Source: Chthoniobacterales bacterium (GTDB lineage: Bacteria > Verrucomicrobiota > Verrucomicrobiia > Chthoniobacterales > Chthoniobacteraceae). Taken from it: DNA of 64,000 nt. The notes beneath the pieces were generated by a model, which saw only the letters and a list, made by a program, of their open reading frames with translations, searched no databases and had not been told where the DNA came from. Where the stretch lies: positions 32,001 to 96,000 of the forward strand of contig JBBQZX010000015.1 in the NCBI GenBank assembly GCA_038207335.1. The letters are read 5' to 3'. Made by a program: the position numbers and the translations under genes. Of the stretch, positions 1 through 64,000 are shown piece by piece. The stretch's first letter is position 1, and the number at the start of each line of letters is the position of its first letter.

Positions 1-1
1 T

Positions 2-313
2 CACGCATGGGAGAAATACGTCGCCGAGGGCCGCATGTGTTCGATGGCTCATCTCTACGAGGCCGTGAAAGAAGGCGCGGTGCAGCGCATCCGCCCGAAG
101 ATCATGACCGTCTGCGCGATCCTCTTTGGGCTGCTTCCGATCATGTGGAGCCCGACCACGCAGGCCGGCGCCGACGTGATGAAACGCATCGCTGCCCCGA
201 TGATCGGCGGCGTCATCACCAGTGCTATTCTCGAGCTGCTGATCTATCCGGTGATCTTCGTCATCTGGAAAAAGCGGCATCTCACGCCCGCGCTTGTGGC
301 CGCGCCGATTTGA
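2..313 (+). CDS. cusA: CusA/CzcA-family heavy-metal RND efflux pump, C-terminal fragment (runs off window start)
   Basis: AVKEGAVQRIRPKIMT...GLLPIMWS..AGADVMKRIAAPMIGG is the typical CusA C-terminus. Confidence 0.88.
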   Translation, partial: HAWEKYVAEGRMCSMAHLYEAVKEGAVQRIRPKIMTVCAILFGLLPIMWSPTTQAGADVMKRIAAPMIGGVITSAILELLIYPVIFVIWKKRHLTPALVAAPI

Positions 314-326
314 AGCGCAACGGCAC

Positions 327-923
327 ATGAACGCCGACCGTATTCCAGCGGACGCGGATGCCGCGCTGATGGCGCGCCTGGCGGCCGGTGACGACCTCGC
401 ACTGAACGAACTCATGCAGCATTGGCAGACGCCGCTGGTGGCATTCATCCTCCGCTACGTCGGTAGCGAAGCGGAGGCTCTCGACCTCGCGCAGGAAACT
501 TTTGTGCGCATCTACCAAAGCCGCGAGCGCTACCAGCCGACCGCAAAATTCTCGACCTGGCTTTTCACCATCGCGAGCAATCTCAGCCGCAATATGCTTC
601 GCTGGCGGCAGCGACATCCCACGGTATCGGCCATTGCGACGGATCGGAGCGGCGAGTCCCACGACCTGCTGGAAGAGTCCACCTCCCCTGAGCGTTCGCC
701 CGCCGATAACGCCGAGCACAATGACCTTGCGAGCGCCGTACGCGAGCACATCCTAGCTCTCCCGCACGACCTCAAGACTGCTGTGCTGCTCTTTGAATAT
801 GAGGATCTCAGTTACGAGGAAATCGCCGGCGTGCTTGGCTGCACGCCCAAGGCCGTCGAGACGCGCCTTTACCGAGCCCGCAAGAGCCTGGGCGAAAGCC
901 TTGCGCGCTGGCAGATCCGATGA
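327..923 (+). CDS. ECF-type RNA polymerase sigma-70 factor
   Basis: Region 2 EALDLAQETFVRIY/FSTWLFTIASN; region 4 LSYEEIAGVLGCTPKAVETRLYRAR. Confidence 0.9.
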   Translation: MNADRIPADADAALMARLAAGDDLALNELMQHWQTPLVAFILRYVGSEAEALDLAQETFVRIYQSRERYQPTAKFSTWLFTIASNLSRNMLRWRQRHPTVSAIATDRSGESHDLLEESTSPERSPADNAEHNDLASAVREHILALPHDLKTAVLLFEYEDLSYEEIAGVLGCTPKAVETRLYRARKSLGESLARWQIR

Positions 924-964
924 ACTGGTGAGCGCGCTCCCGCGTTTTCTCAAATGACCCGAAC

Positions 965-3448
965 ATGAACGACACCTCACCAACTTTCACCGATCCCGTT
1001 TGCAGCATGAACGTGGACGAGGGCTCCGCCGGAGGAACCTCAGAGTTTCGCGGCACGACCTACCACTTCTGCTCCGAGCATTGCCGGGAAAAGTTCCGCG
1101 CCGATCCGGAAAGCTTCACTGAGAAGAACGAGCCGGAGGCGCATCCCGAGGGAGACTGCTGCGGCGGGCATCATCACACATCCGAGGCTACGAGCGAGGC
1201 CGCCGAGGAGAGCAAGCCGGCGAAGAAATACTTCTGCCCGATGTGCCCCGGCGTGGAGAGCGACGAGCCCGGCGAATGTCCGAAATGCGGGATGGCGCTG
1301 GAACGCAACCCGACTTGGAAGCCTGCTGGGAAGACGATCTACACCTGCCCGATGCACCCGGAGATCGAGCAGGATCATCCGGGCGATTGCCCGATTTGTG
1401 GGATGGCGCTGGAGCCGAAAGGCGGGGCCGCGAGCGGGGGAGAGGACGAGGAAAATCCCGAGTTGCGCGACATGACGCGGCGCTTTTGGGTGGCCGCACC
1501 GCTGGCGCTGATCGTGATGGGTCTGTCGATGGGCGGGATGATTCCCGGCGCGGACTTCCTGCACGGGAATATCTCGCGCTGGGCGCAGTTCGCGATCTCG
1601 AGCATCGTCGTGCTGTGGGCGGGCTGGCCGTTTTTCGAGCGCGGCTGGCGCTCAGTAAAGACGTGGCATCTCAATATGTTCACGCTCATCGCCATCGGCA
1701 CCGGCGCGGCTTGGCTCTACAGCACGGTCGCGATGCTGATGCCGGCAGCGTTCCCGGATTCGTTCCGCGAGCATGGTTTCGTCGCCGTCTATTTTGAAGC
1801 GGCGGCGATGATCGTCGCGCTCGTGCTGCTCGGGCAGGTCATAGAGTTGCGCGCTCGCGCCCGCACCGGTCAGGCGATCAAGGCGCTGCTCAATCTCGCG
1901 CCGAAGACCGCACGCATCGTCCGCGACGGCGACTGCGAGGAGGAAATCCCGCTGGATCAAGTGCAGGCCGGCGACACGCTCCGCGTGCGGCCTGGCGACA
2001 GCATTCCCGTCGATGGCGAGATCGTCGAAGGCAGGAGCACGATCGACGAATCCATGCTCACCGGCGAACCCGCGCCGGTCGAGAAAAGCGCGGGCGATCC
2101 CGTGAGCGGCGGCACCTTGAACAACACCGGCAGTTTCCTCATGCGCGCCGACCGCGTGGGCGCGGACACCTTGCTCGCAAAGATTGTCGAGATGGTCGCG
2201 AGTGCGCAGCGCAGCCGCGCGCCGATCCAAAGTCTCGCGGACAAATTCGCCGCGATCTTCGTCCCCACCGTCATCGCCGTCGCGGTCATCACCTTCGGCA
2301 TCTGGATGATCTTCGGCCCCGAGCCGCGATTCGCTCACGCGCTCGCGAATGCCGTCGCCGTGCTCATCATCGCCTGCCCGTGCGCGCTCGGCCTTGCCAC
2401 ACCCATGTCCATCATGGTCGGCGTCGGCCGCGGTGCGGGGGAGGGCGTGCTCGTGCGCGATGCCGAGGCGCTCGAGACGATGGAGAAAATCGACACCCTG
2501 GTGATCGACAAAACCGGCACCCTCACCGAGGGCAAACCACGGGTAACGGACGTCATTGTCTTCGCGAGCGGCAGTGAGGACGACGTCCTGCGCATCGCCG
2601 CGTCCGTCGAGCAGAACAGCGAACACCCCCTCGCCGCCGCCATCGTGAACGCGGCAAAGGAACGCAAACTTCAGCTCGCGAAAGTCGGCGACTTCGACTC
2701 CGTCACCGGCGGCGGCGTCACCGGCCATGTCGATGAAAAGGAAATCGTCATCGGCAAGCCCGAACTGCTCACCGAGCGCGGCATCGAGATTTCCGCCGAA
2801 CAATCCGAAGCCCTCACGGGGCTTCGTCAGGAGGCCAAGACCGCCATGCTCATCGGCATCGATGGCAAAGTCGCCGGCATTATCGCCGTCGCCGACCCGA
2901 TCAAATCCACCACGCCCGACGCCATCAAAGCTCTGCACGCCGCGGGTCTGAAAGTCCTCATGTTCACCGGCGACAACGCCGAGACCGCCAAAGCCGTCTC
3001 CGGCAAACTCGCCCTCGACGGCTTCGAGGCCGGCCTCAGCCCGCAGGACAAACACGACCGCATCGTTGCGCTCCGCAAAAGCGGCGCGAAGGTTGCCATG
3101 GCCGGCGACGGCATAAACGACGCCCCCGCGCTCGCTGCGGCCGATGCCGGCATCGCCATGGGCACCGGCACCGATGTCGCCATTGAGAGCGCCGGCATCA
3201 CCCTCGTCAAAGGCGACCTCAACGGCATCGTCCGCGCCATCCACCTCAGCCGCGCCGTCCTGCGCAATATCCGCCAAAACCTCTTCTTCGCCTTCGCCTA
3301 CAACACCGTCGGCATCCCCATCGCCGCCGGCATCCTCTACCCCTTCACCGGCCTGCTTCTCAGCCCCATCATCGCCGCCGCCGCCATGAGCCTCAGCTCC
3401 GTCTCCGTCATCACAAATGCCCTGCGCCTCCGCGCCGTCCGGCTCTGA
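965..3448 (+). CDS. copA: Cu(I)-translocating P1B-type ATPase with N-terminal YHS and two CPMxP metal-binding domains
   Basis: [49 protein letters not shown]-terminal [28 protein letters not shown]. Confidence 0.95.
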
Positions 3449-3474
3449 TCCTCTTCCGCCACTCGATTTGCCTT

Positions 3475-3530
3475 TGTAGGGTGGCCATCTGGGCCGCCTC
3501 GGTCCGGGCGGCGAAGATCGCCGCCCTACA
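3475..3530. repeat. Inverted GTAG-type REP doublet
   Basis: TGTAGGGTGGCCATCT ... AGATCGCCGCCCTACA inverted pair; the right arm carries the internal palindrome GGGCGGCGA-AGA-TCGCCGCCC. Confidence 0.6.
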
Positions 3531-3597
3531 ACCCAGCGATTTGCGCTGGAAATTTTCACGCCTGCGAGTATTTGAACTCCGCGCGTCCCTTCAAAAT

Positions 3598-3669
3598 GCC
3601 GGCGTAGCTCAGGGGTAGAGCAGCAGTTTTGTAAACTGCGGGTCGCGGGTTCGAATCCCGCCTCCGGCT
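3598..3669 (+). tRNA. tRNA-Thr(TGT)
   Basis: Cloverleaf: D arm GCTC/GAGC, anticodon arm GCAGT-TTTGTAA-ACTGC, T arm GCGGG-TTCGAAT-CCCGC; CCA not encoded. Confidence 0.96.
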
Positions 3670-3980
3670 CCCGCATTTTCGCGCAGGAAATGCCAGATAC
3701 AGTGGATTCTAAGCATCATTGATCGAATCGTGATGCACTTCGCACGCTTTCAAGACGTTTCGCGCGGTCGTTTTCTGTCACGGTCTGTCACGCCGTTCTA
3801 TCGATCACGGCGGAGTTCGCTCGATGGCCAGACGCCAGATGCCGCGGAGGTCGTGGAGGATTTCGCGGCGTGGTGGCGGATCGAGAGGAGACTGAAGCAA
3901 CAGAAGCCAAAGAATGCAGTACCTTTCCGGTCGTGCTCTGCACATACGTTGCTCCCTTGCAGATCCCGCTCTCAATCTTG

Positions 3981-6344
3981 ATGTTCTTTTCGCTCGCTGC
4001 CTTGTGTGGGCATACGAGCAGTGCCCGTGCGGAGGCTCCTCCGCCGACGGTGCGGGCCGTTTTTGAGCAGCACTGCGTGAAGTGTCACAGCGGGGAGAAG
4101 CCCAAGGGCGACATGACGCTTGAGCCGCTGCTGGAGGGGCACGGCGAACTCAAGCTGTGGCAGGACGCGCTGGAAAAAATCGAGACCGGCGAGATGCCGC
4201 CGAAGTCCAAGCCGCGCCCAGCGCCGGAGCAAAAGCGCGCCGCCGCGGATTGGCTGACGGGACTGGTGCTCGCGGAAAAGGCGGCGCATCGCGCAAAGGA
4301 AGGCCGTGTGGTGCTGCGACGGCTGAACCGGGTTGAGTATGAAAACACGCTGCGAGACTTGCTCGGCGTGGAAGTACGGGTGCGTGCGTTGTTGCCGGAG
4401 GATTCGTCCGCAGGTGGTTTCGACAATGTGGGCGAGGCGCTGCACTCCTCGTCTTTCCTGCTCGCGCGCTATCTCGATGCGGCGGCGGAAGCACTCGACC
4501 AGGCCATCGCCAGCGTGCCGCAGCCGGTAGCGAAAAAGGAGCGCATCACGCTGCGCGATGCGTATCAGTTCAAGCAGGACACCGAGCACGCGTTCCGCAA
4601 ACGCGACGATGGCCGGATCACGATGTTTTCCTCGTCGCAATGGCAGGCGGCGACGCTGTTCTGGCTGGAGCGGCGCGGGCGTTACCGGTTCCGGATGTCG
4701 GTGCAGGCGGATCAGAGCGGTGGCAAGCCGGTCGTCTTCAGCGCTGACACAGGCGGCGGCAGCGATGGGCCGAAGTCGGTACTCGCGGGCTATTTCGACG
4801 CCCCTGCGGATGCGCCGAAGGTGATCGAATTCGAGGCGTTTATGGAGCCGCGGATGTCGATGACAATCCGTCCGTATGGACTCGCGGTCGCGCAGGAGAT
4901 CGCCAAGGCCGGCGACAGGTGGACCGGCCCCGGACTGGCGGTGGACTGGGTGGAAATGGAAGGGCCGCTGAACGACACTTGGCCGCCCGCGAGCCACGAG
5001 CGGCTTTTTGCCGGGCTGAAACAGGCGCCCGTGAAAGTGTCCGGCGCAAACGACATTCTCGAAGTGCAGCCGAACGAATCTGCTGCCGACGCACGGCGCA
5101 TCATTGCGGCTTTTGCGAGGCGGGCTTTTCGGCGACCTGTGAGCGACGAGGAACTTGCGCCGTTCACGGCGCTGGTGGCGAAGCGTCAGGCGGATGGCTC
5201 GACATTCGAGCAGGCGGTGCGCGCGGGGCTCGCGGCGGTCATGACCTCACCGGAGTTCCTCTTCCTCTGCGAGACGCCCGGACGGCTCGACGACTTCGCG
5301 GTCGCGAGCAGGCTGTCGTATTTTCTGTGGAGTTCCATGCCGGATGAGGAGCTGCTGTCGCTCGCGGAAAAGGGAAAGCTGCACGACCCGGCAACGCTGC
5401 GCGCGCAGGTGGACCGGCTGTTGCAAAGCCCGAAGGCCGCAGCCTTCACCGAGAACTTCACCGGACAGTGGCTGCGGCTGCGCGAGATCGATTTCACCGA
5501 GCCGAGCGGCCAGCTTTACCCTGAGTTCGACGACATGCTGAAGGCCTCGATGGTTCGGGAGGCGCGGCTGTTCTTCGACGAGTTGCTCCGCCGCGATTTG
5601 CCGGTCACCAATTTCCTCGCGTCGGATTTCTCGATGCTCAACGGCCGACTCGCCAGGCACTACGGCATCCCCGGCGTGGACGGCTGGACGTTCCAGCGCG
5701 TAAGCCTCCCGCTCGAAAGCCACCGCGGCGGTCTGCTCACCATGGCGGCGGTTTTGAAAGTCACCGCCAACGGCACGAATACCTCGCCCGTGATGCGCGG
5801 CGCGTGGGTCCTCGACCGCATCTTCGGCAGGCCGCCGAAACCACCACCGCCAGACGCGGGTAGCATCGAGCCCGACATCCGCGGCGCCACGACGATTCGC
5901 GAGCAGCTCGCCAAGCACCGCCGCGTCGAATCCTGCGCGAGCTGCCACTCCAAGATCGACCCTCCGGGTTTCGCGCTGGAGAACTTCGACGTCATCGGCG
6001 GCTGGCGCGAATTCTACCGCAGCACCGGCAACGGCAAGCCCGTGGAGATCGATGGAAAGAAGATGCGCTACCTGCAGGGGCCGCCGGTGGACGCGACCGG
6101 CGAGATGCCCGACGGGCGGAAGTTTTCCGACGTCGATGGACTCAAAAAGCTCCTCCTCGCCGACACCGACACTTTCGCCCGCGCGCTCACGATCCGCCTG
6201 CTCACCTACGGCACCGGCGGACTCGTCGAGGCCACCGACCAGCGCGAAGTCAGCGCCATCCTCGACAAGGCGAAATCCGCGCAATGGGGCTTCCGCTCCC
6301 TCCTCCACGAAATCGTCCAGAGCCGTCTCTTCCTCGAAAAGTAA
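3981..6344 (+). CDS. Planctomycete/PVC-type cytochrome c protein (DUF1587/1595/1592/1588/1585 architecture)
   Basis: CVKCH and CASCH haem motifs; LRRLNRVEYENTLRDLLG; ASRLSYFLWSSMPD; TSPVMRGAWVL; start codon uncertain. Confidence 0.88.
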   Translation: MFFSLAALCGHTSSARAEAPPPTVRAVFEQHCVKCHSGEKPKGDMTLEPLLEGHGELKLWQDALEKIETGEMPPKSKPRPAPEQKRAAADWLTGLVLAEKAAHRAKEGRVVLRRLNRVEYENTLRDLLGVEVRVRALLPEDSSAGGFDNVGEALHSSSFLLARYLDAAAEALDQAIASVPQPVAKKERITLRDAYQFKQDTEHAFRKRDDGRITMFSSSQWQAATLFWLERRGRYRFRMSVQADQSGGKPVVFSADTGGGSDGPKSVLAGYFDAPADAPKVIEFEAFMEPRMSMTIRPYGLAVAQEIAKAGDRWTGPGLAVDWVEMEGPLNDTWPPASHERLFAGLKQAPVKVSGANDILEVQPNESAADARRIIAAFARRAFRRPVSDEELAPFTALVAKRQADGSTFEQAVRAGLAAVMTSPEFLFLCETPGRLDDFAVASRLSYFLWSSMPDEELLSLAEKGKLHDPATLRAQVDRLLQSPKAAAFTENFTGQWLRLREIDFTEPSGQLYPEFDDMLKASMVREARLFFDELLRRDLPVTNFLASDFSMLNGRLARHYGIPGVDGWTFQRVSLPLESHRGGLLTMAAVLKVTANGTNTSPVMRGAWVLDRIFGRPPKPPPPDAGSIEPDIRGATTIREQLAKHRRVESCASCHSKIDPPGFALENFDVIGGWREFYRSTGNGKPVEIDGKKMRYLQGPPVDATGEMPDGRKFSDVDGLKKLLLADTDTFARALTIRLLTYGTGGLVEATDQREVSAILDKAKSAQWGFRSLLHEIVQSRLFLEK

Positions 6345-6350
6345 ATCCCC

Positions 6351-7619
6351 ATGAACACTCCCCTCACCCGCCGCCACTTCCTCCGCTCCGCCGGCATCCT
6401 CCTGGCGCTGCCCACGCTCGAGTCCCTGCAGTCCCGCGCATTCGCCGCCGGCAATACGCCGCCGCCGCGCCGCATGGTCTGCATTTGCGCCCCGCTCGGG
6501 CTGCACGCGCCCGATTTTTTCCCGGAGAAAATGGGCCGCGACTACCAGCCCTCCATGTATCTCGAAACGCTCGGCGACCTCCGCCGGGACTGCACCGTCA
6601 TCTCCGGGCTCGCGCACCCGGGCATTGGCTCCACGCACGACTCGCAGGACAGCTTCCTCACCGCCGCGCTGCACCCGGAGAACCGCGCGGGCTTTCGCAA
6701 CAGCATCTCACTCGACCAGCTTGCAGCGGAGAAAATCGGCGACCGCACCCGCTTCGCCAGCATCGCGCTCGCGGCGGAGGGGTCCAGTCTTTCGTGGACG
6801 CGCAGCGGCGCGATGGTGCCCGCGGACGTGTTTCCCGCGTCCGTGTTCGCGCGGCTTTTCCTCCAGGGCAAACCGGACGAAGTCCAGAAGCAGGCGCGCC
6901 GGCTGGAGGACGGCCTCAGCATTCTCGACACCGTCCGCGACCAGGCGAAGCGGCTCGACTCCACCCTCGGCACGCGCGACCGCGAGAAGATCGACGAGTA
7001 TTTCACCAGCGTGCGCGAGCTCGAGCAACGCATGGCCGTCGCGCGCGAATGGTCCACGAAACCCAAGCCCCACGTCGATGTCCCGCCGATCCAGAACAAC
7101 ACCAACCCCGCCGACCTGATCGGCAAGACGCGGCTCATGCTCGAGCTCATCCACCTCGCCATCCAGACCGACTCCACGCGGCTCATCACCCTGCTCCTGC
7201 TCGGCACCAGCCAGGTGCCGCCCATCGAGGGCGTCACGCAGGGCCACCACGACCTTTCACACCACGGCCAGGACCCCGGGAAAATCGCGCAGCTCCGCAG
7301 GGTCGAGCTCGAGTTGGTAAAAGCGCACGGCGAATTCCTCACGAAACTCAAGCAAACCCGCGAGCAGGACGGCTCCCTGCTCGACCACTCCATGATCCTT
7401 TTCGGAAGCAACCTCGGCAACGCCTCCAACCACTCCACGAAGAACCTCCCCTTCCTCCTCGCCGGCGGCGGCTTCAAGCACGGCCAGCACCTCGCCTTCA
7501 ACGCCGACGAACCCCCGCCCGTCTCAAATCTCTACGTCAGCATGCTCCAGCGCCTCGGCATCGAGACCGACAAATTCGCCACCAGCACCGGCACCCTCAG
7601 CGGCCTGGACGCGGCCTAG
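6351..7619 (+). CDS. DUF1552 family protein with Tat-like N-terminus
   Basis: TRRHFLRSAG..LALPTLESL; SISLDQLAA; HHDLSHH; LLDHSMILFGS; usual partner of DUF1592 proteins. Confidence 0.88.
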   Translation: MNTPLTRRHFLRSAGILLALPTLESLQSRAFAAGNTPPPRRMVCICAPLGLHAPDFFPEKMGRDYQPSMYLETLGDLRRDCTVISGLAHPGIGSTHDSQDSFLTAALHPENRAGFRNSISLDQLAAEKIGDRTRFASIALAAEGSSLSWTRSGAMVPADVFPASVFARLFLQGKPDEVQKQARRLEDGLSILDTVRDQAKRLDSTLGTRDREKIDEYFTSVRELEQRMAVAREWSTKPKPHVDVPPIQNNTNPADLIGKTRLMLELIHLAIQTDSTRLITLLLLGTSQVPPIEGVTQGHHDLSHHGQDPGKIAQLRRVELELVKAHGEFLTKLKQTREQDGSLLDHSMILFGSNLGNASNHSTKNLPFLLAGGGFKHGQHLAFNADEPPPVSNLYVSMLQRLGIETDKFATSTGTLSGLDAA

Positions 7620-7849
7620 CCGAATCCGAGCGGGGGCAGCCCCTCCCGGCGCATCCCCGCTCCAGCCGCCGCCGTCTCACGGTGGGAAAAAATAGCGCCG
7701 CCACGATACTCACCATTGCGCCGAATTGGCTCGAATCGCGGCTGTTCCCCGCGTGCGCACAGCACCTGCCGGCTGACCGAGGCAAAACGTCCCTCCGAGC
7801 AGCATGTCCGCGCGTAAGTCGTTGATCTAAGATGGATTGCAGAAAAATA

Positions 7850-7975
7850 ATCGATGACCTACCACCCTCCACCGACACCTCACCAGCCTCCACCGACACC
7901 CTCCCACCCATTACCGACGCCTTACCAACCAGCATCGACGCCCTACCACCGGCCACCAGCGCCAGCCCAAATGCC
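7850..7975. repeat. Six degenerate tandem 21-bp repeats
   Basis: Units at 7850, 7871, 7892, 7913, 7934, 7955; consensus about AYCGACRCCCTACCACCNNCC. Confidence 0.8.
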
Positions 7976-8043
7976 ACCGTGCTTCGGCTTCTCCAGAGCG
8001 AGCGTCATCTCGGAGGGTTGTGCGAATCGGGCACGGGCGGGTC

Positions 8044-8405
8044 TTAGAAGCCGTGCACCGGTTGATGCTGGGCTATTGTTTCCGCTTTCGGGGCGCGCTT
8101 GTAAGTCGCGTCGAGTGCCACGGCGGGCGGGCCCTGGACCTGCCGGCCATCGAGGAGGTGCTCCACGGTGAAAAATCTGCAGCCGCGGATACTGCCGGTT
8201 CTGCTTGCTCTCGTAAAAGCCCGCGTCCGCGTCCAAAGGACTTGATTCGGCTAACCGCCGCCATGCCGTCCTTTTCCTGAAAGAGAAGGCGTTGTAGGTC
8301 TGCGCCTATCTATTGAATGGCGGATCGATAGACCAGATCCACGGAGGCGTCCGGGAGGTAGCGGCGGAGGATGTCGAGATTGTCGCCGCAGTAGAGGGTG
8401 CCCAT
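8044..8405 (-). pseudogene. Internally deleted, frameshifted remnant of an N4/N6 DNA methyltransferase (probably fused to an Mrr-like nuclease)
   Basis: MGTLYCGDNLDILRRYLPDASVDLVY/DPPFN..QTYN..QEKDG joined across frameshifts to DAGFYES..YPRLQI/TVEHLLDGR...DATYKRAPKA..stop. Confidence 0.8.
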
Positions 8406-8564
8406 GGCGCGACTTTGCCAACCGCCCCCCGCCCCGACAAGCGCGCGGCTGCCCGTGGCGGGGCGCCGGGCTTGTTTATTTCGTTGCAGCCCTGCGCTGG
8501 GTCGGATGCACTGGCCGCCGCTTCGAGTCCAGGTCTCACAACCACTCCTCTACTTCGACCCAAT

Positions 8565-9323
8565 ATGTTCCGAGCCATCAAACGTCTCTTCATTTACCTC
8601 GGCTTGCTCGCGGAGAAAGCCACCGAGAACGACGCGATCAATCAAGCCGTCGTCGAGCGCGGCATCCGCGATGCGAAAGCCAAGGCGGACAAGGCGCACT
8701 ACGCCAACGGGCAGCTCGCTAGCCAGATCGCGCTGCTCAAGGATCAGGTGAAACGCCAGACGCGGCAGCGCGAGGAATTGGCCGGGATGCTGCAAGCCGC
8801 CGCCGCCGCGAATGACGACGCGAACGGCGCGCATTACGCCGAGGAACTCGCGACGATGGACACCGACATCGCGGACAACGAAGCGCAGCTCAAGAGCCTC
8901 GAAGAACTCTACGAGCAGAACACGCAGGTCATCGCGCAGAGCCTCCGGGAGATTCAGAAATTCCAGCGCGAATTCGAGACGGTGAAGGCGAAGGTCGCGG
9001 TCGGGCGTTCGCTCGAAAATCTCGCGGGGCTGATGAAAGGCTCGATCGTGGAGTTGCAAGGGATGATGGGCAGCGAGCTTTCGCAATCGATGCAGCAGCT
9101 CCGCCAGAGCGCCTCGGTCGGCGAGGGTCAGATGCGCGCGACTTTCGATCTGGCAAAGGAAATGGGCTCGAACGTGCAGCGTCAGCAGGAGATGAAAAAG
9201 GCCCGCGGCGCCGCGCTCTTCCAGGAATACAAAAAGAAGATGGGCATGGTGCAGAGCGACACCGCAGCAGCGCCCGCGCAGCCTGCGCCCGCCACTGAGC
9301 AACGGCAGAAGATCGCCGAATAA
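8565..9323 (+). CDS. PspA/IM30 (ESCRT-III superfamily) protein
   Basis: 252 aa, all-helical; amphipathic N-terminus MFRAIKRLFIYLG; long coiled-coil hairpin; C-terminal ALFQEYKKKMG helix. Confidence 0.75.
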   Translation: MFRAIKRLFIYLGLLAEKATENDAINQAVVERGIRDAKAKADKAHYANGQLASQIALLKDQVKRQTRQREELAGMLQAAAAANDDANGAHYAEELATMDTDIADNEAQLKSLEELYEQNTQVIAQSLREIQKFQREFETVKAKVAVGRSLENLAGLMKGSIVELQGMMGSELSQSMQQLRQSASVGEGQMRATFDLAKEMGSNVQRQQEMKKARGAALFQEYKKKMGMVQSDTAAAPAQPAPATEQRQKIAE

Positions 9324-9369
9324 CGCCACCCTTCTCGCCCGCTAAAAACCCTACCAACTCCACACTGCC

Positions 9370-11106
9370 ATGACCTCACTCGGTAAGTTTGTTCTCACGC
9401 TGCTCGTCCTCGCCGCGGTCGGATTCGGCATCTTCCGCTGGTGGGATAAAATCGCGCCCGCCTCCGATCCGCACGCCACTTCGATCAACACCGCTGCGGT
9501 AAAAGAAGAACTCGCGAAGAAGCCCGACGCAAACCCGGACGTGACGAGCAAATTGCTCGCGGGCGACAAAGCCGTCTCGCTGGTCGATGGCTCGGCGATC
9601 CCGGCCGTTGCAGGCGTGAGCGACTACGACAAGACGATGAAGGACGGCAAATTCGTCGTCGAATTTCCGATCAACGTCTGGCCCGGCTGGGCGCCGATCA
9701 TCGTCGCGAATAACGGCATGGAGCCGAACGAAGGGAGCGTCTTTTTCAAGAAATACGGCTTCTACGTGAAACTCTCGATCGTCGATGACCCGGTGAAGGC
9801 GCGCGATCTTTTCGCGAGCGGACACAGCCACGTTTTGTGGGGCACGCTCGACATGATGTCGCTCTTCGCGTCGGAGCTGGCGAAGGATTCGCGCACCGTC
9901 CCGGTGGTCTGCCAGCAGATCGACTGGTCCGCCGGCGGCGACGGCATCGTGGCGCGCAACGACATTCGCTCGATCAATGATTTCCACGCGAAGAACGGCA
10001 AGCGCCGCAAGGTCGTCCTCGCGCAAAATTCTCCGAGCCACTACTTCATCATGTCGCTGCTCATCGACGCCGGGATCGATCCGGCGGAGGTCGATTTCCG
10101 CTGGGCGGGCGACGCGCCGGCGGCGGCGAAAATCTTCGTGCAGGACAAATCCTTCGACGCGTTCGTCGGCTGGTCGCCCGACATTTACACCGTCTCCGAT
10201 TCGGTGAAAGACACGCGCCTCGTGCTCAGCACCGGCAGCGCGAACCGCCTCATCGCCGATGTGTGGGCGGTGCGGAACGACTTTTACCGCGACCATCCGG
10301 ACATCGTCGGCAACCTCGCGCGCGGCATTTTCACGGGCATGGACATGGTGCGGAAGGACGTGCCCGGCGCGGCGAAATTGCTCTCCGCGGCGTTCAGCAT
10401 TCCCGTCGAAGATTGCACGAACATGATCGGCAAGGACGGCGGCGTGGCGACTGGCGACGCGCATCTCACTAACTACCGCGAGAACGTGAATTTCTTCCTC
10501 GACCCGTCGAATCCGTCGAATTTTGAAGTCGTCTGGAATCGCGCGACGACGATCTACAAATCGCTCGGCGCGATCACCAATCCCGTCGCCGCCGCGAAAG
10601 TGAAAGCCGCGCAGCTCCTCGCGAAGATGTCCGAGGAATACAAGGACGTGCGCGACATGTCGCAGGCGACGTTCCGCCCCGGCGCAATCTTCAAAAGCGC
10701 GGAAGCCGAGAGCGGCGAGATCCTGACCAAGTCGGTGATCATCACCTTCCCGCCGAACAAGACGACCATCGACGCCGCCTACGACGCCGGAATCCCGCAG
10801 GTGATGGAGGAAATCGGGAAGCTCGCGGGTGCCTTTGGGAATGCCTACATCGTCGTCGAGGGCAACACCGACGCGACGCGCAAAGGCATCGTGCCGCCGG
10901 ACCTCGTGCGGCAGCTCAGCTACGATCGCGCGGACTCTGTGCGCCGCGCGATTTTGGAGAAATACAAATTCGATCCGAACAAGTTCAAAGTCATCGGCAA
11001 CGGCTGGGACAATCCGGTTCAAGGAATGACCGACGCGAGCAACCTCGAGCACAACAAGAAGAACCGCCGCGTCGAGGTGAAGGTCTTCCCTCTCGAGAAA
11101 GAGTAG
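9370..11106 (+). CDS. NMT1/TauA-like ABC substrate-binding protein fused to a C-terminal OmpA peptidoglycan-binding domain
   Basis: N-terminal TM anchor; INVWPGWAP, IDWSAGGDGIVAR, WSPD, IADVWAVR; OmpA motifs VEGNTD, LSYDRADSV, NRRVEVKV. Confidence 0.85.
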   Translation: MTSLGKFVLTLLVLAAVGFGIFRWWDKIAPASDPHATSINTAAVKEELAKKPDANPDVTSKLLAGDKAVSLVDGSAIPAVAGVSDYDKTMKDGKFVVEFPINVWPGWAPIIVANNGMEPNEGSVFFKKYGFYVKLSIVDDPVKARDLFASGHSHVLWGTLDMMSLFASELAKDSRTVPVVCQQIDWSAGGDGIVARNDIRSINDFHAKNGKRRKVVLAQNSPSHYFIMSLLIDAGIDPAEVDFRWAGDAPAAAKIFVQDKSFDAFVGWSPDIYTVSDSVKDTRLVLSTGSANRLIADVWAVRNDFYRDHPDIVGNLARGIFTGMDMVRKDVPGAAKLLSAAFSIPVEDCTNMIGKDGGVATGDAHLTNYRENVNFFLDPSNPSNFEVVWNRATTIYKSLGAITNPVAAAKVKAAQLLAKMSEEYKDVRDMSQATFRPGAIFKSAEAESGEILTKSVIITFPPNKTTIDAAYDAGIPQVMEEIGKLAGAFGNAYIVVEGNTDATRKGIVPPDLVRQLSYDRADSVRRAILEKYKFDPNKFKVIGNGWDNPVQGMTDASNLEHNKKNRRVEVKVFPLEKE

Positions 11107-11130
11107 CGCTCACCGGGTTTTCACCCCCCG

Positions 11131-11991
11131 ATGACCGGCTTCTTCATCTTCGCGATTAGCTTCGCGCTGCTGCTCACCGCCGTCGTCCGCTTCGGCCGGC
11201 TTTCCGTGCGCCGCGAACTCTCGAACACCGTAGGCACGGTGCTCACGATTTCCTTTATCGCGCTCGTCTTCCTCGCGTGGTGGGCATGCACGCGGGGCGC
11301 GCGCATCGAGGACCGCGTCCTCTCGCCGATCATCCTGCCCAGCCCGATGGAAGTGCTTCACGCCTTTCCGAAACTGCACTTCGAGCAGGAGCTTGTCCGC
11401 AGCGCGCTGCGCTCGTTTCAGCGCGTGACCATCGGCTTCACGCTCGCCGCGATCGTGGCCGTGCCGCTGGGTGTTTACATGGCCAGCTTCGCGACGATCT
11501 CCGCGTTTTTCCGCCCGCTCGCTCTCGTCGGCGGATACGTCCCGATCGTCGTATTCATCCCGCTCACGCTCGCGTGGTTCGGGCTCGGCGAAGCGCAGAA
11601 AATCGGCTTCCTTTTCATCGGCTGTTTCGTCGCGCTACTGCCGCTCGTCATCCGCGCCATCGGCGACGTTCCGCGCGCGTTTCTGGATGTCGCCGTGACG
11701 AAAGGCGCGACGCAATGGCAGCTCGTCCGCCACGTTTTGTTCCCCGTCGCGCAGGCGGAGATTTGGGAGAATCTGCGCGCCGTCTATGGCGTCGGCTGGG
11801 GCTGGATCATCCTCGCCGAAGTCGTCAACGCGCAGACCGGACTCGGATACCTCATCTCCGTCTCCGAGCGCCGTGGGCACACCAACGCCATCTTCGCGAT
11901 CATCGTCGTCATCGTCACCATCGCCGTTGCTTGCGACCAGCTCTGGCGTCTCGGTGCGCGCCTCCTTTTCCCGTACAAATTTCGCGCCTGA
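11131..11991 (+). CDS. NitT/TauT-family ABC transporter permease
   Basis: ILPSPMEV, YVPIVVFIPLTLAWFGLGEAQK, EAA-like loop DVAVTKGATQWQL, WGWIILAEVV. Confidence 0.9.
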   Translation: MTGFFIFAISFALLLTAVVRFGRLSVRRELSNTVGTVLTISFIALVFLAWWACTRGARIEDRVLSPIILPSPMEVLHAFPKLHFEQELVRSALRSFQRVTIGFTLAAIVAVPLGVYMASFATISAFFRPLALVGGYVPIVVFIPLTLAWFGLGEAQKIGFLFIGCFVALLPLVIRAIGDVPRAFLDVAVTKGATQWQLVRHVLFPVAQAEIWENLRAVYGVGWGWIILAEVVNAQTGLGYLISVSERRGHTNAIFAIIVVIVTIAVACDQLWRLGARLLFPYKFRA

Positions 11992-11994
11992 CCG

Positions 11995-12945
11995 ATGCCC
12001 GACGACGCCCCCAAACCAAGCGCCGAAGCCGTTCCGGCGCACCCGACCACGATCACGCCCGCCGAGATCGGTCACGCCGAGCACCCGAATCCCGCCGCGG
12101 AAATCGGCCTCCCCGAGGTCGTCACTTTCCGCAGCGTCACGAAGACTTTCGGCGAAGGCGCCGACGCCAAAGTCGCGGTCCAGGACGTCTCCTTCATCGT
12201 CCACGACCTGCCAGGAATCGGCGAACTCGTCTGCATCGTCGGCCCGTCAGGTTGCGGAAAGTCCACCGTCCTTCGCCTCATCGCCGGCCTGCAGCCGCAG
12301 TTCCCTCCCACCAGTGGCGAAGCCCTCGTCTTCGGCAAACCCATCGCCGGCCCGAGCGCCGATCGCGGCGTCGTCGATCAAAAATATTCGCTGCTGCCGC
12401 ACCTCACCGTCGCAGAAAATATCGCCTTCGGGCTGCGCCTCCGCGGCACGCCGGCCAAGGAACGGCGGGCCCTCGCGAACGAGTGGGCCAAGAAAGTCGG
12501 CCTCGAAAACTGCGAGCAGAAATATCCCTCCGAGCTTTCCGGCGGCATGCAGCAGCGCGTCGCCATCGCCGCCACGCTCATCCTGCGCCCGCGCATCCTC
12601 CTGATGGATGAACCCTTCGGCGCGCTCGATCCGAAGACCCGTCTCCGCATGCAGGAACTTCTCGTCGAGCTCTGGAAAGAGCAGGACAGCACCGTCTTTT
12701 TCGTCACGCATTCCGTGGAGGAAGCGGTCTATCTCGGCGATCGCGTCTTCCGCATGGCTGCCAATCCCGGACGGCTCGTCGAGGAGTTGAAAGTCGAGCG
12801 CCCCGACGAGTCCCTCGAAGACATGCGGCAGCGCCCGTGGTTCGGCGAACTCACCCAAGAGCTCCTTCGTCGCCTCGAACAAGACGCGCTCGCGTCGGGA
12901 GCCTTGCGTGGATCGCGGAAGGTGCCGCATCTTCACGCGCGCTGA
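11995..12945 (+). CDS. NitT/TauT-family ABC transporter ATP-binding protein
   Basis: GPSGCGKST, LSGGMQQRVAIA, LLMDEPFGALD, FVTHSVEEA. Confidence 0.93.
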   Translation: MPDDAPKPSAEAVPAHPTTITPAEIGHAEHPNPAAEIGLPEVVTFRSVTKTFGEGADAKVAVQDVSFIVHDLPGIGELVCIVGPSGCGKSTVLRLIAGLQPQFPPTSGEALVFGKPIAGPSADRGVVDQKYSLLPHLTVAENIAFGLRLRGTPAKERRALANEWAKKVGLENCEQKYPSELSGGMQQRVAIAATLILRPRILLMDEPFGALDPKTRLRMQELLVELWKEQDSTVFFVTHSVEEAVYLGDRVFRMAANPGRLVEELKVERPDESLEDMRQRPWFGELTQELLRRLEQDALASGALRGSRKVPHLHAR

Positions 12946-13886
12946 TGGATCACGACGAGCCGAGTTATCACCTCGAGTTTTTGAAAAGCCGCCTGCACGG
13001 CTGGGTCGGCTTGCTCACTCTCGGCACGGGCTTCGTCACTGGCCACGCGCTGCCGCTGATCGTCGGCGCGACAGCCTACTCGCTCGCGTGGATTTATCTG
13101 CCGGACCTGCCGTTCTTCCGCGGCTCTGTGGATCGTCGCCGAGCCGAAGCGCGCGCGGCGGAGGAGCAGGCGAAAGTCATGGAATTCACACGCCGCCGGG
13201 ACGCCGTTCTCGGCGCCCTCGCGCCCGAGCGCCTCGCCCGCTACCAGGCGCTCGCCGAAGTCTGCCAGAGCATCGAAGCCGCCAGTGCCGAGACCGCGCC
13301 CGCCGATGCGGACCCGCGTCTCCGCAAGCTCGACGAGCTGATGTGGACTTATCTCCGGCTCCTCTCGATCGAGGAATCGCTCGAGCGTTTCGTCGAAACC
13401 GAACGCCGCGAACGCGTCCCGGAACTGACCAAACAAGCCGAGGCCGAAGTCACGCAACTCGGCACCGAACTCGAAGCCGCCAAAGCCGCCGGCGAAAAGA
13501 ACATCGACGGCCGCCAGCGCTTCCTCGCCTCTCGGATGGAGCGCCTCGACGTTCTCCACAAGCGCCTCGAACGCTCGGTGCAGGCGCAGGAAAATCTCGC
13601 TCTCGTCGTCGCCGAGGAAGAGCGCCTCGACCAGCAGATCAAGCTCATCCGCGCCGACGCCGTCGCCTCGCGCAATGCCGGCGCGCTCACGGCGCGCATC
13701 GATGCCACCGTCCAGAATCTCGACGAGACGAACAAGTGGCTCTCGCAGATGGACGAGTTCAAAGACCTCGTCGGCGACATGCCAGCGACCGACCTGCGCG
13801 TCGGCTTCCGACCCGTCACCCTCCCGCCGCCAATCACCGGCGCCCGCCCGGCCACACCCCGCCGCAATCGCACGCCCGCTTCGTAG
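12945..13886 (+). CDS. Membrane-anchored coiled-coil protein of unknown function
   Basis: ATG overlaps upstream TGA (TGATG); two N-terminal hydrophobic helices then long E/R/L/A-rich heptads. Confidence 0.78.
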   Translation: MDHDEPSYHLEFLKSRLHGWVGLLTLGTGFVTGHALPLIVGATAYSLAWIYLPDLPFFRGSVDRRRAEARAAEEQAKVMEFTRRRDAVLGALAPERLARYQALAEVCQSIEAASAETAPADADPRLRKLDELMWTYLRLLSIEESLERFVETERRERVPELTKQAEAEVTQLGTELEAAKAAGEKNIDGRQRFLASRMERLDVLHKRLERSVQAQENLALVVAEEERLDQQIKLIRADAVASRNAGALTARIDATVQNLDETNKWLSQMDEFKDLVGDMPATDLRVGFRPVTLPPPITGARPATPRRNRTPAS

Positions 13887-13932
13887 CGCGGGCTGGCAGC
13901 ACGCGCCACGGCAGGCTAGAAGCCTTGATACA
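13883..13932. repeat. Degenerate GTAG-type REP pair within the operon
   Basis: GTAGCGCGGGCTGGCAGCACGCG ... GCAGGCTAGAAGCCTTGATACA; each arm is an imperfect palindrome. Confidence 0.4.
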
Positions 13933-15695
13933 TGACCGACTCCCCTCCCCGTCTTCCCCTTCGCGGGTGGGCGCTCGAACTCGCGCGCCGCTGGAATTCC
14001 GCGAGCTACTCCCTCTTCATCCTCCACGGCAATATCTTCGACGTCTTCCCCGTGCAGGACGGCGCGGATCTCGCCTACGTTTCGCTCAAGAGCTTCCTCG
14101 CGCGCCGCATTTTTCCCGACCGCGCCTTCCTCCTTTTCTACGACATCAGCGAGGGCCTCACCTTCTCCACCGCCGAGATGCAGCGGCGGTTCTTCGAGTG
14201 GCTCGAGGTCTTCGATTCGGTGGAAAGCACCAGCTTCCGCGTGCAGGGTCCGCCCCGCGAATTCACGCGCCTCGCGCCGCTGCTGCGACGCTTCTTTCTC
14301 CACGCCGCGGAGAGCAGCGGCAGCGTCACACTCGTCGTCGATTTTCCCGAAAAGATCATCCCCGAGTCACCTGATTCCGGCTCGAGCGCGGAGGAGCGCA
14401 TCGCCCTCGTCACGCTCTTGAAATGGGCCGGCTCCACCGAGCTCCGCCAGCACGATGTCGGCGTGCTGCTCGTCACCGAAAGCGCTGCCAAACTCGCCGG
14501 CGACCTCCTGCAAAATCCGCACACCGCACAGATCAAGATTGAGCTGCCCGGCGCGGAGGAACGCCTTCGCTTTCTCGAATCGAAGACGCTCGGCGAAGTC
14601 GCCCATGGTTCGCCGATCAAGGACTGGAGCGACTTCCCGGCCGACGAACTCGCCAATCGCCTCTCCGGGTTGAACCTCACGCGCATCCAGCACCTCCTCG
14701 CGGAAGCCGTCCGCAACGGCGCTCGCGTCACCGCCGATCACGTCGGCCGCGGGAAGAAACGCCTCATCGAGGAATACTGCCAGGGCCTCGTCCGCTTCAA
14801 GAATCCCAAGCCCGGCATGAACCTTGACGCCGTCGCAGGCCACAAGCCCGCGAAGGCCCGCCTGCGCGAACTCGCGTGGCTCATCGCCAACGGCAAACGC
14901 GACGTGCTCGAGCGCGGCGTCCTGCTTCCCGGCCGCGTCGGCGTCGGCAAATCCTTCCTCGTCGATTGCTTCGCCAGCGAGTGCGGCCTGCCGATGATGG
15001 AGCTCGGCGAGTTCCGCTCGAAATGTGTCGGCGACACCGAGCTGCAGCAGGGGCGCATCCTCATGACGATTCGCGCGCTCGGCCCCGTCATCGTCGTCGT
15101 GGACGAGGCCGACGCCGTCTTCGGCACGCGCGAGGGCGACGGCGACAGCGGGGTCTCGGGGCGCGTCTTCGCCGCCTTCGCCGCGCATCTCGGCGACGCC
15201 ACGCTGCGCGGTCGCGAGCTGTGGATCGCCATGACCTCGCGCCCTGACCTGCTCGCGATCGATATGAAACGACAGGGCCGCTTCGGCCTCTGCATCCCGC
15301 TCTTTCCCGCGCAGGGCCCCGACGACGTCGTCGAGCAATTCACCGCCATCTCTGCTTTCAAAAAGATCACCCTCACCGATCCGATGCTCGCCTTCATCCG
15401 CGAGACGCTCGGCGCGCGGCCCCTCACTGGCAGCGACGTGGATGCCATCCTCACCCGGGCCAAGGAACGCGCCGTCCTTGCCGGCAGGGATGCCACCTTG
15501 GAAGTCCCCGACCTCGAGACCGCCGTCAATTCCTTCATCGACCCACTCGACCCCCAGCTCTTGGAACTCCAGGAACTCGCCGCCATCCTCGCCTGCTCCG
15601 ACCGCCGCTACCTCCCCGACGCCATCCGCGACGCCGACCGCACCGCCTTGGCAGAGCACCTCCGCACCCTGAAGGCGCACCTCCGCGCGCGTTAG
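13932..15695 (+). CDS. AAA+ ATPase (degenerate N-terminal module plus one intact classical AAA module)
   Basis: Walker A GRVGVGKS, Walker B VVVDEAD, sensor MTSRPD, Arg finger KRQGRF. Confidence 0.9.
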   Translation: MTDSPPRLPLRGWALELARRWNSASYSLFILHGNIFDVFPVQDGADLAYVSLKSFLARRIFPDRAFLLFYDISEGLTFSTAEMQRRFFEWLEVFDSVESTSFRVQGPPREFTRLAPLLRRFFLHAAESSGSVTLVVDFPEKIIPESPDSGSSAEERIALVTLLKWAGSTELRQHDVGVLLVTESAAKLAGDLLQNPHTAQIKIELPGAEERLRFLESKTLGEVAHGSPIKDWSDFPADELANRLSGLNLTRIQHLLAEAVRNGARVTADHVGRGKKRLIEEYCQGLVRFKNPKPGMNLDAVAGHKPAKARLRELAWLIANGKRDVLERGVLLPGRVGVGKSFLVDCFASECGLPMMELGEFRSKCVGDTELQQGRILMTIRALGPVIVVVDEADAVFGTREGDGDSGVSGRVFAAFAAHLGDATLRGRELWIAMTSRPDLLAIDMKRQGRFGLCIPLFPAQGPDDVVEQFTAISAFKKITLTDPMLAFIRETLGARPLTGSDVDAILTRAKERAVLAGRDATLEVPDLETAVNSFIDPLDPQLLELQELAAILACSDRRYLPDAIRDADRTALAEHLRTLKAHLRAR

Positions 15696-15733
15696 AACTC
15701 TAGTTACAGCTCCGACAGCATTCCTATTATTAC

Positions 15734-16399
15734 GTGCTCATACCTTACAGCGTCAATACGCTAACCATTCGTTCCCCTTGGGCTAATCTGAGTCTTCTGG
15801 CACTCAATCTCGTCTGCTTTGGGTTTCTCCTAGCTGGTGCAATTCCTGATGAATGGGTGGAAAAGCTCGTCCTCTTCGATTGGTCCCCGCTCGGGCTTAT
15901 CGGTCACCAGTTTCTCCATGTCGGCTTCGGTCATCTCATTGGAAATATAATCTTCCTTTGGGTCTTCGGTAATGCCTTGAACGGCGTCATGCATCACTGT
16001 GAATACCTCCTTGCTTACCTCGGTTGCGGACTCTTCGCCGCGGTCGTTCATCTTCTCGTCGATGGCTCTCCCGCCGTCGGCGCAAGCGGCGCCATCTCCG
16101 GCCTTCTTGGCCTTTACCTCGCCGTTTATCCAAAGAACGAGATCACTTGCTTTTACTGGTTCTTCCGTCCCGGCAGCTTTGAGATCAAGGGCTACATCCT
16201 GATCATCGGATGGTTTGCGTGGGATCTTTACACCGCCATCCATGGCTCCGATGACATTGCCGCGTGGGCCCACGTCGGGGGCACTCTCGCCGGCTTCGGC
16301 ATTGGCATCTTCCTCCTTAAACTCCAGCGCATCTACCTCGGCGAATACGACAACCCAAGCATTCTCAACCTCCTTCCGTCTCGCGCCCCGGCCGCATGA
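15734..16399 (+). CDS. Rhomboid intramembrane serine protease
   Basis: FLHVGFGHLIGN, GASGA catalytic Ser, AWAHVGG catalytic His; GTG start. Confidence 0.9.
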   Translation: MLIPYSVNTLTIRSPWANLSLLALNLVCFGFLLAGAIPDEWVEKLVLFDWSPLGLIGHQFLHVGFGHLIGNIIFLWVFGNALNGVMHHCEYLLAYLGCGLFAAVVHLLVDGSPAVGASGAISGLLGLYLAVYPKNEITCFYWFFRPGSFEIKGYILIIGWFAWDLYTAIHGSDDIAAWAHVGGTLAGFGIGIFLLKLQRIYLGEYDNPSILNLLPSRAPAA

Positions 16400-16442
16400 C
16401 GATGCTGACGCTCCTTCTTCGCCGCATCGCGGTAAAATAATA

Positions 16443-17360
16443 TCAGTCCTCGCGATTTGGCACGGCTTGGTCGCTGAGTTGCATTTTGATCTCGTAGCGG
16501 GCGGCGCAGAGGCAGCCGCCGAGGATGATGATGGCGCCGGAGAGGTAGATCCACATGAGGAGCGCGATGACGCTGCCAAAGGTGCCGTAGAGTTTGTTGA
16601 AGTTTGCGAAATTCTGGATGTAGAGCGCGAAGCCCCACTGCACGAGGCCGAGGCCGACGGTCACAATGAGCGAGGCGAGCCAGACCTCGCGGAATGTCGT
16701 GCGGCGGCGCGGCGCATATTTATAAAACATGGTGAAGCCGTAGTAGAGCACCACTGGAGAGACGAGCAGCCGCAGGATGCGGAATACCTCCGCCATCCAT
16801 TTGAAGTCGAGCCCGACCTGCCAGGAGTTTTTCCAGTAGAGGTCGCGGATTTGATCGACCACCGCCGGGAGCACGATGCCGAAGAAGAGGGCGCTCGCGA
16901 GGATGGCGACCATGAGGAGGTTTTTAATCGGGAGGCGCCACCAAGAGTATTCCTTCGTCCCCCACGCGCGGTTCACACCGTGGACGAGGCTCTGGAAAAA
17001 GCGGAGGGAGCTCCAGGCGAGGACGCCGAATGCAATAAAGCCGGCCTGGCTGCGGGATTTCAGGGCGCCATTGATCGTGCTGACGAGGGACTCGCCGACT
17101 TCCACGCTGTCGGGGAGGTAGTGGGTCAGCTGCTCGGTGATCGTGTCGGAGGCGGCCTGCTGATTTCCGAGGAACATGGAGCCGAGAGTGATGAGGAGCA
17201 CGAGCAGCGGGAAGAGCGCGAAGAAGGCGTAGTAGGCGAACGATGCGGCGCGCTGTTCGCCGTCGGTCTCGTCGTATTTCCTGATCGCGCGCCAGAGCAC
17301 GGCCCACGTGTTTTTGGCAAACGCGCGCAGGGGCGGCGGGATGCGATTCAGGGCGTTCAT
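16443..17360 (-). CDS. yihY: YihY/BrkB family membrane protein
   Basis: AASFAYYAFFALFPLL; VNRAWG; YGTFGSVIALLMWIYLS. Confidence 0.88.
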   Translation of the reverse strand: MNALNRIPPPLRAFAKNTWAVLWRAIRKYDETDGEQRAASFAYYAFFALFPLLVLLITLGSMFLGNQQAASDTITEQLTHYLPDSVEVGESLVSTINGALKSRSQAGFIAFGVLAWSSLRFFQSLVHGVNRAWGTKEYSWWRLPIKNLLMVAILASALFFGIVLPAVVDQIRDLYWKNSWQVGLDFKWMAEVFRILRLLVSPVVLYYGFTMFYKYAPRRRTTFREVWLASLIVTVGLGLVQWGFALYIQNFANFNKLYGTFGSVIALLMWIYLSGAIIILGGCLCAARYEIKMQLSDQAVPNRED

Positions 17361-17435
17361 CGGTGCGACCGTAGGCAGCGTGCCCGACGCTGCCAATGTT
17401 GCAGGCGTGCCGGGAGCGATTAGCCTACGCCGCCA

Positions 17436-20400
17436 ATGCCGGACACCGCGGAGCCCGCTCCCACTCCCCAACCACCGAAACCGCACCGCCGCTGGCTGCG
17501 GCGCACGCTGTGGTCGCTGCTCGCGATTTTCCTCCTCGTCGCGATTTTTCATCGTCCGCTTTTCCACGCCGTCGTGCGGCTCGTGGTCATCAAAGTCGCG
17601 GCACGGCAGCACCTCACGGTCGATCTGCATTTCTCCGGCAGCATCTTTACGAATCTCGCAGTCGATGGGGTCCGCGCGCGTCCAAATGGCAGCGGGCCGT
17701 CGCCGGTGGATCGCATCGACATCGAGCATATCCGGCTCGACTACAGCCTCATCGCGCTGGCCAAGAAAGGCGTCGGGGAATTTCTGCAGAGCTACGAAAT
17801 CAAAAACGCCGATCTCGTTTTCACGGCCCAGCCCAGCAAGGACGAGAAGGAGAAAGCGCAGAAGAAATCGCTCGCGCAGGACCTGAACAACCTCCTCGCG
17901 CAGCCCGCCGCTTACGCCGACCGCGTGCGCATCGACAACTTCAACATCATCCTCCACTCCGCAAAGGGCGACATCGCGGTGAAGGGCATCGACATCCTGC
18001 TCGACCCGGAGAAGACGGGCTTTTTCAAAGTGGCGCGCGTGGAGGTGCCGGGGGTGCCGGTGTGGGAAAATCTCGCCGCGGAGACGAGCTACGTTGGGCG
18101 GAATCTTTACATCCGCGGGCTCCAGCTCGCGCCGGAGGTCGTGCTGGATGAGGTGAATTTCGACGCGTCGCAGCGCGCGCAAAACAAGGGGAGCACCTCG
18201 CTGCACGCGCATGTCTTCGGCGGCACGCTGGCGCTCGCGTTGTCCGGCTCCGAGCTGAAAAAGAAGGGCAAAAATCTCGACCGGAGCTACGACACGCACC
18301 TGACCGTGGAAGCTGCGGATATGTCGGTCGCGGATGCTGCGGCGTATTTCAAAACGCCGCCGGTGCCGGTGGAAAAGCTGGCGAAATTGTCGGTGAGTTT
18401 CGCCGGTGAACCGGAGTCGCCGAAGACGTGGGATGGCGGAGCGACTGTGCGCGTCGAGGGCATCAAGGCGGGGCCGCTACTGGTCGATTCGTTCTCGACG
18501 AATGCGACTTTCAAGAACGGAAAAGCCGAGCTGACGGCGGGCAATGTGACGATCGGGAGGAACACGGTCGCGCTCACCGCGACCGCCGCGCTGCCGGAGT
18601 CGGTGAACGACTTTCCGCAGAGCGGGGTGGAGGCAAATGTGAAGGTCGACGCGCCCGATCTCGCCGCGCTGACGGGCACAATGCCGGAGCCGCTCGCGGG
18701 CTCGGCGACTGGCGATGGGAAAGTTTCCTACGAGAAAAAGCACGTCACCGCGGACATCTCGCTCGCAGCGAAGGGCGTCGAGAACAAGCAGCTCGGCGTG
18801 GGCACGGCGGCGGTGCATTTCGACGGCTCGACGACGCTCGGTGAGGCGGCGAACGACGCGATCAAGAACCTCGACGGGCACATCACTGCCGACCTGTCGA
18901 AGCTGCGCTTTCAGACATTCAACGCCGACTCCGCGAGCCTCGACGTCCTCGCGCACGAGAGCGTCGTCACTTTGAAAAAGGTCGCGCTCCTGCGGTCGGA
19001 AAACTCCGTGTGGGCGAGCGGCACGTATCGCGTGCCGGAGGATTTGAGCAAGGCCGCGGCGGCACCGGTTGATGCACAGTTTTCGATCAAGGTGCCGAAG
19101 CTCGAGGACTTCGGAATCGCGGTGAAAGACAAGACCGTGAGCGGGCATCTCGACGGCGACGGCGCGGTGAAGATGGTGGATGGAAATCCGAGCGGAAATG
19201 TGCGGGTCGAGGGCGGGGATTTTACGATCGGCGACTTCAAGACGGGGCCGCTCGTGATCAAGGCTGCGGTCGCGGACAACGTGGCGACGATCGAGCAGAT
19301 CACGCTGAATTTCAGCCCGACGGCGACCATCGCGGTGTCGGGAAAGGCGGGCGTGAAGGCTCCGTTTTTGTATGAAGGCGGCGCGGCGGTGAGCATCGAG
19401 AACCTCTCGGTTTTCCAGCCGCTGCTCGACGTCTTCGGGATCAAGGAACCAGTGAAAGGTGCGGTGCAAATCGACTGGAACGGAAAAGGCGAAGCGCCGG
19501 AGAACAAGGATGCCACACCATCCGCGGACCACAGCGGCGACGTGAGCATCGCGGTGACGAAGGCCGGTTACGGAAAGTTCGACCTGAACGAGTTCAAACT
19601 CGCGGGCATTTACGGGCCGGGCTTCGCGCAGTCGTCGGAGTTCAAAGTTGTGGTCGGCCCGACGAACTTCAACGCGGCGCTGGAGCTAAAGGAAGGGAAG
19701 CTGCGGCTGCGCGACATCGCGCTCGCGCAAGGCACGCTCACGGTGCTCACCGGCTTCATCATCGTGCCGATCGACCTGAACAATCTCTCGCAGCCCGTGC
19801 CGCTCGATCAGCGGCTCGCAGTGAACGTGAACACGAAAGATTTGGACATCGAGCAACTGCTCAAGAGCTTCGGCCAGACCGCACCGGTTAGCGGCGTGGT
19901 GACGGCAAATTTCCTCGCGGGCGGCACGGCGCTCCAGCCAACGGCGCACGTCAAAATCACGGGGCGCAAATTGAAGTCGAGCGCAGCACCGCAGTTCGAC
20001 GCGGCGGAACTCGATCTCGCGCTCCACTACTCGCAAAAGGAACTCACGCTCGACACGACCGTGCGCCAGCCGCTCATCCAGCCGCTCACGATCAAGGGCC
20101 GCGTCCCGCTCGACATCGAAGCCGTCGTGGAGGCAAAGAAGATCGACCCAAATCTGCCGATCGACGTGAGCGTGAAGCTGCCGCCGACCTCCCTGGCAGT
20201 CGTGCCGAAACTCGCGCCAGCGGTGCGCCGGATCGATGGAAATGTAAGCATCGATGTCCACGCCGGGGGCACCGTTGGGAAGCCGGAATTGAGCGGCTCC
20301 GCGAACGTGAAAATCACGTCTGCGCGGCTCGCGAATGAAGCCGTGCCCGCCATCGGAGGGTTTCAGGCGGACCTCGGATTCGCGGCAGACACGCTCACTT

Positions 20401-21401
20401 TCAAGACCTTCCGCGGTGAGATCGGTGGCGGCACTTTCAATCTCGGCGGCACGCTGAAATTTCCAAAAATCGCCGAGCCCGACTTCGACCTGAAGCTGAC
20501 CGCGAAAGACGTGCTCGCGGTGCGCAATGACTCGGTGACAGTGCGCGCCGACACCGATTTGAAACTCGTCGGCCCACTCGCGGCGGCGACGGCAAGCGGC
20601 ACCGTCTTCATCACGAACAGCAAGTTCTTCCGCGACATCGACATCCTGCCGATCAGCCTGCCCGGACGTCCGAAGCCGAAGCTCAATCCGCGCTCCGCCC
20701 CGAGCGGCAAAAACATCTCTTTCGACAAGCCGCCGCTGCGCGACTGGAAGTTCGACATCGATATTAAGACGAAGAATAACGACCCATTTCGCATCCGCGG
20801 AAATCTCGCCAACGGCGCTGCCGCGGTGGATCTAAAATTCGCGGGAACCGGCCTGGAGCCTTACTTGGAGGGCAGCGTGCGGGTGGACGATTTCGTAGCG
20901 TCGTTGCCGTTTAGCAAACTCACGGTCACGCGCGGCTTCATCTATTTTAAAAAGGACGCGCCGTTCGAGCCGGTGCTCGATTTGCAGGCGGAGGCGAATA
21001 TGCGCGACTACCGCATCCAAGCTTACATCTCGGGCAGTGCGACCGACCCGCAGGTCACGCTGACGAGCGAGCCGCCCCTCGCGCAGGCGGACATCGTCTC
21101 GCTGCTCGCGACTGGCGCGACCGCATCGGAGCTGACCGGAAATCCCGACGTGCTCGCGGGCCGCGCGGTGGTGCTCGTCTTCCAGCAGCTCTACCGGAAG
21201 ATTTTCAAGAAGAAGGAACCGTCGGAGGAGGAGTCGCTGTTCGACCGATTCAGCTTTGACGTCGGCGCGACCGATACGCAGACCGGGCGGCAGGAAGTGA
21301 AGGCGACATTTAAGCTCGGCGAGCAGCTTTACCTCGTCGGCGAGATCGACGTGACGGGCGGCTTCACGGGTCGCGTGAAATATTTGCTGCGATACCGATG
21401 A
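17436..21401 (+). CDS. tamB: TamB / DUF490 translocation and assembly module protein
   Basis: 1321 aa with N-terminal TM and repetitive beta-taco-like sequence; C-terminal SEPPLAQADIVSLLATG. Confidence 0.85.
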   Translation: MPDTAEPAPTPQPPKPHRRWLRRTLWSLLAIFLLVAIFHRPLFHAVVRLVVIKVAARQHLTVDLHFSGSIFTNLAVDGVRARPNGSGPSPVDRIDIEHIRLDYSLIALAKKGVGEFLQSYEIKNADLVFTAQPSKDEKEKAQKKSLAQDLNNLLAQPAAYADRVRIDNFNIILHSAKGDIAVKGIDILLDPEKTGFFKVARVEVPGVPVWENLAAETSYVGRNLYIRGLQLAPEVVLDEVNFDASQRAQNKGSTSLHAHVFGGTLALALSGSELKKKGKNLDRSYDTHLTVEAADMSVADAAAYFKTPPVPVEKLAKLSVSFAGEPESPKTWDGGATVRVEGIKAGPLLVDSFSTNATFKNGKAELTAGNVTIGRNTVALTATAALPESVNDFPQSGVEANVKVDAPDLAALTGTMPEPLAGSATGDGKVSYEKKHVTADISLAAKGVENKQLGVGTAAVHFDGSTTLGEAANDAIKNLDGHITADLSKLRFQTFNADSASLDVLAHESVVTLKKVALLRSENSVWASGTYRVPEDLSKAAAAPVDAQFSIKVPKLEDFGIAVKDKTVSGHLDGDGAVKMVDGNPSGNVRVEGGDFTIGDFKTGPLVIKAAVADNVATIEQITLNFSPTATIAVSGKAGVKAPFLYEGGAAVSIENLSVFQPLLDVFGIKEPVKGAVQIDWNGKGEAPENKDATPSADHSGDVSIAVTKAGYGKFDLNEFKLAGIYGPGFAQSSEFKVVVGPTNFNAALELKEGKLRLRDIALAQGTLTVLTGFIIVPIDLNNLSQPVPLDQRLAVNVNTKDLDIEQLLKSFGQTAPVSGVVTANFLAGGTALQPTAHVKITGRKLKSSAAPQFDAAELDLALHYSQKELTLDTTVRQPLIQPLTIKGRVPLDIEAVVEAKKIDPNLPIDVSVKLPPTSLAVVPKLAPAVRRIDGNVSIDVHAGGTVGKPELSGSANVKITSARLANEAVPAIGGFQADLGFAADTLTFKTFRGEIGGGTFNLGGTLKFPKIAEPDFDLKLTAKDVLAVRNDSVTVRADTDLKLVGPLAAATASGTVFITNSKFFRDIDILPISLPGRPKPKLNPRSAPSGKNISFDKPPLRDWKFDIDIKTKNNDPFRIRGNLANGAAAVDLKFAGTGLEPYLEGSVRVDDFVASLPFSKLTVTRGFIYFKKDAPFEPVLDLQAEANMRDYRIQAYISGSATDPQVTLTSEPPLAQADIVSLLATGATASELTGNPDVLAGRAVVLVFQQLYRKIFKKKEPSEEESLFDRFSFDVGATDTQTGRQEVKATFKLGEQLYLVGEIDVTGGFTGRVKYLLRYR

Positions 21402-23470
21402 GCCGATTTTCCAGCTTCCCGCTGCGTGCCGCTGCGTGCACTTGTTTCCTCCTGACGATGGCCGCCGAGTCGCCCGCGATCTGGCCTTTTCGCAAAACAA
21501 AAAAGGACATCTCGCAGGAGCCAGCTCCGGGTGAATCGGCCGCGAATATCGAATTCATCGGCAACCGCAGCTTTACGCCGGACGAGTTGCGCAAGCCGCT
21601 GGTAGAGTCCAACCGCGAGATCGTCGAGCGCGGCTTGAGCAAGGCGCGGGCGGACGACACGGCGTATTACCTCGCGGTTTTTTACCGCAAAAATGGCTTC
21701 GCGAAAGTCGAGGTGAACTACGACATCCGCGGGAATTTCCTGATACTGCGCATCGACGAAGGGCCCCGAGCATACCTTCGTGCCGTCACTTTTCACGGCA
21801 ACAAGGAGATCCCCGAGCTCACACTCTACGACTACATGGTCGGCGCGACGAAGGAGCGGCTGGCGGAAAGCGCGAACACTTTTCCTTACGTCGAGGGCGA
21901 CGTACAAAGCGGCGTCGAGCATGTGCGCGGGCTGTATGAATCGGAGGGGTTTCTCGATGTCGTGATCGATCCGGCGAAGGTCGATCTCTCGAATGACGGC
22001 ACACACGCCGATGTGTCCGTGACGGTCCACGAGGGACGCCGCTACATGTTTGGCGAGGTGCGTTTTGCCGGGAATACCATCTTTCCGCGCGAGGAACTCA
22101 TGAAGGGGCTCGGCGAGACGCTGGAGAAACCGTTCACGCCACAGCGGCTCAATGAGATGGAGCGTAACCTCCAGTTTTTCTACAAATCACACGGCTACTA
22201 CAACGCGAAGGTCGATTCCGCGGGCGATCCGAAGCAGGCGTCGGGCGGGCGCGTTCCGGTCGTTTTCACCGCGATGCCGCACCAGCTTTTCCGCTTCAAT
22301 GGCGTAACGGTGCAGGGGCTTGACAGGCTGAAGCCGAGCTTTTTGCCGAAGCGTTTCGCGCCGCTGAAAGGCGAGATTTACGACCCAGCGAAGCTCGATG
22401 AGAAATATCGCGAGCTGCTGCGGACGGGACTCTTCAAGAACCTGCGCGTCAATTCCTTGCCACAGGAAGACGACACCATCCGGCTCGATCTCACGGTCGA
22501 GGAGGCAAAGGCGAAGGAACTCGGATTCACGATCGGCGCGGGTTCATACGACGGCGTCTCGGCGGGCTTGCGGCTCGGGGATCGTGATTTCATGGGCAAC
22601 GGACGCCCGCTGACTTTCAATATCGACGTCTCGCAGCGCGGCTCGAAAGGCGAATTGCTTTACGTTGATCCGTGGCTCTTCGACGGCAAGAATTCGCTGC
22701 GCGCGCGCCTTTTCGCGCAAAGCCGCACTGAGGTCGGATACTCAAAACAGGAGTTCGGATTTCGCGCCGACATTTTGCGGAAACTGACGAAGAACGTGGA
22801 AGTCGGCGTTTTTCTGCAGGTGAAGCAAGTGACGATCACAGAGTCGTTCATTGTCCCGGAATTTCTCGGGCCGGAAAATTACGTCATCGCCTCGCTCGGC
22901 CTCACGCAGAGCTTCGACTTTCGCGACCCGACTCCGGTCGCTCCAAAGCGCGGCTGGATCATCACGACCGCGCTCGATCTCGATGCGCTCTCGAGCAGCA
23001 TCGCGTTTGGCCGGGCGACCGTCCGAGGCAGTTACTATATGCCTTTGAGCGAGAAGGTGATGGTGGCATTCGGCGCGCGCGGGGGGCTCATTTTGCCGTT
23101 CACCGAGGTGCCGATCGACGAGCGGTATTTCAACGGCGGCTCGACGACAGTGCGCAGTTTCCGCGAGCGCAGGCTCGGACCATTCGACCGCCACGGCAAC
23201 CCGATCGGCGGCCAGGCATTCACCGCTTTCAATGCCGAGCTAACCTTCCCGCTCTACGGTCAACTGCAGGGCGCGGTCTTCGCTGACGCCGGAAATCTAA
23301 TCGCGACTTCAAGCGACGCTGGCGTGCAGGAAATGCGTTACGGCATCGGTATCGGCGTCCGCTACGCCCTCCCGATTGGCCCCTTGAGGCTTGACCTCGC
23401 CCTCAATCCCAACCCGCGGGACCAGGAGGCCATCGGCGCATTCCACTTCACATTCGGCATCGCGTTTTGA
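21398..23470 (+). CDS. Omp85 (BamA/TamA family) outer-membrane protein with POTRA domains
   Basis: POTRA-like repeats (FIGNRSF, YRKNGF); GGSTTVRSF; PIGPLRLD; terminal FTFGIAF. Confidence 0.88.
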   Translation: MSRFSSFPLRAAACTCFLLTMAAESPAIWPFRKTKKDISQEPAPGESAANIEFIGNRSFTPDELRKPLVESNREIVERGLSKARADDTAYYLAVFYRKNGFAKVEVNYDIRGNFLILRIDEGPRAYLRAVTFHGNKEIPELTLYDYMVGATKERLAESANTFPYVEGDVQSGVEHVRGLYESEGFLDVVIDPAKVDLSNDGTHADVSVTVHEGRRYMFGEVRFAGNTIFPREELMKGLGETLEKPFTPQRLNEMERNLQFFYKSHGYYNAKVDSAGDPKQASGGRVPVVFTAMPHQLFRFNGVTVQGLDRLKPSFLPKRFAPLKGEIYDPAKLDEKYRELLRTGLFKNLRVNSLPQEDDTIRLDLTVEEAKAKELGFTIGAGSYDGVSAGLRLGDRDFMGNGRPLTFNIDVSQRGSKGELLYVDPWLFDGKNSLRARLFAQSRTEVGYSKQEFGFRADILRKLTKNVEVGVFLQVKQVTITESFIVPEFLGPENYVIASLGLTQSFDFRDPTPVAPKRGWIITTALDLDALSSSIAFGRATVRGSYYMPLSEKVMVAFGARGGLILPFTEVPIDERYFNGGSTTVRSFRERRLGPFDRHGNPIGGQAFTAFNAELTFPLYGQLQGAVFADAGNLIATSSDAGVQEMRYGIGIGVRYALPIGPLRLDLALNPNPRDQEAIGAFHFTFGIAF

Positions 23471-23480
23471 CGCGTGAAAA

Positions 23481-24098
23481 TCACGCGGCGCAGATGTGCG
23501 GGCGCTCCGGCCCTACGCGGAGTTTCAGCCCAGCTCGATAGAACATGAAAATCGCGACGGCCTGAATGAGGTGGTGGAGGTCGTTGTGATTGAAGTGCGG
23601 GGAAAGGCTCCATTACATTTGCTGGAAGGTCGCGGCGACTGCGGAGCGCGCGACCTCGCCGAGCATCGGCCCGCGCCACGGTCGCGCGGTGCGGATCGAC
23701 GCGACGGCGAGCGTGATCATCGCGAGGCCATAATCGATGATCGCGACGAGGAAGATCGGCACCGCGATGCCAATCGCCGCGAACGAGCCAAACTTCAGCC
23801 ACACACGCGACGAGCCGGAGCAAACTCATGAACGAGTGTCAGCGACTTCGCGGCGCTGGTGAGGCTGATGAGCAGGAGCGTCCCGCGCCACAGCGCGGCA
23901 CTCGCGGCCTCACCGAGTTGAGGGCCGAAGCCGGGTCCAACGAAAGCGGCCGCGCCGCTGAGGCAGAGCGCGCGACTCAACCAACGGCGCGGAGAACTCG
24001 CCATCTGCGCGATTTTCCAACCACAAAAAACGCTGAGGAATGCGGGCAGGTAATCGGTCAGCAGCGTCGCCGGCTCGTGTAGCCAGCCAGTGCAGCAT
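23481..24098 (-). pseudogene. Disrupted multi-pass membrane protein gene (DUF6962-like)
   Basis: LHEPATLLTDY..LWRGTLLLI, frameshift near 23800, IIDYGLAM..FQQM, in-frame TAA at 23613, then WSLSPHFNHNDLHHLIQ. Confidence 0.65.
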
Positions 24099-24238
24099 CA
24101 TTCCCGGAAGCAAAAAGGGTTCAGCGGCGAAGTGGAACTCGGGCAGTCCTCTTTCATCAACTCCGAACTTCGTAATCAGACCCGCCGCAAATTGGCAGCG
24201 AAACGCGACGGCACCGCGCATCGCCGAGTGTCAGGCAG

Positions 24239-24745
24239 CTAAGACGCTTTGACAAAAACTCCGACCAAAGGGCGCGGGTAGGGAGTGGGCGAGATGAAAT
24301 CGCTCACGAAACCTGTCGCGGTGCGGAGTTCGACATGGCCTGCATCGTCGCCGCCGTAAACCACCACTGCACCGATTGGCGCTTTCCGCGGATCGCTGAC
24401 GTTGAGCTTTTTGAAGCCGAATTTTTGCACCAACTCCGTGCCTGCCTGCTTCGCATAGGCACTCGTCGGGCGCGAGGAGACTAGGTGCGCGGCAAGCAGA
24501 GCGTCCTTCACGTAGCGCCAGCAGTACCATGTCATCTTCGGCTGCGCGCGCCGGATCGCGATTTCGGCTGCGCGGCGCATCCGGGCGTCGTACTTGAGTT
24601 CGCCGGACTGCGGGCCGAAGCGCTTCTGCTCCTCAGCGGTCAGCTTTCGCGCCGTCTTGTTGTCGAAAAGCGAATCTTTCGCGCGAGCAGGGACGAAGGC
24701 GGTAAGCAGCACGAGAAGGAGCAGCAGGGAAAAAAATCGAGGCAT
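24239..24745 (-). CDS. Secreted NlpC/P60 or CHAP-like cysteine amidase
   Basis: Signal peptide; YCWRYVKDAL (Cys) and GAVVVYGG..AGHVE (His). Confidence 0.65.
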   Translation of the reverse strand: MPRFFSLLLLLVLLTAFVPARAKDSLFDNKTARKLTAEEQKRFGPQSGELKYDARMRRAAEIAIRRAQPKMTWYCWRYVKDALLAAHLVSSRPTSAYAKQAGTELVQKFGFKKLNVSDPRKAPIGAVVVYGGDDAGHVELRTATGFVSDFISPTPYPRPLVGVFVKAS

Positions 24746-24854
24746 CGCGTGGAATTTTGCGCGGAAGAGTAAACGGATGCGAGGGTTCGTCAACGGGGCG
24801 CGGGAGGAGGCGATCATAGTGTCGCTTTTAGCGGGAAACGGGCCACGGAAGTGA

Positions 24855-26006
<1,152 letters not shown>

Positions 26007-26040
26007 GCTTTTCGCTCCGCGGAAAGTCGCAAGCTTCAGT

Positions 26041-26078
26041 GCGCCCGCCATCGGCAACGATGGCGGGCGTTTTTTTTT
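26041..26078 (+). terminator. Rho-independent terminator after gap
   Basis: CGCCCGCCATCG-GCAA-CGATGGCGGGCG followed by a T run. Confidence 0.9.
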
Positions 26079-26208
26079 GCAGTGGTTTTGAGCGAAAATA
26101 CTCCTGAAACCGGGAGTGCGCGTGAATGAAGCTCCGGGGTAGCGCAGTGCTCTCGGAACAAAGCCGCCCGCACTCGACGCCTTTTCGAAACGCTGTTACC
26201 ACGCCCCG

Positions 26209-26619
26209 ATGGAACCGAAGACCGCACCGTCGCCCCTCACCGTCCTCATCCTTTGGGTGCTCTGGTTCAGCTTCATGATCGGCATCGTTTTCATCAACCT
26301 CTTCCTCGGCCAGGACACCGCCAGCCATCACGCCGTGATTCCGAACGAAGGCGCATGGTTCGCCGCCGCCATTCCCATCTTCATTAGTGCGATCCTCCGT
26401 TGGATCGTACTGCCGAAAGTGCGCGACCCGCAAAAGCTGCTCACCACGATGATCCTCGGCATCTCCACGGCCGAAGCGGTCACCTTTTTCGGGCTCTTTT
26501 TGTTTCCGGCGCATCGAGTCGAGCTCTGCATCCTCAGCGCGCTCGGGATTTTTCAATTCATCCCGACCTACGCCCGCCGCCAACTCGGGCTTACCGACTC
26601 CGCCAGCCTGCGCGAGTAG
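26209..26619 (+). CDS. Small 4-TM membrane protein, hypothetical
   Basis: Four hydrophobic segments; genome-typical codon usage. Confidence 0.7.
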   Translation: MEPKTAPSPLTVLILWVLWFSFMIGIVFINLFLGQDTASHHAVIPNEGAWFAAAIPIFISAILRWIVLPKVRDPQKLLTTMILGISTAEAVTFFGLFLFPAHRVELCILSALGIFQFIPTYARRQLGLTDSASLRE

Positions 26620-26802
26620 CACTGGAGGGCATCGCGCCGTCGATGCCAAGCCACCCGGCACCTACAAGCCCAGCGCCCTCCATTCCGAGATCCCCGTCCG
26701 CCTTCGCCGCTTCGTTCAGCGGCGGTGAAAATCGAACCGCCCCGAGGCCCAAAGTGCTTGTCTTTGTCCCCTCGCCCGCGCTTTCTTTCGCCCCTCATTT
26801 TT

Positions 26803-28014
26803 ATGCCAAAACTTTCCGTCCGCGATCTCGATGTCTCAGGAAAACGCGTGCTTGTCCGCGTGGATTTCAACGTCCCCGTTGAAGAGGAAAACGGGCATGT
26901 CCGCATCACCGACGACACGCGAATGCGCGAAAGCCTGCCGACGATCGCGCTGCTGCGCGAAAAGGGAGCGAAGGTGATTTTGATGGCGCATTTCGGGAGG
27001 CCGAAGGGCGAGCCGAATCCTAAATACTCGCTGAGGCCGATCGCCGATCATCTGCACACGCTCATCGAGCATCCGGTAATTTTCAGCCACGACACGACCG
27101 GCGAGATTCCCGAGAAGATCATCGCGCACATGCAGCCGGGCGATGTCGCGCTGCTTGAAAATGTCCGCTTTCACGCAGGCGAAGAAGCGAACGATCCGGC
27201 GTTCGCGGAGCAGCTAGCGAAGCTCGGCGACATCTTCGTGAACGACGCATTCGGCGCGGCGCATCGCGCGCACGCATCGACGGCGGGCATCGCGGAATTC
27301 ATCGAGCAGTCCGCGATGGGGCTGCTGATGGAAAAAGAGCTGAAGTATTTGCAGGGTGAGCTGGAAAACCCTGCGAAGCCGTTTTTGGTCATCCTGGGCG
27401 GATCGAAAGTCTCGGACAAAATTGGCGTCATCAAGGCGCTCATGCAGAAGGCCGACACGTTTTTGATCGGCGGCGCGATGGCCTACACGTTCTTCAAGGC
27501 GCAGGGCATTCCGACAGGGAAAAGCCGCGTGGAAGCCGACAAACTCGACCTCGCGCTGGAGCTACTGGAACTCGCCAAGACTCGTGGAATCAAGTTTCTG
27601 CTACCGGTGGACAATCTGGAGACGACCGAATTCAGCGCGAACGCAACGCCCCGCGCAACGGAGGTTCACTCGACCAGCACCGGCATCGCAGCAGATCACG
27701 AAGCCGTCGATATCGGCCCGAAAACGATCGTGCTTTTCAGCAAGGAAATCGCGTCGGCGAAGACGATTTTGTGGAATGGGCCGGTCGGTGTTTTCGAACT
27801 CGCGCCTTTTGCCAAAGGCACGCGCGGACTCGCCGAAGCGGTGGCTTCTAACAAGGACGCCGTATCGATCATCGGCGGCGGCGACTCGGTGACGGCGGTG
27901 AAGCAATTCGGGCTTGCGGATGAGATGACGTTCATCTCCACAGGTGGCGGAGCGTCGCTGGAATTGCTAGAAGGCAAAGCGCTGCCCGGAGTCTCGGCAC
28001 TCAGCGAGAAATAG
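26803..28014 (+). CDS. pgk: Phosphoglycerate kinase
   Basis: RVDFNVP, LLENVRF, NDAFGAAHRAHAS, STGGGASLE. Confidence 0.98.
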   Translation: MPKLSVRDLDVSGKRVLVRVDFNVPVEEENGHVRITDDTRMRESLPTIALLREKGAKVILMAHFGRPKGEPNPKYSLRPIADHLHTLIEHPVIFSHDTTGEIPEKIIAHMQPGDVALLENVRFHAGEEANDPAFAEQLAKLGDIFVNDAFGAAHRAHASTAGIAEFIEQSAMGLLMEKELKYLQGELENPAKPFLVILGGSKVSDKIGVIKALMQKADTFLIGGAMAYTFFKAQGIPTGKSRVEADKLDLALELLELAKTRGIKFLLPVDNLETTEFSANATPRATEVHSTSTGIAADHEAVDIGPKTIVLFSKEIASAKTILWNGPVGVFELAPFAKGTRGLAEAVASNKDAVSIIGGGDSVTAVKQFGLADEMTFISTGGGASLELLEGKALPGVSALSEK

Positions 28015-28023
28015 ACTTTTCCC

Positions 28024-28794
28024 ATGCGCAAAAAAATCATCGCAGCCAACTGGAAGATGAACACGACTCTCGGCGAGTCAGATTCCTTCTTCGACACGTT
28101 CCTCCTCGAAATCGGCAGCGAGAAGCGCGTCGATATCGTCATTTGTCCGCCATTCACCGCGCTTTCGCATGTCTCCACGCGGCTCGGGAAAGTCCAAAAC
28201 GTGAAGCTCGGCGCGCAGAACATGCACTGGGAAAAGCCGGGCGCATTCACCGGCGAAATCAGCGCACACATGCTGCGGGAGTTGTTCGTGCGATACGTGA
28301 TCGTCGGGCACAGCGAGCGACGCGCGCTCTTCGGCGAGACGGATGCAATTGTGAATAAAAAGGCGCGCGCGGCGCTCGACGCGGCGCTGAAACCGATTGT
28401 GTGCATCGGCGAAACGCTGGAGCAGCGCGATGCCGGGCAAGTGGAGCGAGTGCTTGCGGAGCAGCTTCGCGGCAGCCTTGCTGGCTTTGGCACAAAAGAC
28501 CTCGGCGAGACCGTGCTCGCTTACGAGCCCGTGTGGGCGATCGGCACCGGCCGCACGGCGAGCCCGCAGCAGGCGCAAGATGCGCACGCGTTTATCCGCA
28601 AAACGGTGGCGGCGATGTCTGACACGACGACTGCCGACAAACTCCGCATCCAATACGGTGGCAGCGTGAAGCCCGCGAACACCGCGGAGCTGATGTCGCA
28701 GCCGGACATCGACGGCGCACTGGTCGGCGGTGCGAGCCTCGACGCTCGCGGGTTTTCGGAGATCGTGAAATTCGCCTGCGCACAGATGCGGTAG
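28024..28794 (+). CDS. tpiA: Triosephosphate isomerase
   Basis: ANWKMN, GHSERR, AYEPVWAIGTG, YGGSVKP, LVGGASL. Confidence 0.98.
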   Translation: MRKKIIAANWKMNTTLGESDSFFDTFLLEIGSEKRVDIVICPPFTALSHVSTRLGKVQNVKLGAQNMHWEKPGAFTGEISAHMLRELFVRYVIVGHSERRALFGETDAIVNKKARAALDAALKPIVCIGETLEQRDAGQVERVLAEQLRGSLAGFGTKDLGETVLAYEPVWAIGTGRTASPQQAQDAHAFIRKTVAAMSDTTTADKLRIQYGGSVKPANTAELMSQPDIDGALVGGASLDARGFSEIVKFACAQMR

Positions 28795-28845
28795 GCGGCA
28801 CATCCCGGCCTATCGCGCGGGCACTGTCGGGATCACCGATCCCGG

Positions 28846-30246
28846 CTAAACCGCGGCAGGCTCGACGGTGCTGCGCTTGAGGGAGTGGCGGATGAAATTT
28901 GCGCCGAGGTCCCAGATGGGGCCGGGAAATTTGCGGCAGTCGCTGAGGACGGCATCTAGCGCGTTCACGAAGCGCTCGATTTCGCGTTCGCCGATCGTCA
29001 GTGGCGGGAGGATCTTCACGACGTCCATCGAGTGGCCGGCGATTTGCGTGAGGATGCGGTGCTTTTGAAAGAGCGACGTGACGAGCATCTGCGCGAACAG
29101 TTCGCGCTCCACTTTGTGCAGGAATTTCCAGCCCATCCGCATCGCCATCTCGCGCGGCTCGTGGAACTCGATCGCGAGCATCATGCCCATTCCGCGGACT
29201 TCCTTGATGAGGGAGTGTTTGCTTTTCAGCGCGTCGAGGCGGCGCAGGAGTTCGGCGCCGTTGTCGCGCGCGCGGTCGATGAGTTGCTCGTCGTCGAGGA
29301 CTTGCAGGGTGGCGAGACCGCACGCCATCGCGAGGTTGTTGCGGCCAAAGGTCGAGGAGTGGACGACGCAGCGGTCGAGGCGGCTGAAGGTTTTCTGGTA
29401 GATCGCGCGCCGCGTGATGACGGCGCCGACGGGGACGTATCCGCCGCTGAGCGATTTCGCGACGGTGATGATGTCGGGCTCGAGGTCCCAGTTTTGGAAG
29501 CCCCACCATTTTCCCGTGCGACCGAGGCCGGTCTGCACTTCGTCGCAGACGAGCAGCGTGCCGTATTTGCGGCAGAGCGCCTGGGCGTCGCGGTAGAAGC
29601 TGTCGGCGGGAAAGTTCACGCCTTTTCCCTGCACGGGCTCCATGAGAAATGCCGCGACATCGCGCCGCGCGAGCCGCTCCTCGAGCCCAACGAGGTCGCC
29701 CATTTTGATCCGCGCGCAGTTTTCCAAAAGCGGGCCGAAGCCCTCGCGGAAATGCTCGTCGCCCATGACGGAGAGCGCGCCGTTCGAGAGGCCGTGGAAG
29801 GCTTTTTCGATCGAGACGAGGCCCGCGCGGCCGGTCGCGGCGCGGGCGAATTTGATCGCGCCCTCCAGCGACTCGGCGCCGGAGTTGCAGAAGAAAATCG
29901 CGTCGAGATGGGGCGGTGTTTTTTTTAGCAGCGCCTCGGCGAGGAGGCCGCTGAGGAGCGAGCAATCCATCTGCACCATGTTCGGCAAATCCAGCGCAAG
30001 CACGTCGCGGATGGCGGTCTGCACGGCAGGGTGATTGCGCCCGATATTGAAGACGCTGTAGCCGCTGAGGAAGTCCAGGTAGTCGTGCCCGTCGCGGTCG
30101 AAAAGGTACGCGCCCTGCGCCCGCGCATAGACTTGGTCGAAGCCGATGATGCGCTGGACTTTCACCAGCGTCGGGTTGAGGTGCTTTTCGTGGAGCGTGT
30201 AATTTTCGCCCATGCGCGCGGCGATGAGCGCGGGCAGGTCTAGCAT
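28846..30246 (-). CDS. hpnO: Class III aminotransferase, aminobacteriohopanetriol synthase-like
   Basis: DFLSGYSVFNIGRNHP, DEVQTGLGRTG, AKSLSGG, CVVHSSTFG; overlaps the end of shc. Confidence 0.82.
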   Translation of the reverse strand: MLDLPALIAARMGENYTLHEKHLNPTLVKVQRIIGFDQVYARAQGAYLFDRDGHDYLDFLSGYSVFNIGRNHPAVQTAIRDVLALDLPNMVQMDCSLLSGLLAEALLKKTPPHLDAIFFCNSGAESLEGAIKFARAATGRAGLVSIEKAFHGLSNGALSVMGDEHFREGFGPLLENCARIKMGDLVGLEERLARRDVAAFLMEPVQGKGVNFPADSFYRDAQALCRKYGTLLVCDEVQTGLGRTGKWWGFQNWDLEPDIITVAKSLSGGYVPVGAVITRRAIYQKTFSRLDRCVVHSSTFGRNNLAMACGLATLQVLDDEQLIDRARDNGAELLRRLDALKSKHSLIKEVRGMGMMLAIEFHEPREMAMRMGWKFLHKVERELFAQMLVTSLFQKHRILTQIAGHSMDVVKILPPLTIGEREIERFVNALDAVLSDCRKFPGPIWDLGANFIRHSLKRSTVEPAAV

Positions 30247-32198
30247 TGGTAGCGGCTCGGCTGGTGGAAAAGTCCGCTGCGGTAATTCGCCGCCGTCGCG
30301 AGGGCGAGGAGCGGCCAGTTGTTCCGATACATGTCGTACTTCAAATAGAACACCTTCGGGAAACCCGTGCCTGTCGTCTGCGGCTCGTCCCATGAACCAT
30401 CGCGGTTCTGCGTGCGCGTGAGGTAATCGACTCCGCGGTGGATCGCGGCGCAGTCGGGATCGGTGGCGGCGAGGAGGCCCATCAGTGCCCATGCGGTCTG
30501 CGACGGCGTGCTGTCGCCGATGCCTTTCAGCGTCGGGTCGTCGTACGTCGCGCACGTCTCGCCCCATCCGCCATCCTCATTCTGGCAGCTCGCGAGCCAC
30601 ACGCGCGCGCGCACCACCCAGTCCTGCTGCATGTCCTCGCCGATTGCACGCAGCCCACGCAATACCTGCCAGGTGCCGTAAATGTAGTTCACTCCCCAGC
30701 GGCCGTACCACGAGCCGTCGTCCTCCTGCGTCTCGCGCAGATGCCGCAGCGCTTCCCGCACACACGTGCTGGCGCGGTCGAAGCCCACGTAGCCGAGCAG
30801 TTCCAGCGTCCGCCCCGTCAGGTCGCTGCACGTCGGATCGAGGATCGCGTTGTGATCGGCAAACGGAATGTCCTCCAGCCACCGCTGCGTCACCTCTTTA
30901 TCGAACGCCCCCCAGCCGCCGTCCCGGCACTGAAAGCTCAGCAACCACGGCAGCGCCCGGTCGAACACTTCGCGCAGTTTCCCCTCCTCGCCCACCTTCG
31001 CCAGCCGCAGCGCCATCAGGACCATCGCCGTGTCGTCCGTGTCCGGGTAGTGGACGTTGTTAAATTCAAACGCCCATCCACTCGCTTCGTGGTGCGGATT
31101 CTTCACCCACCAGTCGCTCTTCACCCGCACCTCCTTGCTCACGAGCCACTCCGATCCGCGCCTGACTGCCGGATGATCGGCGGGCATTCCCGATTCCAGC
31201 AGCGCGATTAAATTGATCGCCGTATCCCAGATCGGCGAGAGACACGGCTGGATGCGAAAATCCTGCGGGTCATCCACAAAAAGCCCCTCGAAATCCCGCA
31301 CCGCTTTTTGCAAAAGCGTATTGCTCTCCGGGTATCCCAGCGTCTTCAGCGCGATGATCGCATTCAGCATCGCCGGGAAAACCGCCGCCAGCCCGTCGCT
31401 CCCTTCGCCCATCCGCTCCGTCATCCACTGCTCCGCCTTCTCCAGTGCGAGACGCCGCAGCGGCTTGATCCCCATCACCCGGAACTTCTTGAACACCGAA
31501 TCCACGCGCAGGAAAAAATTCCGCCACGTAAAAAACCGCGCGTCCTGGTCGAGCGAAAGATCCGTCCCCTCAGTCCCCGCCGGGTAAAGCTCGTGCAGAC
31601 ACTTCTCCGCCGGGAGCTGCCGCGTCGGTTTGTGGTGATTGATGATCGCCAGCGGAATCAGCATCGCCCGGCTCCACGACGACATCTCCCACAGGTTAAA
31701 AAACAGCCACTTCGGGAAGAGCATGATCTCCACCGGGATCGTCGGCAGATACTTCCACGGAAACTGCCCGAGCAGCGCCAGATACAGCTTCCCGTAAGTA
31801 TTCATCCGCGGGATCCCGCCCAGTCGCAGAATCACAGCCCGCGCCTCCCCCATCCACGCCTCCCCCGGCTGATGCCCCGCCAGCTTCAGCGCAAAGTAAG
31901 CCTTGATCGACGCATTCACCTCGCTCGGCCCGCCGTGGTAAATATTCCATCCGCCATCCGGCAACTGTCGCGCGCGGATGTGCGCCACGCATTTCTCCTG
32001 CAGCACCAGGTCGATCTTCCCCGCCCAGTGCATGAAAAGGATGTAGTCCGCGCAAAGCGTGCAATCGACCATCAGCTCCCCCACCCAAAACCCCTCCTCA
32101 TGCTGGAGCCGCAGCAAATTCTCCTGCGCCCGGCAAATCGCCGTCTGGATGTCCCGCGGCTCCGTGGCCGCCTTCGCCTCGTTGCCGATTTCCTTCAT
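30240..32198 (-). CDS. shc: Squalene-hopene cyclase
   Basis: YPDTDDTA (DXDD), QW repeats (QLPDGGW, QEDDGSWYGRWG, QNEDGGWGE), TGTGFP. Confidence 0.97.
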   Translation of the reverse strand: MKEIGNEAKAATEPRDIQTAICRAQENLLRLQHEEGFWVGELMVDCTLCADYILFMHWAGKIDLVLQEKCVAHIRARQLPDGGWNIYHGGPSEVNASIKAYFALKLAGHQPGEAWMGEARAVILRLGGIPRMNTYGKLYLALLGQFPWKYLPTIPVEIMLFPKWLFFNLWEMSSWSRAMLIPLAIINHHKPTRQLPAEKCLHELYPAGTEGTDLSLDQDARFFTWRNFFLRVDSVFKKFRVMGIKPLRRLALEKAEQWMTERMGEGSDGLAAVFPAMLNAIIALKTLGYPESNTLLQKAVRDFEGLFVDDPQDFRIQPCLSPIWDTAINLIALLESGMPADHPAVRRGSEWLVSKEVRVKSDWWVKNPHHEASGWAFEFNNVHYPDTDDTAMVLMALRLAKVGEEGKLREVFDRALPWLLSFQCRDGGWGAFDKEVTQRWLEDIPFADHNAILDPTCSDLTGRTLELLGYVGFDRASTCVREALRHLRETQEDDGSWYGRWGVNYIYGTWQVLRGLRAIGEDMQQDWVVRARVWLASCQNEDGGWGETCATYDDPTLKGIGDSTPSQTAWALMGLLAATDPDCAAIHRGVDYLTRTQNRDGSWDEPQTTGTGFPKVFYLKYDMYRNNWPLLALATAANYRSGLFHQPSRYQC

Positions 32199-32211
32199 GA
32201 AAATCGCGCGT

Positions 32212-33507
32212 TCAGGCGGCTGACACCGGCACTGGTTCCGCGGTTTTCTTCCCCGTCAGATGCCCATTCCCGGCGGTCACGCCATTGAACGCCTCCACCA
32301 AATGCCCGTTCCCCGACGGGAGCGGCTTTGGCGCAAAATTGAACCGGATATTCTTCCACGTATCCCCGAATTTCGCCCCGCGTCCCAGCATCGCGCTCGG
32401 CTCATAGCCGCAATGCACCATGCAATTCTCGCAGCGCACATCCTTCGCCACGCCATCCACCACCCCGTAATTGTCCCACTTCACATCCCGCAGCAAATCC
32501 CCATACGTCGGCCAGTGACCGTCCGTCATCAGGTAGCAAGGCCCCTTCCAGCCGCGCACATTCCGCGTCGGGATCGCCCATGCCGAGCACGTCAAATTCC
32601 GCTTCCCCGCGAGGAACTCCAAATAAATCGGCGTCCCGAACAGCGTGTAAGCCTTCCCCCACTTCTCGATATTCTTAAATTTCTCCACCGTCATCGCCCG
32701 CGTCAGGAAGAAATTCTCCGGCTGCAAATCCAGCCGCGTCACCATGTCCTTCTTCGCCGCATCGTACTCGTAGCCGGGCGAAATCGTATGCCCATCGATC
32801 CCCATCTCCGCCAGGAATTCGAACATCTGCTCGATCTCCTCCATGTCCGTTTCCTTGTAAATCGTCGTATTCGTCGCCACCTGATACCCGAGGATCTTCG
32901 CCATCCGCATCGCCAAGACGCACTCCTTAAACACCCCCTCGCGCTCCACGATCAAGTCATGCGTCCGCTCCAAACCGTCCAGATGCACATTCCAGTACAT
33001 CCACATCGACGGTCCGATCACAGGCTTCAGCAGATCCTTCGGCCCCTTCTTGATCTCCTCCAGATCCTTTGCCGACACCAACTCCTCCGCCACCAGCCGC
33101 GCCAGCACTTTATCCAAAAACGCACCCTTCTTCATGTACTCCGACGCCAGCCATTCCCGCATCTTCTTCCGCATGAACATCGCGTTCGTGCAGATATACA
33201 CGATCCGCTTCTGCTCCAGCAGCCCCTCCACCAGCGCCTCGATCTGCGGATAAATCAGCGGCTCTCCCCCGCAGATCGAAATCATCGGCGCATTGCACTC
33301 CTCCGCCGCGCCGAGGCAATCCTCCAGCGGCATCAAATCCTTAATCGACGTCGAGTACTCCCGGATCCGTCCGCAGCCCGTGCAGCTCAGATTGCACGTG
33401 TGCAGCGGCTCCAGTTGCAACACCGTCGCGAACTTCGGCGTGCGCTTGATCTTATGCCCGATGATGTAGGCGGCGATCTTGGCAGTGAGTGGCAGTGGGA
33501 ATCTCAT
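32212..33507 (-). CDS. hpnH: Hopanoid radical SAM adenosyl-hopene synthase
   Basis: LEPLHTCNLSCTGCG, GGEPL, PCYLM, CENCMVHCGYEPS; adjacent to shc. Confidence 0.92.
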   Translation of the reverse strand: MRFPLPLTAKIAAYIIGHKIKRTPKFATVLQLEPLHTCNLSCTGCGRIREYSTSIKDLMPLEDCLGAAEECNAPMISICGGEPLIYPQIEALVEGLLEQKRIVYICTNAMFMRKKMREWLASEYMKKGAFLDKVLARLVAEELVSAKDLEEIKKGPKDLLKPVIGPSMWMYWNVHLDGLERTHDLIVEREGVFKECVLAMRMAKILGYQVATNTTIYKETDMEEIEQMFEFLAEMGIDGHTISPGYEYDAAKKDMVTRLDLQPENFFLTRAMTVEKFKNIEKWGKAYTLFGTPIYLEFLAGKRNLTCSAWAIPTRNVRGWKGPCYLMTDGHWPTYGDLLRDVKWDNYGVVDGVAKDVRCENCMVHCGYEPSAMLGRGAKFGDTWKNIRFNFAPKPLPSGNGHLVEAFNGVTAGNGHLTGKKTAEPVPVSAA

Positions 33508-33679
33508 AGTGTGTGATTGCGAGACTGAAATTTGCGATGAACCGAAGTGCGAGAGCGAGCAACAGAAATGTCATCTCCCCGGGGTGAAAATCGGAGTGAA
33601 ATTCCAGAGTCGAAAATTCGCCGCGATCTTCCGCCACGGAGAAAACATGTCAAGACCGCGGGAGTCCCATATCCCGCCG

Positions 33680-33760
33680 GGGGCCAACGGCCCGCAAACG
33701 AGACAGCCCAGGGCAACGCCCTGGTCACCCCATCAACACAGCCAAAGCCCTGAAAGGGCG
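33680..33760. repeat. Cluster of short palindromes, REP/MITE-like
   Basis: GGGCC-AAC-GGCCC, CCAGGGC-AAC-GCCCTGG, GCCCT-GAA-AGGGC. Confidence 0.6.
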
Positions 33761-33934
33761 AAACACCTTGTCCCGCCCATGGATAGCATTCACCACCTTC
33801 TCTGAACCCCTGAAAACACTCCACTGCCGTATTTCGCCCACCCCAGAGTAACGCCGCACCCGTCGCCCGCCCCGCACATGGAAAGCACACACTCCATGCC
33901 TCCGTTTCACCGATTCCCACGCGGTTTCTCTCAA

Positions 33935-34294
33935 ATGCGGTCCAAGCTGATCATACTCGGTGCTTTCTTTGCGCTCATAGCAATTCTCGTGGTGGCTCGG
34001 CTGGCGTACATCGCTGACAGGACACGCAACGACAAGGTCGTCCAGACGCTCATTGAACTGAGCACGCAAAACCTCCTCCAAGTCACGATTACTCCAGCCC
34101 CATTCAGCCAAAAGCAGTTCCATACGGCTGTTTCGGAAGAGACATCGCTTCACGAGTTGGCGAAACTCCTCAGTCGCTCGGACACACGAGGCGTCGCTGG
34201 TCACGATGGGTCGATTTACGAATGGACAGTGACATTTGCGACCTCCTCGGGTTCCCGTGTTTTTCTGGCATCCGCACACCACAGTGACCCCTAG
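33935..34294 (+). CDS. Hypothetical protein with N-terminal TM helix; atypical codon usage, possibly truncated
   Basis: MRSKLIILGAFFALIAILVV; more A/T-ending codons than its neighbours. Confidence 0.45.
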   Translation: MRSKLIILGAFFALIAILVVARLAYIADRTRNDKVVQTLIELSTQNLLQVTITPAPFSQKQFHTAVSEETSLHELAKLLSRSDTRGVAGHDGSIYEWTVTFATSSGSRVFLASAHHSDP

Positions 34295-34621
34295 GACGCC
34301 CATCTTTCCGACACCTTCTGGACTCCCAACGCCGACGGCACTTACTCCCGCACCCTACCTACAAGCGTGCGGGTCCCCGCCTTGGGCCGCTGGCTCATCA
34401 CCCACGAACCGGAGGGAAGGCGATGATGCGGAACGGCAACTCACGATTTTTTCCAACGAAGCGTCGCCAAGTCATGCGCCACAGCGAAGAGCTGAAGTCG
34501 GCGATGGCTTGCGATTTTCACTCCTGCCCGTGCCTTCGCTCAGCCATCCCAGGCTTTTAGCTGATCCGCTCGGGGGTGATTTTCGCGGGGCTCCGGCAGG
34601 GCTGAGTGGCCGAAATCCGGT

Positions 34622-35989
34622 TCAGGCTGGCTCGACGACGACTCGCGAGCCTTCGATTTGCACGATCTGGACGGGCGCTTCGGCGGGGATGTATTCGCCG
34701 CGGGAGACGACATCGACGAGTTGTTCGCCGAAGATGGCTTTGCCGCTTGGGCGCAGGGTGGTGCGCGCAATGCCTGTCATCCCGGCGGCGATGGCGAGGA
34801 CGGCGCTGGAGACCGGCAGGGGGATGGAGGAGGGGACCGTGGCGCCGAGGACGATGCGGTGGTAAAAGGGGGTGTTCGGGAGGTATTTCGCGAGGAAGTA
34901 GGCGAGGAGGATCGCGGCGCCGAGGGCGACGCCGAGATTGAGGACGGGTCGCAGGAGCATGTCCTGCGTCGGCCAGATGGGCTGGCTCGGCCAGCGATCG
35001 ATCATGGCGTAGATGAGAGAGGAGATCATGAGCATGACGCCGACGATGCCGGGCGCGACGGTGCCGGGGTGGATGATGAGTTCGCCCAAGACGAGGGCGA
35101 GCCCGAGCGCAAAGCAAACCGATGCCTCCCATCCGGCGAGCCCGGCGATGTAGTGCCCGGCAAAGAAGAGGAAAAAGCAGATGATGGAGCTGACGCCGAA
35201 GATGCCGAAGCCGGGGATTTTAAACTCGATGTATCCGCAGATGATGCCGCCGAGGAGCAGCAGTGGCGCGAGGGTGGTGATCCAAAATGCGAGCCGCTCG
35301 AAGCCGGTCGGCGAGACGGTGCGCACGATGCCCGTGAGGCCCTCCTTTTTCAGCATGTCCTCGACGGAAGTCGCGATGCCCGTGGCGAGCAGCGGCTTGC
35401 CGTCGTAAACGCGCGCGGCTTCTTCCGCGCTGAGCGTGAGGAGGGAGTCGCTGCCGTCGATGACGACGTCGCCGATCTTGAGCTCCTTTTCTTTTTTGAT
35501 GAACGCGTCGGCGACTTCCGGACGGTGGCCGTTTTTCTGCGCAGCGGCTCTGGCGATGGCTGACATGGCGGAGGAGGTCTTGTCGGCCATGGTCTTCGCG
35601 AGGTCCGCGCCGCTGGAATCCACGGGGGCGGCTGCGCCGATGGCGGCAGTGGGCGACATGTAGATCTTCTGCGTGGCGAGCGCGATGAGAGCGCCCGCGG
35701 AAAGCGCGCGGCCATCGACGAAGGTGTAGGTGGGCACGGTCGTTTTGAGCAGGGCGTTCATGTTGTCGATGGCGGCCATCACCTCCCCGCCGTTGGTCGC
35801 CATATCGATGACGAAGGCGCTCGCGTGATCGCGCTCAGCGGTCTTCAGCGCGCGCCGCAGGAAGTAGAATTGTGCCTCCGAGACCTCGCTCTTCAGCGGC
35901 ACGACATAGACCGGACCGACCTCCGCGGCGGAGGCGAAGACGGACGACAGCACGAGCACGAACAGCCACCAGCAGCGGTGATATTTCAT
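34622..35989 (-). CDS. nfeD: NfeD long form (ClpP-class protease domain, TM region, OB-fold)
   Basis: [49 protein letters not shown]. Confidence 0.88.
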
Positions 35990-36080
35990 TTGCAAAAAGC
36001 GTCCACCCGCCCGCACTCGCGCTCAAGGGGAATCGCGCACGGCTTGGCATCGGCCCGCCGCGCGCTACGCTCCCGCCGCC

Positions 36081-37190
36081 ATGCACGATCCCCGCTTTGA
36101 CAAACTCGCACGCATCCTCGTCACCCACTCCACGCGTCTCGCGAAGGGCGAGCACGTGCTCATCGATGCGTTCGACATTCCCGACGAGATGACTGTGGCG
36201 CTCGTCCGCGCCGCCCGCGATGCCGGAGCCGTGCCGCTCGTGCAGATTCATCACGCCCGCGTCGCCCGCGAGATGGCGCTCGGCGCGCAAGAATCCGCGC
36301 TGGAACTGACGAACACGCTGCAACTCGCGCAGATGAAAAAGATGGCCGCCTACATCGCCGTGCGCGGCGGGCAGAACATCACCGAGATGTCCGATGTGCC
36401 GCCGGAGAAAATGAAACTCGTGGGGAAGAAGCTGAAGCCCGTGCTGGACTGGCGCGTCAAGAAAACGCGCTGGTGCGTGCTGCGCTGGCCGTCGTCGTCG
36501 ATGGCGCAGCAGGCGGGGATGAGCACCGAGCAGTTCGAGGATTTTTACTTCAATGTCTGCACGCTCGACTACGCGCGCATGGCGCCCGGCATGAAGGCGC
36601 TGAAGGCGGCGATGGACGGCGCGGATCGCGTGGAGATCCGCGGCCCCGGCACCGACCTGCGATTTTCGATCAAGGGCATCGGCGCGATCACCTGCGGCGG
36701 CACGCACAATATTCCCGACGGCGAGGTTTTCACCGCGCCCGTGCGCGACTCGGTGAATGGGCACATCGCGTTCAATGCCGGCACGATTTATCAAGGCACG
36801 GCGTTCGACGACGTGCGGCTGGAATTCACGAACGGAAAGGTCGTCGGCGCGACGTCGAACCACACGGAGAAGCTCAACGCGATCCTCGACAGCGACGACG
36901 GCGCGCGCTTCATCGGCGAGTTCGCGATCGCCTTCAACCCGCACATCATGCACCCGATGCGAGACATCCTTTTCGACGAGAAGATCAACGGCTCGTTCCA
37001 TTTCACGCCCGGCCAAGCCTACGAAGAGGCCGACAACGGCAACCGCTCGCAAGTCCACTGGGATATGGTGCAAATCCAGCGCCCCGACTACGGTGGCGGC
37101 ACGATCCACTTCGACGGAAAACTCATCCGCGAAAACGGACTGTTTGTCCCGAAAGCGCTCCAGGCCTTGAATCCCGAGCGGCTGAATTAA
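36081..37190 (+). CDS. M29 (AmpS/AmpT) aminopeptidase
   Basis: [42 protein letters not shown]. Confidence 0.92.
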
Positions 37191-37202
37191 GCCGCCCGCG
37201 CC

Positions 37203-38240
37203 CTACCAGCCGTGCGCGTCGCGGACTTGGATCATCTTTTCCAGGATCGCATTCCACGTCTGCGGCTGCTCCAGCTTCACATTCGGGAACATGCAGCCGT
37301 CCCAGCAAATGTGCTGGATGCCGCGCGCGGGTGCGTCTTTGAGCCAGTAGCCCGCGCACTTCACGATATCGAGTTTGCCATTCGAATCATCCGCCGGGCA
37401 GTGCTTGCCAGTCTTGTCGTGCGCGCCCGCGCCGTGGACTTCGCCGTCATTTTGCGCGACGTGAAAATCGATCGTCCACGGCCGCAGCTTGTCGGTCATC
37501 GTCTCGTAGGCCGCCCAGAATTCCGCATCGCTCGCGCCCGGCTGAAGCAGCGCGTGCTCAGGCGCGTTGTAGCCGAGCAGGTAGAGGTACGTGTGCGCGA
37601 GGTCGGCTTGAAAACCGAGTGTCTCCGGCATCCCGACCGCCTCGAGAAGATCGAGCATGTCCTTCCACGAGTGCATTCCGGCCCAGCAAATCTCCCCCTC
37701 CGCCGCGAGCCGCTCGCCATGCTGCTCCGCGATCTTCGCCGCCTCGCGAAAAGTCTCCGCGATCTTCGCCGTGTTCGCGGCCGGATTTTCGCCCCACTTG
37801 TTCACGCCGAACTCCGCTGAATCGATCCGAATGACGCCATACTTCCGCCCGCCACGTTTGTTGAAAATGCCCGCGATCCGGCACGCCATCTTCACCGCGC
37901 TCAGGAATTTCTCGCGCGCCGCGGCGTCGCCCATCGCCGAGTCGCCGACCGTCCCCGGCCACACCGGCGCGACGAGCGAACCGATCGCGAATCCTTTGCT
38001 GGCGATCAAATCCGCGATGCCCGCGAGTTCGTCATCGCTCGCCTCGGGATTCGTGTGCGGGAGAAAAAGGAAGTAGTCGATCCCGTCAAATTTCTGCCCA
38101 TCCACCTCCGCCGCCGCGGTGAGATCGAGCATTTTCTCGAGGCTGATCGGTGGCTCCTGGCCCTCGGCGTCGCCTTTGCCGACGAGGCCGGGCCACATTG
38201 CGTTGTGAAGTTTCGGGAGGGTATTTGGATGCGTGCTCAT
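37203..38240 (-). CDS. Sugar phosphate isomerase/epimerase (xylose-isomerase-like TIM barrel)
   Basis: [29 protein letters not shown]. Confidence 0.8.
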
Positions 38241-38345
38241 GGTGTGAGAATTTGTTGGCTCCGCGTGTGATAATTCAGCGCGGAAAAGAGCGCACTGTCT
38301 GCCGAAACCGTCCCGCACCGACAAGCCCGATTTGAAATCCGCGAG

Positions 38346-39449
38346 TCACTTTCCGAGCCCGACGATCGGTCCCGCGTAACCCGTCAGCTCCAAATACCCA
38401 TGCCCGCGCACCGCTTTTCCGCCGCGCGTGCCGGTTGCTTCGATGAGCCCCTCCCAATACGACACCGGCGGCGCATCGAGTTCCTGCGCCTCGACCGGCG
38501 TGGAAACTTCCAGCGCGAGCGCGAGCGACGGCAGCTCCACCCGCCACGCGATCGGGTAGTTCGCGCCGGTCGCTTTGCTCTTCCAAAATCTCACCGGCGT
38601 GAGCCTGTAGTCGCCGCGCGAAAGGTGCCGGGTCGTGCCATCCGCCGCGATGAATGTGCCGCTGGAAACCGGGTCGATGCTGCCGTCGCGGAGCCGCATT
38701 TGGTAAAGCATCAGTTCGCTCCCGTCATCGAGTTGCAAGCTGAACCAGTCCCATCCAGCCTGCTCCGCTGCGAGCTGATTGCTCGCCCATTCGTGGTCGA
38801 ACCAACTCTCTCCCGTGACCGCAACCGCGCGCCCGCCGAGCGTCACGCTGCCGCCCGTGGTCATCCGCGTGCCGGAATAATAATGCGACGCGTGCCCTGC
38901 TCCCGCGGCCTTCTGGCTCACACCATCTGCGCCGTGAATGGCCCATTGCTTGCCCGACACACACGAAAGATCGACCGCCATTTCCTCGCTCGCCGCGCGC
39001 AGATGAAACGCGCCATCCGCCTCGATCGTGAGCGACCAGTCGTCGATCCACGCGACCTTTCCACTCGCCGAAAAACCCGCCTCGCCAAACGCGCCCCGGC
39101 TCGTTTTCTGGAAAAAGTGAAACCGCTTTCCCCCGACATCGGTCAGCGCGAAATGCGCGAACTTCAAATCATCCACAACGAACCGCGAAGTCGTTCCGCC
39201 GCGCTCTGAAGGTGGCCGGATGCCCTGCCGGAAAAACGTGAGTTCGTATCCCAAGCGCCGCCCACTTTCATCGTGCAGGTCGCCTGTGAAATACCACCAT
39301 TCGGTCTTGAATCCCTCATGCGGCCCGTGATCGCGAGGAAACTCATACTGCCATCCATTCAAGGCAGGAAGCCACTCCGCAGCCGACGCACTCGCAACCG
39401 CTGCGAGAAAAATGCACGCTAGCCAAACAGTCCTGAGCAGCGTTAGCAC
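38346..39449 (-). CDS. CrtC/AttH-like secreted lipocalin-fold protein
   Basis: FPRDHGPH..TEWWYFTG, WFDHEW, GWDWFSLQL, YWEG, GYLELTGY; GTG start overlapping the pfkA stop is inferred. Confidence 0.85.
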   Translation of the reverse strand: MLTLLRTVWLACIFLAAVASASAAEWLPALNGWQYEFPRDHGPHEGFKTEWWYFTGDLHDESGRRLGYELTFFRQGIRPPSERGGTTSRFVVDDLKFAHFALTDVGGKRFHFFQKTSRGAFGEAGFSASGKVAWIDDWSLTIEADGAFHLRAASEEMAVDLSCVSGKQWAIHGADGVSQKAAGAGHASHYYSGTRMTTGGSVTLGGRAVAVTGESWFDHEWASNQLAAEQAGWDWFSLQLDDGSELMLYQMRLRDGSIDPVSSGTFIAADGTTRHLSRGDYRLTPVRFWKSKATGANYPIAWRVELPSLALALEVSTPVEAQELDAPPVSYWEGLIEATGTRGGKAVRGHGYLELTGYAGPIVGLGK

Positions 39450-40732
39450 AAACGCGGCGGCTGGCCGGTGCTCTCCAGCACGGCGTGCCACAGCTCGCTT
39501 TTCGGGTCCACTTTTCTCCGGCCCGTCGTCGCCAGCGCGATCGGCAAATGCACGAACGCTCCGTGCCAGCGGCCGACTAGCAGCCCCGTCTTCCCCGCCA
39601 TCGCGGCGTGCACCGCGTGCTGCGCGAGCTGCGAGCAATACACGTTGTCCTGCGGATTCGCTGGCACGCTGCGGATGATGTAGCTCGGGTCGATGTAGCG
39701 CAGACTGATCGGGATGCGGCGCTCGCTGAAAAACGCGCCGATGCGCTCTTTCAAGAATGCACCGATGTCGCCCAGCTTCTTGTTTCCGCTCGCGTCGAAT
39801 GCGTCCGGTCCAGCGGGAATCAAGTCCTGGCCAGCGCCTTCGGCCACCACGATCACGGCGCGTTTGTTTTTCGCGAGCCGGTATCGGAGCGCCTCGAGGA
39901 GCCCGCGCTGGCCGTCGAGTTCGAAATGCACCTCGGGGATCAGCACGAAATCGACGTTGCTGCCGGCGAGCGCGGCGTAGCTGGCGATGAAGCCGGAGTC
40001 GCGGCCCATCAGCTTCAGCAGCCCGATGCCATTCATCGCGCCAGTCGCCTCGACGTACGCGCATTTCACTGCCTGCACCGCATTGGCGAACGCCGTCTCG
40101 AAGCCGAAACTTTTGTCGAGATACATGATGTCGTTGTCGATCGTCTTCGGAATCCCGACGACCGCCTTTTTCAACCCCCGCCGCTCAATCTCCTCCGCGA
40201 TCGCCGCCGCACCCCGCAGCGTGCCGTCACCGCCGACCACGAAAAACATGTCGATGTTCATCTCCTCTAGCACATCGACCATTTCCCCCACATCCTGCGG
40301 GCCGCGCGATGTGCCGAGGATGCTGCCGCCGAAATTGTGAACCTGCGAGATCGACTCTGGGCGGATGAGCGCGGGCGTGTGGCCGTAGCGCTGGATGAGC
40401 CCCTCGTAGCCATATTTGAAACCGAACACGCGCGTGACGCCATAGCGGTTGTAGCACTGCGTCACGATGCCGCGGATAATGTCGTTCAGCCCGGGGCAGA
40501 GTCCGCCGCACGTCACGATCGCGGCTGTCGCTTTCGGCGGATCAAAGAACGTCTTCTCCCGAGGCCCGGCGACCTCGAAGCTCAGTGGCTCCTCCATGTT
40601 GCGCTCCGCCCCTTCGGCGTGATCGAAAAGGATGCGGTCGTCGTCGTTTCTAAACGGTACCTCTGCCGCTCCCAGATGGCGGAGCGGTGAATCGAAGCGG
40701 CATTCGCCGAGTGACTTGATCAAGGTGTCCAT
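39443..40732 (-). CDS. pfkA: ATP-dependent 6-phosphofructokinase (group X type)
   Basis: [38 protein letters not shown]. Confidence 0.93.
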
Positions 40733-40902
40733 GCGCGCGCATTGACTGGCTTTCCGCCGCCCATCGGGCAAGACGAAAAGCGCGCGGATCAGCTTTGGCA
40801 GAAGATCGGAGGATCGTGGCTTGCCAGCGAGGCATCCAAATTTCATCCTCTGGACGAACCATAAACCAACTCTGCACTCGCGGAAAATCACCTCATAAAA
40901 TC

Positions 40903-41529
40903 ATGGCCTACGAACTCCCACCGCTCCCCTACTCCAACGACGCCCTCGAACCTTCGATCGACGCGCGCACGATGGAAATCCACCACGACAAACATCACGC
41001 CGCTTACGTGACTAATCTCAACAAAGCCCTCGAATCCGCGCCGGAGCTCGCGAGCAAGCCGGTCGAGGAACTCGTCGCAGATCTCAGCGCCGTGCCCGAT
41101 GCGATCCGCACCGCAGTTCGCAACAACGGCGGCGGTCACGTGAACCACAGCTTTTTCTGGAAGCTCCTGAAAGCCGGTGGTGGCCAACCGGGCGGCGATC
41201 TCGGCAAGGCGATCGCGGAAACGTTCGGAGATTTCGAGCAGTTCAAAACGAAGTTTGAAGCCGCGGGTGCCGGTCGTTTTGGCAGCGGCTGGGCGTGGCT
41301 CGTCGTGAATGGCGGCAAGCTCGAAATCGGCTCCACGGCAAATCAGGACAGCCCGCTCATGGGAAAAGCAGTCGCCGGAATCGAAGGCAAGCCGGTGCTC
41401 GGCCTCGATGTCTGGGAGCACGCCTACTACCTGAATTACCAAAACCGACGCCCCGATTACATGAAGGCGTGGTGGAGCGTTGTGCACTGGGACCAAGCCG
41501 AGGCAAACTATCAAGCCGCGTTGAAGTAA
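40903..41529 (+). CDS. sodA: Superoxide dismutase, probably Mn
   Basis: [25 protein letters not shown]. Confidence 0.95.
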
Positions 41530-41554
41530 CCGCCGCTTTCGCCTCTCATTTCAA

Positions 41555-41589
41555 GCCCGGTGCCGCACAAGCGGCACCGGGCGTATTTT
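41555..41589 (+). terminator. Hairpin terminator between sodA and the convergent gene
   Basis: GCCCGGTGCCGC-ACAA-GCGGCACCGGGC then GTATTTT. Confidence 0.75.
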
Positions 41590-41602
41590 GTACGGACAAC
41601 GG

Positions 41603-42460
41603 TCACCGCACGAGGTCGCACTTTGCCACCCGCACGACTTCATCCAACCCTTCACACACACCGCGGATTTCCACGGTCTGACCCTTTTGGAGGCGAGCCG
41701 CGCCGCTGTCGTTTCCTTTAGGAGAAATCACAATCGTCGAGGCGCCGAACTGCTGCTCGTCGCGAAAGCGAAAATCGCTAGCCGAGAACTCGCACTGAAC
41801 CCAGCCGCCCGCACCGCCCGTAAGATAGACAAGTTGCACTTTCGGATTTTTTGCATCCTCTCGTGAGCCGCCGAAAACTCCACGCACGACGATCCTCTGT
41901 CCTTTGTAGATCTTGTCCGCCCGCGCGCGATCCGCGCCGTAATCGACGAGCAGCGTGTCCGCCGTCACCACCGCACCGGCTTCCGCGCGGCTGACTGGCA
42001 CGTATCCGTTTTGCAACCGCTCGATCGCCTTTCGCACCGCGAGCGCGTCGTCGAGTTTCCCCGCGATTGTGAGCGATTTCTTCACCTCCACCAGCCGCGG
42101 AACGCTCTCCGAAACAAGCTGTGCAGTGAGTTCCTTGATCTTCTCGATACTCGCCGACTGCGCCGCCCGCAATGATTTCGGCTCGTTCACGAGATTCGTC
42201 TCCGTCAGCGTTTGCTCCTTCCTCACGCGCTCTTTTTCCGCGCGCACCGCGAGCGCATTGTCGAGATCGGCGGCCTTTTGAAAACCAACCTGCAACTCCT
42301 GCAATGCATCCTCGTATTTCCCAAGCACATCGCGCTGCACGTTCGCGATTTTGTCCTCACACTTCTGTGCTTCCGCTTCACCCACAAGTGCGGCGTTTTG
42401 CGAAAAAGCGAACGCTGGCAGTAATAGCAGCGCGAGCGCGATCAGACGAGCGGCGATCAT
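41603..42460 (-). CDS. Exported protein, coiled-coil N-terminus plus putative OB-fold (tRNA_anti-like) C-terminus
   Basis: Signal peptide; TADTLLVDY..RADKIYKGQRIVVRG...LQKGQTVEIRGVCEG. Confidence 0.7.
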   Translation of the reverse strand: MIAARLIALALLLLPAFAFSQNAALVGEAEAQKCEDKIANVQRDVLGKYEDALQELQVGFQKAADLDNALAVRAEKERVRKEQTLTETNLVNEPKSLRAAQSASIEKIKELTAQLVSESVPRLVEVKKSLTIAGKLDDALAVRKAIERLQNGYVPVSRAEAGAVVTADTLLVDYGADRARADKIYKGQRIVVRGVFGGSREDAKNPKVQLVYLTGGAGGWVQCEFSASDFRFRDEQQFGASTIVISPKGNDSGAARLQKGQTVEIRGVCEGLDEVVRVAKCDLVR

Positions 42461-42771
42461 TTCAGACCTAGTGCCTTTTCGCGAAATCCCGCCATGTATC
42501 CCGCCACGAAACCGCGCTCCCATTTCGGATCGCGATTCGGGTCTTTTGCGCCCTCCTCATGCGCCATCGGCTCCACGGATTCAGGTGCCGGCGGTTGGTC
42601 GCGCGGCTTCGCCTCTTTCTGACCCATCGCGTATCCAGCCAGATACCCATCTTCGTACGGCACCACCTCCACGGGTTTGACATGCACGACCGGCACGGGC
42701 GGCTCTGGCTTTTTGCAAGCGCTGCCGAGCGCCAAAATCAATAGACAAAAAGCGAAAGGGAGAAATTTCAT
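42457..42771 (-). CDS. Small putative lipoprotein
   Basis: Lipobox-like LGSAC; YEDGYLAGY/GFVAGYMAGF motifs; 4-bp overlaps with both neighbours. Confidence 0.65.
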   Translation of the reverse strand: MKFLPFAFCLLILALGSACKKPEPPVPVVHVKPVEVVPYEDGYLAGYAMGQKEAKPRDQPPAPESVEPMAHEEGAKDPNRDPKWERGFVAGYMAGFREKALGLK

Positions 42772-43325
42772 GGGGCGATCGGCTGAGGGGAATCCACACA
42801 AGACCATTCACGCTTCGCGGGGTCGTATTTCAAGGGAACTTCCCAGGCCGCCTTCCTTGTCGCCCCGCTGTTGTCGGTCAAGGCCGCTCGCAAAATGGCG
42901 ACACCGCGATCGGCCTTCGAGAGCTGAACCTCCTTCTTTCGAAACGGCTCGAATACGACCAGTGCACCTTTGGGAACGGCCTGTGTCCGCACGGCGTCGC
43001 GTGCCCGCCAGTACGCTGCCTCCCGCGTGTATTTGTGCTGATAAATCTCGCGCCAGCCGTCGAATGTAATCGGCCCGAAAACGTAGAGCAGAAGCCCAAG
43101 AAGAAGCGCGATCGAGAGACCGAGCGCTGGCATTTTCCACCGCTCTTTTTCCGCACGCCGGACGACGAGTTGCGTCACCGGCTGCCATTGCTCGAGCCCT
43201 TCACGCCAGTAAAGCACGTCCTCGTTGATCAGCCCGGAATTGAGCAAATGATCAATGTGCCGAATCGTGTAAGGCCCGCGCTGCGAGCCCTCCAGATGAA
43301 GGTAAAAGACCTCGGGGGAATTCAT
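42768..43325 (-). CDS. GYF_2 (DUF4339) domain membrane protein
   Basis: FYLHLEGSQRGPY..LYWREGLEQWQP followed by a TM helix. Confidence 0.8.
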   Translation of the reverse strand: MNSPEVFYLHLEGSQRGPYTIRHIDHLLNSGLINEDVLYWREGLEQWQPVTQLVVRRAEKERWKMPALGLSIALLLGLLLYVFGPITFDGWREIYQHKYTREAAYWRARDAVRTQAVPKGALVVFEPFRKKEVQLSKADRGVAILRAALTDNSGATRKAAWEVPLKYDPAKREWSCVDSPQPIAP

Positions 43326-43499
43326 CGTGCGGTGCCGTTGATCAGTAGAGCGTCCAAGCCCGCGAATGCAAGCCGCCCACGAGCCGCGGAATGAATTCCC
43401 CAAACGTCTCAACGATCGAACGTTTCACAATTTTGCACTCCACCCACATCTTCCTCTGCTGCGTCCTCACGCCTCAGTGGGGTCAAATGTTCGCTACGC

Positions 43500-43536
43500 A
43501 AAAAACGAACAAGGGCGCTCGAAACCGAGCGCCCTC
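43500..43536 (-). terminator. Rho-independent terminator directly after rplK
   Basis: Minus strand AGGGCGCTCG-GTTT-CGAGCGCCCT then TGTTCGTTTTTT. Confidence 0.8.
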
Positions 43537-43565
43537 GCAAAATTGTCGTTGTTGGGTCGGGCCGA

Positions 43566-43991
43566 TTAAGCTTCGACTTCGACGCCCATTTGGCGCGCCG
43601 TGCCCGCGATGATCTTCGCCGCGGCTTCTTCAGTGCGCGCATTGAGGTCCTTCATCTTTATCTTCACGATGTCGGAGACTTGCTTCTTGGTCAGCTTACC
43701 GACCTTCACCTTGTTCGGCTCCTTAGAGCCGGCGGCGATTCCGATCGCTTTCTTGATCAAGATCGCAGCAGGCGGCGACTTGGTGATGAAGGTGAAGGAC
43801 TTGTCTTTGTAAACCGTGATGACGACCGGAAGGATGTCACCCGCCTGCTTCTGCGTGGTGGCGTTGAACTCCTTACAGAAGGCCATGATGTTGACACCCT
43901 GCTGACCCAGCGCGGGACCGACAGGAGGTGCAGGATTCGCCTGTCCGGCGGGAATCTGGAGTTTGATTTGTGCGACGACTTCTTTGGCCAT
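43566..43991 (-). CDS. rplK: 50S ribosomal protein L11
   Basis: [26 protein letters not shown]. Confidence 0.98.
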
Positions 43992-44064
43992 TTTCGGGGA
44001 AGTTGAGAGTTAGGTGTTGAGAGTTGAGTGAGACGTTGGTCCTGAGAGCGCTAAAGCTAAGGGC

Positions 44065-44631
44065 CTAAGCGCGTTCGACTTGCCAGTATTCGAGATCGAC
44101 GAGGGTGTTGCGGCCGAAGATGCTGACGGAAACGCGCAGCTTGCCGCGCTCCGGATCGATTTCCTCGACCACGCCGCTTTGATTTTGGAAAGGCCCGTCC
44201 GCGACTTTAACCATCTCGCCGACTCCGAAGGTGATCTTCGGCTTGACCTTCTCCTCGCCGCCGCGGACCTGTAGGAGCAGCCCATCGACCTCGTGCTTCT
44301 GCATCGCGATTGGGCGATCTTTTGTACCGGCAAAGCCAATGACGCCATTGGTCTCGCGGATGAAATACCATGTCTTGCCGACGAGTTGCTTGTTCTCGTC
44401 GATGAGGAACATGTTCACGATCAGGTATCCCGGGAAAAACTTGCGGGTCGTCTCGGTCTTTTTGCCGCGCTTGATCTCGGAGACGCGCTCGGTCGGAAGG
44501 ACGATGTCATAGACGTAGTCACCCATTTCCTCGGTCTTGATGCGCTTGACCAAGTTGTCATGCACCTTCTGTTCCATGCCGGAAAGGCAATGGACGACAT
44601 ACCACTGACTGCGTTTCTCTTCTTCGGTCAT
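44065..44631 (-). CDS. nusG: Transcription termination/antitermination factor NusG
   Basis: WYVVH, FFPGY, KOW motif GEMVKVADGPF, VSIFGR. Confidence 0.97.
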   Translation of the reverse strand: MTEEEKRSQWYVVHCLSGMEQKVHDNLVKRIKTEEMGDYVYDIVLPTERVSEIKRGKKTETTRKFFPGYLIVNMFLIDENKQLVGKTWYFIRETNGVIGFAGTKDRPIAMQKHEVDGLLLQVRGGEEKVKPKITFGVGEMVKVADGPFQNQSGVVEEIDPERGKLRVSVSIFGRNTLVDLEYWQVERA

Positions 44632-44640
44632 GGGAAAATG

Positions 44641-44853
44641 TTACTTCGTGATCGCGCCGACGATGTTCACCATGACGAAGTCCCAGAAAGCGACGTAGCC
44701 GCTGAGGAGGAGCATCGCGATGACGACGATGAGGGTCGAGTCGATCAGCTCTTTATACTTCTTCATCCCCTTCTCTTTCGGCTCCCACGGCCATGAGGCT
44801 TTCTGCAACTCGACTTTGACTTCGCCGATGAAATTTTTCGTATTGCCGAGCAT
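44641..44853 (-). CDS. secE: Preprotein translocase subunit SecE
   Basis: EVKVELQKASWP plus one TM helix; lies between tRNA-Trp and nusG. Confidence 0.92.
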   Translation of the reverse strand: MLGNTKNFIGEVKVELQKASWPWEPKEKGMKKYKELIDSTLIVVIAMLLLSGYVAFWDFVMVNIVGAITK

Positions 44854-44898
44854 TGAGAGGTGGGAAAAGGAAGGTGGACAGAACTGAATGGAGAAGAG

Positions 44899-44971
44899 CA
44901 CGCCAGGAGGGACTTGAACCCCCAACAAGCGGTTTTGGAGACCGCTGCTCTACCAATTGAGCTACTGACGC
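44899..44971 (-). tRNA. tRNA-Trp(CCA)
   Basis: Anticodon arm GCGGT-CTCCAAA-ACCGC; T loop TTCAAGT. Confidence 0.96.
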
Positions 44972-45039
44972 AGCTGAAAAAGCTTTTGGAAAAATGAAGC
45001 GAGGCGGGCTTTCGTCAAGCCCGCCCCGCCTCGAATCAT

Positions 45040-46248
<1,209 letters not shown>

Positions 46249-46352
46249 AAGTCAGTGGGTTGGTTTGGTTTGTGTTGTTTCTGGTTAAAATTTTGCGCTC
46301 TCCGAGAAGAGCGTTTTTTCACTGCCTGCCGCCCGCGTCGCCGCTGGGGCAG

Positions 46353-46425
46353 AGCCTGCGACCGGGTTTGAACCGGTGACCTCATCCTTACCAAGGATGT
46401 GCTCTACCAACTGAGCTACGCAGGC
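46353..46425 (-). tRNA. tRNA-Thr(GGT)
   Basis: GCCTGCG/CGCAGGC acceptor stem; anticodon arm CATCC-TTGGTAA-GGATG. Confidence 0.97.
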
Positions 46426-46597
46426 TTTCTCCGGCGATTCCGCTTCTGGAAAATCGTCGCCGGGACGACGACATTTCAGCAGCAGCTTCACCGATCGCTC
46501 CACTGTCTCCAGAGGGCGAAAAAGCCTGACTCACCGCGAGTTGCCCCGCGAGCGGTCAGGCGTTTTCACTTCTCCATTTTCAGAAAAGCGAGCGGGC

Positions 46598-46625
46598 AAA
46601 CTACCAAGCCACCCGTGCGTGTCAA
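46598..46625 (-). promoter_or_regulatory. Sigma70-type promoter for the tRNA-Thr-tuf operon
   Basis: TTGACA-16 nt-TAGTTT with extended -10 TG. Confidence 0.65.
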
Positions 46626-46632
46626 AAAGAAT

Positions 46633-47448
46633 TTACGCGGGTGCTTGGGAAGCATTCGCCGCCGGCTCGAACATCTCCGCGACGCGCTCGATCTTCAGCG
46701 CGCGACCTGTCGCCTCGTCGATGTCGATGATCGCGCCGCACAGCTTCACCGGTCCGCGCGCGACGGGATACATAATGGGCCGCCCGGTCAGGAATTTCTG
46801 GATGATCGGATCGATCTCGCGCCCGAGGCAGCTCTCGACCGGGCCGCACATTCCCGCGTCGCAGAGGAACGCTGTGCCGCGCGGAAATATCTGCTCGTCC
46901 GCCGTCTGCGTGTGCGTGTGCGTGCCGACGACCGCCGACACGCGGCCATCGAGAAAGCGCCCGATCGCGATTTTCTCGCTCGTCGTCTCAGCGTGCGCAT
47001 CGACGAAAATCACCGCCGTTTCCTCACTCAGACGCGCGACCTCCGCATCGATCGCGAGGAACGGGTTCTCCAGCGGCGGCTGCATGAACGTGCGGCCTTG
47101 CACGTTGATCACGGCGACTTTTCCCTTCGGCGTATCGAGCACGATCGAGCCCGCACCGGGCGTTCCGGGCGGATAATTCAGCGGTCGGAGCAGCCGCGGC
47201 TCAGTGCCGATGAATGGCACAATCTCGCGCTGATCCCAAATATGATCGCCGGTCGTGACAACCGCAACGCCAGCGCGCAGCAGATCGATCGTGATCTTCG
47301 GCGTGATGCCGCGCCCCGCCGCCGAGTTCTCCCCATTCACGATCACGAAGTCGATTTCTCGCTCCGCCTTCATTTTCGGCACGCTCTCGATGACCGCCTT
47401 GCGGCCCGGTTCGCCGATCACATCGCCGAGAAAAAGAATGCGCAACAT
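46633..47448 (-). CDS. ymdB: YmdB-family metallophosphoesterase
   Basis: LFLGDVIGEPGR, NGEN, GDHIWD, DAHAETTSEK, GTHTH. Confidence 0.93.
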   Translation of the reverse strand: MLRILFLGDVIGEPGRKAVIESVPKMKAEREIDFVIVNGENSAAGRGITPKITIDLLRAGVAVVTTGDHIWDQREIVPFIGTEPRLLRPLNYPPGTPGAGSIVLDTPKGKVAVINVQGRTFMQPPLENPFLAIDAEVARLSEETAVIFVDAHAETTSEKIAIGRFLDGRVSAVVGTHTHTQTADEQIFPRGTAFLCDAGMCGPVESCLGREIDPIIQKFLTGRPIMYPVARGPVKLCGAIIDIDEATGRALKIERVAEMFEPAANASQAPA

Positions 47449-47557
47449 CGCGGCAACATGGATCAGCCGCCGCGCGCAACGCACGCAGAATGTCTGCGCC
47501 GCAGCGCGTGCGATCCGCGTTCCTTCCGCGGTCGTTTTGGTTAAAGTTCACGCCTTC

Positions 47558-48814
47558 ATGCTCACCCACCGACTCCGATGGCTGCTCATTTTCCTGCTCA
47601 CCGCGAGCGCCCACGCGCAGCGCCTGAGCGCGCTCGCGCCGGTGCCGGACTGGGGTGAACTGGAGCGCTTTCAGGAGACAATCACGCACGACGAATTCGT
47701 GCATCTTCTCGGCGAAATCTACGCGCCGCACGATGCCGCGCGCGGGCTCATCGAGATTGCCGACGATGCCGCGACGATCCGCAAAACGCTCGAACCGGTG
47801 GCGACGTGGACGCTGCATTTTGCGAAAGCTCACGCCACGGGAAAACCTGCGCCGCACGAGTGGCGAGCGATCTCGAAACTGCCGCCGGGCGGAGAGAACA
47901 CGCCGCTCGCGGGGTCGAAAATCGCGCTCGATCCGGGGCATCTCGGTGGTGAGTGGGCGCACATGGAGGAGCGCTGGTACAAGATCGGCGAGTCGCTGCC
48001 TGTCACCGAGGGGGACATGACGCTGCTCGTCGCGAAGCTCCTCGCGCCGCGTCTCCGCGCGCTTGGGGCGGAGGTCGTCCTCGTGCGCGATGCGGCGGGG
48101 CCGACGAGCAGTTCGCGTCCCGATGATTTTCGTGAAGCCGCGCGCGCACAACTCGCGTTGCGAGGCGTCGAAGCGCCGCGCGAAAATTACTCGGGCGACG
48201 ACGATCCGAAGCGCGGGGACACGATCCAGTTCGAGAGCGAAATCCTCTTTTACCGGACGCATGAAATCCGGCATCGGGCGGAACTCGTGAATCGCGAATT
48301 GAAGCCTGATCTCACCGTCTGTCTGCACTTCAATGCGGAGGCGTGGGGCGATCCGAATCATCCCGGCTTCGTGCCACGAAATCATCTGCACACCATAGTC
48401 AACGGCTGCTACTCCGCCGAAGAATTGGGCAACGACGACGTGCGTTTCGACATGCTCGTGAAGCTGCTGAGCCGCACATTTTCCGAGGAACTTCCTGCTT
48501 CCGAATCCGTCGCGAAGGCGCTCGCGAAGGCGACCGGTTTGCCGCCGTACGTGTATCCGCGCGACAACGCAATCCGAGTCGGCGCGAGCACGTACGTGTG
48601 GGCGCGAAATCTCCTCGCGAACCGGCTCTACCGCACGCCCGTCATCTTCCTCGAGCCGTACGTCATGAACAGCCAGGAGGTCTGGGAGCGCGTGCAAGCG
48701 GGCGACTACGACGGCGAGAAAATCGTCACCGGAGCGATGCGCAAGAGCATCTACCGCGAATACGCGGATGCTGTGGCAGCGGGCCTCGCCGAGTATGCGC
48801 GCGCCGCTCGGTAG
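47558..48814 (+). CDS. N-acetylmuramoyl-L-alanine amidase-like (Amidase_3) exported protein
   Basis: Signal peptide; IALDPGH, TEGD, CLHFNA, FLEP. Confidence 0.78.
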   Translation: MLTHRLRWLLIFLLTASAHAQRLSALAPVPDWGELERFQETITHDEFVHLLGEIYAPHDAARGLIEIADDAATIRKTLEPVATWTLHFAKAHATGKPAPHEWRAISKLPPGGENTPLAGSKIALDPGHLGGEWAHMEERWYKIGESLPVTEGDMTLLVAKLLAPRLRALGAEVVLVRDAAGPTSSSRPDDFREAARAQLALRGVEAPRENYSGDDDPKRGDTIQFESEILFYRTHEIRHRAELVNRELKPDLTVCLHFNAEAWGDPNHPGFVPRNHLHTIVNGCYSAEELGNDDVRFDMLVKLLSRTFSEELPASESVAKALAKATGLPPYVYPRDNAIRVGASTYVWARNLLANRLYRTPVIFLEPYVMNSQEVWERVQAGDYDGEKIVTGAMRKSIYREYADAVAAGLAEYARAAR

Positions 48815-48827
48815 CCACCCACGCGCG

Positions 48828-51800
48828 TCATTTCACGGTTGGCAGCGGCGCTTGCTGCTTGCTCATCAGGTAGCTAAAGAGGTCGCGTGTTTGCTCAGGC
48901 GTGAATGCACCGAGCACGCCTTCGGGCATCATGGATTGAGGGCTCTCGGTGAGGTTCGCGATGTCGGCGCGCTCGACCGGCAGCGTCTCGGCAAGCGTGC
49001 GCAGCGTTAGCACGCGCTCGCTCTTTCCGGCGATCATGCCGGTGAGGATGCGCCCATCTTTCAGCGTGAGCGTCGTGAGCCGGAAATCTGCGGGCACGAT
49101 CGCGCTCGGATCGACGATGTTTTCGAGGAGGTAGTCGAGGTTGTCGCGGCCCGAGCCCGTGAGGTCGGGGCCGATCTTCCCGCCTTCGCCGTAGAGCGTG
49201 TGGCAGGCGCCGCAGACGGTGTTGAATGCCGCGCGGCCCTTGGAAACATCGGCCTTCGCGAGCGATTGCGGCGTGAGCTGCATCTTGAGTTTTGCGATGA
49301 GTTCGCGCTTGTCGGCGGCGCTCTCGCGCATCTCGCCCCAGACCTCGGTGAGGCGCGCAGCGAGGACGGCGTCGTTGAAGCTGCGAATCTGGCGCGCGTC
49401 GAATGCGCCGATGTCGGAGCGCGGGATGGCGCCGCTGGCGACGCCGTCGAGCAGCGCCCGCACCCATGCGGGACGCGTGACGAGCGCGGCGATTACGGCA
49501 GGGCGCTCGTTCGCGGAGAATTTTGCGTAGCGTTTTACGAGGCTCGCGCCGAGCGCGGGATCGTCGAAAAGCGCGAGGCCGCGGACGGCTGTGATGTTCA
49601 GGCCGTGCGTGTCGAGCAGGCTCTCACAGACGGCGCGTAGATCATCGGGGCGGCTATCGATGAGCGTGCGGAGCGCGGCTTCGCGCGCGGCCACGTCGGC
49701 GGCGCTGTCGAGCGCGACGTGCTTGATTTGATCGAGCGCGCGGCCGTCGCCAAAGAGCGCGCTGAGATCGCGCGCGCGGTCGGCGAGAGCGGGATCGAGC
49801 TTCGCCTGCAAAGCCTCCCAAGAGCTTGGTTTCGCGGCCTTTCGCCAGCCGGCAAATGCGTCGCTGAGGCCGGTGAGGATGTCGCTTTGAAACGCGCCGG
49901 ATCTGGTCGCGGCGAGCGTGAGGAGATCGTCGAGCGGCGCGGGATTTTTCTCACTGCCGGCGGCGATTCGGCGCGCGATGCAGCGGCGCGTGATCGGCCA
50001 TTCGCACACCATCGCGAGCGGCGGGAGCGCGGAAAGATCGGCGGCGGCGAGCGGCGTGAGGCCGTACCAGACGAGCAGCGGGAGATTGTGATCGGTCGCG
50101 TCTTCGGCGTGGGAAAAGAGCGCGGTCGCGAGAGCCGGACGCGCTTTCACGGGCAGGCGCTGGAGCGTGGAGGCGAGTGCGAGGCGGACGAGGCCGGATG
50201 GGTCTTCATGAGCGAGGCGCAAGAATTCCGCGAGCAGCGACGCATCCGGCGCGGCCTCGGCACGGGCGGGACGTTTTCCGGTCGCGGTGTCGAGCGGCCA
50301 GTCGTCGGTGAGCAGTCGGATGGCCCAGACGCGCACGCTTTCATCAGGCTGCGCGAGTTGCTCACGGAGCCACGCGGGCGTCGAGCCACCGGTGCTCGCG
50401 AGCGCCCACATTGCGCGCAATTTCACCACCGGATCCGTCGCGTCCCGATACATCGAGAGCAGCGCCGGATGAGCCTGTGCGCTTGATTCGCCGCCCTCCT
50501 GCAGTGCGAGCAACTCGCGCCGGACGGGCCAGATATTTTCCGCGCGCAGGTCATCGAGCGCAGCCGGATGCGCGCTCGAATCGACAAGTGGCGTGCCTGG
50601 ACCCGAGTGCGCGATTTTATAAATCCGCCCGCTCGTGCGATGCACTCCGGTGCTATCGTGGCACTCGCCGGTGTCGCTCCAGTCGAGCGCGAAGACGCTG
50701 CCATCCGGTCCGCTTTGCAGCTCGATCCCGCGGAACCACGGATCGCCCCACAGCGCGAAATCCGGCTCGTGTTTTGCGACGAATCCGCTGCCGATGCGTT
50801 CGAGCCGCTCGGTGTTCATGCGGCGACCGTGGAGGTTCAGCGTGAAGAGCTTCCCGGCGTATTCCGCGGGCCAGCTCCCGCCTTGGTAAATGAGCGCGCC
50901 CTCGTGCGAGTGGCCACCGCCAAAGTCGTTCGCCGCGCCGTTGCGCGAGGCGGTCCAGCTTTTCCCCGTGTCGAAATGGTAGTGATCGGCGTGCGTGTCG
51001 ATGAGCGCGTAGCTGTGCGGATTCGGGTCGGTCGTGTGCGGTCGGACGAAGTGCGCGCCGGCGAATGCGTGCCACAAAAATCCGTTCACCGTATTCACGA
51101 AAAACAGCTCGCCTCGCGCGTCCCAATCCTGCCCCCAGGGGTTCGTCGTGCCATGCGTCAGCGCTTCGAAAATTTTGTGCTCCGGGTGATAGCGCCACAT
51201 GCCGCCGCGCAGTGGGACGCGCGCTTCGGCAAGGGTGCCGGGCACGCCGATTTCGCCGGGACAGGACGCGCCGCAGCGCCCGTAGAGCCAGCCGTCCGGG
51301 CCCCATTTCAGGCCATTAGCAAAGTTGTGGTAGTTGTCTTTCGCGACCGTGAATCCATCGAGCACGACCTGCGGCGCTGAGTCGGGGACATCGTCGCCAT
51401 CGGCATCCGGCACGAAGAGAAGCTGCGGCGGACACATGAGCCAGACGCCGCCGCGGCCCACCGCCACACTCGTGAGCACCTGCACTTCGTCGGTGAAAAC
51501 TTTTCGCGACTCGGCGATGCCATCGCCATCCTTGTCCTCGAAGACGAGCACTCGGTCCCGCAGTGCGAGGTCGAAACGGACGCCTTTTTCCGCGTAGGTA
51601 AAATTCTCCGCGACCCACATCCGCCCGCGTCCATCGAATGCCATCGCGATGGGATTTTCCACCTCCGGCTCATGGGCAAAAATCGTGGCTGCGAAGCCTG
51701 GCTGCAGCTTCAGCGAAGCGAGCGCGTCTGCGGGTGCAGGCGGCGAGACGTTGCCAGGCTCGGAGTTGTAGGGCTGCGGAAAATCGGCGGCGAGCGCGGA

Positions 51801-51839
51801 TGTGGCGAGGAGTGGGAGGAGCAGTAGCGCGCGGGTCAT
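48828..51839 (-). CDS. PVC-type membrane-bound dehydrogenase / haem-binding CxxCH protein
   Basis: FAHEPEVENPIAMAFDGRGRMWVAE beta-propeller, HEAT-like repeats, CGACH, IGPDLT, SMMPEG. Confidence 0.88.
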   Translation of the reverse strand: MTRALLLLPLLATSALAADFPQPYNSEPGNVSPPAPADALASLKLQPGFAATIFAHEPEVENPIAMAFDGRGRMWVAENFTYAEKGVRFDLALRDRVLVFEDKDGDGIAESRKVFTDEVQVLTSVAVGRGGVWLMCPPQLLFVPDADGDDVPDSAPQVVLDGFTVAKDNYHNFANGLKWGPDGWLYGRCGASCPGEIGVPGTLAEARVPLRGGMWRYHPEHKIFEALTHGTTNPWGQDWDARGELFFVNTVNGFLWHAFAGAHFVRPHTTDPNPHSYALIDTHADHYHFDTGKSWTASRNGAANDFGGGHSHEGALIYQGGSWPAEYAGKLFTLNLHGRRMNTERLERIGSGFVAKHEPDFALWGDPWFRGIELQSGPDGSVFALDWSDTGECHDSTGVHRTSGRIYKIAHSGPGTPLVDSSAHPAALDDLRAENIWPVRRELLALQEGGESSAQAHPALLSMYRDATDPVVKLRAMWALASTGGSTPAWLREQLAQPDESVRVWAIRLLTDDWPLDTATGKRPARAEAAPDASLLAEFLRLAHEDPSGLVRLALASTLQRLPVKARPALATALFSHAEDATDHNLPLLVWYGLTPLAAADLSALPPLAMVCEWPITRRCIARRIAAGSEKNPAPLDDLLTLAATRSGAFQSDILTGLSDAFAGWRKAAKPSSWEALQAKLDPALADRARDLSALFGDGRALDQIKHVALDSAADVAAREAALRTLIDSRPDDLRAVCESLLDTHGLNITAVRGLALFDDPALGASLVKRYAKFSANERPAVIAALVTRPAWVRALLDGVASGAIPRSDIGAFDARQIRSFNDAVLAARLTEVWGEMRESAADKRELIAKLKMQLTPQSLAKADVSKGRAAFNTVCGACHTLYGEGGKIGPDLTGSGRDNLDYLLENIVDPSAIVPADFRLTTLTLKDGRILTGMIAGKSERVLTLRTLAETLPVERADIANLTESPQSMMPEGVLGAFTPEQTRDLFSYLMSKQQAPLPTVK

Positions 51840-51917
51840 GGCGGCGATACGCTTGCGCATCGCGGAGGGAATGCCGAGATGCGTTTCGCGAGGCGGCGGA
51901 TGACCGCGCTAGACTTC

Positions 51918-54900
51918 TCAGCGCCGACGACGGCGCAGGCCGAGAAGCGCAGCGCTGGCGAGGAGGAGTGTGGCGGACGCGGGCTCGGGTACGGCGATGA
52001 GGGCGACGCTGTTGGAGCCGGCGTTGTAATCGAGCCGGAATGAATTCGCGCCATAGGTGAGGATGGCGTCGTCGGCGATCGTGTTGCCGTTGAATTTGAA
52101 AAGCCCGCCATTCCAACCGCCGTTATAGCTCACGAAGGTGAATGTGGTGCCGGCGGCGAGCAGCGCGTTGCTGCCGAGGTCGCTGATGCTGAGCGTCGGC
52201 GCGACTCCGGTACCGATCGAAAATGCGCCATTCACCGCGAGCAAATCGGACGCGCCGACGAGCCCGGCGACGCTGCTGGTATTGATCTCTAGCGCGAAGG
52301 TGCTGCCGGTCGCGAGCGTGAGCGCATCGGTGCTGAGCGTGCCGATGGAATTGCCGGGCGCGAGCGTGCCGCCGATCGTCGCCGCCCCGACGACAGTGCC
52401 GCCGCCTTTCAACATTTGCGTCGCGCCGGTCGCGAAACCGGGGACCGCCGTAAGATTTAGGACGGCGCCGCTTTTTACATCGATCGTCGTCGAACCGGAG
52501 ATGGAGCCGCCGACGCCGACGGCGAGCGTGCCGCTGGAAATCGTCGTGCTGCCGGTGTTCGTGAGCGCGGCGCTCACGGTGACGGTGCCGCCGCCTTGCT
52601 TTATCACAATTCCCGCGCCGCTGACTGTGCGCGCGAGCGTCCAGTTGCCGTCGAGCCCGAGCGTGCCGGCAGCGTTCACGGTGACGGGCGAGTTGTATCC
52701 CGCGGAGGTCGCGCCGGAGAGATTAAGCACGAGTTTGCCGGCGTTGATCGTCGTCGAGCCGCCGTAGTTGAAACTGCCGATGGTCGGGTTGTTGATGAAC
52801 TCCTGCGTACCCGCGCCGTTTTTCACGATACTGAGTAGGCCGCCGACCTGCTCGCGGATGATGCCGTAGTAGCTGTGATCGGTGGCGGTATTCAGCGTCA
52901 GCGTCGCTGTGCCGGGCGCGACGGTATATCCCGGCGCGGTTAGCTCGTCGTTTTGAATGATCGAGATGTTGTTGCTCAGCGCGGAATCCACGCCCGCGAG
53001 CGTCTGGTTCGTGCCACGCAGTTCGAATTTCGCGTTGCTCGGGCCGTTGGCGAAAGTGATGACCGTATTCGCGCCGTACTGCTGCGTCGCCGCGCCGCTG
53101 ATGAGCCAGATGTCCACGCCGCCACCGGTGCCGAAAGTCACATGCCCGGGGATCGCCGGCCCGAAGCCACTCGCCGCTGTGATCGTGCCATTCGAGATCG
53201 TCAGGTCGCCGGTGAAGGTATTCGCACCGGTCAGCGAGATCGCGCCGGCGCCGCTTTTCACCACCGCCAGTGGACGCGCCGCGCCGTCGGCGAAGATGCC
53301 GCCAAATGCGGACGTGACGGTTTGATTGATCGTGAATGTCGTCTGCCCGGCGTTCCCGGAGCTGTCGGAAATCGTGCCGCCCGTCCCCGCGAGCGAGCCG
53401 ACGGTCGCGCTGTTTGCATTCAGGTCGAGCGAAGCTCCGACGCCGAGCGTCACATTTCCGGTCGGCGCCAAGGCCGTCGCGCTTCCGACGATCACGCTGC
53501 CTTGGTTGATATTGAACGCGCTCCCCGCTGCGATTCCGAAGTTGTTCGCGCCGTTGATGAGCAGCGCACCGGGACCGGTCTTGGTCACCGATCTTGCCGA
53601 GCCATCGAGCGTGCCGCTGATCGTAAGACCCGTGCTCGCAGCGCTGAAAATGGTGAGGTCGCTCGCGAGCACGACATTTTCCGCGATCGTGTGGCTGCCC
53701 GAACTCACGACCACCTGCGCGGCGACGGTGCCGGTGTTTGCGAAAGTCAGATTCGAGCTGCCGGGGATGCCGATCGTGTAGGCCGCACTGGTGTTGTCGA
53801 AGAGCGCGAAGCCGATTGTGCGCGGCGAATTTAGGGTGATCGTGCCACTCGACGTGAGCGCCGGGCCGAAGCGCGCGGCGTCGCCGATCGCATCCGGAGT
53901 GTAGCTGCTCCACGGACCGGTACCCCAGACGCCGCCGGTCGCGCTATTCCACGATGAGCTGTCGAGCTGCGGAGTTAAAGTCACGGCATTCGTGCCGATC
54001 ACCGGCTGGAGCGTGAGCCGCCCCGCTGATGCACCGCTGATCGTGAAACCGCCATTGCTCACCGAATTCGTCGAACTCACGAGCGTATAAGTCTGGCCGA
54101 ATTCGTAGCCCCCGATCTGGTTGAACGTGAACGCGCTGTTGGCCGTAATAGCGAGAGTGCCGGTGGTGATTTTATCGCTAGAGGCAACCGCACCCAGATC
54201 GAAGACCGCCGTGCCGCCAGCGAGTGTGAGAGTATTCGTGAGCACGAGGGTGCTGCCGGTGCCGCCGCTGAAACCAAGCGTCGCGGTGGGGTTCACGATG
54301 AGATTCGATGTCACCGTGGAGGTCGCCGCGCTCCCGTCGAGTTGGAGTCGCCCTGCATTGATCGTCGTGGCGCCCGTGTAGCTGTTTGCGCCGGAGAGTA
54401 GCCACGTTCCCGCGCCGTTTTTCGCGAGCGAGGTCACGCCGCCTGCACTGTCCGGGAGCGCGCCGGCAAGCGTGTTGTTGCCGGTGTTTGTGCCGGTGAG
54501 CGTCAGCGTTCGCGAGCCGGTGCCCGTCGCAGCTAGAGCGCCGGAGTTTGTGAAATTCACTGCGCTGCTGCCGGAGGCATCGAGAGTGCCGCCGTTTTGA
54601 GTCACAGTGAAAAGCCGGTTCGCATTCACCGCCGCGCCGGTGTAGCGCAACGTGCCACCGTCGAAAATCAGCGACGCCGCGTTGGTCGCTGCGTTCGTCG
54701 CTGTGCCCGCGCCGAGGGGGCTGTTTGTGCCGATGTTTGCCAGCGTGCTGACCGCGAGCACTCCCGTGCCGCCGAGCCGCGCCGCACCGGTAAAGGTGTT
54801 CGTCGCGTTGTTGATCGTCACCACGTTTCCATCCGTGCCCGTCCGCGCCAGCCCGCCGGCGCCCGACACCACCACGCCTTCCGCCCATGCGCCCGAGCCG

Positions 54901-57900
54901 CCCGTCAGCCCCACTTCCGCGCCTGCCGCCACGGCGATCCCCGAGGTGCTCCACGTCGGCAAGGCGAGCGTGCTGCCAAAAACAAGCCGCCCCTGGCTCA
55001 CCGTCGTCGCCCCGCTATACGTCGGGTTCGTGATCGAGAAATTCATCGTCTGCTCACCCGTGCCCGTCTTCGTCAGCCCCAGCGCCCCGCCCGCCTGATT
55101 GCGGATCAGCCCCGTCCACGAGTAGCTGTTCGCCCCCGGCACATTGATCGTCAGCGTCGCTGCTCCGGGTGTGCCACTTTCGTTGTTCTGCACAATGCCC
55201 GTGCCAGTCAGCCCCGCGATCGTCTGGTCAAAGCCGTTCAGGTTGATCCGGCTGTTCGCCACGATCGCCGTGATATTCAGCAACACGCCCGTCGTCCCGT
55301 TGAGCTGATTCGCCGCGCCGAATGTCAGCCAGCCCTGCGTCACTCCGTCGTCGCCGATCGTCAGCGTCGGCGTATTGATCGATGCGCCCGGAGCCAGCGT
55401 CGTCGCAGTCGCCGCAGAGACACCTCCGCTCACGATCGTATTGCCGCTACCGTTGACCACATTGGGGATCGCATACCCGCCCGTGCGGCTGATTCGCAGC
55501 GTCGCGTTGTTTGTGATCGTCCCCGCGAGCGATCCCAGCGCCGAGTTCCCGCTGATATCGACCGTACCCTGCGCGATCGTCAGACCGCCCGTGAATGTAT
55601 TCGCGCCCGTGATCGTCAGCGTCCCCGCGCCGGTCTTCGTAACCTTGCCTGTCCCGCCGATCACCGTCGCTGCCGTTTGGGCCGAGCCGTTATTGAAAGC
55701 CACGGTCGCATTGTCGGTGATCCCACCAGCCACCGAGCCGTTCGTCGTCCCGTCACCGAGTTGCAAAATCCCTGCCGAAACCGTCGTGCCACCGGTGAAG
55801 GCGTTTGCGTTCGTCAAAATCAACGTTCCTGGATTCAACTTCGTGAGCGACTTCGCTCCGCCGATCAATCCCGAGATCGTGATAGCGGTGCCTGCGTCCG
55901 GTGCTGCGACGAGATCGGACAAAAGCGCGATATTCTCCGCGATCCGATGCGTCCCAGCGGTCGCGCTCAGCAGCGCCGTCGAGGCACCGTTGTCGAAGGT
56001 CAATAGGCTGCTGCCTGCCGTGCCGATGGTGTACGACGCGGCGGTGTTGTTGAAAATGAGATAGCCGACCGAGCGCGCTGTGCTGAGCGTCACCGTGTCA
56101 TTCGCCGCAAGCGCGGGACCGAAAATCGCAGCATCCCCCGCCGCTGTCGGGATGTAACTCGACCACGAACCCGCCGTGCTCCATGTGCCACCCGTGCTGC
56201 TAATCCAAGTCGAGGCATCCAGCGTCGGCGTCACCGTCAGCTTATCCGGGGCAAGCGTGGGGGTTAAAGTCAGCCGCCCTGCGGTTGTGGTCGGGAAAGT
56301 GAAATTCCCAGGATTCAGGAGCGTGTTGTAGGTCGCCAGCGTGTAAGGCGAACCGAAGTTCAGCCCGGCTATCGGATTGTAGCTCAACGCGCTCGAAGCC
56401 GTGATTGAAAAGGTATCCGCCGCGATTTTGTCGCTCGCCGCAGACGTGCCAATGTCGAAAACCAGCGTCCCGCCGCTCAGCGTCAGCGTCGATCCGGACT
56501 TCAGCGTCAGCGTCGTACCAAGCCCGGTGGAAAAGCCAAGCGTCGTCCCCGGTCCGACGTCGATGCCACTCGTTGTCAGAGCCCCCGCTGCCGCGCTCGC
56601 ATTGAGTTGCAGACGGCCGCCGCTAATCGTCGTCGGTCCAGTGTAGCTGCTCGTGCCCGAGAGGGTTAGTGTCCCGGTTCCTATCTTCGTGAGCCCCATC
56701 AACCCGGTGCCGCTCGTGTGATCGGCAATCGTCCCCGCGAAAGTCGAGGTCGCGTCACCGTTCCCCGCTGTCAGGATCGTATTCGTCCCAGTCGCATTGT
56801 TCGCAATCGTCCCGCCGCCTGTAAGCGCGCCCACGTTCTGCGAAAAGCCCCCCACATTCACCAGGCCGCCGGTATTCACCGCCAACGCAGCACCCGTCGC
56901 CCCGAGCGAACCACCCGCTCCGAGATTCAGCAGCGCGCCCGCGTTGACTGTCGTCCCACCGCTGTAGCTGTTCGCCACCGCGAGATTCAGCGTCCCGTCG
57001 TTCACGCTAAGCCCTTTCGTCCCCGAGACCGGACCCGTGAGCGTGATCGTCCCGGCACCCAGTTTCACCGCATCCGTCGCCAGCGCCACTGGAGTCGCGA
57101 TCGTGTGCGACCCCACCAGCGCGCTCAGCACGGAGACGCCGCCCACGTCTGCCTGCAGCGTCAGCGTATTTCCCCCTGCGATCGTCCACGCATTCGTCCC
57201 GTCGAATTGCACATGCCCCACCGTCCGCGCCGCATCCAGATTGATCGTCGTCGGCGTCCCCTGCGCCGCAAAGCTCGCATTCGATCCTGCCCCATTCGGC
57301 TGCGACACACTCCACGCCGCCGTCGTCCAATTCGCCCCGCCCACCCACGCATTATTGAATGTCTGCTCATTCGTGAACGCATACAGATGCATCGTGTTCA
57401 ACGGATTCTGCGGCGCGAGCGACAGCGTCTGCGTCGCCGAGGCCGCTTGGAAAGTGTAACGCAGCAGATTCAGATTCCCCTGCGCCGTCGCTCCCACGTC
57501 CAAGTCGAAAAGCGTAGTCGCCGTCGATGCACCCGTCGCCGTGATCGTCTGAAAGCGATTCCCCGCCCCTTCCCACGAGCGATCGTAGAAAGTCACCACA
57601 TACGTCTGCCCCGCCGTCAGCCCCGTGAGCGTCATTGTTCCCGGATTCCCGCCGTAGATAAACCGGTTCGTCAGCGCACCGAGCTGCCCAGCCGGATTCG
57701 CCCCCCCGCCATTGTAAAGCGATGCTTCACCCGCAAACGAATACCCCGTCCCCGCCCCGCCAGTCCCCGTCGGATTCGCCCCCAGCACCGACGCAAACGT
57801 CACCCCATTCACCACCACATTTGCCACTGCCGTATCCCCATTCAGATTGATCGCCTCCAGATACGTCTTGTTCACATTCAGCCCCACAGCCGCATCGTTA

Positions 57901-58034
57901 TCCCCCGTCCCGAGCGCCCCGCTGTTCGAAAAAATCCCCGTCGATTCCCCCATCACCCTCCCCATGAAAATGCCGCACCCGAGGAGCGCAGCAATCGAAG
58001 TGACGAGGACCAGGGGCTTGGATTTCGGATTCAT
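51918..58034 (-). CDS. Giant autotransporter-associated beta-strand repeat protein with PEP-CTERM sorting signal
   Basis: Many LTKxGxGTLxLxGxNxYTGxTTI repeats; C-terminal VPEP-TM-RRRR. Confidence 0.92.
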   Translation of the reverse strand: MNPKSKPLVLVTSIAALLGCGIFMGRVMGESTGIFSNSGALGTGDNDAAVGLNVNKTYLEAINLNGDTAVANVVVNGVTFASVLGANPTGTGGAGTGYSFAGEASLYNGGGANPAGQLGALTNRFIYGGNPGTMTLTGLTAGQTYVVTFYDRSWEGAGNRFQTITATGASTATTLFDLDVGATAQGNLNLLRYTFQAASATQTLSLAPQNPLNTMHLYAFTNEQTFNNAWVGGANWTTAAWSVSQPNGAGSNASFAAQGTPTTINLDAARTVGHVQFDGTNAWTIAGGNTLTLQADVGGVSVLSALVGSHTIATPVALATDAVKLGAGTITLTGPVSGTKGLSVNDGTLNLAVANSYSGGTTVNAGALLNLGAGGSLGATGAALAVNTGGLVNVGGFSQNVGALTGGGTIANNATGTNTILTAGNGDATSTFAGTIADHTSGTGLMGLTKIGTGTLTLSGTSSYTGPTTISGGRLQLNASAAAGALTTSGIDVGPGTTLGFSTGLGTTLTLKSGSTLTLSGGTLVFDIGTSAASDKIAADTFSITASSALSYNPIAGLNFGSPYTLATYNTLLNPGNFTFPTTTAGRLTLTPTLAPDKLTVTPTLDASTWISSTGGTWSTAGSWSSYIPTAAGDAAIFGPALAANDTVTLSTARSVGYLIFNNTAASYTIGTAGSSLLTFDNGASTALLSATAGTHRIAENIALLSDLVAAPDAGTAITISGLIGGAKSLTKLNPGTLILTNANAFTGGTTVSAGILQLGDGTTNGSVAGGITDNATVAFNNGSAQTAATVIGGTGKVTKTGAGTLTITGANTFTGGLTIAQGTVDISGNSALGSLAGTITNNATLRISRTGGYAIPNVVNGSGNTIVSGGVSAATATTLAPGASINTPTLTIGDDGVTQGWLTFGAANQLNGTTGVLLNITAIVANSRINLNGFDQTIAGLTGTGIVQNNESGTPGAATLTINVPGANSYSWTGLIRNQAGGALGLTKTGTGEQTMNFSITNPTYSGATTVSQGRLVFGSTLALPTWSTSGIAVAAGAEVGLTGGSGAWAEGVVVSGAGGLARTGTDGNVVTINNATNTFTGAARLGGTGVLAVSTLANIGTNSPLGAGTATNAATNAASLIFDGGTLRYTGAAVNANRLFTVTQNGGTLDASGSSAVNFTNSGALAATGTGSRTLTLTGTNTGNNTLAGALPDSAGGVTSLAKNGAGTWLLSGANSYTGATTINAGRLQLDGSAATSTVTSNLIVNPTATLGFSGGTGSTLVLTNTLTLAGGTAVFDLGAVASSDKITTGTLAITANSAFTFNQIGGYEFGQTYTLVSSTNSVSNGGFTISGASAGRLTLQPVIGTNAVTLTPQLDSSSWNSATGGVWGTGPWSSYTPDAIGDAARFGPALTSSGTITLNSPRTIGFALFDNTSAAYTIGIPGSSNLTFANTGTVAAQVVVSSGSHTIAENVVLASDLTIFSAASTGLTISGTLDGSARSVTKTGPGALLINGANNFGIAAGSAFNINQGSVIVGSATALAPTGNVTLGVGASLDLNANSATVGSLAGTGGTISDSSGNAGQTTFTINQTVTSAFGGIFADGAARPLAVVKSGAGAISLTGANTFTGDLTISNGTITAASGFGPAIPGHVTFGTGGGVDIWLISGAATQQYGANTVITFANGPSNAKFELRGTNQTLAGVDSALSNNISIIQNDELTAPGYTVAPGTATLTLNTATDHSYYGIIREQVGGLLSIVKNGAGTQEFINNPTIGSFNYGGSTTINAGKLVLNLSGATSAGYNSPVTVNAAGTLGLDGNWTLARTVSGAGIVIKQGGGTVTVSAALTNTGSTTISSGTLAVGVGGSISGSTTIDVKSGAVLNLTAVPGFATGATQMLKGGGTVVGAATIGGTLAPGNSIGTLSTDALTLATGSTFALEINTSSVAGLVGASDLLAVNGAFSIGTGVAPTLSISDLGSNALLAAGTTFTFVSYNGGWNGGLFKFNGNTIADDAILTYGANSFRLDYNAGSNSVALIAVPEPASATLLLASAALLGLRRRRR

Positions 58035-58268
58035 GGAGAGAATTCTGTGAAGGGTCGATATGCGCGCTCCACCCCGGCTCTGGCGCAGACGCGTCGTTCG
58101 ATCTGGGGAGAAAAACCGCGTCTTCTTTGATACACACGACCTCTCTAAATTCCAGTAGTTTTCCGCGTAAATGTCCAACTTGCGGACAGCAAACTACCAA
58201 CCGTCTTCGATCTTCGATATTCTCCCAAGGCATCGTCCTCCTTTTCAAAAGCTCTCCCGCGTTTCTCT

Positions 58269-58724
58269 ATGAAATCCGACCGAATCGCAGCACTCGCCGC
58301 CTCAATGAGCGGCGGCGATCCCGCGCTGCACCCCTGCTACACGGGCTTCTTCCAGTGCTTCAATGAAGCGCGCTATTACGAAGCCCACGACATCCTCGAG
58401 CACCTCTGGCTCCAAGGTCCCACCACCGACTCCGCCTTTTATAAAGGGCTCATCCAGTTCGCCGGCGCGTACGTTCACATCCAGAAGCAGCATCTTCGCC
58501 CCCAGCACCCAAAGGACGGCCGCCGCCTGCGCCCCGCCTTCCGGCTCTTCGCTCTGGTGGTGGAAAATCTCGCGCCCTACGCTCCGAGGCACCTGCGCCT
58601 CGACGTCAACACCCTCCTCATCGAAGCCGGGCGTCTTCGCGCCGAGATCGAGGCCGGCGGCTTCCTGCGCAATCCATGGAGCCCAGAGCGCCCGCCGCGA
58701 ATCGAGCTCGATGGCGGGGATTGA
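58269..58724 (+). CDS. DUF309 family protein
   Basis: FNEARYYEAHDILEHLW, FYKGLIQFAGAYVH. Confidence 0.88.
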   Translation: MKSDRIAALAASMSGGDPALHPCYTGFFQCFNEARYYEAHDILEHLWLQGPTTDSAFYKGLIQFAGAYVHIQKQHLRPQHPKDGRRLRPAFRLFALVVENLAPYAPRHLRLDVNTLLIEAGRLRAEIEAGGFLRNPWSPERPPRIELDGGD

Positions 58725-58791
58725 GGGCACGCCTCGCATCCCGCCACCCACCGCTCCCGGATTGACGAATACGGCACCATGCCCCGCGACC

Positions 58792-60018
58792 GTGCCTTTC
58801 TCTCCACTCTCAACTCCAGATTCTCAACGCTCGCCCGATGTCATCGTCATCGGCGGTGGCGCGGCTGGGCTCATGTGCGCGATCGTCGCCGGGCGGCGCG
58901 GACGGCGCGTGTTGCTGCTGGAGCATCAGGATGCCGTGGGGAAAAAGATCGCGATCTCGGGAGGCGGACGCTGCAACTTTACCAATCTCGGCGCGGGGCC
59001 GGAAAATTACGTCTCGCGTCAGCCGGACTTCTGCAAGTCGGCGCTGGCGCGATATTCGCCGTGGGATTTCGTGGCGCTCGTGGAGAAGCACGGGATCGCT
59101 TTTCACGAGAAGAAGCTCGGGCAGCAATTCTGCGATGGCAGCGCGCGGGCGATCATCGAGATGCTGCTGGCGGAGGCGACAGAGGCCGGGGTTGAGGTGC
59201 GGACGGGATGCCGCGTGGGGGCTGTCGCCGGAACCGAAAAAACGTCGAACATTGACGAGGCGAAGCGCTTTCGCATCGAGACGAATAGCGGCGTGCCGGA
59301 GTGCGAGTCGCTGGTGATCGCGACGGGCGGGCTCTCTTTTCCAAAGCTCGGCGCGACTGATCTCGGATACCGCGTGGCGCGGGACTTTGGGCTGCGGATC
59401 ACCGAGACGCGACCGGGACTCGTGCCGCTCACCTTTTCGCCCGAAGACATGGAGCTGCACACGCTCAGCGGGCTATCGCTGCCCGTAGCGGTGCGGTGCG
59501 GCGGGGCGACGTTTCGGGAGAGTCTGCTGATCACACACCGGGGGGTGAGCGGGCCGGCGGTGTTGCAGATTTCGTCGTTCTGGCGCGCGGGGGAGACGGT
59601 GCTCGTGGACCTGCTGCCGGAGCTGCGCGCGGCGGATTGGCTGGCGACGGTGCGGGAGGAAAAGGCAGACTGGCCGACGCTGCTGAGCCGGCACTGGCCG
59701 CGGCGCTTTGCGGAGGCGTGGTGTGCGAGACACGCGCCCACAAAACCGCTCGGGCATCTCAAGGCGCGCGAGATCGCGGACTTCGCCGCGCTCCTCCACG
59801 GCTGGCCGCTACGCCCCGCCGGGACGGAGGGCTACGCAAAGGCGGAAGTGACGCTGGGCGGGGTGGAGACAAGTGAGCTTTCCTCGAAGACGATGGAGGC
59901 GCGCAAGGTGCCGGGGCTGTTCTTCATCGGCGAAGTCGTGGATGTGACCGGCTGGCTCGGCGGCTATAATTTCCAGTGGGCCTGGGCATCGGGAAACGCA
60001 GCGGGGCAAGCGTGCTGA
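58792..60018 (+). CDS. HI0933/YhiN/BaiN-family flavoprotein
   Basis: GGGAAG, ISGGGRCNFTN, ATGGLSFP, VTLGGV, GGYNFQWAWASG; start uncertain. Confidence 0.92.
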   Translation: MPFSPLSTPDSQRSPDVIVIGGGAAGLMCAIVAGRRGRRVLLLEHQDAVGKKIAISGGGRCNFTNLGAGPENYVSRQPDFCKSALARYSPWDFVALVEKHGIAFHEKKLGQQFCDGSARAIIEMLLAEATEAGVEVRTGCRVGAVAGTEKTSNIDEAKRFRIETNSGVPECESLVIATGGLSFPKLGATDLGYRVARDFGLRITETRPGLVPLTFSPEDMELHTLSGLSLPVAVRCGGATFRESLLITHRGVSGPAVLQISSFWRAGETVLVDLLPELRAADWLATVREEKADWPTLLSRHWPRRFAEAWCARHAPTKPLGHLKAREIADFAALLHGWPLRPAGTEGYAKAEVTLGGVETSELSSKTMEARKVPGLFFIGEVVDVTGWLGGYNFQWAWASGNAAGQAC

Positions 60019-60044
60019 GAGCGAAAGCAGCGTTCGACATTCCC

Positions 60045-60476
60045 ATGCCCCGCCCCACCCTCGCCCCCGCCGCCGCCGCTGCCGCGGTCCGCGCAATCTA
60101 CGCCGAACTCGCCGCCCGCCCGATCGAGCGCGCGTGCGAGTTGCGCACCGACTGCTGCCATTTCAAGCTCACCGGACGCACGCCCTACCTCACCGCCGGC
60201 GAGGCCGTCGTCGCCGCCCAAGCCGTCCGCGCCTCCGGTCGCACGCGCCTCCCCGCGCGCACCGACGGCGCGTGTCCGCTGCTCGATCCCGCCGGGCGTT
60301 GCAGCATTTACGAAGATCGCCCCTTTGGCTGCCGCACGCACTTTTGCCAAGCCGCCGGCGGCCCGTATGCCCGGCGCGACGTGATCGATCTCATCCATCG
60401 CCTCGAAGACATCGACCGCGCGCTCGGCGGCGACGGCGCGCGCCAGCTCCCGATCGCGCTCAAAGAACGGCTATAG
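60045..60476 (+). CDS. YkgJ-like cysteine-cluster (CxxCxxCC-type) protein
   Basis: CELRTDCC, ACPLLD, CSIYEDRPFGCRTHFC. Confidence 0.82.
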   Translation: MPRPTLAPAAAAAAVRAIYAELAARPIERACELRTDCCHFKLTGRTPYLTAGEAVVAAQAVRASGRTRLPARTDGACPLLDPAGRCSIYEDRPFGCRTHFCQAAGGPYARRDVIDLIHRLEDIDRALGGDGARQLPIALKERL

Positions 60477-60521
60477 CATCGACAACCCTACGGCGTCACT
60501 TTACCCAATCCGCCTCCAAAA

Positions 60522-62045
60522 ATGAGCCAGCCACAGAACGCCATCAGTCCCACACGCGCCGCCGACTTTCCCGAGTGGTATCAGCAGGTTGTCAAGCACG
60601 CCGAACTCGCGGAGAACAGCGACGTGCGCGGTTGCATGGTCATTAAACCGTGGGGCTACGGCATCTGGGAAAACATGCAGCGCGGGCTCGATGGAATGTT
60701 CAAGGCGACGGGGCACAAGAACGCGTATTTCCCGCTTTTCATCCCGCTCTCGTATCTCGCGAAAGAGGCGGAGCATGTGGAGGGCTTTGCAAAAGAATGC
60801 GCGGTCGTGACGCACCACCGGCTCGAGTCCGATGGCAAAGGCGGACTCCGCCCCGCGCCCGGTGCCGCGCTCATCGAGCCGCTCGTCGTGCGGCCCACGA
60901 GCGAGACGATCATCGGCGCGACGTATGCGAAATGGGTGCAGTCGTGGCGAGACCTGCCGATCCTCATCAACCAATGGGCGAACGTCGTCCGTTGGGAAAT
61001 GCGGCCGCGGCTTTTCCTGCGCACGGCGGAGTTCCTGTGGCAGGAGGGCCACACCGCGCACGAGACCGAGTCGGAGGCGCGCGCCGAGACGGAGCAGATG
61101 CTCGGGGTCTATGAAAAGTTCGCGCGCGAGTGGCTGGCGCTGCCGGTTTTTACGGGTGAAAAGAGCGAGGCCGAACGATTTCCGGGCGCGGTGCAGACGC
61201 TGTGCATCGAGGCGATGGTGCAAGATCGGAAGGCCATCCAAGCCGGCACGTCGCACTTCCTCGGGCAGAATTTTGCGAAGGCGAGCGGGATTCAATTCGT
61301 CTCGCGCGACAACAAGCAGGAGCACGCGTGGACAACGAGTTGGGGCGTGAGCACGCGCCTGATCGGCACCGTCATCATGGCCCACGGCGACGACGACGGC
61401 GTGATCCTCCCGCCACGCATCGCGCCCGCCCATGTCGTGATTCTACCCGTGATCCCCAAGCCGGAGACCCGCGACGCTGTCCTCGCCGCGGTGGAGAAAT
61501 TGGCGGCGGATTTGCGCGCGCAAAATTATGCGGGCGAACCCATCCGCGTGGAGATCGACAAGCGCGACATTGGCGGCGGCACGAAGACGTGGGACTGGAT
61601 AAAAAAGGGCGTGCCGATCCGCGTCGAGATCGGCCCGCGCGATTTGGAGAAAGGGAGCGTCGCCGTCTCGCGCCGCGATCGCGGGGCGAAAGAGAAAGCC
61701 TTTTTGCCCACCTCCGACTTCCTCGCGAGCGCGCCCGAGACGTTGCAATCCATCCAGGACGCGCTCCTCGTGCGCGCCACCGAGCTGCGCGACGAGCACA
61801 CCGTGAAGCTTGAAAGCAAGGAAGACTTCTACGCCTTCTTCACCCCGAAAAATCCCAACCGCCCTGAAATCCACGGCGGCTTCGCGCTCGCCCACTGGAA
61901 CGGCTCCCGCGCCGTCGAGGAGCAAATCAAGGCCGACCTAAAAGTCACCATCCGCTGCATTCCGCGCGACACCGCCGAGCCCGGCACCTGCATTTTCACC
62001 GGTGAGCCCAGCCCGCGCCGCGTGGTTTTTGCAAAGTCTTACTGA
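60522..62045 (+). CDS. proS: Proline--tRNA ligase, archaeal/eukaryotic type
   Basis: VRPTSET, QWANVVRWE, FLRTAEFLWQEGHTAH, QAGTSHFLGQNF, terminal FAKSY. Confidence 0.97.
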   Translation: MSQPQNAISPTRAADFPEWYQQVVKHAELAENSDVRGCMVIKPWGYGIWENMQRGLDGMFKATGHKNAYFPLFIPLSYLAKEAEHVEGFAKECAVVTHHRLESDGKGGLRPAPGAALIEPLVVRPTSETIIGATYAKWVQSWRDLPILINQWANVVRWEMRPRLFLRTAEFLWQEGHTAHETESEARAETEQMLGVYEKFAREWLALPVFTGEKSEAERFPGAVQTLCIEAMVQDRKAIQAGTSHFLGQNFAKASGIQFVSRDNKQEHAWTTSWGVSTRLIGTVIMAHGDDDGVILPPRIAPAHVVILPVIPKPETRDAVLAAVEKLAADLRAQNYAGEPIRVEIDKRDIGGGTKTWDWIKKGVPIRVEIGPRDLEKGSVAVSRRDRGAKEKAFLPTSDFLASAPETLQSIQDALLVRATELRDEHTVKLESKEDFYAFFTPKNPNRPEIHGGFALAHWNGSRAVEEQIKADLKVTIRCIPRDTAEPGTCIFTGEPSPRRVVFAKSY

Positions 62046-62108
62046 GCGAAAATTGGCGCTGGACGAAGCGCACTCACGGGCTGTTGGATTCCCGACGCGG
62101 TGAGGTGA

Positions 62109-62807
62109 ATGAGAGCGATTCTTTTAACCAGTGGAAGCAGTGCGGGGCATCCGTCGCTTTGGAGCGTCGCGGAAAGCGGCACGCCAGATGTCGCGGCTAA
62201 GGCATTGTGCGAGTTGGCTGGAAGTTACTGGTATTGCGTCTATGCGTGGTGGCGGCGCGCTGGGCTGGATGCGAAACACGCGGCCACGGGAACGCTCGCG
62301 TGTTTCACGCGATGGACGGGCAGCGCGCCGCCCGCAAAGTCGGACACCGGCGCGGAATCGCTGCGGCTTTGGCTGGTGGCGCGGGTCAATGAATTGGCCA
62401 TCGCGGGCGTGAAGCTGCTCGGTCCTGCGGCAATCACTATCGATCCCGCGGCAGCCGAGGAGCAGTTTTTGCATGAGCCCGGCGGCTCGCAAGATTCGCT
62501 TTTTCACAGACGCTGGGCGCTGACGGTGCTGAGTCTCACGATGGATGTGCTGGAAAAGGAATATGCCGCCGGTGGCAGGCAGGCGGAACTCGCGATGATC
62601 AAGCCTTTTCTCGGATACGGGATGCGAGGCGATGCCGCTTACAGCGAAGTATCCGGGCGGCTCTCGATGTCAAAGAGCGCGGCGCGCAAGGCGGTGTTTG
62701 AGAGTCGCGTGAAATTTCGGACTGCACTCCGCGCGGTGATCGCGGACACCGTGGCACGAGAGGAGGAAATCGATCCCGAGATGACGGCGCTGCTCTGCGC
62801 GCTCTGA
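62109..62807 (+). CDS. Divergent ECF sigma factor of the kinase-associated PVC type
   Basis: ALCELAGSYWYCVYAWWRR, LFHRRWAL, YSEVSGRLSMS, IADTV..EEIDPEM. Confidence 0.72.
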   Translation: MRAILLTSGSSAGHPSLWSVAESGTPDVAAKALCELAGSYWYCVYAWWRRAGLDAKHAATGTLACFTRWTGSAPPAKSDTGAESLRLWLVARVNELAIAGVKLLGPAAITIDPAAAEEQFLHEPGGSQDSLFHRRWALTVLSLTMDVLEKEYAAGGRQAELAMIKPFLGYGMRGDAAYSEVSGRLSMSKSAARKAVFESRVKFRTALRAVIADTVAREEEIDPEMTALLCAL

Positions 62808-62827
62808 GCACCCGGACCGGCCATTTT

Positions 62828-64000
62828 ATGCCCGACGACGCGTCACTTCCCAAGAATCTCGGCGGGCTGAACCCGGCGGAACTGCTCCTGCGCGGGATGC
62901 GCGTGCCGCAGCTTTCCACGGCTGCGGATGGAGCGGCTTGGGTACCGCCGACGGTGGAGGAAATCGCACGGCTTTTGCCTCAATACGAAGTGATCGCCAT
63001 GCTCGGGCACGGCGGGATGGGCGCGGTATATCAAGCTCGGCAGACTTCGCTGGACCGCATCGTCGGGATCAAGGTGCTGCCGCTGGAGATCAGCGGCGAC
63101 CGGACTTTTGCGGATGGATTTGTGCGGGAGGCGCGTGCGATGGCGCGGCTAGAGCACCCGAATATCATCGCGGTGCATGACTTCGGGAAAACGAGCGAGG
63201 GGCACTTTTATTTCATGATGGATTTCGTGAACGGAGCGACGCTTCACGACTTGATTCAAGCCGGGAAAGTCACGTCGGCGGGGGCGTTGGAAGTCGTGGA
63301 GCAGGTGTGCGATGCGCTCTCGTACGCGCATGCGGAGGGAATCGTGCATTGCGACATCAAGCCCGCAAATGTGATGGTGGATCAGCGCGGGCGGGTGAAG
63401 GTGGCGGACTTCGGACTCGCACGGCTGCTCGATGCAACCGCACCGGAGCCGGGCGCACCGTCGATGACCGGGGTGGTGCTCGGGACGCCGGATTACATGG
63501 CACCGGAGCAGAAATGCGGAGGCAAAGTGGATCATCGCGCGGATGTGTATGCGCTCGGGGTGGTGCTCTACGAAGCGCTGTGCGGAGAAGCGCCGCAAGG
63601 TGCGTTCGATCTGCCGAGTCAGCGCTGCGGCGTGTCGCCGGTGATCGATGCGATCGTAACTCGGGCGCTTTCGCAACAGCCGGAGAAGCGCTTCCAGAGC
63701 ACGGGCGAAATGAAGGCGGCAATCGTCGCGGCACGCACGCCCGTGAAACTCGTGCCCACGCCGCTGCCGGTGAATCCTAGTGTGCCGCGCGCCACACCGC
63801 CGCTGATGGTCGCGCCGGAAAAAAAATCTCGCGCGCCGTGGATCGGCATCGCAGCAGCGGTGGCTGTGCTCGCGATCGGAGGCGCGCTCTTCTTTCAAAA
63901 AAAGTCGCCGCCGAGTAAGCCGCCTGCCCCGGAGATTGCAGTTAGCACTCCGGTGACGAGCGCGCCGCCGCCCGTCGAAAAGCCGCAAACAAAAGCTCCG
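62828..64000 (+). CDS. Hanks-type Ser/Thr protein kinase with TM helix (runs off window end; missing from the ORF track)
   Basis: LGHGGMGAVY, VGIK, HCDIKPAN, DFGLA, GTPDYMAPE, Pro-rich linker, TM. Confidence 0.93.
   Translation, partial: MPDDASLPKNLGGLNPAELLLRGMRVPQLSTAADGAAWVPPTVEEIARLLPQYEVIAMLGHGGMGAVYQARQTSLDRIVGIKVLPLEISGDRTFADGFVREARAMARLEHPNIIAVHDFGKTSEGHFYFMMDFVNGATLHDLIQAGKVTSAGALEVVEQVCDALSYAHAEGIVHCDIKPANVMVDQRGRVKVADFGLARLLDATAPEPGAPSMTGVVLGTPDYMAPEQKCGGKVDHRADVYALGVVLYEALCGEAPQGAFDLPSQRCGVSPVIDAIVTRALSQQPEKRFQSTGEMKAAIVAARTPVKLVPTPLPVNPSVPRATPPLMVAPEKKSRAPWIGIAAAVAVLAIGGALFFQKKSPPSKPPAPEIAVSTPVTSAPPPVEKPQTKAP

Follow-up and report, generated by a model that had tools for sequence, protein, structure and literature searches.

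A divergent PspA/Vipp1 gene clustered with a membrane coiled-coil protein and a Cdc48-type AAA ATPase in a Chthoniobacterales bacterium: a candidate envelope-repair operon

The closest described system appears in the in silico survey of Ravi et al. (2024; PMC11237479), where entry OGG56892.1 of Table S3 matches genes 1 to 6 of the locus described here in both gene content and gene order. In the available text of that survey, a membrane-anchored divergent Snf7 domain precedes the AAA protein, the latter contains two AAA modules of which the N-terminal one is inactive, and the proposed role is ATP-dependent membrane remodelling linked to transport. According to the available part of a 2025 review (PMC7619361), bacteria appear to lack a Vps4-like ATPase, so that the way in which they disassemble PspA polymers is an open question; the same source reports nucleotide turnover by PspA/Vipp1 themselves, which makes the need for an external motor less evident. 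In mycobacteria, as far as the accessible text of the report goes, PspM holds a PspA species at the membrane (10.64898/2026.09.09.750162). Our literature search, in which subscription journals were mostly not covered, yielded no experimental paper on this operon type.

The window analysed here is a 64,000-nucleotide stretch of the genome of a Chthoniobacterales bacterium. The ORF check revealed seven uninterrupted, co-directional ORFs on its + strand between positions 8565 and 16399, separated by 46, 24, 3, -1, 45 and 38 bp, just as an earlier note on this DNA had described them. The features discussed below are the following.

8565..9323, + strand: gene 1, predicted divergent PspA/Vipp1 protein (ESCRT-III superfamily), 252 aa
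9370..11106, + strand: gene 2, hydrophobic anchor, Tau/Ssu/NMT1-type periplasmic binding domain and OmpA-like peptidoglycan-binding domain, 578 aa
11131..11991, + strand: gene 3, TauC/SsuC-type ABC importer permease (accessory), 286 aa, PF00528 E 4e-15
11995..12945, + strand: gene 4, TauB/SsuB-type ABC ATPase (accessory), 316 aa, PF00005 E 9e-29
12945..13886, + strand: gene 5, all-helical protein with no Pfam family, 313 aa, model pLDDT 89.8
13932..15695, + strand: gene 6, AAA+ ATPase, 587 aa, PF00004 at residues 330-452
15024..15026, + strand: pore-loop-1 codon of gene 6, read as Cys instead of the family Trp
15703..15730, + strand: weak promoter-like site ahead of the rhomboid gene (consensus match only, 9/12)
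15734..16399, + strand: gene 7, rhomboid protease, 221 aa, PF01694 E 5e-27

Profile searches confirmed the expected domains (OmpA together with the Tau/Ssu-type binding domain, BPD_transp_1, ABC_tran, AAA and Rhomboid). In one public run, which may itself be the source of the window, contigs span 7600-12560 (no differences) and 12605-16500 (one difference), and therefore a chimera in this assembly does not explain why the AAA and rhomboid genes adjoin. An Rfam search of 7400-16600 gave no match, and the number of terminator-like sites (11 vs. 9.2 expected) was close to chance.

The window shares with the published operon, as far as its available description goes, a PspA-family first gene followed by an anchor/binding/OmpA protein, a permease and an ABC ATPase. 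Related neighbourhoods in comparative Psp surveys had been anticipated in the earlier note, and the match to the accessible Table S3 (PMC11237479) is indeed gene for gene. This likeness is one of architecture and order, OGG56892.1 not having been aligned, and a cluster look-up of ten distant PspA relatives gave no sequence link to that protein. We consider that genes 1 to 6 belong to this in silico operon type and likely form an envelope-repair module with a dedicated AAA motor (probability about 0.55).

The PspA-family model (PF04012) scored gene 1 at E 0.016 and 15.3 bits, below the gathering cut-off of 33.9, and a search of this genome at E<=0.01 gave no match, so that the model misses gene 1 itself. 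A relative with 41% identity exceeds the cut-off (34.4 bits), as do 6 of the 22 relatives scanned. A first profile, built from close relatives only, found nothing in the PDB; the wider profile (A3) matched Vipp1/PspA with an E of 5e-8. The structural model consists of helices 2-18, 23-81, 85-166 and 172-225, with low confidence beyond residue ~160, and the layout comprises an N-terminal helix, a long hairpin, a further helix, a flexible linker and a conserved short basic tail. Helix 0, the helix 1-2/3 hairpin and the further helices match Vipp1/PspA structures, and in Foldseek the first 11 ranks were all Vipp1 entries (best E 3.1e-4). By profile, relatives and predicted fold, gene 1 is a divergent PspA/Vipp1 protein.

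The genes that accompany gene 1 were then compared across genomes. Genes 1 to 6 are found in the same order at 18 of 33 genome loci, which are mostly from Verrucomicrobiota and not independent of each other. Among 201 sampled genomes of the phylum, the AAA gene is present in 6, gene 5 in 6 and the PspA clade in 5; the three share the same genomes, and the sixth carries a more divergent PspA. Where an AAA locus had no PspA (14 loci, 10 of them tested), PspA was encoded elsewhere in the genome in 10 cases out of 10. In G205, one of five genomes with scattered genes and of completeness not given, PspA and AAA are present, and gene 5 and the binding protein were not found. Three components make up the constant core, namely PspA, the AAA ATPase and the membrane coiled-coil protein; an OmpA-tethered binding protein and a secreted vWA protein usually go with them. 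The earlier proposal had been staked on two points, the ESCRT-III fold of the first ORF and the co-occurrence of the coiled-coil and AAA genes with PspA; it survives both, since gene 1 has that fold in the model and the genes co-occur even where they are unlinked.

In gene 6, the C-terminal half is a classical AAA module, with Walker A at 333-341, Walker B at 387-392, R447/R450 and pore loop 1, and the N-terminal half is conserved and lacks the Walker A lysine. Its best models and structures are of the Cdc48/VAT/Afg2 type (Cdc48/VAT E 5e-13, better than CdvC at E 8e-5). Pore loop 1 contains a Trp in 36 of 37 aligned family proteins and in each of 12 additional loci whose sequence extends to it. 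The Cys codon of the window probably reflects one wrong base in this assembly, or else a difference between strains; the Trp-encoding base at 15026 is present in all covering contigs of run X1 (depth 24.9 of 24.9) and in run X2. On sequence grounds, the C-terminal module is predicted to be catalytically intact, in a family that keeps an aromatic, translocase-type pore loop. None of 41 family members gave an MIT or Vps4_C Pfam match at E<=0.01; because the MIT domain is absent, the ATPase is not Vps4, and the comparison with Vps4 in the earlier note does not extend to identity. When gene 6 (587 aa) was paired with residues 56-300 of gene 5 in a complex prediction, two runs scored 0.00 and were uninformative either way.

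In the proposed mechanism, the PspA polymer would be kept at the inner membrane by the gene 5 protein and, during envelope repair, would be unfolded and recycled by its dedicated AAA ATPase. The N-terminal half of this ATPase, which is non-catalytic, is predicted to choose the substrate, perhaps by means of the conserved PspA tail or of a post-helix motif in gene 5. The OmpA-tethered binding protein would reach from the wall to the inner membrane and serve either for sensing or as an anchor that sets the position; its ABC-linked form (type I) likely has the added task of supplying the importer with a small solute, anionic or polar. We also entertain, as a tentative extension, a bacterial ESCRT-III machine that independently recruited a Cdc48-like motor, with a wall-tethered sensor and a secreted vWA partner, in which a PspM-like anchor would nucleate PspA and the tandem AAA protein would thread PspA by its tail, as a convergent counterpart of Vps4. 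In such a machine the sensor and the vWA protein would report wall-to-membrane strain or a periplasmic ligand, and the type-II form would do so without transport.

The gene 5 model shows two N-terminal helices and a three-helix bundle with a long hairpin (124-182/187-277), and a conserved post-helix motif lies at about residues 270-287. The two N-terminal helices are likely membrane-inserted; in a hydropathy scan they stayed under the 1.6 threshold. Gene 5 occupies the position of the gene labelled SIG+TM+Snf7 in the available table of Ravi et al. (PMC11237479), and this label, together with the long helical hairpin and the presence of Vipp1 among the Foldseek rows, would fit a membrane-anchored, Snf7-like ESCRT-III subunit that co-polymerises with PspA, the AAA protein remodelling the composite filament. 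However, the Vipp1 rows rank 27 or lower (E>=0.57, TM 0.19-0.33), whereas gene 1, in the same procedure, puts Vipp1 at ranks 1-11; neither Snf7 nor PspA_IM30 is among the 25 commonest of the 43 Pfam families matched over 138 gene 5 members; the profiles of genes 1 and 5, both shallow, fail to align (probability 0.5%); and the model has no helices after the hairpin. Fold searches returned generic helical bundles only (best Z 10.6), with no significant match, and no ESCRT-III chain was in the top 50 of a wide search, a result that still leaves room for membership in that family. The published Snf7 label was thus not reproduced here by Pfam or by predicted fold, and we find the composite filament doubtful. 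The nearest named Atlas clusters are Rv2743c/PF25587, with scores of 0.87 (181 shared features) and 0.82. As both are under 0.9, a PspM (Rv2743c)-like identity is a weak lead, and in six genomes that carry gene 5 the PF25587 HMM did not match at its position.

Gene 2 encodes a type I binding protein with an N-terminal hydrophobic segment at residues 4-22. It matches PF00691 (E 1.6e-8) and, below the cut-off, SsuA/TauA-type models (E 3e-7 to 5e-6); its PDB matches are Omp38 and TauA, and residues D501, S517, R520 and A521 are conserved across type I and type II (ABC-free) proteins. Gene 3 matches TauC/SaoP models below the cut-off, and gene 4 also matches taurine/nitrate ABC ATPase models. A complete Tau/Ssu-type importer thus lies in the middle of the operon, joined by a 3-bp gap and an overlap, and the permease comes directly after 29 of 29 type-I binding proteins. 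This arrangement would suit an operon whose main job is solute import, with PspA, gene 5 and the AAA protein assembling, protecting or turning over the wall-tethered importer. Yet the permease adjoins none of the 15 type-II proteins, and no orthologous one was found in four type-II genomes, one of which is a single contig; genomes without it still carry the core at high identity, their best permease having 28-36% identity as compared to 57-88% for orthologues. Moreover, two loci (L073 and L114) have PspA, gene 5 and AAA without an intervening binding protein. We therefore judge an import function to be unlikely as the main job. The ABC pair is an optional, dispensable part of the operon type, not the obligatory component it had been taken for. 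Type-II-like binding proteins are also found in three genomes without detected core genes. As to the vWA protein, no remnant was found in the 945-bp gap upstream of gene 1; the genome, which is 94.7% complete, yielded no orthologue either (best E 1.4e-5).

A role in phage or toxin defence, which the earlier note had also raised, would be in line with the patchy distribution (5-6 of 201 genomes), with a full copy on an IMG/VR contig (L068), which may be host DNA, and with a weak NCBIfam IteA match (E 4e-5). PADLOC, however, had no match for six of the seven proteins and only generic ATPase matches for the ABC subunit, PspA is mostly 65-92% identical across families, GC3 is host-like (0.79-0.86 in genes 1 to 6 vs. 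0.64 in gene 7), downstream neighbours are mostly housekeeping genes and no plasmid match for the AAA protein was found at E<=1e-20. We regard such a role as very improbable.

Gene 7, one of four rhomboids in this genome, is likely an adjoining gene rather than a member of the operon, contrary to what had been proposed; promoter-like sites in the 9-kb region number 4 vs. 1.1 expected. That it is a functional seventh member which cleaves the gene 2 or gene 5 anchor hardly deserves credit: it is co-directional, 38 bp after gene 6, and rhomboids flank L088, L104 and L117, but these are on the opposite strand and only 26-34% identical to gene 7, no co-directional downstream copy occurs in 44 related loci, the 41 ORFs located downstream belong to families unrelated to one another and include just one rhomboid, on the opposite strand, and gene 7 has a deviating GC3 and its own promoter-like site.

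Since both the concept and the order of the genes have been published (PMC11237479), what the locus contributes is a test object together with three refinements: an ABC pair that is optional, a rhomboid that is likely no member, and a gene 5 whose published Snf7 label is uncertain. The available text of that survey mentions neither the upstream vWA gene nor the split between ABC-linked and ABC-free binding proteins. The operon type offers a defined PspA-AAA pair for the in vitro study of polymer disassembly.

Among known systems, proteobacterial PspFABC shares the PspA effector for envelope stress; in agreement with the earlier note, none of the seven ORFs matches PspB, PspC or PspF. Gene 6 also differs from PspF, which is a transcription activator of the NtrC type. 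The actinobacterial ClgR-PspA-PspM (Rv2743c) system has in common with the locus PspA and a membrane-linked helical partner; it differs in that PF25587 does not support gene 5 and no ClgR-type regulator is found among the seven ORFs, and its contexts in the accessible Table S3 are without AAA, ABC or OmpA genes (PMC11237479). Archaeal and eukaryotic ESCRT-III with Vps4 (CdvB/CdvC) likewise combines a protein of the ESCRT-III fold with a classical AAA ATPase whose pore loop is aromatic. Here, gene 1 is predicted to be of the PspA/Vipp1 type, and gene 6, without MIT and Vps4_C matches, carries a non-catalytic N-terminal half; it may work in the manner of Vps4.

The seven open reading frames that the earlier note had seen are present and lack internal stops. 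They lie in the window among the following features:

3870-7619, + strand: PSD/PSCyt and DUF1552 pair, upstream flank
7620-8564: upstream gap of 945 bp; around 7855-7970 it is C-rich and of low complexity
7822-7851: promoter-like site within this gap
8565-9323, + strand: gene 1, PspA
9370-11106, + strand: gene 2, binding protein-OmpA
11131-11991, + strand: gene 3, permease
11995-12945, + strand: gene 4, ABC ATPase
12945-13886, + strand: gene 5, helical protein
13932-15695, + strand: gene 6, AAA ATPase
15734-16399, + strand: gene 7, rhomboid
16443-17363, - strand: YihY/BrkB membrane protein, downstream flank
17436-21401, + strand: TamB, downstream flank

The gaps between genes 1-7 are, in order, 46, 24, 3, -1, 45 and 38 bp. 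The flanking genes are ordinary in kind, and an Rfam search of the upstream gap gave no match. Close relatives carry names of Chthoniobacteraceae and other Verrucomicrobiota. Contigs of a public run span 7600-12560 without differences and 12605-16500 with one difference from the window; because this run may be the assembly's own source, the match is a consensus check and not independent support.

Conservation was surveyed at the 33 genomic AAA loci detected, which are related and not independent. All six genes occur in order at 18 of them, the others being one four-gene form, three cut by contig ends, two with gene 5 and AAA only, and nine with AAA alone. Fourteen AAA loci lack PspA; where the genome was searched (10 loci), PspA was found elsewhere in every case, and in five of these ten genomes gene 5 and the binding protein were each present in four. 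No orthologous permease was found in these five genomes. Among 201 sampled genomes of the phylum, six have both AAA and gene 5, and five of these six also have a PspA of the clade; the PspA of the sixth is more distant.

Several variants were also observed. Two loci, L073:8101-12708 and L114:8980-12762, have a minimal PspA-gene 5-AAA form in which no binding-protein gene intervenes after PspA. Verrucomicrobiaceae-type genomes G201-G204 (loci L024, L032, L039, L041, L055-L058) carry PspA, binding protein, gene 5 and AAA on separate contigs. A secreted vWA gene lies directly upstream of PspA at 59 of the 83 loci with room (29 more are too short), for example L012:1827-2597 and L014:2000-2737; it was not found in the window, nor as an orthologue in the window's genome. 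The full vWA-PspA-binding protein-permease-ABC-gene 5-AAA operon lies on a contig of 91 kb that is catalogued as viral (L068, IMGVR_UViG_3300029288_000125).

Gene 1 encodes a divergent member of the PspA/ESCRT-III proteins. Its PspA_IM30 score is under the cut-off (E 0.016), which is exceeded by its relative P0253 (41% identity) and by 6 of 22 relatives scanned. A profile built from close relatives only gave no PDB match; the wider profile A3 matches Vipp1/PspA (E 5e-8). The predicted structure (pLDDT 74.6, weak beyond about residue 160) has helices at 2-18, 23-81, 85-166 and 172-225, and with this model Foldseek ranks 1-11 are Vipp1 entries only (best E 3.1e-4). The C-terminus consists of a variable linker followed by a short conserved tail. 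The extreme end (window 9255-9323), a conserved short motif of low model confidence, is a candidate docking site.

In gene 6 the Pfam AAA match covers residues 330-452. The Walker A and Walker B motifs and R447/R450 are conserved, and so is the N-terminal half, which however lacks a Walker A lysine. The top models and structures are of the Cdc48/VAT/Afg2 type, and none of 41 family members matches MIT or Vps4_C. An aromatic pore loop is a mark of polypeptide-threading AAA motors. Pore loop 1 carries Trp in 36 of 37 aligned AAA proteins and in 12 of 13 further loci with an AAA match, the thirteenth ending short of the motif. The window sequence alone has Cys (codon 15024-15026), which is likely an assembly error because the public-run contigs have a Trp codon, differing at 15026.

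Considering the fold, motifs and co-occurrence observed, we infer with a probability of roughly 0.55 that genes 1-6 are an envelope-repair module, all of whose interactions and activities are predicted. PspA would polymerise at the stressed inner membrane, anchored or nucleated by gene 5, and AAA would recycle it through threading; the wall-tethered binding protein may sense or position, the type-I protein additionally serving the importer.

Gene 5 might instead be a second ESCRT-III subunit, which we consider doubtful. A single search returned 1621 relatives of gene 5, which matches no Pfam family. Its structure was modelled at pLDDT 89.8, with two helices at the N-terminus, a bundle of helices, a long hairpin and a tail of low confidence; fold searches returned generic helical bundles, the first Vipp1 being at rank 27 (E 0.57). 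Its membrane location is putative, as the hydropathy scan stayed under its threshold. The nearest named Atlas cluster is Rv2743c/PspM (0.87, 181 features; cytosolic part 0.82), a lead only, and the PF25587 HMM did not match gene 5 in 6 genomes carrying it. Gene 5 could be either a divergent Snf7, the published label, or a PspM-like anchor. A conserved post-helix motif (window about 13750-13805; low model confidence) is another candidate docking site.

That transport is the main job of the module appears unlikely. Gene 2 has a hydrophobic segment (residues 4-22), a Tau/Ssu-type binding domain (NCBIfam matches sub-threshold; TauA matched in PDB) and an OmpA domain retaining D501 and R520, which we take to be the peptidoglycan-binding residues. 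Gene 3 is a TauC-type permease and gene 4 a TauB-type ATPase. Two kinds of binding protein share N-terminal anchor residues, type I being at least 67% identical to gene 2 and type II 26-29%. Among full-length binding-protein genes with at least 1.5 kb of downstream sequence, a permease follows directly in 29/29 of type I and 0/15 of type II, and no permease above 36% identity was found in four type-II genomes searched (one a single contig). The ABC-free variant with type II is seen at L008, L009, L010, L044, L104, L113 and L134. Three genomes (L150, L151, L152) hold type-II-like genes without a conserved N-terminal anchor match; there the core genes were not detected, nor do they occur as neighbours.

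A defence system is highly improbable, PADLOC being negative apart from generic ABC matches.

The earlier note had read all seven genes as one envelope-remodelling module, a reading supported in part: the PspA/ESCRT-III fold of gene 1 stood, but the rhomboid, absent from all 38 related loci compared, did not, and we give its membership the least credence. No co-directional rhomboid follows AAA at 44 loci with at least 900 bp beyond it (3 more are too short), and the 41 downstream ORFs scanned belong to unrelated families. Three of the 44 have a distant rhomboid on the opposite strand, probably by chance or else through weak association:

L088:16457-17104, opposite strand: flanking rhomboid
L117:16273-16965, opposite strand: flanking rhomboid
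L104:254-679, opposite strand: flanking rhomboid

Since its GC3 differs (0.64 vs. 0.79-0.86 in genes 1-6) and it has its own promoter-like site, the rhomboid is best read as a neighbour.

A literature search found no experimental work on the PspA/binding protein-OmpA/ABC/gene 5/AAA operon, a type already known in silico. According to an excerpt of a 2025 review (PMC7619361), bacteria appear to have no Vps4-like ATPase, and an excerpt of a 2026 preprint (10.64898/2026.09.09.750162) describes PspM holding a PspA species at the membrane. The operon type touches an open question, but both the concept and the order of its genes have been published before: matched by architecture and not by sequence alignment, the operon of Ravi et al. 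(2024; PMC11237479, Table S3, OGG56892.1) has genes 1-6 in the same order as here.
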